Positions 1-64,000 are shown, counted from the first letter of the stretch. The stretch is 64,000 nt of DNA from an uncultured Verrucomicrobiota bacterium (GCA_903842505.1 CAIMMI010000351.1:261-64260); one strand, 5' to 3'. Notes: a model not told the origin generated them from the letters alone. Translations and numbers: made by a program.

Positions 1-70
1 CGACCGCGTCGGCGGTCAGCGGTTTGTAAAAGGATTGTAGGGTCGGGCCGTGGTTCGCGAGGATTCCGGG

Positions 71-1360
71 ATGCGCGTTCCCGTTGTCATCCGATCGATC
101 GTCTTGGGCTCCCTGCTGTTCAGCGCGGGCGGAATCTCGTGGGCTGGCGATTGGCCGCAGTGGCGGGGACCGGAGCGGACCGGTCATGCGGCGGCCGACG
201 AACGGCCACTCACCGCCTTGCCCGAAGCCCTGCGGACGGTGTGGAAAGTCCCGGCTGCGGAAGGGTACGCGTCGCCGGTGGTGTCGGAGGGACGCGTATT
301 CGTCCTGGAAGCCGCCGAGGGCAAGGAGGTCCTGCGGGCGCTGGACGCGAAGGACGGACACGAGCTCTGGAAGGCGGTGGTGGATGAGACGTTCAAGGAT
401 TCCCAAGGGCCGGCGGCGCCCCGCTGCACGGCCGTGGTGGCGGATGGACGCGTCTATGCGCAGTCGTGCCGCGGGGAGTTGAAATGCTTCGCGGCAACGG
501 ATGGGAAGCCGGTCTGGTCGGTGAATTACACGCGCGATTTCGGTGCGGTGTTCATCGGCGAGAAGGGGAACGCACCCGGGGCCACCCGACACGGCAACAA
601 CGGCGCGCCTTGGGTGACCGGAGGCGTGGTGGTGGCGTCGGCGGGATCGACGAACGGAGCCGCCGTGGTCGCATTGGATGCGGCGACCGGGAGCGTGAAG
701 TGGAAGGGGGGCAGCGAGGTTGCGGCGTATGCGGCGCCCGTCGTCAGCACGATCGCCGGGACGCGTCAGGTGGTTAACTTCATGGCCGATGCCGTCGTCG
801 GTCTCGACGCTGCCGATGGAAAGGTCCTCTGGCGGCACCCGATGAAGACGGCGTTTGCCCGGCACGTGATGACGCCGATCGTCGCTGGGAACCGTGTGGT
901 GATCGGATCGCACCAGACCGGATTGCTCGGCCTCGATGTTGCCCCGCACGGCGGCGCATGGCAGGTGACGGTGGCGTGGACCAACAAGGAGGCGGCTCCG
1001 AACTTCTCGTGTCCGGTGTTGGTGGACGGACACGTCTACGCGTTGGGTGCGGATCGGGACGTGGTGTGCGTGGAGGTCGCGACGGGCGCGACGCGATGGA
1101 AGAAGGCGGGTTGGATGTCGTCGGCCGCCGACAAGGCGCACGCCGGTTTCGTCGTGGTGGGCGGGAAGTCGGTGCTGATGCTGACGGACGCCGGAGAGTT
1201 GATCCTCTTCGCGGCGGATCCGGCCGGATGCCGGGAGTTGGGGCGGGTTCAGGTGTGCGGCGCGAACTGGTGCAATCCGGCCGTGGCAGGCGGGCGGTTG
1301 TACTTGAGGGATGGATTGAAGAGCGGGGGCAGTTGGTGGTGTGTGGAATTGGGACGGTGA
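71..1360 (+). CDS. Secreted PQQ-like (BamB/quinoprotein-type) beta-propeller repeat protein
   Basis: ORF 50..1360. ATG at 71 gives the signal-like MRVPVVIRSIVLGSLLFSAGG, followed by GDWPQWRGP and repeated blade motifs (V..G.V....dG.l.a.da.tG...W). Paralogous to 9802..11100 and 34096..35379. Confidence 0.75.
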   Translation: MRVPVVIRSIVLGSLLFSAGGISWAGDWPQWRGPERTGHAAADERPLTALPEALRTVWKVPAAEGYASPVVSEGRVFVLEAAEGKEVLRALDAKDGHELWKAVVDETFKDSQGPAAPRCTAVVADGRVYAQSCRGELKCFAATDGKPVWSVNYTRDFGAVFIGEKGNAPGATRHGNNGAPWVTGGVVVASAGSTNGAAVVALDAATGSVKWKGGSEVAAYAAPVVSTIAGTRQVVNFMADAVVGLDAADGKVLWRHPMKTAFARHVMTPIVAGNRVVIGSHQTGLLGLDVAPHGGAWQVTVAWTNKEAAPNFSCPVLVDGHVYALGADRDVVCVEVATGATRWKKAGWMSSAADKAHAGFVVVGGKSVLMLTDAGELILFAADPAGCRELGRVQVCGANWCNPAVAGGRLYLRDGLKSGGSWWCVELGR

Positions 1361-1393
1361 CTCCCGCAGAGGCGCAGGGGGTGGGAGCGGGTC

Positions 1394-1504
1394 GTACTCG
1401 AACTCGTACTCCTACTCGTACTCGGTGGGATGGATTGGTGGAGGGACGGGAATCGCTGCGGGTCGAGTACGAGTACTGCCCTGCGGGCTGAGTACGAGTA
1501 CGAG
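1394..1504. repeat. Inverted arrays of the heptamer GTACTCG / CGAGTAC between convergent genes
   Basis: gtactcgaactcgtactcctactcgtactcg (1394-1424) faces cgagtacgagtac (1464-1476) and gagtacgagtacgag (1490-1504). It could fold into a long imperfect hairpin. Confidence 0.7.
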
Positions 1505-1542
1505 CGGGCGGGTGCGCGTGGGCTCCGGGGAGATGGCTGGGC

Positions 1543-2673
1543 TCAAGGTTGGCGGTTGGCGGGGCGCGGAGGGCTCTTCACGAATTCAGCGACGTCGCGG
1601 GCGGCCTTGGTTTCGGTGCCGGACTTCTGCAGGAATCCGAGGTCGCGGAACCAGTCGATGAAGCGGTCCTGCCAGGTGCCGAAGGGAATCCCGTTGCGGT
1701 GGGTGAGCCCACCCGTCATGCGCGAGCCATCGGGCAACGGGTCGCCCGGGTGGCGGCCGTTGCCGTAGATGTGCATCTCCACGTTGGGCACGCCCGAGTT
1801 GAGCATGGCGTTGAAGTACTCGGCGGCCCAGATCGCGTGGACGCGGTCACCGGCACCGGGCGACGTGATGAAGGCCGGCGGGACGTCGGCCGGGATGGGC
1901 GGGTTCGCACCGCGCCTGAACGGCGTTGGACCGGGATAGACGATCCCGACGAAGTCCGGGCGTGAGGAGATTCCCGCGAGCGGATCCGAGGGAGCGTTGT
2001 TGGTGGAATCGAAGCCGGAATAGAAGAGGGCGGCGGGAGCGGAGAGTTCGGCTCCGGCCGAAAACCCCAGGATACCGATGCGGGAGGGATCGATCCGGAG
2101 TTCCTGGGCATGGGCGCGGACGAGTCGGATGGCCTGGAGGGCATCTTGGACGGCGTCGGTGGTGGGTTCGTAGCCGTCCTTCCGGAGACGGTTGCGGAGG
2201 ATCACGGTGGTGACGCCGTAGTTGTAGAAGAACGGCACGAAGTCGGCGGCCTCGGTCCCGACGTTGAGCGTGTTGTGACCGCCGCCGGCGGCGAGGATGA
2301 TCGCGGCTCCGGTGCTGACGCCGCCGTCGACCGTGTGCACTTCGATCGAGGGATTGTGGATGTTGACGATGCTGTTGATCCGGCCCGGGACGGACTTGCT
2401 GAGGTTGTATTGCTCGGCTTCGTGGACGCGTGCGGCCCGCAGTTGCGGTGAACCGGGCGGGTAGAGGGGCAGGACGATGCCGCCGGGAAGGATCGATTGC
2501 GGGGCGTACGGCGCGTTGTTGGTCGGGCCGGGTTGTGGGATGGCCAACGGGGCGGGAAGGGGGAGGCGATTCGCGGGGGCGGTGGGGGTGGTCGGATTGG
2601 CCTGTTGGGCCGGGAGCAAGGCACCGCCTACAACCCAGGCCGCGAGCGTTGGAATCACCAAACGGGGGAACAT
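1543..2673 (-). CDS. Secreted alpha/beta-hydrolase fold esterase/lipase
   Basis: ORF 1543..2919. The internal ATG at 2673 gives MFPRLVIPTLAAWVVGGALLPAQQ (signal-like). GILGFSAGAE carries the G-x-S-x-G nucleophile elbow, and AAGGGHN is oxyanion-hole-like. The ORF part upstream of 2673 runs through repeat words. Confidence 0.7.
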   Translation of the reverse strand: MFPRLVIPTLAAWVVGGALLPAQQANPTTPTAPANRLPLPAPLAIPQPGPTNNAPYAPQSILPGGIVLPLYPPGSPQLRAARVHEAEQYNLSKSVPGRINSIVNIHNPSIEVHTVDGGVSTGAAIILAAGGGHNTLNVGTEAADFVPFFYNYGVTTVILRNRLRKDGYEPTTDAVQDALQAIRLVRAHAQELRIDPSRIGILGFSAGAELSAPAALFYSGFDSTNNAPSDPLAGISSRPDFVGIVYPGPTPFRRGANPPIPADVPPAFITSPGAGDRVHAIWAAEYFNAMLNSGVPNVEMHIYGNGRHPGDPLPDGSRMTGGLTHRNGIPFGTWQDRFIDWFRDLGFLQKSGTETKAARDVAEFVKSPPRPANRQP

Positions 2674-2868
2674 CCGAGAATGGTGGGGCGATCCCGTCGA
2701 CCGGGCAAGGAGCCATGAGCAAACGGATGTCCCATATGCGACATGGGATTGCTCGCGGGTGGGGTGGTTCGCGCAGAGGCGCGGAGGACGCGGAGCGGGG
2801 AAGGGGCTTGGAACGGAAGCATCCTCAGACCGCCCCCAGATCAACCCCGTTCGACTCCGGGGCATCCT

Positions 2869-2902
2869 GCTTGAACCTTGAATCTTGAAACTCAGGACTC
2901 CC
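2869..2902. repeat. Family A repeat word (reverse orientation): GCTTGAACCTTGAATCTTGAAACTCAGGACTCCC
   Basis: Matches the reverse complement of the GGGAGT..TTCAAGATTCAAGTTTGAAGC copies at 5057, 9354, 17712, 19246 and 23804. Confidence 0.8.
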
Positions 2903-2930
2903 GAAACTTGACCCGGCAACTGTTGCGACG

Positions 2931-3827
2931 TTGGTTGGCGGGGTGCGCGCGTTGATCGTGGGATGTGGATACGTGGGACTCGAACTGGGCCGACAGTGGG
3001 TAACTCAGGGAGTCAGTGTGTCCGGCGTGCGACGTTCGGAGGTGGGCGCGGCCGAGTTGCTGGAATCGGGAATCCGGGTTGTGGTCGGCGATGTGACCCA
3101 ACCGGAGAGCATGACGGCGTGGGGACGGGAGTGGGATATCGTCGTGAATGCCGTGTCGTCGTCGCGGGGTGGCGTGGACGTGTACCGGCAGGTGTATGGG
3201 GTCGGGACGCGGAATCTGGTCGGATGGATGCGGGAGGCTGGCGTGCGCCGGTACGTTCACCTGAGCAGCACGAGTGTGTACGGACAGACGGATGGCGGTT
3301 GGGTGACCGAGGATTCGCCAGCCGATCCCTTGCCAGAGACGGGGCAGGTCCTGGCGGCGACGGAGCGGTGGATCCTTGGCGAGGCGACGGGTGACCTTGC
3401 GCCCACGATCCTGCGCGTGGCCGGGATCTACGGGCCGGGTCGGGGACACGCGTTGCAACAGTTGCTCAAGGGGGAGGCGCGGATCCAGGGCGACGGCACG
3501 CGTTGGGTGAACATGGTGCATCGCGATGATGTTGCGTCGGCGATCCGGGCGGTGGCCGGGGCGTCGGTGGAGACGGTGGGTGGAAAGGTTTTCAATGTCG
3601 TCGACGATGAACCCGTGCAGCAGGGCGAGTTCGTGACTTGGCTGGCGCGGGAGTACGGATTGCCGATCCCGCCGTCGGCGACGGAGGAGGAAAACGCGGC
3701 GCGGAAACGGGGCCTGACCCACAAGCGTGTCGACCATCGCCGCCTGCGGGAGGCGACCGGGTGGGCACCGGCCTACCGCAGTTTCCGTGAAGGGTACGCG
3801 CGCGTCAGCGGAAGCAGATCCGGCTGA
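2931..3827 (+). CDS. NAD(P)-dependent epimerase/dehydratase-type SDR
   Basis: ALIVGCGYVGLELG is a Rossmann glycine motif and the overall layout is SDR-like. The start is TTG 2931 or GTG 2943. The 3' end overlaps lpxK convergently by 23 nt. Confidence 0.7.
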   Translation: MVGGVRALIVGCGYVGLELGRQWVTQGVSVSGVRRSEVGAAELLESGIRVVVGDVTQPESMTAWGREWDIVVNAVSSSRGGVDVYRQVYGVGTRNLVGWMREAGVRRYVHLSSTSVYGQTDGGWVTEDSPADPLPETGQVLAATERWILGEATGDLAPTILRVAGIYGPGRGHALQQLLKGEARIQGDGTRWVNMVHRDDVASAIRAVAGASVETVGGKVFNVVDDEPVQQGEFVTWLAREYGLPIPPSATEEENAARKRGLTHKRVDHRRLREATGWAPAYRSFREGYARVSGSRSG

Positions 3828-4998
3828 CGCATTCCTCGAAGCCCTCGGCGCCGGCCACGATCTTGATCTCGACGCGCATGAAATAGACCGGGATGTCGCG
3901 TCGATCGAGCTTCGGGAATCGGACGGCGTCCTTCTGCGTGGTGATGAGCATTTCCGCGCCGCGTTTCTTGGCGCGGTTGATGGCGTGCAGGACCTCCTGC
4001 TGATTGAAGCGGTGATGATCGGCGAACCGACGGGCGAGGACGATCTCGGCGCCGAGTTCGACGAGTTTGGACTCGAAACTCTCCGGTTGGGCGATGCCGC
4101 TCAGCGACGCGACCTTCCGGCCCTTGAGGAGGTCCAAACCGTGCCGATCATCGCCGAAGACGTTCTCGAAGTAGAGCGGATGATGGACGCACTCGATGAT
4201 GTCCGCATTCGGGTTGAGCTTGGCGACGCGGACACGGAGTTCGTCGATCTTCGCGGACTGTTCCCGGGTGGAACGGTCGACCTTGGTCAGGAACACCACG
4301 TTGGCGCGACGCAGGTGGGAAGGTGGTTCGCGGAGCGTTCCGCGCGGCAGCATGTATCCGTTCGAGAACGGTTGCTGCGAGTCGACCAGGACGACGTCGG
4401 TCCGGCGCCCGCGCAGCCGCCAGTACTGGAATCCGTCGTCGAGGAGCAGCGTGTCGCAACCGAACTTCTCGACGGCGTAGCGCCCGGCCTTCACGCGGTC
4501 CTTGTCGACCAGGACGACCACGTCCCGGAGGTTCGACGCGAGCATGTAGGGTTCGTCGCCGGAGGAGAACGAGTCGAGGAGCAGGGATTGGCCGTCGCTG
4601 ACGATGCGGGGCGGGGTGGTGTCGTTCTTGAGGAGGATGCGGTCGCGGAGGCGCTGGATGAGGGGCTTGGGCTTGGACCGGTAACCCCGCGAGAGGATGG
4701 CGACCTTGCGGCCGGCGTCCTGGAGGGCGCGGGCGAACTTCTCGACGACGGGAGTCTTGCCGGTGCCGCCGACGGTGAGGTTGCCAACGGCGATGACCTG
4801 CACGCCGAGGGTGGCATCGCGGAAGATGCGGGCGTTGTAGAGGACCCGGCGGAGCTTCACGGCCCCGGCGAACACGTGGGAGAGCACCTGCAGGGTGCCG
4901 CGCAGCGCCGCGGCCTTCTTGCCGGGACGTTGCTGGAAGATGACGTCGAGAAAGTAGGTCTCAGCGTCTTCGAGGAATTTTTGCCACCGTTCGCGCAC
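3805..4998 (-). CDS. lpxK: Tetraacyldisaccharide 4'-kinase
   Basis: [39 protein letters not shown] is the LpxK P-loop signature. Length is 397 aa. Confidence 0.85.
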
Positions 4999-5014
4999 TG
5001 AGGTCAGCTTCCTG

Positions 5015-5090
5015 TTCCCGGTTTCCAGTTACCAGATTGGAGTTCTTGGGGAGGGGGGGAGTTTCAGGTTTGAAGATTCAAGTTTGAAGC
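5015..5090. repeat. Family A' (TTCCAGTTACCAG word) plus family A repeat (GGGAGTTTCAGGTTTGAAGATTCAAGTTTGAAGC)
   Basis: ttcccggtttccagttaccagattggagttc (5015-5045) resembles 33039-33143. 5057-5090 is a forward family A copy. Confidence 0.75.
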
Positions 5091-5224
5091 GGGGTGGTTC
5101 CGCCGTCGGCGTGGGAAGCGGTCGATGCCGAGGTTGTGGCACCCTTTCAAGGTGCGGATCCAATCCTGACGGGTTCAACTCCGGTCTGTAGGCTGCGTGC
5201 CCCCACGCGGCGCATCATGATCAC

Positions 5225-5338
5225 CGCCGGGTGAGGGCACCCGGCCTACAAGGGGAAGGATCTTCCACGCCGGGTGAGGGCACCCGGCCTACAAGGGGAA
5301 GGATCTTCCACGCCGGGTGAGGGCACCAGGTCTACAAG
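5225..5338. repeat. 43-bp tandem repeat, about 2.6 copies
   Basis: The unit cgccgggtgagggcacccggcctacaaggggaaggatcttcca occurs at 5225-5267 and 5268-5310, with a partial third copy at 5311-5338. Each unit contains the hairpin CCGGGTG-aggg-CACCCGG. Confidence 0.9.
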
Positions 5339-5340
5339 CT

Positions 5341-5424
5341 CGATCCGCCTCCTGACGTCGACAGCTACGGATGGGGTAGCCGACGAGGTGACGAGGCGGG
5401 TCCTCGATCCGCCTCCTGACGTCG
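5341..5424. repeat. Family C repeat (CGATCCGCCTCCTGACGTCG ... GCTACGG ... GTAGCCGACGAGGTGACGAGGCGGG)
   Basis: cgatccgcctcctgacgtcg occurs twice (5341 and 5405). The reverse complement of 5341-5400 aligns with 33149-33200, and there is a partial copy at 45171-45202. Confidence 0.75.
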
Positions 5425-5506
5425 TATCGAGCTTGAACCTTTCCCGCCTTCCAACGCAACCGCCGCTCCAGCCTTGTGGGCGTGGAGCGGCGGTTTGGGA
5501 AGCGCG

Positions 5507-5566
5507 GGTGGGGCGAGACTCAGTCGAGCTGTTTGGAGGGCGGCTCGTGAGGACATTCGCCCCACC
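5507..5566. repeat. Family B inverted pair (GGTGGGGCGAGACTCAGTCGAGC ... GGCTCGTGAGGACATTCGCCCCACC)
   Basis: The terminal arms GTGGGGCGA / TCGCCCCAC are complementary. The same words recur at 16335, 19328, 23880, 23932, 37109 and 37153. Confidence 0.8.
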
Positions 5567-5586
5567 GGATCCGGAGGACCTTGGCC

Positions 5587-6213
5587 TTACTTGGCGGCGG
5601 CGTAGAGGGCGGCGACCTTGTCCCAGTTCACCAGGTTCCAGAGGGCCTTGAGGTAGTCGGCGCGCTTGTTCTGGTACTTGAGGTAGTAGGCGTGCTCCCA
5701 GACGTCGACGCCGAGGATGGGCTTGCCTTCGACACCGGAGAGGGTCTTGCCCATCAGCGGATTGTCCTGATTGGGGGTGGAGACGATCTCGAGCTTGCCG
5801 CCGTTGACGACCAGCCAGACCCATCCGGAGCCGAAGCGACCGATGCCACCGGCTTCGAACTTCTCCTTGAAGGTGTCGAAGGAACCGAACGTGGCGGCGA
5901 TGGCCGCGGCGAGTTCACCCGTGGGGGTGCCGCCCTTGCCGGGGGCGAGGAGGTTCCAGAAGAAGGTGTGGTTCCAGTGGCCGCCGCCGTTGTTGCGGAC
6001 GGGGCCGCGGATGTTGTCGGGAACGGAGGGAAGGTCGGCGATCAGGGCCTCGATGGACTTGGCTTCGAGTTCGGCGTTGCCGGCGATGGCCTTGTTGAGG
6101 TTGTCCACGTAGGCCTTGTGGTGGCGGCCGTGGTGGATCTCCATCGTGGCGGTGTCGAGATGGGGTTCGAGGGCTTCCTTGGGGTACGGGAGCGGGGCGA
6201 GTTCGTGGGCCAT
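5587..6213 (-). CDS. sodA: Fe/Mn-family superoxide dismutase, Mn-type signature
   Basis: [22 protein letters not shown] and [18 protein letters not shown] are family motifs. GGGHWNH and [11 protein letters not shown] resemble Mn-SOD rather than Fe-SOD. Metal specificity is not certain. Confidence 0.85.
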
Positions 6214-6318
6214 ACTGGTTCGTCGATCAGATGTTGATGAAAAAGCTCCGGCGCGCCGAGGGCGTCGCCGGAAGGTGGGCAGACCTTAGCAGCGGTTCGT
6301 GGGACTGCAATCGTTGGG

Positions 6319-6399
6319 GGGAGTTCCGAGATTTCAGTTTCAAGTTTCAAGGCCCCCACCTGCCTGCTTCAAACTTGAATCTGAAAACTTCGAACTTCC
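6319..6399. repeat. Family A forward + reverse copies forming a hairpin-capable inverted pair
   Basis: gggagttccgagatttcagtttcaagtttcaagg (6319-6352) faces gcttcaaacttgaatctgaaaacttcgaacttcc (6366-6399). It lies in the sodA/feoA divergent region. Confidence 0.8.
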
Positions 6400-6488
6400 A
6401 CCGCAACAAGGGGACAACAAACGATGACAAGCATGCGACAACGGGGCGTCTTGCTGGGCGGGGGGCGGCCCCGTAGTTTTTTCGGACT

Positions 6489-6797
6489 GTGAGCGACGCG
6501 TGCCCCGTGCCCGATTGCCAGCCGGCTTCCTGCCGGACGCCACAGCTTTGCCAACTGAACCGCGTTCGCGCGGGCGAGACGGTGGTGGTGAAGCAGTTGA
6601 ACGGGTCGCCCGAGACCAACCAGCGTCTCCGGGAAATGGGCTTCGGCGAAGAACAGCGCGTCCGGGTCATCACCCTGCAGGCGAACCTGCTCTGCCAGGT
6701 CTGCAATTCACGCCTCGGTCTCAGTTCGCGATTGGCGGAACTGATCCTCGTCGCCCGGCCTTCGCTGGCCGGTCCGGGATTCCGGATGGCGGCCTGA
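6489..6797 (+). CDS. feoA: FeoA-domain protein with Cys-rich N-terminal extension
   Basis: The FeoA core is RAGETVVVKQLNGSPETNQRLREMGFGEEQRVRVI. A GTG start at 6489 is the only ATG/GTG/TTG start upstream of the domain (a rare in-frame CTG lies just before the domain). Confidence 0.65.
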   Translation: MSDACPVPDCQPASCRTPQLCQLNRVRAGETVVVKQLNGSPETNQRLREMGFGEEQRVRVITLQANLLCQVCNSRLGLSSRLAELILVARPSLAGPGFRMAA

Positions 6798-6834
6798 TCC
6801 GCCGGCCTTTCCCCTCCCACTCCGGCAAACCGTC

Positions 6835-7068
6835 ATGGAAACCCGGCCGCTCAGCTCCCTCACCCCCGGCTCCCGCGGCGTGGTCGCGGCCATCCTGATC
6901 CCGCCTGCCCATCGCGGACGCCTCCTCGAGATGGGCCTGCTGGTCGGCACGCCGATCGAGGTGATCCGGTTCGCGCCGCTGGGGGATCCGGTCGAGATCC
7001 GCATCCGCGGGTACAACCTTTCCCTGCGTCGTCACGAGGCGGAACAGGTGATGGTGCGCGACGCATGA
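6835..7068 (+). CDS. feoA: FeoA-domain protein
   Basis: LTPGSRGVVAAI...RLLEMGLLVGTPIEVIRFAPLGDPVEIRIRG is typical FeoA. Its stop overlaps the feoB start (ATGA). Confidence 0.8.
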   Translation: METRPLSSLTPGSRGVVAAILIPPAHRGRLLEMGLLVGTPIEVIRFAPLGDPVEIRIRGYNLSLRRHEAEQVMVRDA

Positions 7069-9347
7069 GCGCCCAGAGCCAGCGTCCGTTCCTGGCCGTC
7101 CTGACCGGCAATCCCAATTGCGGCAAGACGACCCTGTTCAATGCGCTGACGGGACTCCGCGCGCACGTCGGCAACTACGCGGGCGTGACGGTGGAACGGA
7201 AGGAAGGGGCGCTGCTGGGCGCCGCTCCCGGCCAGTCGGTGGCGATCCTCGACCTGCCTGGCACGTACAGCCTCAGTCCCCAGTCCCCGGACGAACAGAT
7301 CGCCCGGGACGTCCTGTTCCAGCGCCTGCCGGAGGTTGGGCAACCGGACCTGGTGATGGTGGTGGTCGATGCCTCGAACCTGCAGCGCAACCTGTACTAC
7401 GCGACGCAGGTGATCGAGCTGGGCTACCCGACCTTCCTCGCGTTGAACATGGTCGATGTCGCGGCCGAGAACGGGCACGAGATCGACCTGAAGGGATTGT
7501 CGGCGGCGTTGGGCGTGCCGGTGTACGCGCTCGTGGCGAGCAACGGGCAGGGCGTGCCGGAGTTTGCGACGGCGATCCGGGCGCAGGCGGCGCGCGGGAC
7601 GGCGCGGACGATTCCGCGGGAATTCAGCGAATTGCCGGAGGTGTTTGGCCACGAGGCCCGCGAACTCCAGAAGTGGATGGCGGCCCGGTCCCCGCAGCGC
7701 GAACGGTTGGCCGCGGCCGAGGCGCTGCTGGTGCTTTCCGATGACCAGGCCCTCCAGGGGCATCCGGATCATTATCCCGTCGAGTTGAGGCAACGCGTCA
7801 GCGAGGCGCGCGGCCGGTTGGAGGCGGCCGGCACGGATTGGCGCAGCGCGGCCATCGAAGCCCGGTATGCCCGTGCGGCGGCGATCCAGATGGCCGTGAC
7901 CACCGAGACGGCGCCACCCGGAGAGACGTGGTCGGATCGCGTCGATCGTGTGGTGACGGACCGGATCTGGGGACCGCTGATCTTCGTGGGGATCCTGCTG
8001 GCGTTGTTCGTCAGCATCTTCTGGTTGGCGGAGATTCCGAAGGGCTGGATCGAGTGGGTCGTGGGGATGCTGGCCGGATGGGTTTCCGGGGCGCTGCCGC
8101 CGGGCGACCTGAACGACCTGCTGTCGAAGGGCGTCGTGGCGGGCGTGGGTTCGGTGGTCGTCTTCCTGCCGCAGATCTGTCTGCTGTTCCTCTTCATCAG
8201 CCTGCTCGAGGACTCCGGGTACATGGCCCGTGCCGCGTTCCTCATGGACCGCCTCATGAGCCGGGTTGGCCTCCATGGAAAGAGTTTCATCCCGATGCTC
8301 TCGTCCTTCGCCTGCGCGATCCCGGGCATCATGGCGACGCGCACGATCGAGACGCCGAAGGACCGTCTGGCGACGATCCTGGTGGCCCCCTTGATGAGCT
8401 GTTCGGCCCGGCTTCCGGTCTACACCGTGCTGATCGCCGCCTGCATCGGGGGCAATGCGCTGAGGAAGGGACTCACCCTGACCGGCATGTACGTGCTGGG
8501 TGTGGTGGGTGCGCTCGGCATGGCGTGGTTGTTCAAGCGGACGCTGCTGAAGGGTGAGCCGCCGCCGCTGTTGCTGGAGTTGCCGCCGTACAAGCGTCCG
8601 GTCCTGACCGTGACCCTGCGCCACATGTGGGATCGTTCGAAGCTGTTCCTTCGTCGCGCCGGGACGGTCATCCTCGGGATCAACATCATCCTCTGGTTCC
8701 TGGTCACCTTCCCGCGGGATGCGGCGACTTCGGCGCGATTCGATGGCCGGCGTGCGGAAGCGGTCCAGAAGGCATTCCCCGGCGACAACGCTCCGGCGGT
8801 GATCGAATCGCACCTGACCGCGGCGCGGGCCGAGGCATCGACCAACGAGCCTCCGAACCTCGCCGCGTTTCGCGACGCGATCCGCGTGCTCGACCACGAA
8901 CAGGCGGGCGAGGAATTGCGCCACAGCTTCGCGGGTCGGGTGGGACGGGCGATCGAACCGGCGCTGCGGCCGCTGGGCTTCGACTGGAAGATCAGCATCG
9001 GCATCGTGGCGTCGTTTGCCGCGCGCGAGGTCTTCGTCAGCACGATGTCGGTGGTCTACAACGTCGGCGAAGTCGACGTGGGCGATTCCGGCGCGACGTC
9101 TGGCCTTGTCGAGACCATGCAACGGGAGCGTCGGGAGGATGGATCGGTGCTCTACACGCCGCGGCTCGGGCTCACGTTGATGGTCTTTTATGTCTTCGCC
9201 ATGCAGTGCGTCAGCACCGTGGCCATCGTCCGACGCGAGACCAACGGATGGAAGTGGCCGGCGTTCCAGTTCGCGTACATGACCGCGTTGGCTTGGGGGT
9301 TGGCTTGGGTGACGCATCTGATTGCGGGCGCGCTGGGGATGGGGTGA
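7065..9347 (+). CDS. feoB: Ferrous iron transporter B
   Basis: N-terminal G domain GNPNCGKTTLFNALTG with DLPGTYSL, followed by a polytopic membrane domain. Length is 760 aa. Confidence 0.9.
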   Translation: MSAQSQRPFLAVLTGNPNCGKTTLFNALTGLRAHVGNYAGVTVERKEGALLGAAPGQSVAILDLPGTYSLSPQSPDEQIARDVLFQRLPEVGQPDLVMVVVDASNLQRNLYYATQVIELGYPTFLALNMVDVAAENGHEIDLKGLSAALGVPVYALVASNGQGVPEFATAIRAQAARGTARTIPREFSELPEVFGHEARELQKWMAARSPQRERLAAAEALLVLSDDQALQGHPDHYPVELRQRVSEARGRLEAAGTDWRSAAIEARYARAAAIQMAVTTETAPPGETWSDRVDRVVTDRIWGPLIFVGILLALFVSIFWLAEIPKGWIEWVVGMLAGWVSGALPPGDLNDLLSKGVVAGVGSVVVFLPQICLLFLFISLLEDSGYMARAAFLMDRLMSRVGLHGKSFIPMLSSFACAIPGIMATRTIETPKDRLATILVAPLMSCSARLPVYTVLIAACIGGNALRKGLTLTGMYVLGVVGALGMAWLFKRTLLKGEPPPLLLELPPYKRPVLTVTLRHMWDRSKLFLRRAGTVILGINIILWFLVTFPRDAATSARFDGRRAEAVQKAFPGDNAPAVIESHLTAARAEASTNEPPNLAAFRDAIRVLDHEQAGEELRHSFAGRVGRAIEPALRPLGFDWKISIGIVASFAAREVFVSTMSVVYNVGEVDVGDSGATSGLVETMQRERREDGSVLYTPRLGLTLMVFYVFAMQCVSTVAIVRRETNGWKWPAFQFAYMTALAWGLAWVTHLIAGALGMG

Positions 9348-9353
9348 GGGGCG

Positions 9354-9386
9354 GGGAGTTTCGAGGTTCAAGATTCAAGTTTGAAG
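9354..9386. repeat. Family A repeat (forward)
   Basis: gggagtttcgaggttcaagattcaagtttgaag lies 7 nt after the feoB stop. Confidence 0.8.
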
Positions 9387-9548
9387 AGGGGGGCGCGGAG
9401 GTGCGGAAGGGGGATGGTTTCCCGCAGAGGCGCGGAGGCGCAGGGGGGGCGAAGATGCCCTCGATGGGACTGGGGGACGTTCCGCGAGGCGGGCTGGCTT
9501 TTTGGGCCTGTGAGACCGAGCGATAGTGGAGCGCCGGCGGGCTGGAAC

Positions 9549-9664
9549 GCCCTTTCAGGGCTGGGTGAATTGTTGGGGTGGTGCAATCCCAGGGCGGTGC
9601 CCTGGGCTGTCTTGGGACGCCCCGTTGGGGCTTTTGGGCGGGGCGGGCTCAGCCCTGAAAGGGC
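9549..9664. repeat. 116-bp structured inverted-repeat element
   Basis: The perfect 15-bp arms gccctttcagggctg (9549-9563) and cagccctgaaagggc (9650-9664) flank the internal palindrome CCCAGGGC-ggt-GCCCTGGG (9588-9606). Confidence 0.8.
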
Positions 9665-9801
9665 GAATCAATCCGGCCCAGGGCATCGTCCCGGGAAGTG
9701 GGATCGTATCGACGAGGAGCCCTGAACCTAGAACCGGCAGTTCATCTATCCGCAGATTGCTGCTGTGGACAGAGGCTTCGCGGCGGGGTCATGCTTCAGG
9801 G

Positions 9802-11100
9802 ATGAATCGTCCTTTCGGAATTCGCGCGGCGGTTGGGTTGGCGTTGGGTGCGTGGGTGTCGATGTCGGTGGCGGGACTGGCGGCGACGGGGGACTGGCCT
9901 TCGTGGCGGGGTGCGAATGGACAAGGCAGCGTGGTGGGCGGGCGCTATCCGGAGCGATGGACGGCGGAGACGGTGACTTGGAAGGTGGAATTGCCGGGGA
10001 AGGGAACGTCGACGCCGATCGTCTCGGGCGGGCGGGTGTATCTGACCTCGCCGTTGGATGGCGAAGATGCGGTGCTGGCGTTTGATCTGGACGGGAAGAA
10101 GGCCTGGGAAGCGCGGGTCGGGTCGAAGAGCGATCCCAAGCACCGGACCCTGGCGTCGAGTTGCAATGCATCGCCGGTGACGGATGGAACGGCGGTTTAT
10201 GTGCACTTCAAGAGCGGCAACCTGGCGGCCGTGGAGACCGATGGACGGATCCGGTGGAAGGTGAACCTCACGGAGAAGTTCGGGGTCGAGAAGCTGTTCT
10301 GGGACTCCGGGACGTCGCCGGTCGTGGTGGGGGACGTCGTGATCCTGAGCCGGTTGCACGAGGGCGATTCCTGGGTCGCGGCGTTTGATCGGAAGACGGG
10401 TGAGGTGCGTTGGCAGGAGAAGCGGAACTTCACGGCGCCGACCGAGAACAACAACGGCTATGCCACGCCGGTCGTGGTCGATCAGGGCGGCCAACCGGCG
10501 GTGCTGATCTGGGGTGCGGACCGCCTGACGGCGCATGCGGTCTCGGATGGGCACGTCCTCTGGACGGCGGGTGGGTTCAATCCGGACGGAACCGGGTTCT
10601 GGCCGGCGATTGCGACCCCGGTGGTGCAGGGGGAAATGGCGATCGTGCCGGTTGGGCGCGATGATCGCGCGGGGCAGTCCCGGATGTTCGGGGTGAAGCT
10701 GGGTGGTTCTGGCGATGTGTCGACGAGTCATCGGGCGTGGAAGCGGCAGGACGTCGGCGTGTTCGTGGCCGCGCCGGTGGTGGCGGGTGGGCGTGCGTAT
10801 CTCCTGCGGCACAAGGGTGAGGTCGTGTGCCTCGATCCGGCCACGGGTGAGACCGTGTGGACCGGGACGCTGCCCAAGGCCACGGCGCCGTTCTATTCGT
10901 CGCCGGTGGTAGCGAACGGAATCCTGTATGCGGCGCGGGAGGATGGCGTGGTGTTCGCGGCGCGGGTGGGTGAAAAGTTCGAGCTGCTTTCGGAGAACCC
11001 GATGGGTGAGCGGATCATCGCGACGCCGGTACCGGCGGCCGACCGTCTGTTCCTGCGCGGGGACAAGCACCTGTTCTGCATCGTCGGGCCAGGTAAGTGA
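9802..11100 (+). CDS. Secreted PQQ-like beta-propeller repeat protein (paralog 2)
   Basis: ORF 9526..11100. ATG 9802 gives MNRPFGIRAAVGLALGAWVSMSVAG and then GDWPSWRG. The upstream ORF part is the repeat element at 9549-9664. Confidence 0.75.
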   Translation: MNRPFGIRAAVGLALGAWVSMSVAGLAATGDWPSWRGANGQGSVVGGRYPERWTAETVTWKVELPGKGTSTPIVSGGRVYLTSPLDGEDAVLAFDLDGKKAWEARVGSKSDPKHRTLASSCNASPVTDGTAVYVHFKSGNLAAVETDGRIRWKVNLTEKFGVEKLFWDSGTSPVVVGDVVILSRLHEGDSWVAAFDRKTGEVRWQEKRNFTAPTENNNGYATPVVVDQGGQPAVLIWGADRLTAHAVSDGHVLWTAGGFNPDGTGFWPAIATPVVQGEMAIVPVGRDDRAGQSRMFGVKLGGSGDVSTSHRAWKRQDVGVFVAAPVVAGGRAYLLRHKGEVVCLDPATGETVWTGTLPKATAPFYSSPVVANGILYAAREDGVVFAARVGEKFELLSENPMGERIIATPVPAADRLFLRGDKHLFCIVGPGK

Positions 11101-11426
11101 GCCGGAGATGGGCGGCGAGATTATCCATGGAGACTTCCTGCGAGCAGCGTTTGGGTTTCCACAGATTTCACGGATTGCACAAATGGGCCAAAACAAAACG
11201 GCTCTTCGATGTCGCGCATCCAACTCCCCCGCTTGCCTGCCAATCCGTGGAATCGGTGCAATCTGTGGATCAGTCTTCCCTTGCTGAGCTCATGGCTCAC
11301 GCAGAAGGCTCCGGCACCAGGACTCAGCTAGGCCGGTTCCGTCGGCGGACCATCCTGCGGCCCTGGACGTCGGCGATCTGGAAGCCGATGCCGGCGTAGA
11401 CATCCTGGGCATCCAGGGTGGTTGGG

Positions 11427-11606
11427 TCAGGGCAGCGGACGTCGGAGCCAGTCCTGCATGGCGCGGGTGACGATCGGGGAGGCGTCCTCTTGGACCCAGT
11501 GGTCTGCGCCGGGGACGGTGACGAGGGTGAAGTCGCGGGTGGTGTACTGCCAGTTGTCGTTGAGTGCGGCGGCACCGAGGGCCTTGTCCTTGAGGCCATG
11601 GATCAT
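11427..11606 (-). pseudogene. C-terminal remnant of an alpha/beta hydrolase
   Basis: Minus-strand frame reads (PKTAPHQVPVQCSVP)MIHGLKDKALGAAALNDNWQYTTRDFTLVTVPGADHWVQEDASPIVTRAMQDWLRRPLP*. This resembles the catalytic Asp/His end of an abhydrolase with no N-terminal body. It overlaps the stop of 11603..12361. Confidence 0.4.
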
Positions 11607-12361
11607 GGGGACGGAACACTGGACCGGGACTTGATGGGGAGCAGTTTTGGGCCGGAAGCCGCGGGTGGTCCGCCGGCCTGCTTCCAGACGTCCTCCAGCA
11701 CGGGGCGGATGACGCGGGCGAACTCGACGTAGGCGTGCGGATGGAAGTGGAGTTTGTCGGAACGATAGAGGTCGAGTCGTGGGGTACCGTTGGTGTCGAC
11801 CAGGGCAGGGTTGATGTCGATGAACGTGTGTCGCGGCGTGGATTCACAGAGGGACCTGACGAGGCCATTGTAGTGATCGACGCGACCCCATCGTGCGACC
11901 CGATCGGGGGAGCGGGTGGCCGTGACATAGATGAGGTGGGTGGTCGGCAGGGTGCGACGGACGCGTTCGGAGAACTCGCGGAACCGGTCGAAGATGGCGG
12001 CGGGTTCATCGCCGGATTTGAGGTCGTTGCTGCCGCAGTAATAGACGATCACGCGGGGTGCGTGCGGGGTGACGACCTGATCGAAGCGCTCGAGTTGATG
12101 GGTGGTTCGCGATCCGCCGAAGGCCCGGTTGAGTACGGGCAGCGGTGCCATCATCTCCGTCACGTTGGTCCATTCGCGGAAGATGCTGCTGCCGACGAAC
12201 AGGATTCCGGAGCCCTTGGGAGGCTGTCGGCGGTCTGTTTCGACGAAGGCACGGATCTCGGCCTCGAACGCGGGAGCAACGGATTCTGCGGCATGGAGCA
12301 CGCACAAGCCCACGCCCAGCAACAGCAGGGCTGACCACAGCTGGCGGAATGGGTGCTTCAT
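11603..12361 (-). CDS. Secreted SGNH/GDSL-type hydrolase (esterase)
   Basis: ILFVGSSIFREW (block I Ser), FGGSRT (block II) and VIVYYCGSNDL (block III) are present. The N-terminus MKHPFRQLWSALLLLGVGLCVLHA is signal-like. Confidence 0.75.
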   Translation of the reverse strand: MKHPFRQLWSALLLLGVGLCVLHAAESVAPAFEAEIRAFVETDRRQPPKGSGILFVGSSIFREWTNVTEMMAPLPVLNRAFGGSRTTHQLERFDQVVTPHAPRVIVYYCGSNDLKSGDEPAAIFDRFREFSERVRRTLPTTHLIYVTATRSPDRVARWGRVDHYNGLVRSLCESTPRHTFIDINPALVDTNGTPRLDLYRSDKLHFHPHAYVEFARVIRPVLEDVWKQAGGPPAASGPKLLPIKSRSSVPSP

Positions 12362-12364
12362 GGT

Positions 12365-14575
12365 TCAGCGTTTCGGGTTCCAGATCGACTTCAACGGATA
12401 GGCGCGCAGGGAGGTGAACTTCACCGGGGCACCCTTGGATTCGACGGACACGCCGAGGTCGGTGGCTTTTGGTTGGAAGGGCTTCGGCACGTAGGTCAGG
12501 CCGCCGCTGGCGAAGACCTCGAGTCCGGTGCGGTCGGCATAGATCGTCAGGCGTTGGCGGCCGTTGCGGAGCGGGGCTGGAGCGCGATGGCCGTTGACGA
12601 CGATTTCCTGCTTCTGCGGGTCGTAGGTGATCGTGGCGCCACGGACGGTGAAGGTGACTTCGGCGTTGCCGGGCTCGAATTCGGCGCGGAGTTCGACGAG
12701 TTCGGTGCGGGCCTTGGCGAGCGGGTTGGGCTCGCCCGGGCTGACGACCTTGCCGTCGAACTGGAACTTGCCGTTGCGGAGCGATTCCAGTTCGCGCACG
12801 GGGTTGAACGTCATGCGGGGACCCTCGGGCGTGGCGGTGAGCCGGAGTTCGAGCGGGATGGTCATCGCCTGGTTGAAGGACATTCCCTTGGTCTCGGTCT
12901 GGTACCAGCCGATCTGGATGCGGCGTCCGTCGGTGGACGGAACGTCACTGAACGTCTGCGGGGCATAGAAGCCCTGGCCGCGATGGCCGGGGAGTCGGGA
13001 ATGTTCCGGGGTGAAGCGGGTGCCGTCGAAGGTGCCGACGCCGTACTCGGAATTGGCGCCGAGGAGGACCCAGCGTCGGTTCTTGGGATCGCCGTCGACG
13101 GGCAGTTCGAAGAAGTCGGGGCACTCGAAGAGGTAGTTGCTGCCGCGGATGCCCTCGGTGACCGAAGCGAGCGTCCATTCCTTCAGGTTGGGCGAGGTAT
13201 AGAAGTGGACGGTGTGGCCGCGGTTGGGGAGTTCGACGTAGAGGACGAGGACCCACTTCTTCGAGGGTTCATGCCACATCACCTTGGGATCGCGGTTGCC
13301 GCCGGTGACCTGCGGGATGACGGGGTTGCCGGAGTACTTGGTGAAGTTCCGTCCGTCGGTGCTGTGCGCGATGCACTGGACGGTGGGGTTTCCGGCGGCG
13401 GTGTAGATGAGGACGAGGGGAGGCTTGCCGGGTTTGCCGAAGCCGCTGGTGTTGTTCCAGTCGACGACGGCGCTGCCGCTGAACATGGGGCCGAAGGGAT
13501 CGGGGGCGAGCTTGTCGCCGAGTTCCTGCCAGTGGAGGAGGTCGCGGCTGACGGCGTGGCCCCAGTGCATGTTGCCCCAGGCCCAGCCATAGGGGTTGTG
13601 CTGGAAGAACAGGTGGTATTCGCCGTTGAAGAACACCATGCCGTTCGGGTCGTTGTTCCAGCCGCGCTGGGGCGAGAAGTGGAACTGGCCGCGGAGGGGT
13701 TCGCGGTAGAGCGTGGCGGCGTCGGGGAGGGAATCGGATTCGGCGATGGCGGCGAGGCCGGACCCGTCCTCGGGGAATTTGTCGACCTGGAGGGTGAGCT
13801 TGCGGCCCTTCCAGGCGCTGACGTCCATGACCGCCCACCAGTCCGGCTTGCCGGTGGCGAGTTCGACGTCGTTGCGTACCTCCTGCTTGCCATCGACGAA
13901 CAGCGTCACAACGCGCTTTGGGGCGCCGTTCTGGATCGGGATGTGGAGGTAGCGGCGGCGCGGCGTGAGGTCGCGCTTCACGTTGCTGGCGAGGCCGGGG
14001 GACCGTGTGTCGGTCTGGGCCAGGTGATCGACGTTGAGGTGGCCCCAGCCGCCCTTGGCGTCGTCGACGATCCGGAGGATCGCGTTGCGGCCGGCGAACT
14101 CGGAGACGTCCCACGATTCCGGCGCGAGCGCTTCGCTGCCGCCAGACTGGCTGTTCGGGCCGGTGGCTGTTCGTACGACCTTGCCGTCGACGAGGAGTTG
14201 AAGGGCGAGCTTCTCGGGGTTGCTGCCGCCGCCGATCAGGAAGGAGAGGAACTTCCGTTCGATGCGGAACTCGGGGGAAGTGAGCGTGCCGGTGGAGTCG
14301 TCACCCTTGAAGAACGAGTTCACGAGGCCTTGGCCCTTGAACCCGTTCACGGCCATCTGCCCTGGAAGCGACCCGCGCGCCGGTCCGGGCCCGAAGGCAT
14401 CGCCGGTGACGGTCCAACTTCCGTAGGTCGTGGCTTCAAAGTCCGCGAGCACGACGTCCTCGGCGGCCACCGCGCGGGAAGCGAGCGTGGCGACGAGGGC
14501 GACGGAGACCAGGGCAGAGCGGAACGGCGGATTCACAGATGTGGCCGTCCCGTGGCAGTTGGAGACTGGGGACAT
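12365..14575 (-). CDS. Glycoside hydrolase family 32 (beta-fructofuranosidase/levanase-like) with a roughly 300-aa N-terminal extra domain
   Basis: GWNNDPNGMVFFNGEYHLFFQHNPYGWAWGNMHWGHAVSRDLLHWQ is the GH32 WMNDPNG block. RDPKV and FECPDFF blocks are also present. The N-terminus is signal-like. Confidence 0.85.
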   Translation of the reverse strand: MSPVSNCHGTATSVNPPFRSALVSVALVATLASRAVAAEDVVLADFEATTYGSWTVTGDAFGPGPARGSLPGQMAVNGFKGQGLVNSFFKGDDSTGTLTSPEFRIERKFLSFLIGGGSNPEKLALQLLVDGKVVRTATGPNSQSGGSEALAPESWDVSEFAGRNAILRIVDDAKGGWGHLNVDHLAQTDTRSPGLASNVKRDLTPRRRYLHIPIQNGAPKRVVTLFVDGKQEVRNDVELATGKPDWWAVMDVSAWKGRKLTLQVDKFPEDGSGLAAIAESDSLPDAATLYREPLRGQFHFSPQRGWNNDPNGMVFFNGEYHLFFQHNPYGWAWGNMHWGHAVSRDLLHWQELGDKLAPDPFGPMFSGSAVVDWNNTSGFGKPGKPPLVLIYTAAGNPTVQCIAHSTDGRNFTKYSGNPVIPQVTGGNRDPKVMWHEPSKKWVLVLYVELPNRGHTVHFYTSPNLKEWTLASVTEGIRGSNYLFECPDFFELPVDGDPKNRRWVLLGANSEYGVGTFDGTRFTPEHSRLPGHRGQGFYAPQTFSDVPSTDGRRIQIGWYQTETKGMSFNQAMTIPLELRLTATPEGPRMTFNPVRELESLRNGKFQFDGKVVSPGEPNPLAKARTELVELRAEFEPGNAEVTFTVRGATITYDPQKQEIVVNGHRAPAPLRNGRQRLTIYADRTGLEVFASGGLTYVPKPFQPKATDLGVSVESKGAPVKFTSLRAYPLKSIWNPKR

Positions 14576-14630
14576 GGACCCATGAGACCGCGGAACGCGG
14601 TCCGCTGGCTAGGGGGAATAGGGTAGAAGA

Positions 14631-14690
14631 GATCGGTCCGATAGGACGGATCCGTCCGATCGGTCCGATCCGTCTGATCTGGAGCGATGC
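14631..14690. repeat. Degenerate GGTCCGAT microsatellite in a divergent promoter region
   Basis: The sequence is gatcggtccgataggacggatccgtccgatcggtccgatccgtctgatc. Confidence 0.7.
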
Positions 14691-14745
14691 ATTGAAGGGG
14701 AGGTGCTCTCTGGGTTACCAAGGCGGGAGCGCTGGTTCCTGACTC

Positions 14746-15336
14746 ATGTTCCGCTTACCCCTTGCCCGTGTGCTTTCCGTGATCGGCCATCCTGTGGTGG
14801 TGCTGCCGGTGGCGGTGGTGGTGTCGGGGGGAGCGCGTGGAGTACCGGCGTCGACGCGGTCGACGACGATCGGGGTGACGGTGGGAATCGGGTTGGTGGT
14901 GCTGGTGTTCAGTGCGGTGCGGGTGCGGTTGGGGCATTGGAAGCACGTCGATGCGAGCCAACCGGCGGAGCGCAACCAGTTGAACGGGTTCACGGCGGTG
15001 CTGTTGTTCGGGGCGGCGGCGGCGGGTTTCCTGTCGCCGGGTGGAAGCCCGGATCTCTACCTGTGGCCGGCGTGTTCGGGGGCCGTGGTGCTCGCGGCGA
15101 TCGTCCTGCGTCGGCGGTTGAAGCTCTCGCAGCACGTGGCCTTCAACCTCTTCGCAGCGCTGGCGGTGCTGCCATCGGTGGGCGCGGCTCTGGCCCTCGT
15201 GGGATTGACGGGTGCGGTGGCGTGGTCGCGGTTGAAGTTGGGGCGACACACGCGGGCGGAGATTGGGGTGGGAACCGTGGTAGGGGTGGTGGTGGGTGCG
15301 TTGTTCCAGATGGGGTTGAGGTTCATCCGCGGTTGA
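14746..15336 (+). CDS. Integral membrane protein, weak PAP2-phosphatase-like C-terminal motif
   Basis: About 5 hydrophobic segments. KLSQH ... SRLKLGRHTRAEIGVG loosely fits the PAP2 motif SRxxxxxHxxx(D/E). Confidence 0.4.
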   Translation: MFRLPLARVLSVIGHPVVVLPVAVVVSGGARGVPASTRSTTIGVTVGIGLVVLVFSAVRVRLGHWKHVDASQPAERNQLNGFTAVLLFGAAAAGFLSPGGSPDLYLWPACSGAVVLAAIVLRRRLKLSQHVAFNLFAALAVLPSVGAALALVGLTGAVAWSRLKLGRHTRAEIGVGTVVGVVVGALFQMGLRFIRG

Positions 15337-15413
15337 TCGCCGGTCTGTCTGCGACCCCGGTTGGGGGACCAGAGGGGAGATGCCGGATGCGGGAAGTGAT
15401 GTAGACTTTCAGC

Positions 15414-16316
15414 ATGCGCGTGCTTGTAACGGGCGGGAGCGGGTTCGTGGGCCGGACGGTCGTCGCTGGGTTGCGTGCACAGGGCTTCGGCGTCCGGATC
15501 CTGGCGCGGGGCACCCGGGAACTGGTCGAAGGGGTGGAGACCGTTCGGGGTTCGGTGGTGGACGGGCAGGGGCTGGAGGCGGCGTGCCGGGGCTGTGACG
15601 CGGTGATCCACCTGGTGGGCATCATCGCGGAGGTCGGCGCGCAGACGTATCGGCGGGTCCATTCGGAAGGAACGCAGAATCTGCTGGCAGCGGCCCGGGT
15701 GGCGGGGATCCGTCGCTGGGTGCAGATGAGCGCGCTGGGAGCACGGGCCGGCGCCGCGGCGGAGTATCATCGGACCAAGTGGGAAGCCGAGGAGATGGTA
15801 CGGGCGAGTGGGTTGGAGTGGACGATCCACCGCCCGTCGATCGTGTTCGGGCCAGGGGACGGATTTGTGGGGTTCTTTGCCCGGATGAGTCGGTGGTCGC
15901 CGGTGCTGCCCCTGATTGGCGGGGGCGGCATGCAGTTCCAGCCGATCGCGGTGGAGGATGTCGCGACGTGCTTCGTGGGTGCGTTGGGTCGGACTTCGAC
16001 GGTGGGGAAGACCTACGACCTGTGCGGTCGGGAACGCTTCACACTGCGGGACATCTTTCGACAGGTGCTCGAGGTCACGGGGCGTCGGCGTTTGCTCTTG
16101 CCGGTGCCGTGGGTGGTTGCGGGCGTCCAGGCCCGGATGGCGGAGATCCTGTTTGCGAAGATGCTGGGGCGGACCCCGCCCTTGAACCGGGACCAACTCC
16201 TGATGTTGCGCGAGGACAACGTCGGGGATCCCGGGCCGATGATTCGGGACTATGGACTGGAGCCCGCCGACTTCCGGGCGGGACTCCGTCGAGCCTGCTT
16301 GAAACCTGAATCTTGA
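15414..16316 (+). CDS. NAD(P)H-binding SDR (NDUFA9/NmrA-like epimerase family)
   Basis: MRVLVTGGSGFVGRTVV is a Rossmann motif, and YHRTKWEAE is a YxxxK motif. The last approximately 12 codons are encoded by repeat words (see findings). Confidence 0.75.
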   Translation: MRVLVTGGSGFVGRTVVAGLRAQGFGVRILARGTRELVEGVETVRGSVVDGQGLEAACRGCDAVIHLVGIIAEVGAQTYRRVHSEGTQNLLAAARVAGIRRWVQMSALGARAGAAAEYHRTKWEAEEMVRASGLEWTIHRPSIVFGPGDGFVGFFARMSRWSPVLPLIGGGGMQFQPIAVEDVATCFVGALGRTSTVGKTYDLCGRERFTLRDIFRQVLEVTGRRRLLLPVPWVVAGVQARMAEILFAKMLGRTPPLNRDQLLMLREDNVGDPGPMIRDYGLEPADFRAGLRRACLKPES

Positions 16317-16397
16317 AACTCGGGAGTTCGACGCGGCTCGTGAGGACACTCGCTCCACCGCTGGCTGTGGGCTTGAAACCTGAATCTTGAAACTCCC
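16278..16397. repeat. Composite repeat: partial B(rev) - A(rev) - B(fwd) - A(rev)
   Basis: Components are gggactccgtcgagcc (16278-16295), gcttgaaacctgaatcttgaaact (16297-16320), ggctcgtgaggacactcgctccacc (16335-16359) and gcttgaaacctgaatcttgaaactccc (16371-16397). Confidence 0.8.
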
Positions 16398-16404
16398 TCG
16401 CCCC

Positions 16405-17706
16405 TCAGGAGGCGAGCCAGGCCTTGCCGGTGGGGAATTCGTGTTCGTCGAGACTGCGGGCGAGCATCTCGGTGGAATAGCCGGGCTGGGTGGGGACCTG
16501 ATAGCGGGCGTTCCGGATGCGGCAGGGTTCGACGAAGTGTTCGTGGAGGTGGTCGACGAATTCGCAGACGCGGTTTTCGAGGGAACCGCTGACGCAAGTG
16601 TAGTCGATCATCGAGATGTGCTGGACGAACTCGCAAAGGCCGACGCCGCCGGCGTGGGGGCAGACGGGAACGTTGAACTTTGCGGCGAGGAGGAGCACGG
16701 CGAGGTTTTCGTTCACGCCGCCGAGCCGGCAGGAGTCGATCTGACAGAAGGAAATGGCCTTCGCCTGGAGCAGTTGCTTGAAGAGGACGCGGTTCATTCC
16801 GTGTTCGCCGGTGGCGACGCCGATGCCGAGGGGTTCGACGGCGCGGGCGATGGCCGCGTGACCGAGGATGTCGTCGGGGGAAGTGGGTTCCTCGATCCAC
16901 CAAGGCTGGAAGGGCGCGAGGGCCTTCGTCCATTCGATGGCGGTAGGCACATCCCAGACCTGATTCGCGTCGACCATGAGCTTCCGGTCCCACCCGATTT
17001 CCTCGCGGATGATGGCGAGGCGGCGGAGGTCGTCGGCCAGGTCGCGGCCGACCTTGATCTTGATGTGAGTCCAGCCTTCGGCGACGGCCTCGCGGCAGAG
17101 GCGGCGGATCTTGTCGTCCGGGTAGCCGAGCCAGCCGGCGCTGGTCGTATAGGCGGGGTAACCGTCCCGTTCGAGTTCGGCGATCCGGTCAGCGCGACCG
17201 GCCAGTTGGCGGTGAAGGATGCCGAGGGCTTCATCGCGGGTGAGGGCGTCGGTGAGGTAACGGAAGTCGATGCAATCGACGAACTGTTCCGGGGTGAAGC
17301 TGGAGACCAGTTTCCAGACGGGCATTCCGGCCTGCTTGCCCCAGAGATCCCAGAGGGCGTTGACGATGGCAGCGAGGGCGAGGTGGACGGCGCCCTTGTC
17401 GGGTCCGATCCAACGGAGTTGGGAATCTCCCGTGAGGTGACGCCAGAAGGCGCCGGGTGCGGCGATGAACTCCTCGAGGTTCCGTCCGACCACCAGGTGG
17501 GTGTGGGCGCGGATGGCAGCACAGACCACGTCATTGCCGCGTCCGATGGTGAAGGTCGAGCCATGGCCTTCGAGTCCGGTGTCCGTGTGCAGGACCACAT
17601 AGGCGGAGGAGTAGTCCGGATCCGGGTTCATGGCGTCGGAGCCATCCTTCTGGGAGGAAGTGGGGAACCGGATGTCGCGGACCGACAGGTGCGTGATGCG
17701 GGGCAT
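16405..17706 (-). CDS. fucD: L-fuconate dehydratase (enolase superfamily, mandelate racemase subgroup)
   Basis: ATG 17706 gives MPRITHLSVRDIRFPTSSQKDGSDAMNPDPDYSSAYVVLHTD... This, together with ...VDANQVWDV...WIEEPTSPDDILGHA...IDSCRLGGVNE, closely parallels Xanthomonas FucD as I recall it. Confidence 0.8.
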   Translation of the reverse strand: MPRITHLSVRDIRFPTSSQKDGSDAMNPDPDYSSAYVVLHTDTGLEGHGSTFTIGRGNDVVCAAIRAHTHLVVGRNLEEFIAAPGAFWRHLTGDSQLRWIGPDKGAVHLALAAIVNALWDLWGKQAGMPVWKLVSSFTPEQFVDCIDFRYLTDALTRDEALGILHRQLAGRADRIAELERDGYPAYTTSAGWLGYPDDKIRRLCREAVAEGWTHIKIKVGRDLADDLRRLAIIREEIGWDRKLMVDANQVWDVPTAIEWTKALAPFQPWWIEEPTSPDDILGHAAIARAVEPLGIGVATGEHGMNRVLFKQLLQAKAISFCQIDSCRLGGVNENLAVLLLAAKFNVPVCPHAGGVGLCEFVQHISMIDYTCVSGSLENRVCEFVDHLHEHFVEPCRIRNARYQVPTQPGYSTEMLARSLDEHEFPTGKAWLAS

Positions 17707-17711
17707 GGCGA

Positions 17712-17745
17712 GGGAGATTGAAGGCTGGAGATTCAAGTTTGAAGC
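17712..17745. repeat. Family A repeat (forward), 5 nt from the fucD start codon
   Basis: The sequence is gggagattgaaggctggagattcaagtttgaagc. Confidence 0.75.
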
Positions 17746-17802
17746 CTTGGGCAGAGGATGGCCACGAGGCCTCGGTTGGCAGCGTCGGGATGCAGCCACA
17801 GC

Positions 17803-17834
17803 AAAACGCCCCCGGGGATGAGCCGGGGGCGTTT
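17803..17834 (-). terminator. Intrinsic terminator candidate downstream of efp
   Basis: On the minus strand, AAACGCCCCCGG-ctcatcc-CCGGGGGCGTTT forms a 12-bp stem whose 3' arm ends in TTT, followed by a further T (TTTTGC). Confidence 0.6.
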
Positions 17835-17851
17835 CGCGGGGGAGCGCGGGA

Positions 17852-18412
17852 TCAGGCGCGTTCCATGTACTTCCCGGAGCGGGTGTCGACCTTGATCTTC
17901 TCGCCGGTCTTGATGAAGAGCGGGGCGGAGATCTGGACGCCGGTCTCGAGGGTGATGAGCTTCTGGACGTTGTTGGCGGAGTCGCCCTTGAGGCCCTCGG
18001 GGGCGTCGGTCACCGTGAGGACGACGGAGGCCGGCATTTCGATCTGAACGACCTTCTCTTCGACGAAGGTCATGGTGACGGTGCCGTTCTCGACGAGGAA
18101 GTTCTTGGCATCACCGATCATCTCGGGGTTGACCGTGACTTCCTCATAGCTCTCCGGATTGACGAAGACGTAGTCGTCCCCGGTCTTGTAGGAGAACTCC
18201 ATCTTCTCGGAGTTCAGCGGGACGGTCTCGACCTTTTCGGTGGAGGCGAAGCGGACGTCCATGGACTTGCCGGTCTTGATGGAGCGGAGGATGGCCTGGA
18301 CGAAGGCGCGGAGGTTGCCGGGGGTGCGGTGGGTGACCTCCAGGACGACGCAGACGTCGGTGTTGTGAAGGATCGCCATCCCCTTGCGGAGGTCATTCGC
18401 GTTGACTGCCAT
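17852..18412 (-). CDS. efp: Elongation factor P
   Basis: ATG 18412 gives a 186-aa protein. Its C-terminus ...GLKGDSANNVQKLITLETGVQISAPLFIKTGEKIKVDTRSGKYMERA is classical EF-P. The rest of ORF 17852..18829 is upstream read-through. Confidence 0.9.
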   Translation of the reverse strand: MAVNANDLRKGMAILHNTDVCVVLEVTHRTPGNLRAFVQAILRSIKTGKSMDVRFASTEKVETVPLNSEKMEFSYKTGDDYVFVNPESYEEVTVNPEMIGDAKNFLVENGTVTMTFVEEKVVQIEMPASVVLTVTDAPEGLKGDSANNVQKLITLETGVQISAPLFIKTGEKIKVDTRSGKYMERA

Positions 18413-18612
18413 AAGCGTGAAAAATTGAACTGGAACCTGAAAATTTGAGCGGCCCTGAGCCGGAATCGGAACGGCGACGCTATCCAAGGGCATTGGGTTG
18501 GCAAGCTTGGTTTTGGGAACGGCGTTTGCCTGCAACCCCGATTTCGACAAACTGGCCGGGTGTGGCCAGCCCATCATGATCGGGTGCCGTTCACGGAAAA
18601 GGCGAACCTCGC

Positions 18613-19242
18613 ATGACAACGAAGCGGGAGGACATTCGGGAGGCGGTCCGGACATTGGATGACCGACGCTTTGACCTCGCGTATCCGAAGTCGGTGCGGG
18701 CGGTGTCGGGTACGCACTGGACGCCGCTGAAGGTGGCGGTCCGGGCGGCGGAGTTTCTGGTGCGCGGGCCGGAGACCCGGGTGTTGGACATCGGATGCGG
18801 GCCGGGGAAGTTCTGCATTGCGGGAGCATTGGCGACGGGCGGGCACTTCACGGGCGTGGATCGGCGGGGGCGGTTGTGCGAGGTGGGGCGAGCGCTGGCG
18901 ACGCGGGCGGAGGTTTCGAACGTGGAGTTCCGCCATGCCAACGTCACGGAACTCTCCTTCGCAGGCTTTGATGCCTTCTACCTGTTCAATCCGTTCGCCG
19001 AAAACCTCGGAATGGCGCCGCCCATCGACGAGACGGTGAGCCTGTCGACGGCCCACTACGCGGAGTTCACGTCCCATGTGGCGCGGGAACTGGCGCTGGC
19101 GCCGCTGGGGACGCGGGTGGTCACCTACTTCGGAGCGTGCGAGGACATCCCAATGGGGTTTTCGTGCGTGGGTTCGGCGCTGACCTCGGAGCTGCGGTTC
19201 TGGGAGAAGACGCGGTTCCATCCGGATGGCGGGCCGGGGTGA
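18613..19242 (+). CDS. Class I SAM-dependent methyltransferase
   Basis: RVLDIGCGPGKFCI is motif I, and FDAFYLFNPF is a motif II/III-like stretch. Confidence 0.65.
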   Translation: MTTKREDIREAVRTLDDRRFDLAYPKSVRAVSGTHWTPLKVAVRAAEFLVRGPETRVLDIGCGPGKFCIAGALATGGHFTGVDRRGRLCEVGRALATRAEVSNVEFRHANVTELSFAGFDAFYLFNPFAENLGMAPPIDETVSLSTAHYAEFTSHVARELALAPLGTRVVTYFGACEDIPMGFSCVGSALTSELRFWEKTRFHPDGGPG

Positions 19243-19245
19243 GGA

Positions 19246-19351
19246 GGGAGTTTGAAGTTTTCCGTTTCAAGTTTGAAGCACCCGACCGGCCTTGAAACTT
19301 GAATCTTGAAACTTGGGACTCCCCCCCGGCTCGTGAGGACACTCGCCCCAC
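19246..19351. repeat. Composite repeat: A(fwd) - A(rev) - B(fwd)
   Basis: Components are gggagtttgaagttttccgtttcaagtttgaagc (19246-19279), gccttgaaacttgaatcttgaaacttgggactccc (19289-19323) and ggctcgtgaggacactcgccccac (19328-19351). Confidence 0.8.
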
Positions 19352-19469
19352 TGGTTGACCCGGGGCAGTGTGAGGGGAAGAAATTCCTGTAACCGCGGGG
19401 CTGCGGATCAGGTCAGCCGTGGTACATACTCAAAGTCGTCAAAGCACAACCTGTTCGGAGAATCATTCG

Positions 19470-20057
19470 ATGAAATCCCTGTCTCGCATCCTGTCGGTCG
19501 CGGCGCTTGGTGCCGCGGTGGTGTTCAGCAGTCTTTCGGCGTCCGCCCAGGACGCGAACGGTGACAACAACGGTGGCGGCGGCGGCGGCCGTCGGAACCG
19601 TGGGGGTGGCCAGGGCGGGCCTGGTGGCGGTGGTCCTGGCGGGAACTTTGATCCGGCCCAGATGCGGCAGCGGATGGCTGAGCGCATGCGCGAGCAGTTC
19701 GGGGTGAAGGACGACACCGAGTGGAAGCTGATCTCCGAGCGCATCGAGAAGGTCAGTGACGCCCGGCGCGACATGGGTGGCCGCGGCGGACTGGGAATGA
19801 TGTGGGGTGGCGGCCGTGGCGGTGGTCCTGGCGGCCAGGGTGGACCCGGAGGCGGCCAGGTGAATGCGGAGCAGGATGCCCTGCAGAAGGCCATCGAGTC
19901 GAATGCGCCGGCCGATGAGATCAAGACCAAGCTGGCCAAGTACCGGGCCTCGCAGAAGGACAAGGAAGCCAAGCTGGCGAAGGCCCAGGATGACCTGCGT
20001 CAGGTCCTCACGGTGAAGCAGGAAGCCACGGCGGTCCTGCTCGGGCTCCTCAAGTAG
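19470..20057 (+). CDS. Secreted Gly-rich helical protein, CpxP/Spy-like (LTxxQ-type) tentative
   Basis: ATG 19470 gives MKSLSRILSVAALGAAVVFSSLSASA (signal-like). There are two GGGxGG-rich tracts, helical K/E/Q-rich segments, and VLTVKQ near the C-terminus. Confidence 0.5.
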   Translation: MKSLSRILSVAALGAAVVFSSLSASAQDANGDNNGGGGGGRRNRGGGQGGPGGGGPGGNFDPAQMRQRMAERMREQFGVKDDTEWKLISERIEKVSDARRDMGGRGGLGMMWGGGRGGGPGGQGGPGGGQVNAEQDALQKAIESNAPADEIKTKLAKYRASQKDKEAKLAKAQDDLRQVLTVKQEATAVLLGLLK

Positions 20058-20086
20058 GCTGCCCTTCCGCCTCGATTCTGATTCCC

Positions 20087-20108
20087 GGGGCGCCACGGCG
20101 CCCCTTTT
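20087..20108 (+). terminator. Intrinsic terminator candidate
   Basis: GGGGCGC-cacg-GCGCCCC is followed by TTTT, 13 nt before the gspE ATG. Confidence 0.6.
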
Positions 20109-20120
20109 CCGACTCTTCCC

Positions 20121-21860
20121 ATGGCTGGCGAACCGACAACCGATTCCCTGCTGGAACAGATGGTGGCCGAGCGCCAGCTGTCCGCAGCCGATGCCAGCCT
20201 CCTGCGACAGGGGTTGGGAGGGGCGGCCAATGCTTCGAACGAGGCGGATGTCCTCCGCTGGTTGGCGGGGGAGTATGCCGTGGGGTTCGAGACCCTGGAG
20301 GACATTGATCCGGACAAGGACCTGCTGGCGCGGTTCCCGGCCCGGATCCTCCTCAAGGAAGAGTTGCTTCCGTTGCGGCGGGAGAACGGGCACGTGCAGG
20401 TCGCGACGGCGCGTCTGTTCGCGACGCAGGGCCTGGATGCGCTCAAGTCGCTGACGGGCCTCCGGCTCCAGCCGATCCTGGCGACCCGCGAGGCGATCCA
20501 GCGCGAGATGAAGAAGCGGCTGGGCGTCGGCGCGGACACGCTCGGCACGCTCGGTGAGGAGGCGTCGTTTCAGGTCGTCGATGAGGACGGAACGGAAGGA
20601 ACCGACCTCGATAATGCGGCCGAGGACGCGTCGATCATCCGCTTCGTCAACCAGGTGCTCCGGGATGCCATCGAACTCCGGGCCTCGGACATCCACCTCG
20701 AACCCTTCGAGACCGAGCTGCGGATCCGGTACCGCATCGACGGTGTGCTCCAGGAAGTTCCGGTTCCGGCGCAGATCAAGCGGTTCCAGCCGGCGATTGT
20801 TTCCCGCGTCAAGATCCTATCCCACCTGAACATCGCCGAGAAACGGCTGCCGCAGGACGGCCGGATCAAGATCCGGATCGACGATGCGGAGGTCGACATC
20901 CGCGTGTCGGTGATCCCGATGCTGCACGGCGAGGCGGTCGTCATGCGTCTGCTGCGGCAGAACTCGACGCTGCGGGGGATGGCGGAGCTGGGGTTGAGCG
21001 CGAAGGAACTGAAGAGCTTCAAGCGCGTGCTGGGTTTGCCGCACGGGATCATCCTGGTGACGGGGCCGACGGGCTCGGGCAAGACCTCGACGCTGTACAC
21101 GGCGCTCAATGCGATCAACGACGCGGACACCAAGATCATCACGATCGAGGACCCGATCGAGTACCAGCTGAAGGGGATCAACCAGATCCAGGTTTCGGAG
21201 AAGGCGGGACTGACCTTTGCGCGGGGGCTTCGGGCGATCCTGCGCCACGACCCGGACGTGCTGCTCATCGGCGAAATCCGCGACCAGGAGACGGCGCAGA
21301 TCGCGGTGCAGGCATCGCTGACTGGTCACCTGGTTTTCTCGACGCTTCACACGAACGATGCGCCGGGCGCGTTGACGCGGTTGGTCGACATGGGAGTGGA
21401 GCCCTACCTCGTGGCGTCGTCGCTGGAGGCGGTGCTGGCGCAACGCTTGGTGCGTGTGCTCTGCAAGGAGTGCAAGCAGGTCGACGATTCGCCGGCGGCA
21501 GTTGCGTTGAAGAACGAACTGAAGCTTTCCCCCACCCAGCCGATCTATCGGTCGGTGGGCTGCCGCGAGTGCCGGATGACCGGTTACCATGGTCGGCGGG
21601 CGATCTTCGAGTGGATGGACACCAACCACGAGATCCGGCGGTTGATCCTGAAGAATTCCTCGAGCGGCGAGATCCGTGAAGCAGCACGGCGCGCGGGCAT
21701 GCGGCCGTTGGTCGAAGACGGTTGGCGGTTGGTCTCTGAAGGAGTCACGACGTTGGAAGAAGTGCTGCGCGTGACCAAGGAATCCGCCGATGACGGTCCG
21801 ACGACCGGGGTGGCGGAGATCATGGCGACCACGGCGGCGGCGCAGGCCGAGGAATCCTGA
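20121..21860 (+). CDS. gspE: Type II secretion ATPase GspE
   Basis: N-terminal GSPII_E_N-like domain, Walker A VTGPTGSGKTS, Asp/His boxes, and the tetracysteine CKECKQ...GCRECRMTGYHGR. Confidence 0.9.
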   Translation: MAGEPTTDSLLEQMVAERQLSAADASLLRQGLGGAANASNEADVLRWLAGEYAVGFETLEDIDPDKDLLARFPARILLKEELLPLRRENGHVQVATARLFATQGLDALKSLTGLRLQPILATREAIQREMKKRLGVGADTLGTLGEEASFQVVDEDGTEGTDLDNAAEDASIIRFVNQVLRDAIELRASDIHLEPFETELRIRYRIDGVLQEVPVPAQIKRFQPAIVSRVKILSHLNIAEKRLPQDGRIKIRIDDAEVDIRVSVIPMLHGEAVVMRLLRQNSTLRGMAELGLSAKELKSFKRVLGLPHGIILVTGPTGSGKTSTLYTALNAINDADTKIITIEDPIEYQLKGINQIQVSEKAGLTFARGLRAILRHDPDVLLIGEIRDQETAQIAVQASLTGHLVFSTLHTNDAPGALTRLVDMGVEPYLVASSLEAVLAQRLVRVLCKECKQVDDSPAAVALKNELKLSPTQPIYRSVGCRECRMTGYHGRRAIFEWMDTNHEIRRLILKNSSSGEIREAARRAGMRPLVEDGWRLVSEGVTTLEEVLRVTKESADDGPTTGVAEIMATTAAAQAEES

Positions 21861-21869
21861 GGAACCGCC

Positions 21870-23321
21870 ATGGCATCCTTTCAATACCGGGCCCTCCAGA
21901 ACGACGGCGGCATCGCCGAGGGTTCCCTGGAGGCTCCGAACCGGCAGGAGGCCCTGCGGTTGCTGGGCACGAAGGGGCTGAGGCCGATCCGGCTTTCGGA
22001 TGGCGGGGCAGCCGCTCCGGCGCCGACCCGTCCTTCGGCGGCGACGTCGGCCCGGACTGCAAGCGGTGGATCGGCAGCGTCGGGCGGGAGTGCCGCGGTT
22101 GCGTCCGCGCCCCGGGGCAACGTTCCGAGACCGGGTTCCCGGATTGCGACCATGCCGGCAGCGAAGGCGACCGCGAAGCCGGCTCCGCGTCCGGTTCCCG
22201 CGAAGGCGACGGGTTCGAAAGGTTCCAAGGGCGAGGCAGCGGCTCCGGCGGGTGGCGGGATGAAGCTGAGCCTGGGCGGCCAGAAGATCACGGCGCGCAT
22301 CCTGGAGAACTTCACGCGGTTGCTTTCGAGCCTGCTTTCGGCGGGCGTGCCGTTGAGCCGGGCGCTGGTCATCCTGATGCGCGAGGCGGCCACGCCGGTG
22401 GCGGGCGCGCAGTGGAAGCAGATCCACGACCTGGTGGTGGACGGACTTTCGCTGGCGGAGGCGATGAGTCGGTCGCCGAAGACGTTCCCCCGGGTGTACG
22501 TCGCGATGGTCGAGGCGGGTGAGACCGGCGGGTTCCTCGACGTTGTGCTCGGTCAGATCGCGGACTTCCAGGCGCGGGAGAAGGAGATGCGGGGCAAGGT
22601 CATGACCGCGCTGCTCTACCCGGTCATCCTGCTGATCCTGGCGTTGGGCGTGTTGATCTTCCTGTTGGTGTTCTTCATCCCGCGTTTCCAGACGATCTTC
22701 ACCGGCTTCGGCGCGGAGTTGCCGTTGCTCACGCAGTTGATCGTATCGACGAGCGAGATCCTGCGGTCCTGGGGCATCGTGCTGGCGCTGGGACTGGGGA
22801 TCGGCGCGTTCTTCCTGCGGACGTGGTTCCTCTCCGAACAAGGGCGCCGGATGTGGGAAGGGTTGATCCTGAAGGCGCCGGTGATCGGGCCGCTGGTGGC
22901 GCAGTTCTCGATGTCGCGGTTCTGCCGGATGCTGGGGACTCTGCTGGGCGCGGGCGTGCCGCTGGTGAACGGGTTGAACGTCGCGCGGCGATCGATCGGC
23001 AACCAGATCCTGGTCGATGCCGTCACCAACTCGATCGAACGGGTGAAGGAGGGCAAGCAACTGGGGCCGAGCCTCGGCGATTGCCGGATGCTCTTCTCCG
23101 GCGCGACGCTGGAGATGATCTCGGTGGCCGAGGAAAGCGGTCGGCTGGACCAGGAGTTGGTCCGGATCGCGAACGTGACCGAGGGCGACCTCGACCGGCA
23201 GCTGAAGACGGCGGTGGCGCTGGCCGAGCCGCTCATGCTCTTCCTGATTGCAGGCTTCATCGGCGTCATCTTCATCGGCATGGTGATCCCGATCTTCTCG
23301 TTGCAGGACCACATCAAGTGA
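21870..23321 (+). CDS. gspF: Type II secretion platform protein GspF (with a low-complexity insert)
   Basis: Two GspF repeats (FTRLLSSLLSAGVPLSRAL and FCRMLGTLLGAGVPLVNGL) and three TM segments. There is an Ala/Pro/Ser/Gly-rich insert at about residues 44-130. Confidence 0.9.
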   Translation: MASFQYRALQNDGGIAEGSLEAPNRQEALRLLGTKGLRPIRLSDGGAAAPAPTRPSAATSARTASGGSAASGGSAAVASAPRGNVPRPGSRIATMPAAKATAKPAPRPVPAKATGSKGSKGEAAAPAGGGMKLSLGGQKITARILENFTRLLSSLLSAGVPLSRALVILMREAATPVAGAQWKQIHDLVVDGLSLAEAMSRSPKTFPRVYVAMVEAGETGGFLDVVLGQIADFQAREKEMRGKVMTALLYPVILLILALGVLIFLLVFFIPRFQTIFTGFGAELPLLTQLIVSTSEILRSWGIVLALGLGIGAFFLRTWFLSEQGRRMWEGLILKAPVIGPLVAQFSMSRFCRMLGTLLGAGVPLVNGLNVARRSIGNQILVDAVTNSIERVKEGKQLGPSLGDCRMLFSGATLEMISVAEESGRLDQELVRIANVTEGDLDRQLKTAVALAEPLMLFLIAGFIGVIFIGMVIPIFSLQDHIK

Positions 23322-23351
23322 CCGACTGAACTTTCCGAACCAAATCCGACC

Positions 23352-23798
23352 ATGAAAACGAATCAACGGACTGGAATCCGGCGCGGGCAGCGTTCCGGCT
23401 TCACCCTTATCGAACTGCTGCTGGTGCTGGTGATCCTCGGGATCCTGGCGGCGATCGTCGTGCCAAAGTTCTCCGGCCGTACGGAGCAGGCGCGCGCGAC
23501 GGCGGCGCAGACGCAGATCGCGACCTTTGGAACTGCGCTCGACTCGTTCGAGGTCGACGTGGGCTATTATCCGAAGGGTCGGAACGGCCTGAACGACCTG
23601 TTCACGCAGCCGCGGGACGCGCAGAACTGGCGCGGGCCCTACATCAAGAACGAGATCCCCAAGGATCCGTGGCAGAACGAGTACGTCTACGAATGCCCGG
23701 GCAAGAACAACCCGAGCTCGTACGACCTGTACTCGATGGGACCGGACGGCCGGGCCGGCTCCGAGGACGACATCACGAACTTCAAGACGAAGAAGTAG
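23352..23798 (+). CDS. gspG: Major pseudopilin GspG
   Basis: The prepilin N-terminus is RSGFTLIELLLVLVILGILAAIVVPKF. The GspG core motifs are YYPKG..GLNDLF...WRGPYIK..PKDPWQNEYVYECPG...YDLYSMGPDG. Confidence 0.9.
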   Translation: MKTNQRTGIRRGQRSGFTLIELLLVLVILGILAAIVVPKFSGRTEQARATAAQTQIATFGTALDSFEVDVGYYPKGRNGLNDLFTQPRDAQNWRGPYIKNEIPKDPWQNEYVYECPGKNNPSSYDLYSMGPDGRAGSEDDITNFKTKK

Positions 23799-23803
23799 GG
23801 GCC

Positions 23804-24055
23804 GGGGGAGTTTCAAGATGGAAGGTTCAAGTTTGAAGCCCGCCCGCTGTGGGTAGATCTGGACACTGGCCCCGAAACTGGTGGGGCGAGACTCCGTCAA
23901 GCCGCTCCAGAGAATGAAACAGGCCCGAATCGGCTCGTGAGGACACTCGCCCCACCCCTCGTTGGAGGGCAGTGTGAAGATGCGCTCGCCTGCCGTTGCC
24001 CAGCTCCTTCAAACTGAAAACTGAAAACTTGAATCTCGCCCTTTGAAACTCCCCC
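23804..24055. mobile_element. 252-bp MITE-like composite repeat with 13-bp perfect terminal inverted repeats, inside the T2SS operon
   Basis: The left end GGGGGAGTTTCAA (23804-23816) is the reverse complement of the right end TTGAAACTCCCCC (24043-24055). The interior is A(fwd) 23804-23839, B(rev) 23880-23903, B(fwd) 23932-23956 and A(rev) 24007-24055. It encodes no transposase. Confidence 0.65.
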
Positions 24056-24675
24056 CCCCATCCGCCCGCCGCGGTTTCACGCTGATCGAGCTGATCCTCG
24101 TGATGGCGTTGATCACGGTGGTGATGGCCTTGGTCTCGCCGTCGCTGGGCGGGTTCCTGCGGGGACGTTCGATGCAGTCGGAGGTGAGCCGGTTCATCTC
24201 GCTGACGCACTATGCGCAGGCGCGGGCGGCGCATGAGGGGATCCCGATCCGCCTGTGGGTAGACCCGGAGCTGAGGACGTACGGGATGGCGAGCGAGTAC
24301 GTGCTGGCCCAGTCGGGACAGGATCCGCATCGGCGGGAGTACGAGTTGGCGGCGGATCTGGAGGTGGAGGTGGACACGCGATCGTTCGCCACCCTGCAGG
24401 GAAACAGGCTGGCGTTGCAGGACCGCTGGGCGGCCGGGCAGCCGATGACCGGTGCGGCGACGGGAAGCCGGTCGCAGGTGGTGTTCCGGTTCACGCCGGA
24501 TGGTTTCATCGACGAGACGAGCCCCTTGGGGCTGACGTTCCGTCACAAGCCGCTCGGGGGCGGTTCGATCCGCCGCGGACAGTCCGATCCGCGGGATGAG
24601 GTGTACGTCGGGCAGAACTTGATGCGGCTTCGTTATGAGGTTCAGACCAACCAGATCCAGGCGCCCAGGCGTTGA
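24043..24675 (+). CDS. gspH: Minor pseudopilin, GspH-like
   Basis: MKLPPPSARRGFTLIELILVMALITVVMALVSPSL is a prepilin leader plus hydrophobic helix. TTG 24043 is the only in-frame start after the stop at 24022-24024. Confidence 0.7.
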   Translation: MKLPPPSARRGFTLIELILVMALITVVMALVSPSLGGFLRGRSMQSEVSRFISLTHYAQARAAHEGIPIRLWVDPELRTYGMASEYVLAQSGQDPHRREYELAADLEVEVDTRSFATLQGNRLALQDRWAAGQPMTGAATGSRSQVVFRFTPDGFIDETSPLGLTFRHKPLGGGSIRRGQSDPRDEVYVGQNLMRLRYEVQTNQIQAPRR

Positions 24676-25042
24676 CGGTCGGTCGGGGTTCACCCTGGCG
24701 GAGTCGCTGGCGGCGCTGGCGTTCCTGGCCGTGGTGATTCCCGTGGCGGTGCAGGGCGTTCGCATCGCCAACCTGGCGGGGCAGGTGGCGGAGCGGAAGG
24801 TGGTGGCGGCGCAGGTGGCGGACCGGGTGTTGAATGAGTTGGTGGTGACGGGGCGCTGGAACACGAGCAGCCAGGGCACGGTGGACGAGGGGCGTCACCA
24901 GTTCAGCTGGCGATCAGAAAGCACCTCGTGGGAGCGGGCGACCCTCCGGCAGGCAACGGTCGTCGTGACCTACAAGGTCCAGGGCAAGGAATACGAGGTC
25001 CGGGCCGCGACGATCCTCGATTCCGCACAGGTCCTCCAATGA
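24635..25042 (+). CDS. gspI: Minor pseudopilin, GspI-like
   Basis: RSGFTLAESLAALAFLAVVIPVAV is a prepilin-type N-terminus. At 135 aa the size fits GspI. It overlaps gspH by 41 nt. Confidence 0.65.
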   Translation: MRFRPTRSRRPGVDGRSGFTLAESLAALAFLAVVIPVAVQGVRIANLAGQVAERKVVAAQVADRVLNELVVTGRWNTSSQGTVDEGRHQFSWRSESTSWERATLRQATVVVTYKVQGKEYEVRAATILDSAQVLQ

Positions 25043-25779
25043 GGGTTACCGCCATCCAATCCAGTCGCCGCGGCCGGGGGTTCACGCTCATCGAGCTGCT
25101 CCTCGCCATCACGATTTCGGCGGTGATCCTGGCGGCGGTGAACGCGGTTTTGTTCGGGGCGTTGCGGCTCCGCAACCGGACGGCCCGGATGTTGGAGGAT
25201 GCGGCGGGACGGCAACAGGCGTTGGGAATCCTGAAGCGGGACCTGGCCGGCCTCGTGGCCCCGGCGGGTGAGACCAATCTGGCAGGAGCGTTGGTGTACG
25301 GCGGCATGACGGGCACGACGGATCCGGCGGGAACCGGGATGCAGATGTTCACGACGACGGGGACGACGACCGACTACGCGACCTGGGGTGAACTCCAGAA
25401 GGTGGCGTATGCGCTGCGCGAACCCACCAACAACACGGCGGCCATCGGCCGGGACCTCTGGCGGGTGGTGACGCGCAACCTGCTTCCGCAGTTGAATGCG
25501 ACTTACGAGGAACAACTGCTGCTGACGGATGTCGACCGGTTCGAGCTTTCGTTCTTCGACGGATACAACTGGCGGACGTCCTGGGGCGGCACGAATGAGA
25601 CGGTGGCCTTGCCCCGGGCGGTCCGGGTCGACCTCGTGGTCGCCGAGACGGATCCTGCTGAACGGTCGCGGGGGACGATGGCGAAACGGACCTTGGTTCC
25701 GTTCCAGTTGATCGTGCCGATCCTGGTGACGCCGTCGACGAACACGACGGACACCGCCACCGACGGAGGTCAGCCGTGA
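25039..25779 (+). CDS. gspJ: Minor pseudopilin, GspJ-like
   Basis: ATG 25039 (ATGA overlap with gspI) gives MRVTAIQSSRRGRGFTLIELLLAITISAVILAAV. Length is 246 aa. Confidence 0.65.
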   Translation: MRVTAIQSSRRGRGFTLIELLLAITISAVILAAVNAVLFGALRLRNRTARMLEDAAGRQQALGILKRDLAGLVAPAGETNLAGALVYGGMTGTTDPAGTGMQMFTTTGTTTDYATWGELQKVAYALREPTNNTAAIGRDLWRVVTRNLLPQLNATYEEQLLLTDVDRFELSFFDGYNWRTSWGGTNETVALPRAVRVDLVVAETDPAERSRGTMAKRTLVPFQLIVPILVTPSTNTTDTATDGGQP

Positions 25780-27161
25780 AGATCCCGCAGCCCCTGTCGC
25801 GGTCAGCGAGCCGCGGATCGACGCTCGTGATCGTGCTCTGGGTCGCGCTCGGGTTGGTGAGCCTGGCCCTGTATTTCGGGCATTCGACCGCGTTGGAACT
25901 GCGGTCGGCTGATCATCGGGCCGCCGCGATCGAGGCGGAGCAGGCCATCGCGGGTGCGGCCCGGTTCGCCTGTTACGTGGTGACCAACCTCACCACTCCG
26001 GGAGTCATCACCGACCTGGAGGTCGCGCCGACCTACCGGTACGTGGCCGAGGCGGTTCCCGTGGGCGATGCGAAGTTCTGGTTCATTGGCCGGGATGCCA
26101 ATCGGCAGACGACGGGCATGGGTTCGGCCGATCCGCTGTTGTTCAAGCTGGTGGATGAATCGTCGAAGCTGAACCTGAACACGGCGACGGTCGAGATGCT
26201 GTCGTTGCTCCCACGGATGACCCCGGAGTTGGCCGCGGCGATCGTGGACTGGCGCGATACCAACGAGGAGGTCAGCGACGGCGGAGCGGAGGAGGAGACG
26301 TACGCGCGGTTCAATCCGCCTTACCGCTGCAAGAACGCGCCGTTCGAGTCGGTCGACGAACTCCGGATGGTGGCCGGGATGACGATGTTGATCCTGGCGG
26401 GCGAGGACACGAACCGGAACGGGATCCTGGACCCGAACGAGGATGACCTCGACACCAGCGCGCCGTGGGACAACCGGGATGGCCGGATTGATCCGGGTCT
26501 GCTGGAGTACGTCACGGTTTACTCGAAGGAATCGCAGGTCCGGGCGGACGGGACGGCGAAGATCTCGATCGGGGCCCAAGGACGGCAGGAGCTGGCGACC
26601 CTGCTTTCGGAGAAGTTCAGCGCATCCCGCGGGAACGAGATCCTCGGGGCGTTGGGCAACCCCAACCAGGCGCCGGCAAGTCTTCTGGAATTTTTCGTCC
26701 GGAGCCGGATGACGATCGACGAATTTGTGCAGATCGAAGGGGAATTGACGGCGGCGACGACGCAGCAGCCGGCGACCGGCCTGGTGAACGTCAATTCGGC
26801 CACGGAAGCCTTGCTGGCGTGCATTCCGGGCATCGGCACCGACATGGCGCCGAACCTGGTTTCGTACCGCCGCTCGAATCCGAACCGGCTCAATACGGTG
26901 GCCTGGGTTTCGGAAGTGCTCGAAAGGGATCGGGCCGTGCAAGCTGGGCGTTACCTAACCGGGAGGTCAGCGGTCTACACCGCGGATGTCGCCGGTGTCG
27001 GGCACCTGGGACGGGGTTATCGCCGCGTCCGGTTCGTGATCGACAGCTCGGAGGGCGGTGCCCGGATCGTGCATCGGCAGGACCTGACCCATCTGGGATG
27101 GGCCCTGGGACGGCAGGTGTGGCAGCAACAGGAACAGTTGGTCAGCAGGAACATGCGATGA
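25776..27161 (+). CDS. gspK: Minor pseudopilin GspK-like
   Basis: SRGSTLVIVLWVALGLVSLAL is an N-terminal helix lacking Glu5. There are two helix-hairpin-helix-like segments (LNLNTATVEMLSLLPRMTPELAAAIVDWR and VNVNSATEALLACIPGIGTDMAPNLVSYR). The GTG start overlaps the gspJ stop. Confidence 0.7.
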   Translation: MKIPQPLSRSASRGSTLVIVLWVALGLVSLALYFGHSTALELRSADHRAAAIEAEQAIAGAARFACYVVTNLTTPGVITDLEVAPTYRYVAEAVPVGDAKFWFIGRDANRQTTGMGSADPLLFKLVDESSKLNLNTATVEMLSLLPRMTPELAAAIVDWRDTNEEVSDGGAEEETYARFNPPYRCKNAPFESVDELRMVAGMTMLILAGEDTNRNGILDPNEDDLDTSAPWDNRDGRIDPGLLEYVTVYSKESQVRADGTAKISIGAQGRQELATLLSEKFSASRGNEILGALGNPNQAPASLLEFFVRSRMTIDEFVQIEGELTAATTQQPATGLVNVNSATEALLACIPGIGTDMAPNLVSYRRSNPNRLNTVAWVSEVLERDRAVQAGRYLTGRSAVYTADVAGVGHLGRGYRRVRFVIDSSEGGARIVHRQDLTHLGWALGRQVWQQQEQLVSRNMR

Positions 27162-28600
27162 TCGAACGGCTCAAGAGCTCGCGCAAGCCAGCGGTCCTTG
27201 GCCTCGTCCCGGAAGGGTCGAAGGTCGAGGTCGTTCCCGTGCGCCGTACCAACGGGTCGGCGGAGGCGGGAGCCCCGGTCGTGATCGACCTGGGAGGTGA
27301 CCTCGTCGGCGACGACATCCTGCTTCTGGCGAAACGGCTGCGCGAAGGGCTCGATGCCGCGGGAATCCGCGAGCGTCGGGTGGCGGTGGCGCTGCCCCCG
27401 GGGTGGATCTTCGCGATTTCGACGCCGCTTCCTGATCTTCCGCCGGAGGACCTGGAAAGCTTCCTCGAGTTGGAGGCCGAGCGCGGCTTCCCCTACGGAC
27501 CCGACCAGCTTTCGATCGCCCGTTCGGACTGGGCGTCGCCCGACGGCGTGGCGAACACGTCGATGGTGGCGGTTCCGCGCGAGAACATCGTCCGCCTGGA
27601 GCAGATCCTGAAGCTGGCGCGGCTCCAGCCGGTATCCTTCGCTCCGGCGCTTCCCGAGATGCTGCACTGTGCGGCCGGGCCCGCGGGCCCGCGGGTGGAC
27701 CTGCTGGCGGTCGGTGCCGAGGTCGGGCTCACGGTGGCGGATGGAGAAGGATTGATCGTCCATCGCGCCCTGGAAGGAGTGGTGGCGGTCGAAGGCGGAG
27801 TGAGCCGGGTCGTGCCCGAGCTTCTGGCCCGCGAACTCCGGGTCACGCTCGGTCAATTGCCCGCCGGAGTGCGGGACGCGCTGAAGTCGATCCGCGTGCT
27901 CGGCACGGGGCCGTTGGCGGATGAACTGGCGACGGCCGTTCAGGCGCGGGCCGGGAATCTGCGGTTGGGCGTGGAACGGATCGATCGGCTGGTGCCGGGG
28001 CAACCGGCGGTGCCGAAGATGACGCCGGGCATTGCGCTGAGTCCGGCCCTGGCGATCGCGGCCCGATTCGTCTCCGGAGAGCCGGCTTCGTTCGAGTTCC
28101 TGCCCCCGAAGGTTTCGGCCTTCCAGCAGTTCTCCTCGCGGTATTCGTCCGGCCGCCTGGCGCATGTCGGAATGGTGGCGGGTGCGGTGGCGGCGTTGGT
28201 GCTCCTCGCGTTCCTCGTGCAACAGGTCCGGTTGGTGACGTTGCGGTCGGAGTGGGACTCGATGGCGAAGACGGTCCGCGAGGTCGAGGAGACTCAGGCG
28301 CAATTGAAGAAGTTCCGGCCGTGGTTCGATGAGTCCGTCCGGAGTCTCCTGGTGATGAAGACGCTGACCGAAGCCTTCCCGGAGGATGGGGCGGTAACGG
28401 CGAAGAACGTCGAGATCCGGGACGTGGGCGTCGTGGTCTGTCAGGGAACGGCGCGGGACAGCACGGCGCTGTTGCGGACGCTGGACAAACTGCGGGCCTC
28501 CCGGGAGGTCACCGAAGTCCAGGTCGATCAGTTGCGGGGGAAGTCCCCCCTCCAGTTCACCTTCAATTTCCGTTGGGATGCCTCCGGCCGACAGCCATGA
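27158..28600 (+). CDS. GspL-like assembly protein (PilM-like cytoplasmic domain + TM + PilN-like periplasmic domain)
   Basis: ATG 27158 (ATGA overlap with gspK). The PilM-like stretch is VAVALPPGWIFAISTPLPDLPPEDLESFLELEAERGFPYG. There is a single TM, VGMVAGAVAALVLLAFLV, followed by a coiled periplasmic tail. Confidence 0.5.
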   Translation: MIERLKSSRKPAVLGLVPEGSKVEVVPVRRTNGSAEAGAPVVIDLGGDLVGDDILLLAKRLREGLDAAGIRERRVAVALPPGWIFAISTPLPDLPPEDLESFLELEAERGFPYGPDQLSIARSDWASPDGVANTSMVAVPRENIVRLEQILKLARLQPVSFAPALPEMLHCAAGPAGPRVDLLAVGAEVGLTVADGEGLIVHRALEGVVAVEGGVSRVVPELLARELRVTLGQLPAGVRDALKSIRVLGTGPLADELATAVQARAGNLRLGVERIDRLVPGQPAVPKMTPGIALSPALAIAARFVSGEPASFEFLPPKVSAFQQFSSRYSSGRLAHVGMVAGAVAALVLLAFLVQQVRLVTLRSEWDSMAKTVREVEETQAQLKKFRPWFDESVRSLLVMKTLTEAFPEDGAVTAKNVEIRDVGVVVCQGTARDSTALLRTLDKLRASREVTEVQVDQLRGKSPLQFTFNFRWDASGRQP

Positions 28601-29139
28601 ACCTCGATCCAGAAAAACGTCAGAAGCTGCTGGTGGTCCTCGCCCTGACCGGCGTGGGGCTGCTGGCTGGCGACCGGTTGGTGGTCAGCCCGCTCATCAA
28701 GAGCTGGACGGCCCGCTCCGAGAACATCGCGCAGCTCCAGAAGGACATCGCCAAGGGCCAGCAGTTGCTCGAACGCCGGGACACGGTCCGGTCGCGCTGG
28801 CAGGAGATGCGGACCAACGCCCTGCCCTCCGAGGTCTCAGCCGCCGAAGGCCGCGTCCTGGAAGCCTTCGACCGGTGGTCGCGCGCGGCCAGCGTGAACA
28901 TCACGTCGGTGAAGCCGCAGTGGAAGCAGTCGGATGAGGGCTACATGACGTTCGAGTGCCACGTGGATGCCGCCGGGAGCCTGAGCACCGTGACGCGGTT
29001 CCTCCACGAGGTGGAACGTGACCGGATGGCCATCCGCGTGGAGACCGTTGAACTCGCGGCCCGGGATGCCGACGCCTCCCAGATTTCGGTCGGCCTCCAG
29101 GTGAGCGGCCTCCTCCTCAACCCACCCGCCCAGCGATGA
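28597..29139 (+). CDS. GspM/PilO-like bitopic protein
   Basis: ATG 28597 (ATGA overlap). The TM is KLLVVLALTGVGLLAG, followed by a coiled coil and an alpha/beta C-domain. Position and size fit GspM/PilO. Confidence 0.45.
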   Translation: MNLDPEKRQKLLVVLALTGVGLLAGDRLVVSPLIKSWTARSENIAQLQKDIAKGQQLLERRDTVRSRWQEMRTNALPSEVSAAEGRVLEAFDRWSRAASVNITSVKPQWKQSDEGYMTFECHVDAAGSLSTVTRFLHEVERDRMAIRVETVELAARDADASQISVGLQVSGLLLNPPAQR

Positions 29140-30137
29140 ACCCGACATCCGAAAACCCTTTTGCCGAGGTTCGCCCGGGCCGTATCACCCACGTCCGGTT
29201 CGACGCGGTCCTGCTCTCTTGCCTGCTGGCGTTGGGTGGACTGGGGCATGCCATGGCCCAGACTCCGGACGGGCCACGGGCCGAGGTTCCGGCCGTCGTC
29301 GAGGCCGTGGCCACCGCCTCGGCTGCGGCTGCCGGGGGCGAGGCCGCGTCCGGTCCAGACGAGGCGCAGGCGCCCGACGAGGATTCTGGCTCGGGGGATG
29401 TGCCCGCGAACGCGCAGGCGGACGCCGCCGACGTCGTCGCCGGCGGGACGAATTCACCCGCAGGGTCGACCAATTCTCCGTCGGGCCCGCCTTCCTCCCG
29501 GCGCGAGGGAAGGTCCCGCGAGCGCGGGTCGCGGGATTGGCGGAGTTCTTTCGGCTCGGCTTCGCGATCGAAGTCGGGCGGTACGAACGCCGCCCCCGAG
29601 ATCCCGAAGACGGACTACGCGTACTTCAAGGTCGTCAACGACCGGAACATCTTCAACCCGGCCCGCCAACCGAACCGGCCGGACCGACCGGCGTCCCGCG
29701 AGGTCAAGCGAACGCCCAAGGTGGATGCGTTCTCGCTGGTGGGGACGCTGCGCTACGAAAAGGGCGACATGGCCTTCTTTGACGGTTCGAGCCCGGACTA
29801 TCGCAAGGCCCACAAGGCCGGCGACACGATTGCCGGGTACAAGGTCCTGTCGATTACGGATGCGGCGGTCCGCATCGAGGCGCAGGGCAAGGTCACGGAG
29901 TTGAAGATCGGCTCGCAGATGCGTCGGGAGGACGAAGGTGAATGGGTGTTCGCCGAGGGTCCTTACGCGGGCGGTAGCGGTGGCTCCAGTGGCTCGGGTG
30001 GCTCGACGTCGTCGGGCTCGGGTGAATCCTCCACGGCTTCTGCTTCGACCGGCAGCAGCAGTGGTGGTGGCGGTGCGGATGAAATTTTGAAGAGGCTTCT
30101 GCAGAAGCGCGAACAGGAGATGAAAAATGAGAAGTAA
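29136..30137 (+). CDS. Periplasmic PilP/GspC-like protein with long low-complexity linker (tentative)
   Basis: ATGA overlap with the previous gene. It has an N-terminal anchor, an Ala/Ser/Gly/Pro/Arg-rich linker, then a beta-rich domain KVDAFSLVGTLRYEKGDMAFFDGS...GDTIAGYKVLSITDAAVRIEAQGKVTELKIG of the kind that contacts secretin N0. The C-terminal tail is Gly/Ser-rich. Confidence 0.35.
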   Translation: MNPTSENPFAEVRPGRITHVRFDAVLLSCLLALGGLGHAMAQTPDGPRAEVPAVVEAVATASAAAAGGEAASGPDEAQAPDEDSGSGDVPANAQADAADVVAGGTNSPAGSTNSPSGPPSSRREGRSRERGSRDWRSSFGSASRSKSGGTNAAPEIPKTDYAYFKVVNDRNIFNPARQPNRPDRPASREVKRTPKVDAFSLVGTLRYEKGDMAFFDGSSPDYRKAHKAGDTIAGYKVLSITDAAVRIEAQGKVTELKIGSQMRREDEGEWVFAEGPYAGGSGGSSGSGGSTSSGSGESSTASASTGSSSGGGGADEILKRLLQKREQEMKNEK

Positions 30138-31755
30138 CACGATTCCTTCGATCGTTCTCGCCCTCGTGATGACGGGGGCGGTGCAGGGTCGAGGCCAGGC
30201 CCAGGACGCGACTTCTGCTGCCAAACCGGCGGAGAAGGCTGCCGAACTTCCCGCGGTGGCGCCGACGCCGGCACCCACTCCGGCGGTGAAGGAATCGGAG
30301 AAAGCCCCGCTGCCACCCGAGACACCGCCGCCGGTGGTGCCGGAGGGCATGCTGATGCTGAACTTCCGCGGTGCCCCTCTGGAGACCGTGCTCAACTACC
30401 TGAGCGAGGCCGCGGGATACATCATTGTCGCGGAGACGGAAGTACGGGGGAAGCTGGACGTCATCGCGAAGCAGCCGGTGACGAAGGAAGAAGCCTTCAC
30501 GATCCTGGAGTCCGCCTTGTCTCGGAATGGCTATACCGCCCTCCGCAACGGCCGGACGCTGACGATCGTCAGCAAGGACGGCGCCCGGAAGCGCGACATC
30601 CCGGTCAAGAGCGGCAATGACCCGGAGGCGATCCCCAAGGACGAGCAGATGGTCACCCAGATCATCCCGGTCCGGTTCATCAGCGCCACCCAGTTGACCA
30701 CCGACCTGCAGCCGCTGTTGCCGTCGGAGGCGACGATGACGGCGAATGACGCCGGCAACGCGCTGGTCATCACGGACACGCAGGCCTCCATCCGGCGCCT
30801 GACGGAGATCATCCGAGCGCTCGACACCTCCCTTGCGGGAGCGAATTCGGTGAAGGTCTATCCACTGCGCTTCGCCGATGCGAAGGAACTCGCGGCCGTG
30901 ATCAAGGAGCTGTATCCGGCGCAGGATTCGCGTTCGTCCGCGACGGCCGGTGGTGGCAATCGGGGTGGATTCGGTGGCGGTGGATTTCCGGGCGGAGGTG
31001 GATTCCCGGGTGGCTTTGGTGGCAACCGGGGTGGTGCCACCGCTTCGAGCGGTTCGGGCAATCGCGCGGCAGCTTCGAAGGTGGTCGCCGTGGCGGATGA
31101 GCACAGCAATTCCATCATCGTCAATGCGCCCGAGGATGCGATCCCGGCGATCGAGGAGTTGATCCGTTCCGTGGATACCAATGTCCAGGATGTGACGGAA
31201 CTGCGGGTGTTCAAGCTCCAGTATGCGGACCCGGTGGAGATGTCGGAGGTGTTGGCGGGATTGTTCCCGGACGAGACGAAGACGTCGGGCAATCAGGGAA
31301 ACCAACGTTTTGGCGGTGGTTTCGGGATGTTCGGTGGCGGCGGTCGCACGACGACGGCGAACACCAGCAGCGATCGCGCGAAGAAGAAGGGCAAGGTGAT
31401 CACCGTGCCTGATCAACGCACGAGTTCGATCATCGTCAGTGCCGATCGCGAGATGATGGATCAGATCGGCGAGATGGTGAAGCAGTTGGACTCGAACCCG
31501 GCGCGGAAGCAGAAGGTTTACGTCTACGATCTCCAGAACGCCGATCCGCAACAGGTGCAGGAGGTGTTGCGTGGCTTGTTCGAGAGCCAGAACACCCAGA
31601 ACCGGTCGACGCAGAACCGGAACCAGAACAGCGCTTTGACGACGCGCTCGACGCAACAGCAGCAGCAGAACAACAACCGCAATACCGGCTCCGGCTTCGG
31701 CGGGGGCAACAACGGTGGCGGCGGTGGTGCCGCCGGTGGCGGATTCGGCCGCTGA
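30127..31755 (+). CDS. gspD: Secretin, N-terminal part only (signal peptide, N0, three complete N domains, first half of a fourth)
   Basis: The N0 domain is LMLNFRGAPLETVLNYLSEAAGYIIV...LTIVSKD. The repeated N domains are VTQIIPVRFISATQL..., VKVYPLRFADAKEL...SIIVNAPEDAIPAIEELIRSVD and LRVFKLQYADPVEM...SIIVSADREMMDQIGEMVKQLD. It ends KVYVYDLQNADPQQVQEVLRGLFES plus a Q/N/G-rich tail. There is no pore domain. Confidence 0.8.
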   Translation: MRSNTIPSIVLALVMTGAVQGRGQAQDATSAAKPAEKAAELPAVAPTPAPTPAVKESEKAPLPPETPPPVVPEGMLMLNFRGAPLETVLNYLSEAAGYIIVAETEVRGKLDVIAKQPVTKEEAFTILESALSRNGYTALRNGRTLTIVSKDGARKRDIPVKSGNDPEAIPKDEQMVTQIIPVRFISATQLTTDLQPLLPSEATMTANDAGNALVITDTQASIRRLTEIIRALDTSLAGANSVKVYPLRFADAKELAAVIKELYPAQDSRSSATAGGGNRGGFGGGGFPGGGGFPGGFGGNRGGATASSGSGNRAAASKVVAVADEHSNSIIVNAPEDAIPAIEELIRSVDTNVQDVTELRVFKLQYADPVEMSEVLAGLFPDETKTSGNQGNQRFGGGFGMFGGGGRTTTANTSSDRAKKKGKVITVPDQRTSSIIVSADREMMDQIGEMVKQLDSNPARKQKVYVYDLQNADPQQVQEVLRGLFESQNTQNRSTQNRNQNSALTTRSTQQQQQNNNRNTGSGFGGGNNGGGGGAAGGGFGR

Positions 31756-31783
31756 TCTTCAAAAACCTTTCACGGAATCGACG

Positions 31784-33031
31784 ATGAAATCCCATTCCTT
31801 TCCCACCCAGGCCCTCGGCGCAGGCCTCGCGATGGTCCTGGCCGTATCCGCCTTCGCCCAGTTCCAGGGCGGCGGCGGCAACACCGGCCGTCGGACAGCC
31901 ACGGGCGGCGGCGGTGGCGGCGGCTCGACCCGCGAGTACCCGAACAACACCCAGGTGGGTGATGCCACCATCTCCTACGATCCCGAGACCCGGAAGATCA
32001 TCGTCATCACCGACGAGGAGACGAACATCCAGATCAAGGACGTCATCACCAGCCTCGACAACCCGCGTCCGCAGGTGCTGATCAAGGTCGTATTCCTGGA
32101 GGTGACCCATAACAACAGCTCCGACATCGGCGTCGAGGGCGGCTACGTGCGGCAGTTGGGCAACACGGGACAAGGCTCCGTCGCCAACGCATTTGGAGCC
32201 TCGGCGATCAGCAGTTCCGCAACGTCGGCCGTTCCCAATGTGCTGGGTCAGAATGTCCAGAACATGCTCCCGACGCCTCCCGGCGCGGGGCTGTACCAAG
32301 TGTTGGGCTCGGACTTCCAGGCCACGCTCCGGGCCATCGCCCAGGCGGGCAAGGCGGAGATCCTGTCCCGCCCGTCGATCCTGGCCCGCAACAACCAACC
32401 GGCGACCATCTCGCTCGGTCAGCAGGTGCCGCTCGTTTCCAACACCCGCTTCGACACCATCAACGGTCAGATCAACACCGTCACTTACCAGAACGTCGGC
32501 ATCATCCTTCGTGTGACGCCGTTCATCACGCCGGATGGCATGGTGGAGATGATCGTTGCGCCAGAGACCTCCTCGCTGGCGGATCGTTCCAGCTGGGTGC
32601 CGATCTCCAAGGACGCCCTCGCACCCGTCGTGAACTCACGCCTCGCGGATACCGTGGTGGTCGTGCCCGATGGCCAGACGGTCGTCATCGGCGGTCTGAT
32701 GCAGACCCAGATCACCGAGTCCGAAAGCAAGATCCCGCTGCTCGGTGATATCCCGTACCTGGGAAATGCCTTCAAACGGAAGATCAAGCAGAACCAGAAG
32801 ACCGAGCTGATGATCTTCCTGACGCCGGTGGTGATCCCGGCCCCGGGCGCACTCGCCGGTCTGACTGCCGACGAACGGGCGAAGACCACCCTCAAGCCCA
32901 AGTCGATCCCGCAGAGCGAGCTCGACTCCCTCATCGACACGCTCCCCGTGAAGCCCGAGGTCCCCGTCCAGCCGTTGTCGACCGGCCCCGAGCCCACCGC
33001 CAAGGACAAGAAGAAGAAGTCGGGGAAGTAG
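31784..33031 (+). CDS. gspD: Secretin, C-terminal part (own signal peptide, half N domain, secretin pore domain)
   Basis: ATG 31784 gives MKSHSFPTQALGAGLAMVLAVSAFA-Q, then ATISYDPETRKIIVITDEETNIQIKDVITSLD. The secretin core is VLIKVVFLEV...AEILSRPSILARNNQPATISLGQQVP...IPLLGDIPYLGNAFK...ELMIFLTPVVI. Confidence 0.8.
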   Translation: MKSHSFPTQALGAGLAMVLAVSAFAQFQGGGGNTGRRTATGGGGGGGSTREYPNNTQVGDATISYDPETRKIIVITDEETNIQIKDVITSLDNPRPQVLIKVVFLEVTHNNSSDIGVEGGYVRQLGNTGQGSVANAFGASAISSSATSAVPNVLGQNVQNMLPTPPGAGLYQVLGSDFQATLRAIAQAGKAEILSRPSILARNNQPATISLGQQVPLVSNTRFDTINGQINTVTYQNVGIILRVTPFITPDGMVEMIVAPETSSLADRSSWVPISKDALAPVVNSRLADTVVVVPDGQTVVIGGLMQTQITESESKIPLLGDIPYLGNAFKRKIKQNQKTELMIFLTPVVIPAPGALAGLTADERAKTTLKPKSIPQSELDSLIDTLPVKPEVPVQPLSTGPEPTAKDKKKKSGK

Positions 33032-33038
33032 GACGGAA

Positions 33039-33200
33039 GGGGAGTTTCCAGTTGCCAGATACCAGTTCCCAGTGACTGGCAACTCCTCCCAACGCCTCCG
33101 GCGTACCTGACCGTTCTGGTAACTGGCGACTGGGAACTCCCCCTAAGTCCCGCCTCGTGACCTCGTCGGCTACGGGGTAGGAGACGACGTCAGGAGGCTC
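33039..33200. repeat. Family A' element (GGGGAGTTTCCAGTTGCCAG ... CTGGGAACTCCCCC) followed by a family C copy
   Basis: 33039-33143 has GGGGAGTT / AACTCCCC ends and CCAGTT/ACTGG words. 33149-33200 (cccgcctcgtgacctcgtcggctacggggtaggagacgacgtcaggaggctc) matches the reverse complement of 5341-5400. Confidence 0.75.
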
Positions 33201-33213
33201 GCAACCGGCCCCC

Positions 33214-34071
33214 TCACACCACCTTCACGGTGCTTTCGAGGGTGCCGATCCCGGAGATGCGGATGCGCACGACGTCGCCTTCCGCGAGGGTGAATTCATT
33301 GGCGGGTACGACGCCGGTGCCGGTCAGGAGGATGGCGCCTTCCGGGAAGTCCTGGCTGCGGGCGAGCCATCCGGCGAGTTCCGGGAAGCTGCGCTTGATC
33401 TGTCCAACGGACGTCTCTCCCGCGAACACCTCCGCACCACCGCGGAGGATCTGCACCCCGATGGTCCAGGAGCGGGCTTCGGTTTCGTCAGCCGCCACGC
33501 GGATGCACGGGCCGAGCGCGCAGGACGCGCGATACATCTTGGCCTGGGGCAGGTAGAGCAGGTTCTCGCCCTCGATGTCGCGGGAGGACATGTCATTGCC
33601 GGCCGTGAAGCCGACCAGTTCCATCCGGGAGTTGAAGACCAACGCCAGTTCAGGCTCGGGCACGTTCCATCGCGCGTCTTCGCGGATGCCAACGATTCCG
33701 CCGGGACCGGTGACCTTCGAGGGCATCGACTTGAAGAACAGCTCGGGCCGCGGTGCTTCGTACACGCGGTCGTAGGCCGAGGCACTGAAGTCGGATTCCT
33801 CCATGCGCGCCTTCTTGCTGCGCAGGTAGGTCACACCTGCCGCCCAGACTTCCTGTTGATCGACTGGCGCGAGGAGCTTCACCGACGCCAACGGATGCAC
33901 CGGGAGCGGCGCAGCCGCCAAGGCCTGGAGCACGCCAACGAGGTTCGGGGACTCGAGCAGGGCCGCAAGGGAAGCAACGCCTGCTCCCGAAAGATCCTGC
34001 ACGGAATCGGCCCCAAGGATGCCGGCGCGCGGGGTGCAATCGGTACCAACAGAAAAACGGACGAGTTTCAT
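33214..34071 (-). CDS. Fumarylacetoacetate hydrolase (FAH) family protein
   Basis: 285 aa with an FAH-fold C-terminal domain: PEPELALV...GFTAGNDMSSRD...AKMYRASCALGP...PEGAILLTGTGVVP. Confidence 0.7.
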   Translation of the reverse strand: MKLVRFSVGTDCTPRAGILGADSVQDLSGAGVASLAALLESPNLVGVLQALAAAPLPVHPLASVKLLAPVDQQEVWAAGVTYLRSKKARMEESDFSASAYDRVYEAPRPELFFKSMPSKVTGPGGIVGIREDARWNVPEPELALVFNSRMELVGFTAGNDMSSRDIEGENLLYLPQAKMYRASCALGPCIRVAADETEARSWTIGVQILRGGAEVFAGETSVGQIKRSFPELAGWLARSQDFPEGAILLTGTGVVPANEFTLAEGDVVRIRISGIGTLESTVKVV

Positions 34072-34095
34072 GGGGAAAGGCTAGTCGGCTGCGGT

Positions 34096-35379
34096 TTACT
34101 TGCCGATGCAGAAGAGGCTGCCGGCGGTGCGGATGTAGAATCGGCCGTCGGCGATGGCGGGCGAGGCTTGGACCTTTTCACCGAGCGGATTCCGGGCGAG
34201 GACGTTGAACCTTGGTCCGGCCTCGAGAACGGTCGTCTGTCCTTCATCCCCGACGAAGTAGAGGCGCCCGTTGGCGGCAACGGGCGAGGCCGAGAAGTTC
34301 CCGCCGACGCGTTCCTGCCAGACGATCTCGCCGGTGGCGGCGTTGTAGCAACTGGCGATGCCGCCGTCGGTCATCGCGAAGAGGTGGGGTTTGAGGTAGA
34401 GCAGCGACGACAGCTTGGGTACGCCCTTCTTCTGTTCCCAGACGAGGTTCGACTCGTCGAGGTCGCCCTCGGCACCCATGCGGAACGCCTTGATGGACTC
34501 GCGTCCACCCCAGCCACCGGACGCGAACACGAGATCGTCGGCGATGACAGGCGACGGGACCTTCCCCTCACCGAGGACCTTCGAGGTCCAGAGGCGCTTG
34601 CCGGTCTTGAGGTCGAATCCCTGCACGACATCGCCTGCTTCGGTGACGACCTGCTTGCGGCCTTGGTGGGTCCAGAGCACCGGCGCGCCGTGGGCAATCC
34701 GCGATTGGCCGCGCGAGGCCTTCCAGGCTTCCTTGCCGGTCTTGGCATCAAGCGCGAGGACGAAGGATTTGTCCCAGGGCTTCTGCCAGCCGACGAGCTT
34801 GTCGGCCCCGTCGCTCGAAGCGTCCCACGGGGTGACGAGAAGACCGTCGTGGAGGAGGGGGGAGGTGCCGAGGCCGTGCTGGCTATAGAACGGATGGGAA
34901 CGGTTCGTCCACGCGACCTTCCCGTCGAAGGTGAGCGCGGCGAAGCTGCCGTCGCCGAACACCGTGTAGACGAGCTTGCCGTCGGTGGCCGGCGTGGGCG
35001 TGGCATAGGAGTTCCGGCCTTCCTTGCGCCGGGGCACCTGCTGGAAGACCTCGTGATTCCATCGGATGGCCCCCGTCTTGGCGTTGAGGGCAATCACCCG
35101 ACACGACTGCCCGCCGTCGGTGGCGGTGGTCACGAAGACGTGGTCTTTCCAGATGGCGGGTGAGGACCAGCCCTCGCCGGGAATGGTGGCCTTCCAGAGG
35201 ACATTGGAGGTCGCGGACCATTCGAGGGGCACCTTCTTCTCGCCGGAATGTCCCTGCGAACCGGGTCCGCGGAATTGCGGCCAGTTGGCGGCAGAAAGGG
35301 GATGGACCGAAAGCGCGGCCGCGGCGAGACCGAGCCCCAGCGAAAGCGCGGCGGTACGACTTGAGAAGGTGGACCTCAT
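34096..35379 (-). CDS. Secreted PQQ-like beta-propeller repeat protein (paralog 3)
   Basis: The signal-like MRSTFSSRTAALSLGLGLAAAALS is followed by ANWPQFRGPGSQGHS and repeated blades. Confidence 0.75.
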   Translation of the reverse strand: MRSTFSSRTAALSLGLGLAAAALSVHPLSAANWPQFRGPGSQGHSGEKKVPLEWSATSNVLWKATIPGEGWSSPAIWKDHVFVTTATDGGQSCRVIALNAKTGAIRWNHEVFQQVPRRKEGRNSYATPTPATDGKLVYTVFGDGSFAALTFDGKVAWTNRSHPFYSQHGLGTSPLLHDGLLVTPWDASSDGADKLVGWQKPWDKSFVLALDAKTGKEAWKASRGQSRIAHGAPVLWTHQGRKQVVTEAGDVVQGFDLKTGKRLWTSKVLGEGKVPSPVIADDLVFASGGWGGRESIKAFRMGAEGDLDESNLVWEQKKGVPKLSSLLYLKPHLFAMTDGGIASCYNAATGEIVWQERVGGNFSASPVAANGRLYFVGDEGQTTVLEAGPRFNVLARNPLGEKVQASPAIADGRFYIRTAGSLFCIGK

Positions 35380-35490
35380 GGAAGTGAACCAAGAGTCTGG
35401 ATCCGCGGCGAGGCGTCAACCTTGGAGGTGCGGAGTCGCGGAGAGCGACGGTTTCCCGCTCTTCTGTTGTGAAAACGGCCTCCGCTGGGC

Positions 35491-36576
35491 TCAGGCGAAG
35501 GGGAGGGGGACGAGGGTGACAGGAAATTCGCCGGCGGCGGTGCGGAGGGTGAGGGCGGTGCCGGGGGCGTTGCACTCGCGTCGGACGTAGCCGAGGGCGA
35601 TGACGCCGCGGGCGGCTTCCGATCGGGCGGCGCTGGTGACGTATCCGACCTCGCGGTCGTTGAGGACAAGCTTGTCGCCGCGGAGGGGGAGGGTGGCGAG
35701 GTCGTCGGGGAGGCGCAGTCCGCGGAGGGCCTTCGCGACCTGGCCGTAGGTGCGGATGCGCGCGATGGTTTCCTGGCCGATGTAGCAACCCTTCGAGTAG
35801 CTGATGGCGCGGGATTCGATGCCGGCTTCGGGGGCGAGGTTGGATTCGTCGATGTCGAGACCGAAGCGGGGGATGCCGGCTTCGAGGCGGGCGAGTTCGA
35901 GGGCTTCCGATCCGGCGAGGCTGCCGGCTTCCTCGCGGGCGGCGGCGACGAGCTTGTCGAGAACCATGGCCTGGACGTCGAGGGGGATGAAGAGGTCGAA
36001 GCCGACGGAGCCGGTACGGGCATTCCGGGTGACGTAGAGTTCCCCGAGGGTGGGGTCTGTGAGGTGGGCGACGGCGAGGTTGGCCTCGGGGAGTTCGATG
36101 CCGAGGTGGAGTCGGGTGAGGACGGCGGCCGCGCGCGGGCCCTGGATGGAGAGCAGCCCGTAGTAGGGGGTGACGTCCACGCATTGGACGTCGTCGGCGA
36201 CGATGTAGTGGTCGAGTCGCTGGAGGAGCATGGCCGTGAGGCCGGGTTCGACGTCGACGAGGAGTTCGTTGGGGAGGGCGTAGATGAAGGCGTCCGATTG
36301 CATGCGGCCCTTGTTGGAGACGAAGGCGGCGTAGCAACCGCGCAAGGGGGCGAGGGCGGCGATGTCGTTGGTGACCTGGCCGTGGAGGAGGCGGACGCGG
36401 TCGGCGCCGGTGAGGCAGAAGCGTCCGCGGGCACCGAGGTCGAGGATGCCGGCGGAGGAACGGAGGGCGGCGTGTTCGGCGGTGGGGTTGCCGTAGTGGG
36501 CGACGGTTTCGAAACCGTTGACCTCGGTGAACCGCGCGCCCAGGGCGGCGTGGACTTCGTGAAGTGGCAGAGTCAT
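35491..36576 (-). CDS. ygfZ: YgfZ/Iba57-type folate-binding protein (GcvT fold)
   Basis: ATG 36576 gives MTLPLHEVHAALGARF.... SKGCYIGQETIARI matches the KGC[YF]xGQE YgfZ signature. The rest of ORF 35491..37317 is repeat-filled intergenic DNA. Confidence 0.65.
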   Translation of the reverse strand: MTLPLHEVHAALGARFTEVNGFETVAHYGNPTAEHAALRSSAGILDLGARGRFCLTGADRVRLLHGQVTNDIAALAPLRGCYAAFVSNKGRMQSDAFIYALPNELLVDVEPGLTAMLLQRLDHYIVADDVQCVDVTPYYGLLSIQGPRAAAVLTRLHLGIELPEANLAVAHLTDPTLGELYVTRNARTGSVGFDLFIPLDVQAMVLDKLVAAAREEAGSLAGSEALELARLEAGIPRFGLDIDESNLAPEAGIESRAISYSKGCYIGQETIARIRTYGQVAKALRGLRLPDDLATLPLRGDKLVLNDREVGYVTSAARSEAARGVIALGYVRRECNAPGTALTLRTAAGEFPVTLVPLPFA

Positions 36577-36910
36577 GTCGTGCTCGATCGCGGGGGTGAC
36601 CCTAGCAGCGGATCCGGAAGTTCCCAGTGTCGATGCGCCCCATGTCGATGCGCCCCGGCGCGGCTGCGGAGGATGAGGACGGGGCCTTCGAGGCGGGTGC
36701 GGGCGGCGGCGAGGATGGGTCGATGCAGCCCTCGCCAACGTCGTTGTGAACTTGTCAGTCAATTCCTCGCGCCCTCGCGGCTTCGCGCGAAACCCTATCG
36801 ATCCTGTGAAGTCCTCGCGCGAGGACGCGAGGAGTGGCCGGGGGGCGGTTTGCATCCGGATGTCGCATATGGGACATCTGGATGTAAATGCGGGCTGGAT
36901 CGGGGTGTAA

Positions 36911-36950
36911 TTTACAATCCCATGTCCCACCTGCGACATGGGATTGTAAA
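36911..36950. repeat. Family D hairpin: perfect 16-bp inverted repeat
   Basis: The hairpin is TTTACAATCCCATGTC-ccacctgc-GACATGGGATTGTAAA. Related partial copies lie at 36858-36880 and 2727-2750 (tgtcccatatgcgacatggga). Confidence 0.8.
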
Positions 36951-37108
36951 CGCGGCGGGCACGGCGATGTCCGCATCCCCTTGGGAAAGGGCCTGGAGGG
37001 GCAACGAGGATGTTGCCGTCCCGCTGGAGGACCCAGGACATCGGCATCGGGGGCGGAATCGCAATCGGTATCGAGCCCCAGCCTCCTTCGATTCCGATTC
37101 CAGGGAGC

Positions 37109-37176
37109 GGCTCGACGGAGTCTCGCCCCACCAGAGGGAGAAGGCGTGGAACGGTTCGACGGAGTCTCGCCCCACC
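37109..37176. repeat. Two direct family B copies (GGCTCGACGGAGTCTCGCCCCACC variant)
   Basis: Copies lie at 37109-37132 and 37153-37176. Just upstream is the inverted pair ggaatcgcaatcggtatcga...tcgattccgattcc. Confidence 0.8.
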
Positions 37177-37269
37177 GCTTGCTGGCGGTGGTGTCGGGAT
37201 GTGCCCGCCGGGAACGAGGAATTGCAGGGACGGTTGCCCTGCGGGCGGTCTGGGCGCAGAGTGTGGGGG

Positions 37270-38214
37270 ATGTTTCGGCAGTTGGTCCTGTGGGGATCGT
37301 TCGTGAAGTTCAGCCACACCGTCTTTGCGCTACCGTTTGCGTTGGCGTCGATGATGGTGGCGGCGCGTGAGACTCGGGGTTGGCCGGGTTGGCGGGTGTT
37401 CGGGCTGATCCTGGCGGCGATGGTGGGAGCGCGGACGTGTGCGATGGCGTTCAACCGGATTGTGGACCGTGAATTTGATGCGAAGAATCCGAGGACGGCG
37501 AGTCGTCACCTGCCGATGGGTGCGGTGAGTCTGGCGAGTGCGTGGGCGTTGTGCCTGATCAGCGGTGGGGTGCTGGTGGGGGCGTCATGGTTGTTGAATC
37601 CGATCTGCTTCTGGCTGTCGCCGGTGGCGTTGTTTCTGGTGTGTTTCTATTCGCTGACCAAGCGGTTCACGGACTTCACGCATGTGTGGCTGGGGGTGGC
37701 GTTGGCGGCGGCGCCGGTGGGGGCGTGGTTGGCGGTGGAGGGGGGATTCGATTTCCTGCCGAAGGTCGAGGGGAAGCTGGACCTGCGGCACAGTGCGTTC
37801 ATCCCCTTGGTACTGGGGTTGGCGGTGCTACTGTGGTTGGTGGGCTTCGACATCATCTACGCGACGCAGGACTACGAGTTTGACCGCAAGCAGGGGTTGC
37901 ACTCGCTCGTGGTGCGCTGGGGACCGAAGAACGCGCTGGCGGTGGCGTTCCTGGCCCACCTTTTCATGTGGGCGACGGTGGTGCTGTTCGGGGCGTTGTG
38001 CGGATTCCGGCTGACCTATTGGATCGGGCTGATCCTGATCCTGATGCTCCTGTTGCTGGAGCACATGATCGCGAAGCGGCGGGATGCGGTGGCGGTGAAC
38101 ATCGCGTTCTTCAAGCTCAACTCGGTGGTGAGCATCACGTTCCTGGTGGTGACCGGTGTGGAGATCGTCTTTCCGTGGTTCCGGCTTCGCTGGGCGGATG
38201 GGGTGTTCTTCTAG
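37270..38214 (+). CDS. UbiA-family aromatic polyprenyltransferase (4-hydroxybenzoate polyprenyltransferase-like)
   Basis: ATG 37270. NRIVDREFDAKNPRTASRHLP is the first Asp-rich UbiA motif, and DIIYATQDYEFD is the second. There are about 8 TM segments. Confidence 0.8.
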   Translation: MFRQLVLWGSFVKFSHTVFALPFALASMMVAARETRGWPGWRVFGLILAAMVGARTCAMAFNRIVDREFDAKNPRTASRHLPMGAVSLASAWALCLISGGVLVGASWLLNPICFWLSPVALFLVCFYSLTKRFTDFTHVWLGVALAAAPVGAWLAVEGGFDFLPKVEGKLDLRHSAFIPLVLGLAVLLWLVGFDIIYATQDYEFDRKQGLHSLVVRWGPKNALAVAFLAHLFMWATVVLFGALCGFRLTYWIGLILILMLLLLEHMIAKRRDAVAVNIAFFKLNSVVSITFLVVTGVEIVFPWFRLRWADGVFF

Positions 38215-38225
38215 GAGTCGGGGGT

Positions 38226-38264
38226 GGTCCGGTGGTGGACCGGCGGGTTGTCCGGTGGTGGACC
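38226..38264. repeat. Tandem small hairpins GGTCC-ggtggt-GGACC, two copies
   Basis: ggtccggtggtggacc (38226-38241) and tgtccggtggtggacc (38249-38264) lie just after the stop of the prenyltransferase gene. Confidence 0.6.
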
Positions 38265-38325
38265 AGTCGTGGGGGTTGGGGTGGGGCTTGGCCAGGATGG
38301 CCGAGCCTTCGGGCAATTTCAGACC

Positions 38326-38342
38326 TTGGCACGGGACCTGAT
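38326..38342 (+). promoter_or_regulatory. Weak sigma54-type (-24/-12) promoter candidate
   Basis: TTGGCACGGGACCTGAT against the consensus YTGGCACGrNNNTTGCW. The -24 half is perfect, but the -12 half reads CTGAT (GA instead of the conserved GC). It lies 12-30 nt upstream of the possible starts of the next gene. Confidence 0.25.
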
Positions 38343-38371
38343 CACGGACGAAGTTGAGGGAAATTGAAGCT

Positions 38372-40117
38372 GTGTTGAACGGAACTTCCATTTGGGCGAA
38401 GGGCTGGTTTCGGGTGCTGCTCCTGCTGTTGGCCGGGGCGCGCCTGGTCCATGCGCAGGCGCCGGTGGATTCGTTTGCGGCGCGAGGGTTGCTGACGGGG
38501 AGCGCGGGCACGGTGGCTGGGAGCAACGTGGGGGCGACGGTCGAGCCGGACGAGCCGCGGCATGGCGGGAAGGCGCCCTCGCGGTCGATGTGGATCCGTT
38601 GGCAAGCTCCGGCGAGTGGCCTGGTCAAGTTCGAGGTGGAGGCGCAGGACTTCGACGTGTTGCTGGGGGTGTATCGCTTGAAGGCGGGAGCCCCTGCGGC
38701 ATTGAAGAGCCTGGAGAAGGTGGCGCAGAACGACGATGGACGGCGTGAGCGAGCGGCCGAGGTCGAATTCGGGACTCGGGCGGGCGAGTACTATGAGATC
38801 GCCATTGATGGGTTTGCGCGCAGTTCCGGTGCCTTCGTGTTGAAGTGGCAGCTCGAGGCACTGGACGCGGTCGTCCCGGTGATCATCAACGGTCCGGCCG
38901 ACCAGTCCTATCGGCTGGGGAATCGGGTGGTCCTGTTCTATGCGGTGGAAGATGCCGACGACGTGAAGCTGCATTGGTTCTTCAACGACATCGAACTCGA
39001 GGATCAGGAAGGGCTGACCTTGGTGTTGCCGAGTCTGACCGAGGCGCAGGTGGGGCAGTATCGGCTCCGGGTCGATGTCGACCGGGTGCGGTTCTTCACG
39101 GAGCCGGTGGAGGTGCAGCTGACGACGGAGGGGGACGCGGGAACGTTGGCGCGGAACAAGCCGGAAGACGCGATGGAATCGCCGTTGGTGGGTTCCGCGT
39201 GGGTGGGTCCGGTGGTTCGGCGGGGTGCGGCGCCGGCGGGCGATGGGGTTTCGCGGGGGTACAGCGGTTCCCAGGTCTTCAACACCGTGTACGCGGGGCG
39301 GGATCCGGCGGAGCCGGTGCATTGCGGTCGTGGAACGGGGGCTTCGTACTGGTTCGCGTACGTGCCGCCTGCGGCGGGGACCTTGTCGGTGGATACGGTG
39401 GGCAGCAGTTTTGACACGGTGTTGGCGGTGTACACCTATGAATTGCCGTATCTCGGGTACGCGAGTCTCCGGAACGTCGAGTGCGACGACAATTCGGGCC
39501 CGGACGGGACGAGTTCGCGGTTGAGGTTCGCTGCGCAGAGCGACCGGCCCTATCTGGTGGTGGTCGATGGCGTGAATGGAGCGAAGGGGCGGGCACGGCT
39601 GAACTATCTTCTCGAGACCAATCTGGTTCCCGTGCTGGTGGCCCCTCGGGTGATATCCACCTCGAAGGACCGCGTGGTTCCCGTGGGCATGCCGGTCAGT
39701 CTGTCGGCGGAAGTGGAGGGATCGCCGCCGCTGACGTTTCGTTGGCTGGTTTCAGGATCGACCGCCGTGGTGACGACCAATGCGTTGCTCGACCTGGGGC
39801 CGGCGGTGCCGGCTTTTGGCGGGACGTATCGGCTTGAGGTTGCGAATGCGGTGGGTTCGGTGACCTCGGCGCCGGTGGCCGTGACGGTATGGTCGAGTCC
39901 GGTGCTGACGCACGAGGCGGCAGGCGGCCTGATGCTGAGATATCACGCGGCGGGGCCGGCGCTGGTGGCTTTGGAGGCGACGCCGGACCTGACCCAGCCG
40001 TGGTCCCCATGGACGACGGGAGAGGCCGGGGTGGGTGGGTTGGTTCAGTTGCCGGTGGATCCGGCGATTACGAACAAGCTTTTCTGGCGTCTGAATCCCG
40101 CTGCCGACGCGCCCTGA
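38372..40117 (+). CDS. Secreted protein with two PPC-like (pre-peptidase C-terminal type) domains alternating with two Ig-like domains
   Basis: The start is GTG 38372 (or TTG 38354), before WFRVLLLLLAGARLVHA-Q. The PPC-like domains are GSNVGATVEPDEPRHGG...DVLLGVYR...AQNDDG...YYEIAIDGF and EPVHCG...SFDTVLAVYT...ECDDNSG...YLVVVDGVNG. The Ig-like segments end GQYRLRV and GTYRLEVANAVGS. Confidence 0.6.
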   Translation: MLNGTSIWAKGWFRVLLLLLAGARLVHAQAPVDSFAARGLLTGSAGTVAGSNVGATVEPDEPRHGGKAPSRSMWIRWQAPASGLVKFEVEAQDFDVLLGVYRLKAGAPAALKSLEKVAQNDDGRRERAAEVEFGTRAGEYYEIAIDGFARSSGAFVLKWQLEALDAVVPVIINGPADQSYRLGNRVVLFYAVEDADDVKLHWFFNDIELEDQEGLTLVLPSLTEAQVGQYRLRVDVDRVRFFTEPVEVQLTTEGDAGTLARNKPEDAMESPLVGSAWVGPVVRRGAAPAGDGVSRGYSGSQVFNTVYAGRDPAEPVHCGRGTGASYWFAYVPPAAGTLSVDTVGSSFDTVLAVYTYELPYLGYASLRNVECDDNSGPDGTSSRLRFAAQSDRPYLVVVDGVNGAKGRARLNYLLETNLVPVLVAPRVISTSKDRVVPVGMPVSLSAEVEGSPPLTFRWLVSGSTAVVTTNALLDLGPAVPAFGGTYRLEVANAVGSVTSAPVAVTVWSSPVLTHEAAGGLMLRYHAAGPALVALEATPDLTQPWSPWTTGEAGVGGLVQLPVDPAITNKLFWRLNPAADAP

Positions 40118-40140
40118 ACGGACCTGACCCATTTCGACCC

Positions 40141-41640
40141 ATGAGCCTTGCCGAGGATGGAACCTTTTCGTGCCTGTTGATGGACGATGACCGTGGCTTT
40201 GCGTCGATGCTGGCGACGCTGGTGCGGGAGCAGGGAGGGCAACCGCTGTATTGCTCGTCGGTGACCGAGGCTCGGGAAGTGATCCAACGGCGGTCGTTTG
40301 ACCTGGCCGTGATCGACAACCGCCTGCCGGACGGCACCGGCTACGAATTCTATCCCGAATTGCGGCGGCGCTGTCCGGACACGGTGGTCCTGATGATCAC
40401 GGGCGCGCCGGAGTTGGCGAAGGCGGTTGAGCTGACGCGCAACGGACTCTTCGACTACCTGACCAAGCCGTTGCAGGCGGCCGACTTCACGGCCTCGCTT
40501 CAACGGGCGCGGCTGCGGCTGAGCCGGCCGGATCCGAAGGGGATCGCGGAACTGATCGGTCGTTCCTCAGCGATGCAGGGCGTGGTGGATCACCTGCAAC
40601 AGGCGGCGCGGCATCCTGGGGTGACCGTGCTGCTGCTGGGCGAGACCGGTACTGGCAAGGACCTCGCGGCTCGGGTGCTGCACCGCCTATCGTATCCGAA
40701 GGATCCGGAGGGTGCGCCGTACATCCCGCTCAACTGTTCGGCGGTCCCGGCCGAGATGTTCGAGTCGGAACTCTTCGGCAGCGAGAAGGGGGCCTACACG
40801 GGATCGGATCGGCGGCGGAGTGGATTGGTGGGTGCGGCGGAGGGGGGAACCCTTTTCCTGGATGAGGTGGCAGAGATCCCGTTGCTGCAGCAGGCGAAGC
40901 TGCTGCGGTTCCTCGAGTCCCGCGAATATCGCCCGCTGGGCACGACCACGCCGCGCGAGTTCACGGGACGGATCGTGGCGGCGACGCACCGTGACCTGGC
41001 GACGGAAGTGGCAGCGGGTCGGTTCCGGGAAGATCTCATGTACCGGTTGGATGTGATGAGCATCCGATTGCCGTCACTGAGGGAGCGGGCGGGGGATATC
41101 CCGCCGCTGACGGAGGCGATCGTGCAGCAGTTGGCGACGAAGTATGGGCGGCGGACGCCGTTGGTCCGGCCGGAGGATCTCCAGGCGCTTTCGGGGCATC
41201 ATTTTCCGGGAAACGTCCGCGAGTTGCGGAACCTGTTGGAGCGATCGCTGCTGAAGACCCCGCCGGACTCAGCGTGGATGAACCTCGATATCGCGTGGCT
41301 GCGGCAACGGTCGAGTCCGGCTGCGTCGCGGGAGTTTCCCGCGGCCGTGGTGCCGCCGGTTGCGGCATCGGCGCCCGTGGTTCCCGTGCCCGTGGTGCCG
41401 GTTTCGGAGCCGGCCAGCGTGCCGTTTCCATCGGCGGTGACGGCGGCTTCGGTCGGTGTGGAAGTCCCGGCGGATCGAACCCTGACTCCGCTCGAGTTGC
41501 AGGAGTACCAAATGATCGCGCGGGTGCTTCGCGAAGAGCACGGTGGAATCCGGCGAGCGGCCTTGCGTCTGGGGCTCACGCATCAGGCCCTGCTGCGTCG
41601 TCTGCAGAAGTGGCCGGAACTCCGGCCGTCGTCAGAGTAG
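40141..41640 (+). CDS. Sigma54-dependent response regulator (NtrC family)
   Basis: ATG 40141. It has a receiver domain (LLMDDD...DLAVIDNRLPDG), an AAA+ domain (GETGTGKDLAARVLH, ESELFGSEKGAYTGS, GGTLFLDEV), and a Fis-type HTH (GGIRRAALRLGLTHQALLRRLQKW). Confidence 0.85.
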   Translation: MSLAEDGTFSCLLMDDDRGFASMLATLVREQGGQPLYCSSVTEAREVIQRRSFDLAVIDNRLPDGTGYEFYPELRRRCPDTVVLMITGAPELAKAVELTRNGLFDYLTKPLQAADFTASLQRARLRLSRPDPKGIAELIGRSSAMQGVVDHLQQAARHPGVTVLLLGETGTGKDLAARVLHRLSYPKDPEGAPYIPLNCSAVPAEMFESELFGSEKGAYTGSDRRRSGLVGAAEGGTLFLDEVAEIPLLQQAKLLRFLESREYRPLGTTTPREFTGRIVAATHRDLATEVAAGRFREDLMYRLDVMSIRLPSLRERAGDIPPLTEAIVQQLATKYGRRTPLVRPEDLQALSGHHFPGNVRELRNLLERSLLKTPPDSAWMNLDIAWLRQRSSPAASREFPAAVVPPVAASAPVVPVPVVPVSEPASVPFPSAVTAASVGVEVPADRTLTPLELQEYQMIARVLREEHGGIRRAALRLGLTHQALLRRLQKWPELRPSSE

Positions 41641-41657
41641 GGAGATTGGAGACTTTC

Positions 41658-44600
41658 ATGAATGCGACCCCATCCCGGTTCCTGCGTTGTGGTTTGATCC
41701 TGTGGGCGCTTGCGTGCCTTGCGGCATCCGGGTTGGTACGGGCGGAGGAGGTGGGGAATTCGCGGTTGGTGGAGTGGGCTGGGCGGGTGGAGATCTCGCG
41801 GACCAACGCGGCCTTCGCGGCGCCGGGCACGAATTTGTTACTGACGGTGGGCGATCGGATCCGGACCGGACCGGCGAGTCGCGCGACGCTTCAGTTGTCG
41901 GACCGCTCGGTGGTGCGCATCGGGGCGGAGACCGTGCTGGAGATCCGGGCGCCGGCGCAGGCGGCTGGGACGCGGCGGTTCGATCTGAAGTCCGGACTGC
42001 TCTTCTTTTTGAACCGGGAACGGCCGGGCAGCGTGGAATTCGATACGCCGCTCGTCTCGGGAGCGATCCGCGGAACGGAGTTTTCGTTGAGGGTGGATCC
42101 GGCGGATGGAGCGACGGTCCTCGGGTTGTTTGCGGGAGCGGTTGATCTGAAGTCGGCGCAGGGGGCTGCGGCGGTGGCTGCGGGGCAGGAGATCGAGATC
42201 CGTCCGGGGACCATGCCGGTCGTGCGACCGGTGTTGCCGCTGCGTCGCGGGATCCAATGGGCGTTCCACTATCCGATCGTCCTCGATCCCGGGTTGGTGT
42301 CTGGCGGATTGCCGGAAGGGGTTGCGTGGCGGTCGGTGCTTGAAGCCTACACGACGGGGGATCTGGCGTCGGCGCACGCGGCGTTGCCGGCCGGGACCGG
42401 AGCGGGTGAACCCGCGATGGCGCGTGCGTTGCGGGCGGGTCTGGAGCTTTCGATGGGCCGGGTTGCGGAGGCGCGGGCGGTGATTGCTTCAATCCCGACC
42501 GGGCCGGCGGATTCGGCGGTGCGCGCGTTGGAGACGATGATCGCCGCGGTGACGTTGGAGGAAGGAGCGACGGCGATCGCGGTGAACGATGCATCGGATG
42601 CTTCGGTCTGGCTGGCGGAGTCCTATGCGCGGCAATCCCGGCTCGATCTCGAAGCTGCCTGGGTTGCGGTGGACGAGGCGGTGAGGCGGTCGCCGCAGTT
42701 CGGCGCTGCCTGGGCGCGGCGCGCGGAGATGGCGTTGTCGACGGATCGGCGGATCGAGGCGGCGCGATCGTTGGAGCGGGCCCGGCAGTTGGCGCCGAGG
42801 CATGCGCTGGTCCCGGCGTTGGAGGGATACCTTGCGATGGACGAGCGGCGTTGGGACGCGGCGGAGTTTGCGTTCGGGGAGGCGATCCGGATGGATGGAT
42901 CGCTCTCGGTGGCGTGGTTGGGGCGGGGATTGCTGCGGACGCATCAGGGGCGGTTGGGCGAGGCGCTCGCGGACCTGCAGGTGGCGGCGGCGCTGGAGCC
43001 GCAGCGCGGTGCGATGCGGGCGGCGCTGGGGAAGGCCTTTGGCGAAGCGGGTGAGGATCGGCTGGCCCAGAAGGAGTTCCGGTTGGCGCGCGAATTGGAC
43101 CCGGCGGATCCGACGCCTTGGTTCTACGCGGGGCTGCAGGACCTGCAGGAGAACCGATACAACGCGGCCGTGCGCAACCTTCAGGAAGCCTCGGAGAAGA
43201 ACGATGGCCGGGCCGTGTTCCGGTCGAGGCAACAGTTGGATCGGGATCAGGCCATGCGGAGTGCGGACCTGGGCGTGGCGTATTCGGTGACTGGATTGGA
43301 CGAGGTGGCTTGGCGTGCGGCGACGCGGGCGGTGGTCGAGGACTACACGGATTTTTCGGGTCACCTGTTCACGGCGCGGGCGTTGCAGGCCCGGGAAGAT
43401 CCTGCGGGATTCGACCTGCGCTGGGAGACGGCGCGGCAGGCGGAGTTGCTGGTGGCGAACCTGCTGGCGCCGCCGGGTGCCGGGAATCTGTCGCGGGTCC
43501 TGTCACAGCAGGATCACCTGCGTGCTTTCGGGCTTGCGCCGTTGGGAGCGTCGAGTCTGACCGAGTACCATTCGCGGGGCGATTGGGAGCAACGGGGAAG
43601 CGTGTTCGGGCAGTGGGCGGCCTTGGCGTATGCGGTGGACACGCAGTATCGGAGCCTGCGCGGACAGGGACCGCTTCAGGGGCAGGAGTCCTTCCGGTCG
43701 TCGGCGCAGGTCCGCTTCGACCTCGGACCAGCGGACGCCCTCCTCGTGCAGACCGCGGTGGGCGAAGGCAACGCAGAAGATGTGGCGCGCCGGTATGATC
43801 CGAACGCTTCGACCGCCTTGCGGGCGTGGAGCCGCCGTGAGCCGGAGTTGCAGGTTGGTTACCGACACGAATGGCGACCTGGTGTGGTGACGCTGGGGTT
43901 GGTCTCGCATCTGTCGGACCGACTGCGCGTTGAGAACCCGGATCAGCAGACGCCGTTCCTCGTGTATCGAGGTGGGGCGCCGGCGGGATTCGGGACGGTG
44001 GCGAGCCATGGCCTAGAATTGGAGAGCACGTTCGAGCTGAACTCGGTTGAGTTGCAGCAGGTCTTTCAGGGCGAGTGGCAGGGAATCGTGGCCGGTGCGC
44101 GGTACCAGTCGGGCGACGTGGATACGCGCTCGCGGTTGGTGCCCCTGCTCCCGGGGCCGGACATTGCCGGAGTGAATCGGTCGGATCTGGAACGGGCGAA
44201 TGGATACGCCTACTGGCAGGTCAGGCCGTGGAACTGGATCCGGGCGTGGGCGGGCGTCTCGTACGATCACCTCGAGTATCCCGGCAACGCGGATCTCGCT
44301 CCGGTGGCGACCGGGGGATCGGATGGATCGAGTCGTTCGTTGTTGGCGCCGAAGGTGGCGTTGGCGCTCCTGCCGTGGAAGGGAGCGGAGGTTCGTGCGG
44401 CGTTCACGCGTTCGCTGGGCGGGTTGTACTTTGACGATTCCATGCGGCTCGAACCCGGACAGATTGCGGGATTTGGGCAATCGTTCCGGAGCCTGGCGCC
44501 GGAGTCGGTCGTGGGGTTGGTGCCGGCCACGGCCTTCGAGACCGTCGGCGTGCGGTGGGATCAGAAGCTGCCCCGGGATGTGTATGTGGGTATCGAGGCG

Positions 44601-45158
44601 TTGCATCTGGAATCCGACGGAAGCCGCGGTGTGGGCGTCCTGACGAATTCACTGCCGTTCCCGTTGGCGGATTCGCCGTCGCAGTTGGGGCAGTCGGTCG
44701 ATTTCACGGAGCGGTCCGTGGCTGGCTATGCGGGTCTGTTGGTCGGGGATTCGTGGTCGGCCGGCGTTCGTCCGCGGGTTTCCGAGGCCGAGTTGGTGAC
44801 GCGGTTCCCGTCGTTGGCAGAGGGATTGCCGGGTTTGGACCAGATGTCGGGAACGCGGACGGCGACCTTGTTCGAGGTGGGGTTGTGGCTGCGCGTGAAT
44901 CATCCGTCCGGTTTTTTTGCGGGCTGGGACAGCACGTGGCGGCAGCAGCATCTGTCGGGTGGGGCGGTTGCCCTGCCCGATGAGGTGTTCTGGCAGCACG
45001 ACGTGCATGTTGGGTACCGGTGGCCGCGGCGACATGCGGAGGTGCGGGTGGGCGTGTTGAACCTGGCGGATTCGGATTACCGGTTGGATCCGTTGAACCT
45101 GATGGCGGAGCCGGCGAGGCAGCGGACGTTTCACGCGAGCCTGAGGCTGAATTTTTGA
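41658..45158 (+). CDS. Secreted FecR-domain / TPR / TonB-dependent-receptor-like beta-barrel fusion protein
   Basis: ATG 41658 gives MNATPSRFLRCGLILWALACLAASGLVRA. The FecR-like region is GRVEISR...LTVGDRIRTGPASRATLQLSDRSVVRIGAETVLEI...GAIRGTEFSL. There are several TPR-like repeats at roughly residues 330-640. The C-terminal approximately 500 aa have alternating beta patterns and end VGVLNLADSDYRL...RTFHASLRLNF (terminal Phe beta-signal). Confidence 0.6.
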   Translation: MNATPSRFLRCGLILWALACLAASGLVRAEEVGNSRLVEWAGRVEISRTNAAFAAPGTNLLLTVGDRIRTGPASRATLQLSDRSVVRIGAETVLEIRAPAQAAGTRRFDLKSGLLFFLNRERPGSVEFDTPLVSGAIRGTEFSLRVDPADGATVLGLFAGAVDLKSAQGAAAVAAGQEIEIRPGTMPVVRPVLPLRRGIQWAFHYPIVLDPGLVSGGLPEGVAWRSVLEAYTTGDLASAHAALPAGTGAGEPAMARALRAGLELSMGRVAEARAVIASIPTGPADSAVRALETMIAAVTLEEGATAIAVNDASDASVWLAESYARQSRLDLEAAWVAVDEAVRRSPQFGAAWARRAEMALSTDRRIEAARSLERARQLAPRHALVPALEGYLAMDERRWDAAEFAFGEAIRMDGSLSVAWLGRGLLRTHQGRLGEALADLQVAAALEPQRGAMRAALGKAFGEAGEDRLAQKEFRLARELDPADPTPWFYAGLQDLQENRYNAAVRNLQEASEKNDGRAVFRSRQQLDRDQAMRSADLGVAYSVTGLDEVAWRAATRAVVEDYTDFSGHLFTARALQAREDPAGFDLRWETARQAELLVANLLAPPGAGNLSRVLSQQDHLRAFGLAPLGASSLTEYHSRGDWEQRGSVFGQWAALAYAVDTQYRSLRGQGPLQGQESFRSSAQVRFDLGPADALLVQTAVGEGNAEDVARRYDPNASTALRAWSRREPELQVGYRHEWRPGVVTLGLVSHLSDRLRVENPDQQTPFLVYRGGAPAGFGTVASHGLELESTFELNSVELQQVFQGEWQGIVAGARYQSGDVDTRSRLVPLLPGPDIAGVNRSDLERANGYAYWQVRPWNWIRAWAGVSYDHLEYPGNADLAPVATGGSDGSSRSLLAPKVALALLPWKGAEVRAAFTRSLGGLYFDDSMRLEPGQIAGFGQSFRSLAPESVVGLVPATAFETVGVRWDQKLPRDVYVGIEALHLESDGSRGVGVLTNSLPFPLADSPSQLGQSVDFTERSVAGYAGLLVGDSWSAGVRPRVSEAELVTRFPSLAEGLPGLDQMSGTRTATLFEVGLWLRVNHPSGFFAGWDSTWRQQHLSGGAVALPDEVFWQHDVHVGYRWPRRHAEVRVGVLNLADSDYRLDPLNLMAEPARQRTFHASLRLNF

Positions 45159-45170
45159 GGGGAGGGCGTT

Positions 45171-45202
45171 CCCCGCCTCCTGACGTCGGCGGCTACGGGG
45201 GG
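45171..45202. repeat. Family C partial copy between convergent genes
   Basis: The sequence is ccccgcctcctgacgtcggcggctacgggggg. Confidence 0.7.
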
Positions 45203-45204
45203 AT

Positions 45205-46230
45205 TTATTTGAGGAGGCGCCAGGCTTGTTGAAGCGGGTGGAGCGAGGAGAGGTCGACAGGGTGGAAGGAATCGCCGGAGGCTTCGAAGTAGGTTTGAGC
45301 CTGCCATCGGGCGAAGAGGGTGTCGGGAAGCACCGTGGTGAGGGTTCCGGTGGCGCGGGCGCACGAGGCTTCGGTTTCGATCAGTTCCCGGAGGTAGGGC
45401 GCGTAGAGGTGGAGCGTCGCGACGGAGTCAGCGGTGGCGTGGTAGCGCCATAGGGAGTTGGCGACGCGGCGCTGCCCCAGGAAGTGGAGCCCATGGAAAT
45501 GGTAGAAGACCGGGCGCAGGCCGTTGGAGTGGAGGTGACCGTCCACCACCGAGAGGGGGAAGTCGCGGAGGTTCCAGGGGGCGAGTCCGGCGACGGGTGG
45601 ATCGAGGATTGTGACCTGGCCGGGGAAGTCGTCGGGCCAGGAATCGAGGTAGCGTTGGTCGGCGTAGCGCCGGTTCCGTTCATCGACGCGGTGGAAGCAC
45701 CATTCGAGGCACTGGCGGCGCCACTGGTTGAGGCATGCGCGGCCGATGGCGTCATTGCGGAAGCCCTGGAAGGAGACGTTGAAGTTCCCGGTCTGGAGTC
45801 CGACCTTCCGTATGGGTTGGGTGAAAGCGTGCCGGGTGATGAAGATCGGCCTCTGCTCGAGTTGTCTGAGAAGGGGGGTGGGATCCGAGAGGAAGAAGAG
45901 GTCGGCGTCGAGGGAGACCACGGCATCGAAGCGGTCGGTGTCCAGGAGGTGAAGGGGCAGGCAGGGGCTGAGCGTGAAGCAGTATTCGCCATGGCTGCGG
46001 TTGCGACGTGCTTTTGGGAGTTCCGGGTCGGCGGCTTCGAGCGTGCCGATGGCGATGGGGCGGAGGCCGGGTTCGCCCAGTTGCGAAAGCCACGTGTAGG
46101 AAATGTCGTCGAGGCAAAGGGCGAAGACCTCGGGGGCAGGCGACGGCATCTGGCGGCGGAGGGAGCGGATCATGGCCAGGCCGCGGGAGAGGTACCGGCG
46201 GTCGAAGAGCGTGGTGAACGCGATGTTCAT
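45205..46230 (-). CDS. Nucleotide-diphospho-sugar (GT8-like) glycosyltransferase, putative
   Basis: ATG 46230 gives MNIAFTTLFDRRYLSRGLAMIRSL. VVSLDADLFF is DxD-like. ATGA overlap with the upstream methyltransferase gene. Confidence 0.5.
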   Translation of the reverse strand: MNIAFTTLFDRRYLSRGLAMIRSLRRQMPSPAPEVFALCLDDISYTWLSQLGEPGLRPIAIGTLEAADPELPKARRNRSHGEYCFTLSPCLPLHLLDTDRFDAVVSLDADLFFLSDPTPLLRQLEQRPIFITRHAFTQPIRKVGLQTGNFNVSFQGFRNDAIGRACLNQWRRQCLEWCFHRVDERNRRYADQRYLDSWPDDFPGQVTILDPPVAGLAPWNLRDFPLSVVDGHLHSNGLRPVFYHFHGLHFLGQRRVANSLWRYHATADSVATLHLYAPYLRELIETEASCARATGTLTTVLPDTLFARWQAQTYFEASGDSFHPVDLSSLHPLQQAWRLLK

Positions 46231-47066
46231 CGGGCGGCGGGTTCGAGGACAAACCCGGCCCATTCGAAGCGTTGGCCGCCGATCCACCCGGGATCATCGC
46301 AGGCGCTGACCGAGGTGCCGGCGATGCGGAAGCGGGAGGCGATTTCCCTGGTCAGGAGGTCGTGTGCGAAGAACCAGAAGGGTGACTCCATGCGGTAGAT
46401 GCACCTGGGCACGACCTGGCGTGTGAGGCGGTGCCGTGGAGCGGAGCGGAGGACGGCGAGACGTTCGATGAGCGTCCACGGGGCTCGCAGTGCGGCGAGT
46501 TCCTCCAGGGTCCGATTGAGGTCCGGGATATAGGGGAGGACGCCGGCAGCAACGACCACATCGGGTGCTCCAAGGGTATCCGTGGCTTCCTGAATGGACT
46601 CGAAGAACCGGACAGCCGGGTCATCGACCACGGTGCGGGCGGCGCGGACCACTTCCGGAGTTTCGACAACCGCCCATTGGATCGGACCGAACCGATCGAG
46701 CCAGGCGCGATTCTGGAAGAAACCGGCGCCGAATCCGCCGCCGAAATCGAGGACCGTACGAGGTTGGCTGGGGCCGGTGGCGAGGCTGGCCAAGGCCGTG
46801 AGCAATGGCCATTCGGGGCGGGGGTCATCGAAGAGGATTCCGTCCCGTTCGTGGTGCGCCGAGCCTGCGGCGAGGGCCCGATGTGCGCGCGCATAGGCCT
46901 CGCACATGGGGCCGGGACCATGGGGTCGACAGGCGGCGGCGGCGGACGACCAATCCGGGTAGTCCCCCGACCACATCGAAGAGTTGAGCCGGAGGATCCG
47001 GGCAGCGTGTTCGGACAATCGGCAGGCTGCGATGCCTGGTGTCAGGTCCCGGAGGCGTTCTGTCAT
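46227..47066 (-). CDS. SAM-dependent methyltransferase, putative
   Basis: ATG 47066. VLDFGGGFGAGF is motif I and DVVVAAGVLPYIPD is a motif II-like stretch. Confidence 0.55.
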   Translation of the reverse strand: MTERLRDLTPGIAACRLSEHAARILRLNSSMWSGDYPDWSSAAAACRPHGPGPMCEAYARAHRALAAGSAHHERDGILFDDPRPEWPLLTALASLATGPSQPRTVLDFGGGFGAGFFQNRAWLDRFGPIQWAVVETPEVVRAARTVVDDPAVRFFESIQEATDTLGAPDVVVAAGVLPYIPDLNRTLEELAALRAPWTLIERLAVLRSAPRHRLTRQVVPRCIYRMESPFWFFAHDLLTREIASRFRIAGTSVSACDDPGWIGGQRFEWAGFVLEPAAR

Positions 47067-47077
47067 CCGGCCTGGCT

Positions 47078-49318
47078 TCACTTCTGCGGCACCCGGTGGA
47101 TGGTCTGGAGGATCTCGCTTTCGACAGGTTGGCCGGTGGCGGACTTGAGCGCATACCGGATCCGCTGCTGCATGGCAGGGAGGGTGGAAGCGAGCGTCAG
47201 GCGGACGGTCTTGCCATCGGGTGAAAGCTCGGCGGCGGTGACATCGACCGGGTCGTGCCCCTTGGCGGTGGGCTCGGAGATGCGGAATTCGGGTGAGCCG
47301 TACTTCTCGGTCCACTGGTAGTTCCAGCGCTCGACGCTCCAGTTCTGGAGGTCGCGGACCGTGGCGGGGTCGAGGGCGTCCGTGAAGGTGATCTCGACGC
47401 CGGTCTTCTGCACATGGAGGTCGCGGGGCATGGTGACGGGTTTGCCGGTGTAGCGGACGCGGTGGAAGGCGCCCTGGCGGGCCCCGTTGGATTGCCAGAT
47501 GACGAGGCCGCAGGTGTAGAGTTGGCCGTCGAGGGGGCTGAAGCGGGAACGCATGATCCCGGACTCAAAGCGCAGCGGGAACCGGACGACGCCGGCCTGG
47601 CGGACGCCATCGACCTCCTCATGCATGACCTTGAAGAGCGAGCAGGTGCCGTAGCTGGTGTGGAGCAGGTCGCCTGCGAAAGGACCCCAGCGCTTGCTGG
47701 TGACCCAGGCCTGGCCGCCGGAGGAATTATCGGCGTTCTTGGGGAGCCAGAAGAGCGGAAGATCGTAGTCTGTGGGCTTGGGGGTTCGATGGGCGGTGAA
47801 GACGTGGCCGTAGAATCCGCCGGGCTTCATCCAGTTCACGCGGGAGGCGGGCACCCAGTTGCCCTCGTTGTCGCTGGAGGTGATCTGGTCCTCGGGTCCC
47901 ATGCCGATGCCATTGGGAGCCCGGAGGCCGGTGGCGACGACGGAGAGCTTCTTGCCGTCGGGCGAGACCTTCAGGAGCGTGCCATGATGGGGGATCTTTG
48001 CGTCGCCGAGGTTGCCGCCCTTGTTGAAGTAGAAGTTGCCGGCGCGGTCGGTTTCGAGCCCGAGGCAGAACTCGTGGTAATGGTCGGTGATCGTGGTGTC
48101 GTTGTTGAAATTCTCGTAGTGGTCGGCTTCGCCGTCCTTGTTGAGGTCGTGGAGGCGGGTGATCTGGTCGCGGCCGAGTACATAGACCTGATCGTTGACG
48201 ATGCGGAGGCCGAGGGGTTGGAACAGGCCGGAGGCGAATCGTTGCCAACGGATGTTCTGCAGGCCTTCGTCGAGGCCGGAGACGATCCACACGTCACCGG
48301 AGACGTTGCAGATGGCGGCGCGGGTGGCGTCCTTGAAGAAGTCGAAGCCACCGAATCGGAGCCAGGACTTCTGTGGGTTTTCGTCGGGCCAGGTGATGGT
48401 ATCGACGACGTAGGCACCATCGCCCCCGCTGGTGGCGAGCTTGCCCTGGGTGACGAGGGGTTCGCCCCAGATCTTCGGGCCGGGCTTGAGGTCGGCACGC
48501 AGGTCGGCCGGGGCGCTGCGCTTGAACGTCGGGCTGCCTTCAGGAAGGAAGGTGAGGCGGAAGGGGCGGTGGGCCTTGGTGGCGGGAATGGCAAGCCAGA
48601 GCGTCGAGTCGCGCAGTTCGAATCGGGCATCACCGGCCAGGCCGTCCAGGCGGACTTCGACGGCGGTGGAGTTGGTGCCGTGCCGGAAAGTGACGGAGTT
48701 CGGCGCGTTGGAAATACTGCGGGAAGGAACTTCCGCGATGCGGAGCATCTTCGGGCTGGAAGCGCGGGTGAACTGGATGACGCGGTTGAACCTCCCTCCC
48801 TCGAAGCTGGGTTGCTCGAGGACGCCCGTGTCACCGAGGTCGTATTCGAGGACGACGCGGTCGCCGTGGCGGTGGAGTCCCCTCCAATGGCCCCACGAAT
48901 CCGGCAGGCGTTCGAACTTGGTGGCGCGAGGGTCCTGGAGGTTCGCGGCGGTCGCCCAGCCTGGCCCGTTGGAGGTGGCCAACATCACGTCGCCCCAGGG
49001 TTCGGGAAGGCCTTCCATGCCGTCGCGGCCGCGGGGCAGGTGCAGGAATCCGCCGGACCAGGCGGCGTTCCAGCGGAGGCTCATGGTGTCGAAGTTGACG
49101 GCGGCCGGGGCCGCTTCGGAGCCGACGCGGACCGTCAGGGTCTTCAGGGCGGCGACGGAGCCCTTGAGGTTGGACGAGAAGAACGGGCCTTGGTCCATCT
49201 GCTCCCATTTCCAGCGGCCGGCGGCGTCGGTGGGAATCGGGGGTTTGGCCTTCTGGGCAAGAGCGACGGTGCCGGACGTCAGGAGGCCGGCCAAAGCGAG
49301 GGTAGGGAGGCGGAGCAC
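47078..49318 (-). CDS. Secreted beta-propeller protein of the PVC 'membrane-bound dehydrogenase domain' type (no cytochrome c motif seen)
   Basis: The signal is MLRLPTLALAGLLTSGTVALA. ITRLHDLNKDGEADHYENFNN...EFCLGLETDRAGNFYFNKGG is typical of SGL/sorbosone-dehydrogenase-like propellers. No CxxCH motif is present. Confidence 0.5.
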   Translation of the reverse strand: MLRLPTLALAGLLTSGTVALAQKAKPPIPTDAAGRWKWEQMDQGPFFSSNLKGSVAALKTLTVRVGSEAAPAAVNFDTMSLRWNAAWSGGFLHLPRGRDGMEGLPEPWGDVMLATSNGPGWATAANLQDPRATKFERLPDSWGHWRGLHRHGDRVVLEYDLGDTGVLEQPSFEGGRFNRVIQFTRASSPKMLRIAEVPSRSISNAPNSVTFRHGTNSTAVEVRLDGLAGDARFELRDSTLWLAIPATKAHRPFRLTFLPEGSPTFKRSAPADLRADLKPGPKIWGEPLVTQGKLATSGGDGAYVVDTITWPDENPQKSWLRFGGFDFFKDATRAAICNVSGDVWIVSGLDEGLQNIRWQRFASGLFQPLGLRIVNDQVYVLGRDQITRLHDLNKDGEADHYENFNNDTTITDHYHEFCLGLETDRAGNFYFNKGGNLGDAKIPHHGTLLKVSPDGKKLSVVATGLRAPNGIGMGPEDQITSSDNEGNWVPASRVNWMKPGGFYGHVFTAHRTPKPTDYDLPLFWLPKNADNSSGGQAWVTSKRWGPFAGDLLHTSYGTCSLFKVMHEEVDGVRQAGVVRFPLRFESGIMRSRFSPLDGQLYTCGLVIWQSNGARQGAFHRVRYTGKPVTMPRDLHVQKTGVEITFTDALDPATVRDLQNWSVERWNYQWTEKYGSPEFRISEPTAKGHDPVDVTAAELSPDGKTVRLTLASTLPAMQQRIRYALKSATGQPVESEILQTIHRVPQK

Positions 49319-49368
49319 ATCCCGATGTTCCCGGGATGGTGGGAGGATCCAAGGAGGAATTTGCAGGA

Positions 49369-52005
49369 TCAGGAGGGCGGAGCGGAAGACGGAGTTGGAG
49401 TCGGAGGGGAATACGGTCGGTCGAGGGCGCGGTCGAGGGCGCGGATGAGTTCCGCCTTGCGGACCGGTTTCGGGATGAAGTCATCCATGCCGGCGTTGAG
49501 GCACAGCAGGCGGTCGCTTTCGAGGACGGACGCCGTCATGGCAATGATGTGAGCGCGCGGTCGGCCTGGTTCCTCCTGTTCGAACTGGCGGATGCGGCGG
49601 GTGGCCTCCAAGCCGTCCATGTCCGGCATCTGGCAATCCATGAGGATGACGGGGTAGTGGGACTCCTCACATCGGCGGAGGGCCTCGATGCCGTTGTCGG
49701 CGATCTCGCATTCGAAGCCGAGGCGTCGGAGCATTTGCCGGGAGAGTTCCTGATTCACCGGATGATCGTCGGCAACGAGGATCCGGATGAGGTTGCGCGG
49801 TGCGGGTTCAGCAGGTGTTCCGGTGGGTGGGGTCGGCTTGGGTGCCGACGGCGTGGAGAGGGCGGGATTGGTTGGTGCCGGGGTGGCTGGGAGGGGAGGC
49901 GGCGCGGTCTCGGTTGCGGGCGGTTGGGGGAGTTCCCGGGTGAGGGTTTCGATGAGTTGCCGCAGGGCCTGTCGCCGGATGGGTTTGCAGAGGATGTGCT
50001 GGAAGCCGGCCGCTTGAAGGTTGTTGGGGGGCGGTCGGCGGACAGAGTCCACGACCCCGATCTGGCGGAACCCCGGAAGCGCGCCTTGGGGTGGTAGGGA
50101 ATTGCTGGGGTAGCGGATGAATTCGAGGGAAACAGGCGCGCTGTTTTCTTCGGGAGCGACGACTGCGACGCCGCGGTCCTCCAGGTAACTCGCGAGGACT
50201 TCGTCGGATCGCATGCTTCCAGTGCGGACCAGGGCGACGAGGTTGGGAAAGGCATGGTGGGGAGGTGGAGCGGTTCCGGTTGAAGAAGGGGTAAGCACCG
50301 GGATCTCGAACCAGAACGTGGAGCCGAGGCCTGGGTTGCTCTCGAAGTCGATGGTGCCGCCCATGAGTTCAACGAGGCGCCGGGTGATGGCGAGGCCGAG
50401 ACCGGTGCCGCCAAAGCGGCGGGTGGTCGAGGCGTCGGCCTGGGAAAAAGAGCGGAAGAGTCGGGTCCGTTGGGCTGGGGAGATGCCGATGCCGGAGTCC
50501 TGGATATGGAAGCGTAGAAGCGTGACGGGGCTACCGGCCTGGGAGGAATCGATGCTGGTTTCCAGAGCGACGAAGATTTCGCCCTTCGCGGTGAACTTGA
50601 GGGCGTTGCTGAGAAGGTTGTTGAGGATCTGTCGGAGGCGGCCGGAATCGCCGTGGATGATACGGGGGACCGAGGGAGCGAAGCAGACGTTGAAGTCGAT
50701 ACCCCGGGTGAAGGCGCCTGAGGCGTGGAGTTCACAGGTGGTTTCGACGAGTTCCTCCAGATCGAACTCCGATTCCTCCAGGCTGAGTTGACCGGCCTCG
50801 ATCTTGGAGAAGTCGAGGATGTCGTCGAGGATGCGGAGCAGGGATTCGGCGGAGTTGCGGGAGGTGCGCGCGAGTTCGGCCTGTTCGGTGTTGAGATGGG
50901 AGTCCAGGAGGAGTTCCGTGGTGCCGATGATGCCATTCATCGGGGTCCGGATCTCGTGGGACATGGTGGCGAGGAACTCGGACTTGGCGCGGTTGGCTGC
51001 CTCGGCGGCCTCGGCGAGGAGACGGGTTTCGGCGATGGCCTTTTCGAGTTGGGCGTTGGAGCCCGCGAGGTTGTGGTTGGTGACTTCGAGACGGTCACGT
51101 GCCTCGATGAGTCGGGCCTGGGTTTCCTGGTGAAGTTGGACTTCCGCCCGGAGTTCCTGGGTCCGCTGTTCGACGCGGACTTCGAGGGCGGCGTCCCGTT
51201 CCTGCACTTGCAGGAGCATGTTGTTGAACCCGTCGGCGAGCTTGGAAAGTTCGGGGACGGGCGTGGATCCGGCGCGAAGGGTGTAATCCCGCTTTTCTGC
51301 GACGGCAGCCATGGTCGAGACCAGTTGGTCGACCGGACGGGAGATCTGGCGTTGCAAGACCGTGGTCAGCCATGCGGAGAGGGCGAGGACCACGTATCCC
51401 AGTCCGACGAGCAGGCTCGCGGAACGGGTCAGGCGATCGCGAAGAGGGGTCAGGTCAGCCTCGATGTAGAGGGTGCCACGGCGGGTCTTGCCCGTCAGGG
51501 CGGGTTCCATGACGCCGATACGGGCTTTGGCGGGTTTCCAACCAGTCGGCAAGGTTGAGGACAGCGGGTAGGCCTGGACGATGCGCTGGGATGTGCCGGG
51601 TAGGGTACTGACATCGCGGTTGCCGGGAACGACGAGGGTGGAGGAGGGGAACTCGTTGGTGCTCGGGCCCGGCGTAGGCGGGATGAAGACCAGGTTGCTG
51701 GCTCCGCGGAAGGCGAACACCTTGCCGTCGATACCGTAGAGGACGGCGCCGGCGATGCCCTTGTTTTGGGTGATGAGGTTCAGTTGCTGTTGGGCGGCTT
51801 CGATATCCTCGAAGAGGATGGCAGCCGCTCCCAGTTCAGCCAGGAACCGCGCATTTTCCACGAGGTTCTCGTGGGTCCGACGGGTGGCGTTCTGGTAGTC
51901 GGACCAGAGGACGGCAGCGCCAAGCAGCAACACGGCCATGACCGTGGTCAGCAGACTCGTGGCGATGAGTCGGGCGCGAAGGGAACTGGGAAGCCAGAAC
52001 TTCAT
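49369..52005 (-). CDS. Hybrid sensor histidine kinase / response regulator
   Basis: Two TMs flank a roughly 170-aa periplasmic domain. It has HAMP, HisKA ([16 protein letters not shown]) and HATPase (GTGLGLAI) domains, a Pro/Ala-rich linker, and a receiver ([11 protein letters not shown]...[12 protein letters not shown]). Confidence 0.85.
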
Positions 52006-52628
52006 TGGACTTTGGTTTCATCGATCCACTGGATCGCTCGCAGCGAGGCCAGATGGGAACTGAAGCGGATACCAACCCGGGAGGCGGCCTCGCGACAGAT
52101 CTCGATCTGCGAGGACTCCGCCGTGAGCAAGAGGTTGATGGTGCCTCCCGACCTGGCAAACCCGGGTTGTTCACCCACGAGGAGGATGGGTGAACGGCGG
52201 ACCGCCTCAGGCACACCCGCCAGTCCTCGGCGATAGTCGCGTCCGACGTAGATCAGTTGCACGTCCTGCCAGGAGTCCGGCATTTGGCGGCGGACCTGGA
52301 TCGGGTGTTCGCCGATTTTCTGCTCGGCGGCGACTTTCTGGAGTTGGGCAGCGACCTCTGGTGCATCGAGGACGATCATCACGAAGGTCGAGTTGGATGC
52401 GGCGAAGGTGTTTGTGGGCCATTGGACGAACGGCAGGATCTTCAGGATGGCCGCCGCCTTGACGGCGGGTTCCGGGGCGGATCTCGGCTTGGTTGGGGTC
52501 TGACCCGTTGCCGTCCACGTCAAGCCCGCGCAGGCCCAGAGCACCAAGACTCCCATCGCAATCCCTGACAGGGCTTGCCCAAGCCTCTTCCCTCGCCCTC
52601 CCCGTATTTCCTTGGTTGGGGCGCTCAT
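52002..52628 (-). CDS. YfiR-like (DUF4154) periplasmic protein
   Basis: A signal/anchor is followed by [16 protein letters not shown]...[11 protein letters not shown]...[10 protein letters not shown]...[24 protein letters not shown] overlap with the kinase start. Confidence 0.6.
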
Positions 52629-54676
52629 CAGAACGCGTAGCTGAGCTTGATGCGGAAGGTTCGCCCATCCTGTTGCAGGAGTCGCTGGGTCAGTTCGGAT
52701 CCGGTCGGATCGGAGTACTGCCGGTCAAACAGGTTGTAGACGGAGGCGGACAACTCCAGACCGCTGACCCATTGGTAGGAGAAGAGGGTCAGGTTGGCGA
52801 CAAATTGGGGGTCTGAAGGGATGTCGTTCCCGGCATGCCGGTGCGAGAGGTAGCGTCCCTCGATCCCGGCGGTGAGGCGATCCGTCCAGAGAGGGACGAT
52901 CAACTGCCCCTGGACGATGTGGCGGGGGGAGTTGCTGAGGCTCACGGACGCCTGACGGTCCTCCGCGCTCTGGCCGGCGTAGCCGAGTCGAGCGCGCCAG
53001 CCGTTCCCGAAGCGGGCATCCAGTTCGGCCTCGACGCCCTGGCCGCGGGCCTGGTCGACATTCCGATAGACGAGGAGATTGTCGGAGGGGTCTACGATCT
53101 GGTTGATCAGGTCTTCAGCCTGGAAGCGGTAGGCGGAGAGGGAGAGGCGAAAGTGTTTTCCGAGTTGCTGCTCGAGGGCCAGTTCGTAGGTCTGGATCGA
53201 TTCCGGTTTGAGGTCCGGGTTGGTCTTCTGGGTGTTGTTGCCGTCGGTGTAGTACGTCTCGTAGGCGTTTGGCGCCCGGAAAGCCGTTCCGTAGATGGCC
53301 TTGAGGGTGGTGCCGGGAAGCGCCTGCCAGATGCCCGCGAAGCGGGGGTTCCACGATTCCGGCCCGAGCGAGTACTGGTCGTAGCGGCCGCCCAGGGAAA
53401 GCGTCACGGGCTCAATGACCTTCCAGTCCGACTGGGCGTAGGCGCCCCATAGGCTGGATGAACGAGTGTCGGAAAGCGTGTTGAACTGAGGGTCCTTCGA
53501 GAACGTGAACTGGTCCTGCTGGACGTTCTGCCGGCCTTCGAACCCTCCGGTCAGCGTCACGCGCTCCCAGAATTCGCGGCGGACCAGCAGTTCCTCGCCG
53601 ATCCAGCGCGCCCGGGAGTTGTCATATTCGAGGACGGGAACCCCCGGGAATGCGGGGCCGGCATCCGAATAGGCGTAACGCCCGTCGTAATCGTTCTGGT
53701 TGATGGCCAGGTTGGCGACGAGCTCGATTTCGTTTTCTAACTGGTGCTCCAACCGGATCCTCCCGTAGGCCTGCATGTCGGTCGTCTCGTTCCGGGGATC
53801 ACCGAAGATAGACTCGTAAGGGGCGGTTGGCAGCTGCTTGAACCGGTTGACGTAACCGAACTCAAGGCTCAGGCCCTTCCAGGCAACCCGGCCCAGGGCA
53901 TTCTGGGCTTCCTCATGGTCGAGGCCGATGGCCCGGCCATTGGAACCGGGAGGGGAATCGAACTCCGGGTAGTACAGGGAATCCCAGCCGTCCCGATTCA
54001 TCAGCGTGCCGGAAAGGAGGAATTCCACCTCGTTGTCCCAGCGATGGCCCAGGGAGATCCGACCCTTGTAGTAGCCCGGGCTGCCGCCCTCAAAAGAGGC
54101 CTCGCCGGCGCGGAAGGACCCGGGTTCGCGGGTGATGACGTTGATCACACCGAAGAAGGCGCTGCTGCCGTACATGGCCGAACCCGGGCCGCGCACGATC
54201 TCGACCCGCTCGATCAGGTCGACGTCGAGAACGAACTCATTGCCGATGAGCGCCCCCTCGGTCAGGCCGTCGTTGATCCGCTGGCCGTTGACGAGGAACA
54301 GGACCCGCGAGTTGTAATCGCCCGGGCGACTGAACCCACGGGTGCCGAGATAGGAGTAGTTGCGGTCGTAGGAGACGTAGAAGCCGCGGACGCCGCGAAG
54401 GACATCGGCGAGCGTCTGGTAGCCGAGATGCTGGATCTGTTCGCGATCGACGACGGTGATCGAAGCGGGGGCGTCCGTAGTGAGCTGCGACCGCTTCGAG
54501 GCGGCGGTCACGCTCTCGACCTTGACCTCCAGCAGTTCCTCGAGGCTCAGCTGCGAAAGGTCGGTGGCGTCTGAAGCCTGAGCCTGGAAGGCACGAAAAA
54601 GCGCGACCACGCCGAGCACGACTGGACGGATCTTTCTTTTGGCCACCTGAGCAGGGGAAGGGGTGGAAATCGACAT
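52628..54676 (-). CDS. TonB-dependent receptor
   Basis: Signal peptide, plug (ITVVDREQIQHLGYQTLADVLRGVRGF...LVNGQRIND), a 22-strand-type barrel, and a C-terminus ...GRTFRIKLSYAF. The stop overlaps the YfiR-like start by 1 nt. Confidence 0.85.
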   Translation of the reverse strand: MSISTPSPAQVAKRKIRPVVLGVVALFRAFQAQASDATDLSQLSLEELLEVKVESVTAASKRSQLTTDAPASITVVDREQIQHLGYQTLADVLRGVRGFYVSYDRNYSYLGTRGFSRPGDYNSRVLFLVNGQRINDGLTEGALIGNEFVLDVDLIERVEIVRGPGSAMYGSSAFFGVINVITREPGSFRAGEASFEGGSPGYYKGRISLGHRWDNEVEFLLSGTLMNRDGWDSLYYPEFDSPPGSNGRAIGLDHEEAQNALGRVAWKGLSLEFGYVNRFKQLPTAPYESIFGDPRNETTDMQAYGRIRLEHQLENEIELVANLAINQNDYDGRYAYSDAGPAFPGVPVLEYDNSRARWIGEELLVRREFWERVTLTGGFEGRQNVQQDQFTFSKDPQFNTLSDTRSSSLWGAYAQSDWKVIEPVTLSLGGRYDQYSLGPESWNPRFAGIWQALPGTTLKAIYGTAFRAPNAYETYYTDGNNTQKTNPDLKPESIQTYELALEQQLGKHFRLSLSAYRFQAEDLINQIVDPSDNLLVYRNVDQARGQGVEAELDARFGNGWRARLGYAGQSAEDRQASVSLSNSPRHIVQGQLIVPLWTDRLTAGIEGRYLSHRHAGNDIPSDPQFVANLTLFSYQWVSGLELSASVYNLFDRQYSDPTGSELTQRLLQQDGRTFRIKLSYAF

Positions 54677-54800
54677 GGAGAACAGGGTCCCTCGGTCGGC
54701 AGGTTAATCGACGTCGATCCGGGATAACGAGTACGTTTTTGGGGATGGTGAGGGAGGGTTTGGGGTGGGCCTGACGCTGGGGAACAGGGTGGCTTGGACC

Positions 54801-54818
54801 TTGTGAAAGAATTCACAA
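54801..54818. promoter_or_regulatory. CRP/FNR-family-type palindrome TTGTGA-N6-TCACAA upstream of nuoB
   Basis: ttgtgaaagaattcacaa is a perfect TGTGA-N6-TCACA site in an AT-rich patch, 76 nt upstream of the nuoB ATG and 125 nt upstream of the divergent TonB-dependent receptor start. Confidence 0.4.
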
Positions 54819-54893
54819 AAGCCGCTTGCAGGGCCGGAAAGCCAACCATAGCTTGCGGCGGTTCGTAGCCCGCCGGCCCGGGCCTCAATCCCT

Positions 54894-55505
54894 ATGGAGA
54901 CCACAGCGCTGACGCCTTCCACCCGCCTACAGACCGAGTTCGGATACAACTCGAAGATCGAGGGCGAGGTTGTCCACACTCAGTTGGATTCCGCCTTGAA
55001 CTGGTTCCGCAAGAACTCGTTGTGGCCGATGCCGATGGGGTTGGCGTGCTGTGCGATCGAGTTGATGGCGGCGGGTGCGAGCCGGTTCGACATCAGCCGG
55101 TTCGGGTCCGAGGTCATGCGGTTTTCGCCCCGTCAATCGGACGTCATGATCGTGGCCGGTACCGTGACTTACAAGATGGCCCTGGCGGTGCGCCGGATCT
55201 ACGAACAGATGGCCGAACCGAAGTGGGTGATCGCGATGGGCGCGTGCGCTTCGACCGGAGGAATGTACCGCTCTTACGCGGTCCTTCAGGGTGTGGACAA
55301 CATCGTGCCGGTGGATGTCTATGTTGCCGGTTGTCCTCCGCGTCCGGAAGCGCTGCTCGACGCCTTGATCAAGCTTCAGGAGAAGGTGGGACGTGAGCCG
55401 ATCACCAAGACCCTCAAGAGGGACGTCGCCCCGCTGAAGTACGGTCGCCTGGGACTGGAGATTTCGGCGACGAGCATCGAGGAAACCCGGAAAAACAAGG
55501 CCTGA
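54894..55505 (+). CDS. nuoB: NADH-quinone oxidoreductase subunit B
   Basis: The N2 cluster ligand motifs [16 protein letters not shown] and GCPPRPE are present. Confidence 0.9.
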
Positions 55506-55507
55506 CA

Positions 55508-56089
55508 GTGGCATCTGCTCTCGAATTGGCACGGCAACTCCGGGAGGCATTCCCGGAACAGATTGCGGCACCCACGGAGTTCCGTGGCGAGGTGACGCTG
55601 GTGGTGCTGGATCCCGAAAAGGTTCCCGATGTGTGCCGCCACGCGAAGGAGACGCTGGGTTTCGACATGCTTCTGGACCTGTCGAGCGTCGACAACTACG
55701 GGGATGATCCCCGGTGGTTGGTGGTGTACGAGCTGTTGGGGTTGGCGCACGGCCAGCACCTGCGGTTGAAGACGGCCGTATCCGAGGAAAAATCCGGGTT
55801 GCCGACCGTTTCTGCCATCTGGCGCACGGCGGATTGGCATGAGCGTGAGGTATTTGACATGATGGGGATCCGTTTTTCGGGTCACCCGGACCTTCGACGG
55901 ATCCTGATGTGGGATGGCTACCCGTATCATCCGCTTCGCAAGGATTTCCCGTTGGCGGGGAAGGAAACCTCGCTTCCGGAAGTGGCATTTACACGGCAGG
56001 CACCGTTGGAGGGTGGGCCGTTCGTGACGGTGGCCAGCACGGCCGAGAGCATTGCCCGCGAGCCGCGGGCCCGGAATCCCCAGGAGTAA
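55508..56089 (+). CDS. nuoC: NADH-quinone oxidoreductase subunit C
   Basis: GTG start. WRTADWHEREVFDMMGIRFSGHPDLRRIL is the NuoC signature. Confidence 0.9.
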   Translation: MASALELARQLREAFPEQIAAPTEFRGEVTLVVLDPEKVPDVCRHAKETLGFDMLLDLSSVDNYGDDPRWLVVYELLGLAHGQHLRLKTAVSEEKSGLPTVSAIWRTADWHEREVFDMMGIRFSGHPDLRRILMWDGYPYHPLRKDFPLAGKETSLPEVAFTRQAPLEGGPFVTVASTAESIAREPRARNPQE

Positions 56090-56101
56090 GGCGAGTTCCC
56101 C

Positions 56102-57382
56102 ATGGCGACTTCCCAGACCATCGAGTTTCGCGATCCCGGCGTTCGGGCGGCGGCATCTGCTGCTTCGGCCGACGAGTTACAGGACCTGCACGGCGACAAG
56201 CTGGTGCTCAACATGGGTCCGTCCCATCCGTCGACGCACGGCGTGCTGCGGGTGTTGATCGAAATGGACGGTGAGACGATCACCAAGGCCATGCCGGACC
56301 TCGGATACCTGCACCGCGGGGACGAGAAGATCGCGGAGAACATGACCTATAACCAGTTCATCCCTTATACGGATCGACTGGACTACCTGGCGCCGTTGGC
56401 GAACAACGTGGCGTACGCACTGGCGGTGGAGAAGTTGCTGGGCATCCATGATTCCCTGCCTGCCCGTTGCCAGTACATCCGGGTGATCTGCTGCGAATTG
56501 GCGCGGATTTCGGCGCACCTTCTGGGTTTGGGGGCGTTCGCGATGGATGTGGGTGCATTGACGGTGTTCCTGCACACGTTCACGGAGCGCGAGAAGATCT
56601 ATAATTTTGCGGAATGGCTGACGGGAGCGCGTTTCACGACGAGCTATACCCGGATCGGCGGCGTGACCCGGGACCTGCCCGAGGGCTGGGCGGCGAAGGT
56701 CCTGAAATTCTGTGACGAGGTCCTGGTGACCTTGGCGGATGTGGACCGGTTGCTGACGCGCAATCCGATCTTCGTGAACCGCACCCGCGAAGTCGGTGTG
56801 ATCACGAAGGCGCAAGCGATCACGTACGGAATCACGGGTCCGAACCTTCGGGGAAGCGGCGTGGATTACGACGTCCGGAAGGCCGCCCCCTACCTTTGCT
56901 ACAAGGACCTGGAGTTCGACATTCCGGTGGGCTCCGTGGGTGACTGCTACGACCGTTACCAGGTCCGGCAGGAGGAGATGCGCCAGAGCGTGCGCATCCT
57001 GCGCCAGGCTTTGCAGCGGTTGCCGGGCGGGTACGAAAACACCTCGCATGAACCGGTGCAGGTGGCGGATGGCAAGGTGTTCCTGCCGCCCAAGGCGAAG
57101 GTCCTGACGAGCATGGAGGAGTTGATCCACCAGTTCATGCTCGTGACCCAGGGGATCAACGCCCCGGTGGGTGAGGTTTACTTTGGTGCGGAGAATCCGA
57201 AGGGCGAACTCGGGTTCTACATTCATTCGAGGGGTGGTGGAACGCCGCACCGCCTCAAGATCCGCGCCCCATCGTTCGTCAACCTGAGCATTCTTCCCGA
57301 AATCCTTCCCGGCCACCTGATGAGTGACGTCGTCTCGATCCTGGGATCGATCGACTTCGTGATGGGTGAGGCGGACCGGTAA
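56102..57382 (+). CDS. nuoD: NADH-quinone oxidoreductase subunit D
   Basis: LNMGPSHPSTHGVLR, DRLDY and the end ...LGSIDFVMGEADR are NuoD signatures. It is separate from nuoC (not fused). Confidence 0.9.
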   Translation: MATSQTIEFRDPGVRAAASAASADELQDLHGDKLVLNMGPSHPSTHGVLRVLIEMDGETITKAMPDLGYLHRGDEKIAENMTYNQFIPYTDRLDYLAPLANNVAYALAVEKLLGIHDSLPARCQYIRVICCELARISAHLLGLGAFAMDVGALTVFLHTFTEREKIYNFAEWLTGARFTTSYTRIGGVTRDLPEGWAAKVLKFCDEVLVTLADVDRLLTRNPIFVNRTREVGVITKAQAITYGITGPNLRGSGVDYDVRKAAPYLCYKDLEFDIPVGSVGDCYDRYQVRQEEMRQSVRILRQALQRLPGGYENTSHEPVQVADGKVFLPPKAKVLTSMEELIHQFMLVTQGINAPVGEVYFGAENPKGELGFYIHSRGGGTPHRLKIRAPSFVNLSILPEILPGHLMSDVVSILGSIDFVMGEADR

Positions 57383-57395
57383 CCCAGCCTGAGAC

Positions 57396-57881
57396 ATGAG
57401 CTTTACCGTCCCTGCCAAACTGGAGGCCCAGCTGGATGAGCTGACCACGCATTACCCGCAGAAGCGGAGTGCGTCGCTGATGTTCCTGCACGCGTTGCAG
57501 GAGCATTTTGGATACGTGTCCCCGGAAGCGGTCGACTGGACAGCCCGGAAGCTGGGCTTGCAGCCGATCAACGTTCAGGAGTTGGTCACGTTCTATCCGA
57601 TGTTCCGGCAGCAGCCGCTGGGCAAGACGCAGGTGAAGGTCTGCCGCACACTGAGTTGCTCCCTGGCTGGCTCTGATTCGATCCGGAAGCACTTTGTCGA
57701 GAAGCTGGGTCTGGATGCGCACAAGCACGGACCGCAGACCACCGCCGATGGCAAGTTCACGGTGGAGTTCGTTGAGTGCCTGGCAAGCTGTGGTACGGCT
57801 CCGGTCGTGATGGTGAACGACGATCTCGTCGAAAAATGCACGGCAGCAGACTGCGATCGGATCCTGTCGAAAGGACGCTGA
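57396..57881 (+). CDS. nuoE: NADH-quinone oxidoreductase subunit E
   Basis: The 2Fe-2S ligands are VCRTLSCSLAG ... ECLASCGTAP. Confidence 0.9.
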   Translation: MSFTVPAKLEAQLDELTTHYPQKRSASLMFLHALQEHFGYVSPEAVDWTARKLGLQPINVQELVTFYPMFRQQPLGKTQVKVCRTLSCSLAGSDSIRKHFVEKLGLDAHKHGPQTTADGKFTVEFVECLASCGTAPVVMVNDDLVEKCTAADCDRILSKGR

Positions 57882-58117
57882 CCCCCCCCATGATTTCCAT
57901 TGCGACAACGGAGATGAACCCGGCGGGCCTGATGGGCTCGGATCGGGAATTCGTGGTCGCTGGAGTGCGAGGGTTTCTGGGCTTTCCGTTGGTTGAAACC
58001 GCTGGTTTTGCTGGGGTTTCCCGGCGTCAACGCGGTGCTTCCCTCGTGCGGACGATCCGTGGGGGGAAGTCTGGGAAGACTGTGAAGGCTACCTTCAAGA
58101 AGGCCAACTCGGTGAGT

Positions 58118-58191
58118 TGGCTGCCCGACATGGATTTGAACCATGACAAACAGATCCAGAGTCTGCTGTGCTACCGTTACACCATCGGGCA
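58118..58191 (-). tRNA. tRNA-Gln (anticodon CUG), CCA encoded
   Basis: Hand-folded cloverleaf from the minus strand: TGCCCGA TG GTGT AACGGTA GCAC A GCAGA CTCTGGA TCTGT TTGT CATGG TTCAAAT CCATG TCGGGCA G CCA. It has a 7-bp acceptor stem, 5-bp anticodon and T stems, U33, anticodon CTG, and a TTCAAAT T-loop. U1:A72 and G73 are typical of bacterial tRNA-Gln. Confidence 0.85.
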
Positions 58192-58242
58192 GTCGATAGG
58201 CCGGTTACGCTAGCGGGGAATTCGTTGGAGTCAAGTATCACC

Positions 58243-59649
58243 ATGCCTCAAGAGCAAAGACTCATCCTGAAGCACGCCGATCAGCCGGGTTATACGCCCG
58301 ACATCGAGTGCTATATGCGCCACGGCGGATACGAGGCCCTTCGCAAGGCCTTGGCGACCCCGGGCCGTGATCTTCCCGATGGCAAGAAGCAGACGCCCCG
58401 GGAAGTGATCCGTGACGAAGTCCTGAAGTCCGGCCTGCGCGGTCGCGGCGGCGCCGGTTTTTCGGCCGGGCTGAAGTGGAGCTTCGTGGATCGTCGGAGC
58501 GGCAAACCGATTTACCTCATCTGCAACGCGGATGAATCCGAGCCCGGGACGTTCAAGGACCGGCAGATCCTCCATAAGGATCCGCACCAGCTGGTCGAAG
58601 GCATGATCATCTCGTGCTGGGCGAACGACGTGAAGCTCGCCTACATCTACATCCGGGGCGAGATGCCGCATGCGGCGCGACTCCTGAACAAGGCGTTGGA
58701 CGAGGCGCGGGCCAAGGGTTTCCTCGGAAAGGATATCCTCGGTTCCGGGACAGAACTGGAGATCCACGTGCATCGGGGCGCCGGAGCCTACATCTGTGGC
58801 GAGGAGACCGGCCTGATCGAGTCCCTCGAAGGCAAGCGTCCGTACCCGCGGATCAAGCCGCCGTACTTCCCGGCTGTGCTCGGGTTGTACATGTGCCCGA
58901 CGATCGTGAACAACGTCGAGACGCTCTGTCACGTCCGTCACATCGTGAACATGGGTGGTGCGGAGTATGCGAAGCTCGGCACGCCGAACAACACGGGGAC
59001 TCGGATCATCTCGCTGAGCGGCGACGTGAAGAATCCGGGTTACTTCGAGGTTGAGGTCGGCAAGGTCACGTTGGGTGAGGTCATTTACCACGAGAACTTC
59101 GGCGGCGGGCTGAAGCCGGGCCGGACGCTGAAGGCGATCATCCCGGGTGGGTCCTCATCGAAGGTCCTGAAGGCCGGTGAGAAGTTCAAATTGCGGAAGA
59201 AGGGGCCGGACGGGCAGATGGTCGCGGTCGAGACCGACCTGCTGGACCTGCCGTACGACTTCGATTCGCTGCAGCAGGCCGGCACGATGTCGGGTTCCGG
59301 TGCGGTGATCGTGATGGACGACACCCGCGAGATCGTCGATGTGCTGGCGAACGTGTCCGAGTTCTACGCCCACGAGAGCTGCGGCCAGTGCACTCCGTGT
59401 CGTGAAGGCGCGCTGTGGATGTCCAAGGCGCTTCACCGCATGACGACCGGTGGCGGTCGCAGCCAGGATGCGGACTACCTACTCCACATCGCGCAGAACA
59501 TCCAGGGCCGCACGATCTGCGCCTTTGGCGAAGCGGCCGCTTGGCCTGTGCTTTCCTTTGTGAAGAAGTTCAAGGACGACTTCGTTGCGCGCGGCAAGGC
59601 GGACGAGGAAGCCCGGGCCAAGGGGATCGTCCCCGCCTCCCACCACTGA
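58243..59649 (+). CDS. nuoF: NADH-quinone oxidoreductase subunit F
   Basis: ATG 58243 gives MPQEQRLILKH.... The motifs are GRGGAGF, GAGAYICGEETGLIESLEG (FMN/NADH) and ESCGQCTPCREG (N3 cluster). Confidence 0.9.
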   Translation: MPQEQRLILKHADQPGYTPDIECYMRHGGYEALRKALATPGRDLPDGKKQTPREVIRDEVLKSGLRGRGGAGFSAGLKWSFVDRRSGKPIYLICNADESEPGTFKDRQILHKDPHQLVEGMIISCWANDVKLAYIYIRGEMPHAARLLNKALDEARAKGFLGKDILGSGTELEIHVHRGAGAYICGEETGLIESLEGKRPYPRIKPPYFPAVLGLYMCPTIVNNVETLCHVRHIVNMGGAEYAKLGTPNNTGTRIISLSGDVKNPGYFEVEVGKVTLGEVIYHENFGGGLKPGRTLKAIIPGGSSSKVLKAGEKFKLRKKGPDGQMVAVETDLLDLPYDFDSLQQAGTMSGSGAVIVMDDTREIVDVLANVSEFYAHESCGQCTPCREGALWMSKALHRMTTGGGRSQDADYLLHIAQNIQGRTICAFGEAAAWPVLSFVKKFKDDFVARGKADEEARAKGIVPASHH

Positions 59650-59665
59650 ACTGAACATTTCGACC

Positions 59666-61381
59666 ATGTCCAACGCAGCGACCACCGCCCCAGCGCCCGC
59701 AGCGCCGCCTCCCGTCGAGAAGATCCGGATCAAGGTCGACGGCCGCGACATCGACGTGCCGAAGCTCATGCCGGACTGGCAGGGCAAGCTCGTTCCCACA
59801 ACGATGCTGCAGGCATGTCAGATCGCCGCCCAGGAGGTTCCGCATTACTGCTACCATCCGAAGCTTCCGATCGCAGGCAATTGCCGCATGTGCCTCGTGG
59901 AGTTCGGCACGCCGGTCATGGATCCGGCGACCAAGAAGCCGGTCCTGAATGAGGATGGCTCGCCGAAGATTGCCCGTTCGGTGCTTCCCTACGAGCCGCA
60001 GACGCCGCGCGGTGCCATCGCCTGCGCGACGCCGATCTCGCCGGGGATGGAGATCTATCCGTCCTCGCCCGCGACGAAGCAGATGCGGGAGTCCGTGCTC
60101 GAATCCCTGCTGATCAACCATCCTCTCGACTGTCCGATCTGCGATCAGGCCGGCGAGTGCAAGCTGCAGGAGTACTCGGTCCAGCACGGACAGGCGGCTT
60201 CCCGGTTCGTCGAGCCCAAGGTCCACAAGCCGAAGGCGGTTGACCTCGGGCCGCGGATCGTCCTCGACGACGAGCGCTGCGTCCTGTGCACGCGTTGCAT
60301 CCGGTTTACGCGAGACATTGCCGGGGACGATGCCCTGGGCATCGTGAACCGCGGTTCCTACAACACGATCTCGGCCGCTCCGGGGAAGCAGTTCGACAAC
60401 AACTACTCGCTCAACACCGTCGACATCTGTCCGGTGGGCGCGCTGACGTCGAAGGATTTCCGGTTCAAGATGCGCGTCTGGTTCCTCAAGGAGACCAAGA
60501 GCGTCTGCACCTCGTGCTCCACGGGATGCAACATCACGATCGGATCGCGGGAGAACGTCGTCCACCGGTTCGAACCGCGGGACAACGACGCGGTGAACGC
60601 GAGTTGGATGTGCGACTCGGGTCGCCTGAACTACCAGTGGATCGGGCGGGCTGACCGCCTGCAGGACGTTCTGGTGAAGGGTGTGAAGTCCAACTGGACA
60701 CAGGCGCTGGGTGAGATCCAGACGCTGTTGCGCAATGCCGCTGAGGGCAGTGTGGCGATCATCGCCAGTGCTCGCCAGACCACCGAGGAACTGTACCTGC
60801 TGCGCCGGCTTTCCGTTCGGGTGGGCGCGCTGACCGATGCGGTCGAGCGCGAGGGTGAGGCCGACCGGCTTCTGGTCAGTGCCGACCGCAACCCGAACAG
60901 TCAGGGCGCGCGCCTCACCGGCATCGCCTACACGGAGATCGGGATCTCGATTCCGTCGATCGCGGGTGGCATCCGGTCCGGCCGGATCCGGACGTTGATC
61001 GTGGTGGGTGAGGACGTGACGAAGGCGGGAATCGATGCCGCTTTGCTGGCGAAGCTCGATACCCTGATCGTGAGCGACATCCTGCCGAGCGCGACGACGG
61101 CGGCGGCGCACTACCTGTTGCCGGGATGCGCGCATGCGGAGAAGCGTGGGACGTTCATCAACGGCAAGGGGCGGGTGCAGAAGTTTCTCAAGGCTGTGGA
61201 ACCGCGGGGCGATGCGCGTCCCGAGTGGGAATTCCTGGCCGAGTTGGCGAAGGCACTCGGGGCGGTCGAGGGATTCTCGACGATCGAAGGTCTTTTCAAC
61301 CGCATGGCTTCGGAGTTGCCGGCCTTGGCTGGCGTCGAATGGGCGAAGCTGGGCGACACCGGAGTGACCGTTCCCGTCTGA
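59666..61381 (+). CDS. nuoG: NADH-quinone oxidoreductase subunit G (short form)
   Basis: ATG 59666. The motifs are HYCYHPKLPIAGNCRMCLVE (N1b), NHPLDCPICDQAGECKLQ (N5), CVLCTRCIRF and CPVGALT (N4). Confidence 0.85.
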   Translation: MSNAATTAPAPAAPPPVEKIRIKVDGRDIDVPKLMPDWQGKLVPTTMLQACQIAAQEVPHYCYHPKLPIAGNCRMCLVEFGTPVMDPATKKPVLNEDGSPKIARSVLPYEPQTPRGAIACATPISPGMEIYPSSPATKQMRESVLESLLINHPLDCPICDQAGECKLQEYSVQHGQAASRFVEPKVHKPKAVDLGPRIVLDDERCVLCTRCIRFTRDIAGDDALGIVNRGSYNTISAAPGKQFDNNYSLNTVDICPVGALTSKDFRFKMRVWFLKETKSVCTSCSTGCNITIGSRENVVHRFEPRDNDAVNASWMCDSGRLNYQWIGRADRLQDVLVKGVKSNWTQALGEIQTLLRNAAEGSVAIIASARQTTEELYLLRRLSVRVGALTDAVEREGEADRLLVSADRNPNSQGARLTGIAYTEIGISIPSIAGGIRSGRIRTLIVVGEDVTKAGIDAALLAKLDTLIVSDILPSATTAAAHYLLPGCAHAEKRGTFINGKGRVQKFLKAVEPRGDARPEWEFLAELAKALGAVEGFSTIEGLFNRMASELPALAGVEWAKLGDTGVTVPV

Positions 61382-61394
61382 AAGAGGATCATCC

Positions 61395-62477
61395 ATGCTC
61401 GAAAACATTCTCTCAGATCCCTCGGTCCAGTTCTTCCTGTTCAGCGCGGCCAAGATCGCCGTGGTGTTCGGCGTCGTGATGACGTTTGTCGCCTATGCGG
61501 TGCTGGTTGAACGCAAGGTGTCGGCCGCGATCCAGGACCGTGTGGGTCCGAACCGGACGGCGCCGCCGCTGGCGCTGAAGATTCCGGTGCTCGGACGCCT
61601 TCTCCAGCGCTGGGGCATGTTCCAGCCGATGGCAGACGGGTTGAAGTTCATCCTGAAGGAAGACTTCACGCCGGCGTATGTCCGGACGATTTACTTCTGG
61701 CTGGCTCCTGCGATCTCGGTGATCCCGGCCTTCCTCACGCTGGCGGTGATTCCCTTTGGATCCAACCTCGGCCAGCAGAAGATGGTCATCGCGGACCTGA
61801 ACGTCGGCATCCTCTACACCTTCGGCATCGTTTCGCTGGGCGTGTATGGGATCGTGCTGGCCGGTTGGTCCTCGAACTCGAAGTACCCGTTCCTCGGTGG
61901 CATCCGTTCGAGTGCGCAGATGATCTCATACGAGATCGCGATGGGCATGAGCGTCGTGTCGCTGTTCCTGATTTCCGGTGACCTGAATCTCTCGAAGTTG
62001 GTGGAGTGGCAGGCGAACCATGGGTGGCTGGTGTTCTACCAACCGGTGTCGTTCGTGATCTTCCTGGTGGCTGCGTTTGCGGAGACGAACCGTCTGCCGT
62101 TTGACCTTCCGGAATCCGAGACCGAGCTGGTCGGTGGCTACCACACGGAATACAGCTCGATGAAGTTCGCGCTCTTCTTTCTGGGTGAGTACGCGAACAT
62201 GATCGCCAGTTCGGCGATGATGGTGACGCTTTTCTTCGGTGGCTGGTCGCTGCCGTTCCTGGGCAAGCCGGCGGAGTCGCTGCTGGGCGGCCTGATCCAC
62301 ATCGGGATCTTCATCGCCAAGATGATCGTCCTGATGATCGTGTTCATCTGGGTACGATGGATGCTGCCGCGCTTCCGGTACGACCAATTGATGGATCTGG
62401 GATGGCGGCGGTTCATTCCGCTGGCGCTGGCGAACATCGTCGCGACGGCCCTCGGGGTCGCCCTGTTTAACCGCTGA
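61395..62477 (+). CDS. nuoH: NADH-quinone oxidoreductase subunit H
   Basis: AAIQDRVGPNR, GWSSNSKYPFLGGIRS.AQMISYE, and FAETNRLPFDLPESETELV.G are NuoH signatures. Confidence 0.9.
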   Translation: MLENILSDPSVQFFLFSAAKIAVVFGVVMTFVAYAVLVERKVSAAIQDRVGPNRTAPPLALKIPVLGRLLQRWGMFQPMADGLKFILKEDFTPAYVRTIYFWLAPAISVIPAFLTLAVIPFGSNLGQQKMVIADLNVGILYTFGIVSLGVYGIVLAGWSSNSKYPFLGGIRSSAQMISYEIAMGMSVVSLFLISGDLNLSKLVEWQANHGWLVFYQPVSFVIFLVAAFAETNRLPFDLPESETELVGGYHTEYSSMKFALFFLGEYANMIASSAMMVTLFFGGWSLPFLGKPAESLLGGLIHIGIFIAKMIVLMIVFIWVRWMLPRFRYDQLMDLGWRRFIPLALANIVATALGVALFNR

Positions 62478-62494
62478 GACCAAGAGGACGAGAC

Positions 62495-63073
62495 ATGACC
62501 AAGGTTGTTGATCGCAGTCCGCTGAATTTCTACGAGAAGACCTACCTGCCGGCATTGGTGGAGGGCTTCAAGGTGACCGCGCGCCATTTCGTCCGGACGG
62601 TGAAGGGCGAGAACACCGCGACGGATCTGGGCGATGGTTACTATCCCGAGGTGCCCTGGCGGGTGAACGAGGGATACCGTGGGGCGCCGTATCTGGTCCG
62701 GGACCAGGAAGGCTCCACCAAGTGTGTCTCGTGCCAGTTGTGCGAGTTCATCTGCCCGCCCAAGGCCATCAAGATCACGCCGCCGGGTCCGGAAGGGCAG
62801 GGGGCGGATCGGCCCAACGCGGAGAAGATGCCGCGTGAGTTCGAGATCAACATGCTGCGGTGCATCTTCTGTGGGCTTTGCCAGGAAGTCTGCCCGGAGG
62901 AGGCGATCTTCCTGCAGCAGCATTACTCCCTCTCCGGGTTGAGCCGGGAGGAGATGGTTTACAACAAGGAGAAACTCCTGAAACTCGGCGGTGTCCACGC
63001 CGGCATCCAGAAGTGGAAACACAAGCTGGAGGAAGCCCGGGAACAGGAATCATTCCCCGTCCAAGTCGACTGA
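62495..63073 (+). CDS. nuoI: NADH-quinone oxidoreductase subunit I
   Basis: It has two 4Fe-4S motifs, CVSCQLCEFICP and CIFCGLCQEVCP. Confidence 0.9.
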   Translation: MTKVVDRSPLNFYEKTYLPALVEGFKVTARHFVRTVKGENTATDLGDGYYPEVPWRVNEGYRGAPYLVRDQEGSTKCVSCQLCEFICPPKAIKITPPGPEGQGADRPNAEKMPREFEINMLRCIFCGLCQEVCPEEAIFLQQHYSLSGLSREEMVYNKEKLLKLGGVHAGIQKWKHKLEEAREQESFPVQVD

Positions 63074-63104
63074 CCCGGTCACGACCGGAAGACGAGACAA
63101 GTCC

Positions 63105-63617
<513 letters not shown>

Positions 63618-63618
63618 C

Positions 63619-63924
63619 ATGGAAACTGGACTTCCCCACTACCTGATCGTCAGCGCCCTGCTGTTCTCGCTGGGTTTGCTGGGCGTGATTGCGCGCCGCA
63701 GCCTGCTGGTGATGTACATGAGCCTCGAGTTGATGCTGAACGCCGCGAATCTGGCGTTGGTGGCCTTCTCCCGGTTCAACCAGAATCTCAATGGTCAGGT
63801 GATGGTGTTCTTCATCATCACCGTGGCCGCCGCGGAAGTTGCCGTGGGCCTGGCCCTCATCGTCGCCCTCTTCCGCAAACGACAGACTTCCCACGTGGAG
63901 GATCTCGCCTCGCTCAAGCTCTGA
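63619..63924 (+). CDS. nuoK: NADH-quinone oxidoreductase subunit K
   Basis: 101 aa with three TMs. [12 protein letters not shown]...[13 protein letters not shown] is the NuoK signature. Confidence 0.9.
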
Positions 63925-63934
63925 CCCGCGCCGC

Positions 63935-64000
63935 ATGGACGCCCACGCCACCCAACAAGTCGCCGAAGCTGGCTCGAAGTATCAGGACCTCGCCTGGATG
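63935..64000 (+). CDS. 5' end of the next ORF (position suggests nuoL; cannot be verified from 22 codons)
   Basis: ATG 63935 gives MDAHATQQVAEAGSKYQDLAWM.... It is not yet hydrophobic and is called by position only. Confidence 0.25.
   Translation, partial: MDAHATQQVAEAGSKYQDLAWM

Follow-up and report, generated by a model that had tools for sequence, protein, structure and literature searches.

Type II and type III secretion systems, type IV pili and the export of filamentous phages all rely on secretins, giant gates in the outer membrane. A secretin is nearly always taken to be one polypeptide chain, and the part that its periplasmic N rings, especially N3, play in pore assembly and gating is a subject of current research. 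Within a 64,000-nucleotide stretch of DNA from an uncultured Verrucomicrobiota bacterium (GCA_903842505.1 CAIMMI010000351.1:261-64260; hereafter the window, in whose coordinates all positions are given), two consecutive reading frames, ORF A and ORF B, look like the two parts of one secretin. Is this a broken gene, or is the secretin made as two polypeptides, and how would the two then come together? A reading made from the sequence alone had proposed two exported halves of one GspD-type protein, divided inside an N domain; the two ORFs are present as it described, in different frames and 28 nt apart.

ORF A and ORF B form the 3' end of a complete gspEFGHIJK-(L)-(M)-(C?) operon (20121..33031, + strand; Table 1), in which the genes for the E ATPase, the F platform protein, the major pseudopilin G and the minor pseudopilins H-K, recognized by Pfam, lie directly upstream on the same strand. 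The gene order is that found at the locus of an unsplit relative (L081). A promoter/terminator scan of the locus gave nothing above shuffled expectation, and a terminator-like site was not found on the + strand at the fission point.

Table 1. Features of the type II secretion operon and of the divided secretin in the window.
Feature	Position (nt)	Strand	Residues (aa)	Remarks
gspE	20121-21860	+		Pfam T2SSE
gspF	21870-23321	+		Pfam T2SSF
gspG (major pseudopilin)	23352-23798	+		Pfam T2SSG
gspH	24043-24675	+		Pfam GspH
gspI	24635-25042	+		Pfam T2SSI
gspJ	24928-25779	+		Pfam T2SSJ
gspK	25776-27161	+		Pfam T2SSK
PilM/GspL-like gene	~27158-28600	+		Weak NCBIfam PilM match
GspM_b-like gene	28573-29139	+		Pfam match
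Weakly GspC-like gene	29136-30137	+		Weak NCBIfam GspC_delta match
ORF A, GspD N-half	30127..31755	+	542 in all	Stop TGA at 31753-31755
ORF A, signal peptide (predicted)			~1-25
ORF A, N0			78-142	Pfam; GspD-type N0 (PF21305)
ORF A, N domain 1			178-233	Pfam Secretin_N
ORF A, N domain 2			241-350	Pfam Secretin_N; Gly-rich loop aa 264-317
ORF A, N domain 3			358-455	Pfam Secretin_N
A-tail half-domain, β1-α1 (QKVYVYDLQNADPQQVQEVLRGLF)	31510-31581	+	462-485	Last, pore-proximal N domain (N3 equivalent)
ORF A, C-terminal tail, Q/N/G-rich	31582..31752	+	57 in all	Probable proximal part of ancestral α1-β2 loop
Fission point	31753..31783	+		ORF A TGA and 28-nt spacer up to ORF B ATG
ORF B, GspD pore-half	31784..33031	+	415 in all	Frame differs from ORF A
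ORF B, signal-peptide-like N-terminus MKSHSFPTQALGAGLAMVLAVSAFA	31784..31858	+	1-25	Predicted cleavage before Q26
ORF B, Gly-rich linker	31859..31960	+	26-59	Probable distal part of ancestral loop; predicted mature N-terminus
B-head half-domain, β2-β3-α2 (DATISYDPETRKIIVITDEETNIQIKDVITSLD)	31961..32059	+	60-92	Sub-threshold Secretin_N match in Pfam scan (positions 26-69)
ORF B, pore-forming secretin domain and basic C-terminal tail	32060..33031	+
ORF B, first secretin strand, RPQVLIKVVFLEVTH	32066-32110	+
ORF B, Pfam Secretin	32333-32836	+	184-351	2e-49

The domain content of the two ORFs adds up to one secretin. N0 and three Secretin_N domains are found in ORF A, a half-domain in each ORF and the Secretin domain in ORF B, so that the GspD domain set (N0, Secretin_N, Secretin) is present only in the two combined; the N domains, both half-domain peptides and the Q/N/G-rich tail are all where the sequence-only reading had placed them. 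TIGR02517, the GspD equivalog (600 positions, curated cut-off 351.35 bits), matched ORF A over positions 1-335 (245.7 bits) and ORF B over 271-599 (242.4 bits), each below the cut-off and jointly covering 1-599, and the claim of a single GspD-type secretin is thus borne out by matches that tile one model. An unsplit relative (P0289) scored 442.8 bits over 1-594, above the cut-off. Since neither half reaches it, a genome of this kind may be counted as one without a proper GspD or T2SS. The best 120 homologues of ORF A were 448-583 aa long, except for one 360-aa fragment, and none of these 120 had a Secretin pore domain. The best solved relatives of the ORF B pore domain are the T2SS secretins XcpQ, ExeD, GspD and PulD, the closest of them being 15-mer GspDs, and in alignments to solved GspDs the B-head falls on the junction between N3 and the secretin domain.

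The break is positioned in a long low-complexity loop between β1-α1 and β2-β3-α2 of the pore-adjacent N domain. The Pfam Secretin_N model matched the A tail over positions 2-26 (20.1 bits) and the B head over positions 25-69 (19.5 bits, sub-threshold), and when the A-tail and B-head were joined with the loop deleted, positions 2-69 were matched with 43.2 bits (cut-off 28.2). The nearest unsplit relatives found are of the Phycisphaerae type (Humisphaera borealis P0420, for example, and P0273 and P0289), taxon names that come from MAG record titles, some of them clearly wrong. Their gene is a single ORF of 814-1100 aa with an uninterrupted loop of ~88 aa; they share 37-41% identity with the B half (BLASTP), and their domains follow in identical order, down to the last N domain with its long loop, as do the genes of the operon. 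Alignments with the unsplit relatives run through the junction and place the stop, the spacer and the signal peptide inside the loop of these relatives, which have no internal signal peptide. In the split orthologues the A tail has a median of 53 aa and the B linker 33 aa; A tail plus B linker have a median of 87 aa, compared with a median loop of 88 aa in the unsplit relatives. From this alignment and these lengths, the ORF A tail and the ORF B linker appear to derive from one ancestral loop.

ORF B begins with a basic n-region and a hydrophobic core followed by A-x-A and then Q, and Q26 is invariant in alignment A1. Export signals were judged by a heuristic rule (basic n-region, h-region of 7-15 residues, small residues at -3/-1 and no lipobox Cys), and by this rule ORF B has the features of a Sec-dependent (type I) signal peptide. 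The strict rule picked out 58 of 77 B-half loci; the remaining 19 follow the pattern except for a non-canonical -3 residue, to which one (L077) adds a G at -1, so that the strict -3/-1 regular expression under-calls, failing in these 19 loci at the -3 residue alone (in L077 at -1 too). A lipobox was found in none of the 77 loci. The signal peptide that had been proposed for ORF B is therefore seen as a signal-peptide-like N-terminus conserved across the orthologues.

All 78 orthologous loci with upstream DNA, each from a different species, have the split and none has a fused gene, which is far beyond chance. The relative frame of the two ORFs takes all three values (0, 1 and 2), the spacer is 10-58 nt in 56 of the 78 loci and spans from 1 to more than 200 nt overall, and at least one stop lies between the halves at every locus. 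The two genes are adjacent in essentially all loci. The B half starts with ATG (GTG or TTG in three loci), followed throughout by the signal-peptide-like sequence, and both halves are conserved down to ~40-50% identity, the A-tail half-domain in 78/78 species and the B-head highly so in the orthologue alignment. At one locus (L001) the split lies on a closed 7.9 Mb chromosome. The comparison of orthologues thus argues for a division of GspD that is conserved in many Verrucomicrobia and is not a sequencing error. The grounds on which the sequence-only reading would have fallen (an artefact, a recent pseudogene or orthologues with a continuous gene) were put to the test and did not apply within this clade. 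At locus L074, which comes from a MAG, the B half is frameshifted.

In a neighbor-joining tree, which is crude, the 39 split representatives formed one clade, whose sister sequences are unsplit and carry Phycisphaerae names. A second fission in the same loop was found at L085 and is apparently independent of that of the main clade. Representatives of 480-590 aa were considered as other split points and rejected, since most of them are gene calls cut short at the N-terminus in which the last N domain is complete.

We then considered whether the two half-domains could fold together. AlphaFold2 (AF2) was given the A-tail and B-head as a covalently joined chain, with pLDDT and secondary structure as the read-out, and with an alignment of whole database proteins (A4) in which the junction is spanned by the unsplit relatives only. 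The predicted topology was β-α-loop-β-β-α, matching the intact neighboring domain, with a pLDDT of 82-89 over both halves (86-89 for the strand and helix of the A-tail, 82-88 for the B-head) and below 50 for the Q/N/G-rich tail of ORF A and the Gly-rich linker of ORF B. The best structural matches of this model (Foldseek) were T2SS secretins, with TM-scores of only 0.2-0.3 because ~90 residues are disordered; a single-sequence prediction of a longer A-tail plus B construct was uninformative (mean pLDDT 33.8). Covariation between A-tail and B-head was 0.308, the highest of nine half-domain combinations (intact domains, 0.234 and 0.268); neighboring non-cognate halves were likewise raised (~0.23), showing that phylogenetic signal contributes to the scores. 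The proposed position of the break, within an N domain and in a loop of low complexity, is supported alike by the Secretin_N tiling, the alignment to unsplit relatives, the loop lengths and the AF2 model.

Because the break occurs in a low-complexity, GC-rich and indel-prone tract, and because the B half of the MAG locus is indeed frameshifted, the split could be taken for a frameshift that sequencing or assembly introduced into the repeats coding for Q/N/G, or for a recent pseudogenisation of a single gspD. We regard this as almost certainly wrong, considering that the split recurs in independent assemblies of 78 species with no fused gene, that relative frame and spacer length both vary, that each B half opens with a start codon and a signal-peptide-like sequence where the unsplit relatives have none, that both halves are conserved, and that one split lies on a closed chromosome. 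Programmed frameshifting or stop-codon readthrough could alternatively join both ORFs into one polypeptide, as might be suggested by genes that adjoin across a short spacer lacking a terminator. This is very improbable as well: with all three relative frames among the species, spacers of such different lengths and always at least one stop, a conserved slippery or structured element is not expected, and within a fused periplasmic protein a conserved, hydrophobic segment resembling a signal peptide would serve no purpose and would probably do harm.

It is also conceivable that both genes work yet their products fail to complement each other, ORF B alone forming a pore with a vestigial half-domain and ORF A being a free periplasmic ring or adaptor or having some other role. 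This we consider unlikely, since both half-domain motifs are strongly conserved in 78/78 species, as expected if folding is mutual, and the halves together score as one complete Secretin_N domain; moreover, covariation is highest for the cognate halves, AF2 puts both in a confident N-domain topology, and the genes have stayed adjacent in essentially all loci. We therefore favor the view that the gene of the T2SS secretin GspD underwent fission long ago, that the split became fixed and that both products are functional, at a probability of about 0.8. The AF2 model and the covariation suggest that the halves reassemble in the periplasm, and we infer that ORF B is exported, that complementation occurs in trans and that the assembled pore functions.

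Such a fission may have proceeded as follows. The ancestral gspD would have been like that of the Phycisphaerae type, encoding four N domains between N0 and the pore domain, the last N domain having a disordered loop of ~88 aa between β1-α1 and β2-β3-α2. In an ancestor of what is now a large verrucomicrobial clade, this loop would have acquired a stop codon, a short spacer and a new signal peptide of the Sec type, so that one operon mRNA would give two independently exported polypeptides. Once in the periplasm, the N-half would supply the β1-α1 tail that completes the β2-β3-α2 head of the pore-half, making a non-covalent N3-like domain. Through this domain the rings formed by N0 and N domains 1 to 3, which would dock to the inner-membrane platform and the GspC-like protein, would be tied to the outer-membrane pore with one-to-one stoichiometry. 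Judged from the genes, the pore module and the periplasmic vestibule of this T2SS secretin would be made and exported separately and then presumably joined via complementation of one small domain, a putative natural case of periplasmic split-domain complementation. The split GspD would also offer a ready system to dissect the order of secretin assembly and the role of N3.

The operon context (gspE-K with L/M/C-like genes) and the types and order of the domains are shared with canonical single-chain GspD (PulD, XcpQ, EpsD, ExeD), and the best sequence and structure matches are GspD-family cryo-EM structures. The verrucomicrobial secretin differs from them in consisting of two polypeptides with two predicted signal peptides, in having one extra N domain, and in that three of its four Secretin_N-type domains have Gly/Asn/Gln-rich α1-β2 loops of 42 to ~90 aa.

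The sequence-only reading had known of no characterised two-polypeptide secretin, which does not hold, because secretins made of more than one polypeptide are already published, rhizobial RhcC1/RhcC2 and mitochondrial GspD/GspDN1-3. RhcC1/NolW and RhcC2 of the rhizobial (Rhc-family) T3SS form a two-gene "split secretin" (PMC3574062, PMC3973906), and both have N-terminal hydrophobic leader-like sequences, as ORF A and ORF B do. RhcC1 and RhcC2, however, belong to a T3SS, their genes on pNGR234a are ~11.6 kb apart on opposite strands, whereas ORF A and ORF B are 28 nt apart, and no domain is halved in them, RhcC1 having complete N0 and N1. RhcC2 has a Tad/CpaC-like architecture (pilus-N, BON and Secretin) beside a CpaD-family gene, and NolW matched the T3S_SPI-1 N0 model weakly (21.9 bits, cut-off 27). 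We rejected an assignment of ORF A and ORF B to this Rhc type, for which a T3SS (sct/rhc) gene cluster and an SctC-type N0 would be expected, because of the T2SS operon, the GspD-type N0 (PF21305) and the break inside a domain. The literature searched contained no bacterial T2SS with a phylum-wide split of its secretin inside a domain.

The mitochondrial T2SS of jakobids, heteroloboseans and malawimonads also has a secretin in pieces (GspD, GspDL and GspDN1-3), among which GspDN3 is the N-terminal half and GspDN2 the C-terminal half of an N domain (PMC8134430). The GspDN2 profile maps exactly onto the B-head position, that is, the last N domain's second half together with the first secretin strand. 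A specific affinity of GspDN2 to the verrucomicrobial clade was not found (24 bits on proteobacterial ExeD, 13-23 on PVC proteins) and GspDN3 gave no significant matches; a test for specific ancestry found none, as GspDN2 scores equally on proteobacterial GspD. It would be a long shot, and we think it improbable, that the α1-β2 loop of the pore-proximal N domain is a natural secretin seam with no fewer than three independent cuts (those of the verrucomicrobial clade, of the L085 lineage and of mitochondrial GspDN3/GspDN2) or, in the boldest form, that mitochondrial GspD came from a bacterial T2SS already split there; if true, what preceded the mitochondrial secretion apparatus would have living models, or relatives, in the split systems of bacteria. 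The mitochondrial secretin is eukaryotic and far more fragmented, and it is without N0, the S domain and part of the pore domain. Neither it nor RhcC1/RhcC2 is a bacterial T2SS secretin cut inside a domain, and the split GspD described here may stand as the bacterial counterpart of the mitochondrial half-N-domain proteins.

The sequence-only reading had taken two ORFs in different frames, separated by a stop and 28 nt, for one secretin cut in a low-complexity loop inside an N domain, with a second signal peptide on the pore half; it proved essentially right, and the finding is real. The sequence has a TGA stop and 28 nt between ORF A, the N-terminal half of the type II secretion (T2SS) secretin GspD, and ORF B, the pore half. 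Pfam assigns to A an N0 domain of GspD type plus three stretches of Secretin_N; in B it detects the Secretin pore domain (aa 184-351) and, below threshold, a Secretin_N match limited to profile positions 26-69. The two are the final genes of a complete T2SS operon ordered gspE, F, G, H, I, J, K, PilM/GspL-like, GspM_b-like, weakly GspC-like, A and B; the gene downstream of B lies on the opposite strand, and no terminator-like site was found between A and B on the + strand. The GspC-like gene immediately 5' of A, whose stop overlaps the A start by 11 nt, matches GspC_delta weakly (23.7 bits), as does the protein preceding GspM_b with PilM; the two products are probably divergent GspC and GspL analogues.

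Coordinates of the split secretin and adjoining features, in window numbering
Feature	Position	Strand	Length
PilM/GspL-like protein	27158-28600		480 aa
GspC-like protein	29136-30137		333 aa
ORF A	30127..31755	+	542 aa
Long Gly/Asn/Gln-rich low-complexity loop, ORF A aa 264-317	30916-31077		
Long Gly/Asn/Gln-rich low-complexity loop, ORF A aa 381-422	31267-31392		
ORF B	31784..33031	+	415 aa
Predicted first residue of mature B, Q26	31859-31861		

The place of the break is defined by how the halves tile the domain profiles. Secretin_N positions 2-26 are matched by the C-terminal 83 residues of A (20.1 bits) and positions 25-69 by the mature N-terminus of B (19.5 bits); when the loop is deleted from a joined construct, the match extends over positions 2-69 of 69 and reaches 43.2 bits, exceeding the cut-off of 28.2 bits. 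The NCBIfam GspD equivalog TIGR02517 (cut-off 351 bits) aligns with A over positions 1-335 (245.7 bits), with B over 271-599 (242.4 bits) and with the unsplit relative P0289 over 1-594 (442.8 bits). The first full-length protein appeared at rank 34 of an exhaustive representative search (P0273, 895 aa). Full-length relatives are collinear with A+B, and the stop, spacer and signal peptide fall within their long Gly/Asn/Ser-rich loop, which separates β1-α1 from β2-β3-α2 in the last N domain. The A tail past α1 (median 53 aa) and the B linker ahead of β2 (median 33 aa) sum to 87 aa, and the uninterrupted loop measures 79-101 aa (median 88 aa) in unsplit relatives (n=25), so a pre-existing loop was simply bisected. 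Because the alignment of B with solved GspDs starts inside their N3/secretin junction, the split domain is the N3 equivalent, the N domain adjoining the pore. Of the four Secretin_N-type domains, the split one and N domains 2 and 3 each have a long Gly/Asn/Gln-rich α1-β2 loop of low complexity and N domain 1 has none; such loops are also present in unsplit Phycisphaerae-type relatives.

Among the best 120 database homologues of each half, nearly all those of B were 384-462 aa long (four were shorter fragments) and those of A were 448-583 aa, save one 360-aa fragment, and none of the latter had a pore domain; identity drops to about 50-60% in these lists. Scanning one genome per species gave 80 loci, nearly all with Verrucomicrobiota titles (Limisphaerales, Pedosphaera, Chthoniobacterales, Opitutaceae, Verrucomicrobiales); one (L001; B 95% identical) is located on a closed Limisphaerales chromosome of 7.9 Mb. 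In all 78 loci with upstream DNA, the A-type gene stands directly 5' of the B-type gene, a stop codon separates the two, and a fused gene was found in none. The spacer is 10-58 nt in most of the 78, the relative frame is 0, 1 or 2 depending on the species, and the B start codon (ATG, except for GTG or TTG in three loci) is followed by a signal-peptide-like sequence. This 78-locus pattern of a constant split, varied frames and a B start with its signal-peptide-like sequence excludes an assembly frameshift, and equally a recent pseudogene. Programmed recoding, which would join A and B into one product, is argued against by a frame relationship that is unconserved across species. That the conserved fission is real is close to certain.

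Some loci depart from the usual arrangement: the halves lie 809 nt apart in L020 and 200-260 nt apart in L030, L037, L040 and L062, and in L074 (6001-6982) the B half itself is broken into two frames, through either pseudogenisation or misassembly of that MAG. Thirteen verrucomicrobial-type loci (L002, L006, L007, L017, L019, L027, L030, L040, L041, L046, L048, L061, L063) are on contigs titled Cyanophyceae, Kapaibacterium, Akkermansia muciniphila, Haliangiales, Bifidobacterium, Victivallales, Limnocylindria/Limnocylindrales, Binatia, Dongiaceae or Klebsiella; mis-binning or mislabelled MAGs are the likely cause.

All B halves begin with a basic n-region and a hydrophobic core ending x-A (x-G in L077), followed by Gln, and none has a lipobox. 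A strict -3/-1 rule is satisfied in 58 of 77 loci; the other 19 deviate at -3 only (L, I, E, P, R, F or S), L077 also having G at -1. Judged from this pattern, B is very probably exported. Q26, the predicted first residue of mature B, is invariant among the aligned B halves and usually followed by F or Q, and could cyclise to pyroglutamate upon signal-peptide cleavage.

Motifs on both sides of the break, KVFVYxLxNAD...VLxxLF in the A tail (the β1-α1 half) and ATISxDPETRKIIVITDEETN...LD in the B head (the β2-β3-α2 half), are conserved in all species examined. We modelled with AF2 a 274-aa construct of the intact N domain 3, as internal control, plus the A tail and B head, using an alignment of whole A-type, B-type and unsplit proteins, in which only the unsplit ones span the junction. 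The control folded as β-α-loop-β-β-α (pLDDT 85-92), and the split domain, in this covalently joined chain, took the same topology (pLDDT 86-89 in the A part, 82-88 in the B part), with the junction-bearing loop below 50. The best Foldseek matches of the model were the T2SS secretins ExeD, GspD, PulD and XcpQ, over ~255 aligned columns at low TM-scores (0.2-0.3). Covariation between A-tail and B-head columns (0.308) was the highest of nine half-domain combinations; the two intact domains scored 0.234 and 0.268, and non-cognate pairs 0.04-0.23. Raised values between neighbouring domains indicate that shared phylogeny plays a part. Together, the motifs, predicted topology, Foldseek matches and covariation suggest that the halves reassemble, and we put at roughly four in five the probability that A and B both function as parts of a single secretin held together by domain complementation.

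The 39 split representatives (50% identity clusters) group as one clade in a neighbour-joining tree built on the pore region, consistent with one ancient fission. P0273, which is unsplit, has close homologues with Planctomycetota/Phycisphaerae names (Humisphaera borealis, Tepidisphaeraceae, Phycisphaerales), and the P0289 locus shares the operon order described above. Another split pair (P0313, locus L085, 858-3319) lies outside the verrucomicrobial split clade: its 462-aa A-type gene ends with β1-α1 and a 35-aa tail; next comes a 38-nt spacer bearing a strong AAGGAGG site, and the B-type gene, a pore half of only 344 aa, starts with a signal peptide and then β2-β3-α2. Since the nearest relatives of this B half are all unsplit (55-61% identity, vs 38-48% to the split clade), this one contig suggests, by distance-based reasoning, that fission at this α1-β2 loop happened a second time, independently. 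ORF B-related pore domains (34-47% identity) also occur at the C-terminus of giant predicted proteins, 3,400-5,300 aa in length apart from one of 1,666 aa (P0341, P0346, P0357, P0358, P0361, P0362, P0370, P0372, P0378, P0381, P0385; also P0292), an unusual fusion of a very long N-terminal region to a secretin.

The split is fixed in a large verrucomicrobial clade, and apparently recurrent. In the literature searched, whose coverage was incomplete, no bacterial split T2SS secretin was found described, and a T2SS secretin cut inside an N3-like domain, with a second signal peptide, appears to be undescribed. The wider claim that no two-polypeptide secretin is known fails, as such proteins are reported in rhizobial T3SS (PMC3574062, PMC3973906) and mitochondrial T2SS (PMC8134430). 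In the Rhc family, SctC is encoded as rhcC1 (nolW) and rhcC2, a split whose significance is unknown according to the authors (PMC3574062, PMC3973906). It differs in kind from the A/B split: the 234-aa NolW of pNGR234a has complete N0 and N1 domains, whereas GspD here is cut inside a domain, and nolW and rhcC2 lie 11.6 kb apart on opposite strands, whereas A and B are adjacent on the same strand. The 475-aa RhcC2/Y4xJ of pNGR234a has a Tad/CpaC-type architecture (pilus-N, BON, Secretin) and adjoins a CpaD-family gene (L084 21093-23096; pNGR234a record 96093-98096), so the Rhc secretin may be chimeric, an SctC N-terminal remnant plus a recruited Tad secretin, rather than the result of simple fission.

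In the mitochondrial T2SS, GspD is fragmented: an N domain is divided between GspDN3 (N-terminal half) and GspDN2 (C-terminal half) (PMC8134430). A profile built from that paper's GspDN2 sequences maps exactly to where the B head lies, on the last N domain's second half and the first secretin strand, scoring 24.2 bits on proteobacterial ExeD and 13-23 bits on PVC proteins; GspDN3 gave no significant match in the same comparison. By these alignments the mitochondrial break is positionally equivalent to the A/B break, and, as PVC-specific affinity is absent, the profile scores give no indication of shared ancestry. For specialists in secretion systems, the split gives a natural way into secretin assembly and a bacterial counterpart to the half-domain proteins of mitochondria.

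What the first reader, a model, noticed from the sequence alone, without database searches (positions are those of the whole stretch)
41658..45158. FecR sensor domain, TPR array and TonB-receptor-like barrel fused in one 1166-aa exported protein, co-operonic with an orphan sigma54 activator
In the Fec paradigm, FecR is an inner-membrane anti-sigma factor that contacts a separate TonB-dependent transducer and an ECF sigma. Here a signal peptide is followed by a FecR-like beta-sandwich, then about 300 aa of TPR-like repeats. Next comes a roughly 500-aa C-terminal region with TonB-dependent-receptor-like strand patterns and a canonical ...LRLNF terminus. I recognise no plug domain or TonB box. 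The gene lies 17 nt after an NtrC-type response regulator that has no adjacent histidine kinase. That regulator lies 23 nt after a secreted PPC/Ig protein gene (38372..40117). No ECF sigma is nearby. The trio looks like a self-contained cell-surface sensing or export module that I cannot match to a described system.
Basis: partly seen in the sequence, partly recalled or inferred. Interest (0 to 1): 0.62.

Follow-up and report, generated by a model that had tools for sequence, protein, structure and literature searches.

The report
NsrA-like outer-membrane signal receptor operon
This freshwater verrucomicrobial gene encodes a large outer-membrane protein related end to end to a rhizobial NsrA-type receptor (FecR domain, helical arm, plug-less barrel); it most likely passes an outside signal to a CHASE2 sensor kinase encoded elsewhere in the genome, so the design is real and widespread but already described.

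Summary
ORF 41658-45158 encodes a 1166-aa exported protein with three parts: a FecR beta-sandwich, a TPR/helical arm, and a 22-strand barrel like those of TonB-dependent transporters. It has no plug domain and ends in ...LRLNF.

It is not an unmatched system. A profile of 83 verrucomicrobial homologues aligns end to end (hhalign probability 99.4%) with the Rhizobiaceae FecR-TPR-barrel protein that sits directly upstream of a CHASE2 adenylate cyclase. I infer that this rhizobial protein is NsrA of Sinorhizobium meliloti, the outer-membrane receptor that relays a plant signal to the cyclase CyaK.

Relatives occur at 537 or more places in species genomes, nearly all Verrucomicrobiota. In 31 of 39 loci with full flanks a CHASE2 gene lies close by, usually a hybrid histidine kinase, together with the sigma54 regulator and the Ig protein.

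In this genome the kinase orthologue is intact but unlinked; it lies about 0.44 Mb away in a closed 92%-identical relative. The regulator is therefore not an orphan and the trio is not self-contained.

Sigma54-type promoters and TCCG-N4-CGGA palindromes are strongly enriched upstream of the Ig and barrel genes, which suggests autoregulation.

Verdict: a new variant of a known kind, of modest interest.

The parts
38226..38264 (.). Two palindromes, GGTCCGGTGGTGGACC (38226-38241) and TGTCCGGTGGTGGACC (38249-38264), 23 nt apart. They are candidate upstream activator sites for the sigma54 response regulator.
   Evidence: Read. The palindromes are conserved in the upstream regions of L010, L014 and L001 while the surrounding intergenic sequence diverges. 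Only one other pair with the same 23-nt spacing exists in the 5.2-Mb genome (C73:30473/30496). The core TCCG-N4-CGGA lies upstream of the Ig gene in 22 of 56 related loci, against a background of 0.087 per 300 nt.
38327..38342 (+). Sigma54-type -24/-12 element TGGCACGGGACCTGAT. The -24 half is perfect; the -12 half has GA in place of GC. It lies 30 nt upstream of the GTG start of the Ig gene.
   Evidence: Found and conserved in L010, L014 and L001. Canonical GG-N10-GC elements lie upstream of the Ig gene in 25 of 56 loci and upstream of the barrel gene in 29 of 79 loci, where 3.2% is expected (binomial P about 1e-22). They occur upstream of 0 of 50 CHASE2 genes. No sigma70-like promoter was found in 38100-45400. 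rpoN is present in the genome.
38372..40117 (+). Exported 581-aa all-beta protein with a signal peptide, two PPC-like sandwiches, two Ig-like domains and a C-terminal beta domain. It is a conserved partner of the receptor; its role is unknown (co-receptor or regulated output).
   Evidence: Translation. Pfam gives Ig_3 and I-set, plus a weak PPC hit. The AlphaFold2 model has pLDDT 83.6 and Foldseek returns only multi-Ig matches. A homologue is present in 35 of 39 full-flank loci.
40141..41640 (+). NtrC-type response regulator of 499 aa: receiver domain (D59, T87, K109), sigma54 AAA+ domain (Walker A GETGTGK at 167, GAYTGS loop at 217), lid and Fis-type HTH.
   Evidence: A homologue is present in 24 of 39 full-flank loci.
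41658..41744 (+). Signal peptide of the receptor, residues 1-29, with predicted cleavage after VRA.
   Evidence: Read from the translation. The model shows a helix at residues 6-26 followed by a low-confidence linker.
41760..42230 (+). FecR-type beta-sandwich, residues 35-191. Predicted to be periplasmic and to contact the CHASE2 sensor.
   Evidence: Pfam PF04773 covers residues 66-162 at E 2e-12. The model shows strands over 35-191.
42288..43520 (+). Helical TPR-like arm, residues 211-621, including the highly conserved linker LLVANLLAPPGAGNLS before the barrel.
   Evidence: Pfam TPR families, PDB sequence hits to TPR proteins, and helices at 211-621 in the model.
43545..45158 (+). Plug-less 22-strand outer-membrane barrel, residues 630-1166, with the C-terminal signature ...SLRLNF and the stop codon.
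   Evidence: The model has 22 strand elements. The top Foldseek hits are TonB-dependent transporters. Many homologues have weak PF00593 hits. The barrel alone finds 1091 clusters, almost all in proteins of 1130-1260 aa with the barrel at the C-terminus.

Best explanation
The 1166-aa protein is an NsrA-type outer-membrane signal receptor of a freshwater Limisphaerales bacterium.

Shown:
- It has a Sec signal peptide, an N-terminal FecR beta-sandwich, a helical TPR arm of about 400 residues and a plug-less 22-strand barrel of the TonB-dependent-transporter fold.
- It is homologous over its full length to the rhizobial FecR-TPR-barrel protein encoded directly upstream of a CHASE2 adenylate cyclase.
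- Its gene family is linked to CHASE2 sensor genes: hybrid histidine kinases in most Verrucomicrobiota, adenylate cyclases in a sub-clade and in rhizobia.

Inferred:
- The barrel sits in the outer membrane and exposes its loops to the outside.
- The TPR arm spans the periplasm and presents the FecR domain to the periplasmic CHASE2 domain of the kinase.
- Surface binding of a still unknown ligand changes kinase activity. The kinase phosphorylates the sigma54 response regulator encoded in the operon.
- The regulator binds TCCG-N4-CGGA palindromes and activates sigma54 promoters in front of the Ig-protein and receptor genes. This is positive autoregulation.
- In this genome the regulator probably also drives a second operon on contig C73, which encodes a secreted PAP2/vanadium-haloperoxidase-like protein, a DUF3050 protein and a PEP-CTERM protein.

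In this lineage the kinase gene has moved away from the Ig-regulator-receptor operon, which made the regulator look like an orphan.
For: Architecture: Pfam; AlphaFold2 model with pLDDT 85.6 and pTM 0.83; Foldseek top hits all TonB-dependent transporters at E about 1e-14; no Plug hit, whereas the window's own TonB-dependent transporter has one.

Family size: at least 421 full-length homologues; at least 537 places in species genomes, nearly all Verrucomicrobiota; 1091 clusters found with the barrel alone, nearly all of the same length and layout.

Homology to the rhizobial family: tblastn hits on Sinorhizobium chromids. Rhizobium sp. BG4 carries a 1213-aa FecR+TPR protein ending in KIRF, followed at once by a CHASE2 cyclase. 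The same pair is found on S. meliloti pSymB. hhalign gives probability 99.4%, E 1e-21, with 1010 collinear columns.

NsrA function from the literature: an outer-membrane beta-barrel protein (barrel at aa 600-1200) required for signalling to the CHASE2 cyclases CyaK and CyaD1/D2 (PMC7529298, PMC13001267, PMC10463352).

Neighbourhoods. Of 39 full-flank loci, 31 have a CHASE2 gene, 25 of them kinases and 6 cyclase or other.

Kinase in this genome: a 873-aa orthologue, 42-44% identical, is reconstituted across contigs C78 and C86, which share an exact 141-nt overlap. It lies about 0.44 Mb from the trio in the closed relative.

Regulation: sigma54 promoter enrichment, palindrome enrichment, conserved elements in the window clade, a second site in the genome, and rpoN present.

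Expression: lake metatranscriptome contigs cover all three genes and bridge both gene junctions.
Against: - No experiment or structure shows contact between a FecR domain and a CHASE2 domain. The relay step is inferred from gene linkage and from NsrA genetics.
- That the pSymB / BG4 protein is NsrA rests on size, barrel position, adjacency to the CHASE2 cyclase gene and my memory of the primary paper, which I could not read.
- In this window no CHASE2 gene is adjacent, so the pairing is by orthology only.
- A CHASE8 hybrid kinase lies 4.2 kb away and is syntenic in the closest relative.
- The window's -12 element has GA instead of the canonical GC.
- How a plug-less 22-strand barrel is sealed is unknown. 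I could not inspect the model's coordinates.
- Metatranscriptome contigs carry no strand information and may include DNA.
Confidence: 0.7

Rival explanations
1. The protein is an export or secretion pore. In this reading a TPR scaffold fused to an outer-membrane barrel works like PgaA, BcsC or PelB of synthase-dependent exopolysaccharide systems, or exports the co-encoded Ig protein. The two-component system merely regulates its expression.
For: TPR followed by a C-terminal barrel is the layout of those exporters (my knowledge of the families). The barrel has no plug. The Ig protein is exported and co-conserved. The Ig and barrel genes are sigma54 targets, as regulated outputs would be.
Against: The best structural matches are 22-strand TonB-dependent transporters, not exopolysaccharide porins. 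No synthase or glycosyltransferase is conserved in the neighbourhoods. The FecR domain and the tight linkage to CHASE2 sensors with different outputs, kinase or cyclase, are not explained by export. The homologous rhizobial protein acts in signal perception (PMC7529298).
Confidence: 0.12
2. The sigma54 regulator is phosphorylated by the nearby CHASE8-HAMP hybrid kinase (49369-52005, - strand) rather than by the distant CHASE2 kinase. The receptor would then work independently of CHASE2 in this lineage.
For: The CHASE8 kinase lies 4.2 kb downstream and is retained at the same position in the 92%-identical relative L010.
Against: It is absent from the loci of the next relatives, L014 and L001, and from all more distant loci. 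It is on the opposite strand, beyond three unrelated genes. The CHASE2 kinase orthologue is retained intact in this genome and at 89% identity in L010's genome.
Confidence: 0.1
3. The protein is a TonB-dependent transducer of the FecA/FecR kind. It would import a substrate and signal through the fused FecR domain to a sigma factor.
For: It has the barrel fold of TonB-dependent transporters and a FecR domain. ECF sigma genes lie a few genes upstream of the module in two distant loci.
Against: It has no plug domain and no N-terminal signalling domain. The true transporter in the same window has a clear plug. It lacks the cytoplasmic anti-sigma domain, the transmembrane helix and the FecR C-terminal domain. 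No ECF sigma gene is in the window near the operon. No TonB or ExbBD genes are linked in the neighbourhoods read.
Confidence: 0.03

Closest known systems
NsrA of Sinorhizobium meliloti (with its Rhizobiaceae family of 'FecR domain-containing proteins' encoded upstream of the CHASE2 cyclase gene cyaK)
   Same: Similar size (1166 aa here; 1190-1213 aa in rhizobia). Same order of parts: signal peptide, FecR domain, TPR region, and a C-terminal barrel of about 550-600 aa ending in an aromatic residue. Collinear profile homology over about 1010 columns. Genetic linkage of the family to CHASE2 receptors. A verrucomicrobial sub-clade even keeps the cyclase directly downstream.
   Different: Only about 22-25% identical. 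In most Verrucomicrobiota the partner is a CHASE2-PAS hybrid histidine kinase with a sigma54 response regulator instead of an adenylate cyclase with Clr. A conserved exported protein of about 580 aa with Ig/PPC domains is added. In this genome the CHASE2 gene is unlinked. The ligand is unknown (for NsrA, a plant uL2 protein is proposed; PMC7529298).
FecR-domain periplasmic proteins paired with CHASE2 sensors (Burkholderia BiofilmReg operon: RR, LysM-FecR protein, CHASE2 kinase; Campylobacterota CHASE2-cyclase clusters)
   Same: A FecR domain outside the cytoplasm is encoded next to a CHASE2 sensor and its response regulator or second-messenger output (PMC5192318, PMC9239204).
   Different: There the FecR domain is on a separate small protein (with LysM) or on separate FecR and TPR proteins. 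Here FecR, TPR and an outer-membrane barrel form one polypeptide, and the regulator is a sigma54 activator rather than a CreB/OmpR type.
TonB-dependent transporters and transducers (FecA, FoxA, OprC, Fiu)
   Same: The barrel fold: 22 strands, best Foldseek matches at E about 1e-14, weak PF00593 hits in homologues.
   Different: No plug, no TonB box and no STN signalling domain. The N-terminal extension is a FecR sandwich plus about 400 helical residues.
FecR/PupR anti-sigma factors of ECF cell-surface signalling
   Same: They share the PF04773 beta-sandwich and the general idea of passing an outer-membrane signal inward.
   Different: No cytoplasmic anti-sigma domain, no membrane-spanning helix and no partner ECF sigma. 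The domain is fused to the outer-membrane component instead of the inner-membrane one.

Membership tests
NsrA-like outer-membrane receptors (FecR-TPR-barrel) | Single exported polypeptide of about 1150-1250 aa with an N-terminal FecR domain, a central TPR region and a C-terminal beta-barrel | tested here: met
   Pfam, AlphaFold2 model, Foldseek. The rhizobial counterpart has FecR at 63-157, TPR at 415-530 and the ending KIRF. The NsrA barrel is given as aa 600-1200 (PMC7529298).
NsrA-like outer-membrane receptors (FecR-TPR-barrel) | Sequence homology over the whole length to the rhizobial protein | tested here: met
   hhalign of A1 against P0124: probability 99.4%, E 1.1e-21, 1010 columns, 54-1168 aligned with 41-1213. 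BLASTP alone aligns only the N-terminal part (best segment residues 65-515; a second reaches about 670) at about 25% identity. The equation of P0124 and the pSymB ORF with NsrA itself is inferred, because the primary paper was not readable.
NsrA-like outer-membrane receptors (FecR-TPR-barrel) | Gene adjacent to a CHASE2-domain receptor gene | tested here: inconclusive
   Met for the family: 31 of 39 full-flank loci, including the cyclase type. Not met in this window. The orthologous CHASE2 kinase lies on other contigs and about 0.44 Mb away in the closed relative.
NsrA-like outer-membrane receptors (FecR-TPR-barrel) | Outer-membrane location and requirement for signalling to the CHASE2 partner | not testable with these tools
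   Needs fractionation and genetics. Only the signal peptide, the barrel fold and the C-terminal Phe support the location.
TonB-dependent transporters | 22-strand beta-barrel | tested here: met
   22 strand elements at 630-1165. The top 50 Foldseek hits are all TonB-dependent transporters.
TonB-dependent transporters | N-terminal plug domain (PF07715) with a TonB box | tested here: not met
   No Plug hit at E<=1. The residues before the barrel are helical. The internal control transporter at 52628-54703 hits Plug at 4.5e-22.
FecR-type anti-sigma factors | Cytoplasmic anti-sigma domain, one transmembrane helix, FecR domain, C-terminal STN-binding domain, and an adjacent ECF sigma gene | tested here: not met
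   Only PF04773 is present, after a cleavable signal peptide. No ECF sigma gene was found among the neighbouring genes examined.
TPR-barrel exopolysaccharide exporters (PgaA, BcsC, PelB) | TPR domain plus a smaller porin barrel, encoded in an operon with a polysaccharide synthase | tested here: not met
   No exopolysaccharide porin appears among the top 50 structural matches. No synthase is conserved in the related loci read.
NtrC-type sigma54 response regulators (the co-operonic regulator) | Receiver domain with phospho-acceptor Asp, AAA+ domain with a GAFTGA-type loop, and a Fis-type HTH | tested here: met
   Pfam REC, Sigma54_activat, AAA_lid_14 and HTH_8. D59, T87, K109, GETGTGK at 167 and GAYTGS at 217. 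It scores below the cut-offs of every named NCBIfam equivalog, including PEP-CTERM PrsR.

The most novel reading that the evidence does not exclude
Verrucomicrobiota would use a four-part trans-envelope signalling pathway that needs neither an ECF sigma factor nor TonB. An NsrA-type plug-less barrel, possibly gated by or loaded with the co-conserved exported Ig/PPC protein, senses a macromolecular cue at the cell surface. It transmits the signal mechanically through its TPR arm and FecR domain to a CHASE2 kinase. The kinase then switches on sigma54-dependent genes, including the receptor's own operon. This would give CHASE2, a sensor domain whose ligands remained unknown in the literature read here (PMC5192318), a general mode of activation: a protein partner rather than a small ligand.
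Probability: 0.35. Interest if true: 0.6.

Novelty: new variant of a known kind. Interest (0 to 1): 0.36.

Why it matters
CHASE2 is a common bacterial sensor domain, and the literature read here reports no known ligand for it (PMC5192318, 2016). NsrA is the only studied example I know of an outer-membrane protein feeding such a sensor.

This analysis shows that the same receptor family is abundant in Verrucomicrobiota. There it is wired to a histidine kinase and a sigma54 activator instead of a cyclase, and its own promoter appears to be a target. That supports a general rule in which a FecR domain talks to CHASE2.

It also offers a simple reporter for finding the ligand and the mechanism: the sigma54 promoter of the Ig gene.

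For genome annotation, these 'FecR domain-containing protein', 'TonB-dependent receptor' and 'TPR protein' calls can be unified as NsrA-like receptors. Apparently orphan sigma54 regulators can then be paired with distant CHASE2 kinases.

Tried and rejected
- Pfam and NCBIfam on the window protein gave no barrel family. A PDB sequence search gave only TPR hits.
- I considered the PEP-CTERM regulatory set (PrsT TPR lipoprotein and PrsR sigma54 regulator) because of weak NCBIfam hits. Both scores are far below the cut-offs (40.7 against 312; 248 against 502.6), so I rejected it.
- A plain scan of the whole window for the sigma54 consensus was not enriched: 18 hits against 20 expected. The signal appeared only when upstream regions of many loci were compared.
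- The second CHASE2 protein of the genome, a cyclase on C289, is unrelated to the module's kinase beyond the domain and has no receptor next to it.
- I could not obtain model coordinates. So I could not test whether the conserved linker (residues 585-625) or the conserved loop RLEPxQxAGF (residues 922-957) fills the barrel.
- The primary NsrA paper was not held, and a locus-tag search found nothing.
- Foldseek on the Ig protein gave only generic multi-Ig matches and no functional lead.
- No intrinsic terminator was found after the operon.


Full report
**1. Observation**

The window is GC-rich (about 66%). A 92%-identical match to a closed Limisphaerales MAG chromosome places it in a freshwater verrucomicrobium, and the stretch is held by lake, river and estuary metagenomes.

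ORF 41658-45158 (+) is open and encodes 1166 aa.
- The N-terminus is a typical Sec signal peptide.
- Pfam finds FecR (PF04773) at residues 66-162 (E 2e-12) and several TPR families between about residues 350 and 520. Nothing is found in the last 600 residues.
- The gene 17 nt upstream (40141-41640) encodes a complete NtrC-type regulator: a receiver with D59, T87 and K109; a sigma54 AAA+ domain with Walker A and a GAYTGS loop; a lid; and a Fis-type HTH.
- The gene 23 nt before that (38372-40117) encodes an exported protein with Ig-like and weak PPC matches.

One detail needs correction. A hybrid kinase (CHASE8-HAMP-HisKA-HATPase-REC) does lie 4.2 kb downstream on the opposite strand.

**2. The C-terminal half is a plug-less TonB-receptor-type barrel**

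An AlphaFold2 model built on 83 full-length homologues is confident (pLDDT 85.6, pTM 0.83).
- It shows a beta-sandwich at 35-191, helices at 211-621 and 22 strand elements at 630-1165. Short turns fall on one side of the barrel and long loops on the other.
- The best 50 Foldseek matches in the PDB are all TonB-dependent transporters: Fiu, PqqU, OprC, FoxA and others, at E about 1e-14 and TM about 0.55 on the target.
- Many homologues have weak PF00593 hits.
- There is no plug. PF07715 does not hit even at E<=1. A real TonB-dependent transporter in the same window (52628-54703, - strand) hits Plug at 4.5e-22 and PF00593 at 1e-42.
- The ending ...SLRLNF is conserved across the family.

**3. The family**

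A word-based search found at least 421 full-length relatives at 42-86% identity. They are variously named 'FecR domain-containing protein', 'TPR protein' or 'TonB-dependent receptor', and all named ones are verrucomicrobial.

A scan of one genome per species found at least 537 encoding stretches, almost all in Verrucomicrobiota (Limisphaerales, Pedosphaera). Several genomes have two copies. An exhaustive search with the barrel alone found 1091 clusters (398 at E<=1e-30). Nearly all are proteins of 1130-1260 aa with the barrel at the C-terminus. The three-part fusion is therefore a stable, old architecture and not a local accident. This genome has one copy.

**4. Neighbourhoods**

In five loci read with pre-computed Pfam labels, the Ig protein and the sigma54 regulator accompany the receptor every time. 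In four of the five a CHASE2-PAS-HisKA-HATPase-REC hybrid kinase is adjacent. Gene order is either Ig-RR-receptor-kinase or kinase-RR-Ig-receptor.

A tblastn table over 84 loci confirms this. Among the 39 loci with at least 6 kb upstream and 4 kb downstream:
- 31 carry a CHASE2 gene (25 kinases, 6 with another output);
- 35 carry an Ig-type protein;
- 24 carry the regulator.

The 'other output' is an adenylate/guanylate cyclase placed directly after the receptor gene. Those loci have no regulator. The constant pair is thus receptor plus CHASE2 sensor, and the output varies.

**5. This genome**

The window and its nearest relatives (L010 at 92%, L014 at 78%, L001 at 67%) lack an adjacent CHASE2 gene. 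The genome nevertheless holds two CHASE2 genes.
- One is an unrelated cyclase.
- The other, at the end of contig C78, is 42-44% identical to the module's kinases. That is about the same divergence as the receptor itself shows.

C78 overlaps the reverse complement of C86 by exactly 141 nt. The join gives an intact 873-aa kinase. In the closed chromosome of the 92% relative, the kinase (89% identical) lies at 2.81 Mb and the trio at about 3.25 Mb. The regulator is therefore separated from its likely kinase, not orphaned.

The nearby CHASE8 kinase is syntenic only in the closest relative.

**6. Regulation**

I scanned 280 nt around the predicted starts for GG-N10-GC elements with at most 2 mismatches to TGGCACN5TTGCW. 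The expected frequency is 3.2%.

| Gene upstream region | Loci with a site | Binomial P |
|---|---|---|
| Receptor (barrel) gene | 29 of 79 | 5e-23 |
| Ig gene | 25 of 56 | 1e-22 |
| Regulator gene | 4 of 40 | 0.04 |
| CHASE2 gene | 0 of 50 | 1.0 (not enriched) |

(All.)

In the window the element is TGGCACGGGACCTGAT at 38327-38342. Its -12 half has GA rather than GC. It is nevertheless conserved in the three clade relatives while the surrounding spacer diverges.

About 60-115 nt upstream of that element lie two palindromes (GGTCCGGTGGTGGACC and TGTCCGGTGGTGGACC) spaced 23 nt apart. They are also conserved in the clade. The core TCCG-N4-CGGA occurs upstream of the Ig gene in 22 of 56 loci, against a background of 0.087 per 300 nt.

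The same pair with the same spacing occurs only once more in the genome (C73:30473/30496). It lies about 90 nt upstream of a one-mismatch sigma54 promoter. That promoter faces an operon for a secreted PAP2/vanadium-haloperoxidase-like protein, a DUF3050 protein and a PEP-CTERM protein.

Other supporting points:
- rpoN is present.
- No sigma70-like promoter was found between 38100 and 45400.
- Lake metatranscriptome contigs cover all three genes. Pieces bridge the Ig/regulator junction (39305-40286 and 40071-40322) and the regulator/receptor junction (41233-41740). This fits one transcript, although such contigs carry no direction and may include DNA.

**7. Comparison with what is known**

The literature links FecR domains to CHASE2 sensors in several lineages:
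- a Burkholderia operon of response regulator, LysM-FecR protein and CHASE2 kinase (PMC5192318);
[quoted passage not shown] It is required for perception of a plant signal (uL2) by the CHASE2 cyclases CyaK and CyaD1/D2 (PMC7529298, PMC13001267, PMC10463352).

A tblastn search of the window protein against plasmids and chromids hit Sinorhizobium and Rhizobium replicons over residues 62-515.
- In Rhizobium sp. BG4 the hit is a 1213-aa 'FecR domain-containing protein' (FecR, TPR, ending KIRF), followed at once by a CHASE2 cyclase.
- The same pair sits on S. meliloti pSymB.
- A profile of the verrucomicrobial family aligns with the rhizobial protein from end to end: probability 99.4%, E 1e-21, 1010 columns.

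I take this rhizobial protein to be NsrA. The grounds are its size, its barrel position, its neighbour and my memory of the primary paper, which I could not read.

Notes from earlier agents on other genomes reached the same reading. They are not independent evidence, but I re-derived each step here.

**8. The Ig protein**

The model (pLDDT 83.6) is a string of five or six beta-sandwich domains: PPC-like, Ig, a disordered linker, PPC-like, Ig, and a small C-terminal domain. Foldseek returns only generic multi-Ig matches. A twice-repeated motif (GEPxH...W.xW/Y..P) is conserved. Its role remains open: co-receptor, cargo or regulated output.

**9. Verdict**

It errs in calling the trio self-contained, the regulator an orphan and the system unmatched.

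The system is a verrucomicrobial variant of the NsrA-CHASE2 relay, with a two-component/sigma54 output, an added Ig partner and probable autoregulation. In this lineage the kinase gene has been relocated.

The mechanism of signal passage is inferred and not shown, for this protein and for NsrA alike.

Noticed in passing
own genome contig C73:28900-30520 (locus L094 3252-6520, minus strand): A second copy of the paired palindromes (GTCCGGTCACGGAC and GTCCGTTTATGGAC, 23 nt apart) lies about 90 nt upstream of a one-mismatch sigma54 promoter (TGGCACGTGTGGTGCA). The promoter faces genes for a secreted PAP2/vanadium-chloroperoxidase-like protein, a DUF3050 (haem-oxygenase-like) protein and a PEP-CTERM protein. 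This is a candidate second target of the regulator.
   Followed up: partly
own genome C78:35612-36853 joined to the reverse complement of C86: The CHASE2 hybrid kinase (873 aa) ends in a receiver-like domain that lacks the N-terminal acidic pair and has Arg in place of the conserved Lys (...LSRPF). It is probably a pseudo-receiver. The gene follows ubiD, while the trio follows ubiA.
   Followed up: partly
window 30124-33031 (+): A GspD-type secretin is split into two overlapping ORFs: 30124-31755 (N0 plus Secretin_N repeats) and 31640-33031 (Secretin domain). This could be a frameshift, an assembly error or a real split.
   Followed up: no
window 49369-52005 (-): A hybrid histidine kinase with CHASE8, HAMP, HisKA, HATPase and receiver domains lies 4.2 kb from the operon. 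It is syntenic only in the 92%-identical relative.
   Followed up: partly
window 45205-49318 (-): Three co-directional genes converge on the operon: a 360-aa protein with no Pfam hit, a SAM methyltransferase, and a 746-aa exported DUF6797/DUF7133 protein. They are not conserved next to the receptor in other loci.
   Followed up: no
loci L011, L024, L031, L041, L045, L058, L068, L076: Contigs that carry clear verrucomicrobial copies of the receptor are filed under MAGs labelled Cyanophyceae, Bifidobacterium, Akkermansia muciniphila or Haliangiales. These look like mis-binned or mislabelled records.
   Followed up: no
loci L065 and L081 (receptor at 10001-13390; cyclase at about 13420-15470): A verrucomicrobial sub-clade has the receptor gene followed directly by a CHASE2 adenylate/guanylate cyclase, with no sigma54 regulator. 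This is the same layout as the rhizobial FecR-TPR-barrel / CHASE2-cyclase pair (inferred NsrA-CyaK). L081 also has a divergent 1054-aa protein rich in Ig domains.
   Followed up: partly
locus L004 1246-1782 and the P0119 locus: In two loci of the kinase-RR-Ig-receptor type, an ECF sigma factor gene lies two or three genes upstream of the CHASE2 kinase. I did not test whether it belongs to the module.
   Followed up: no
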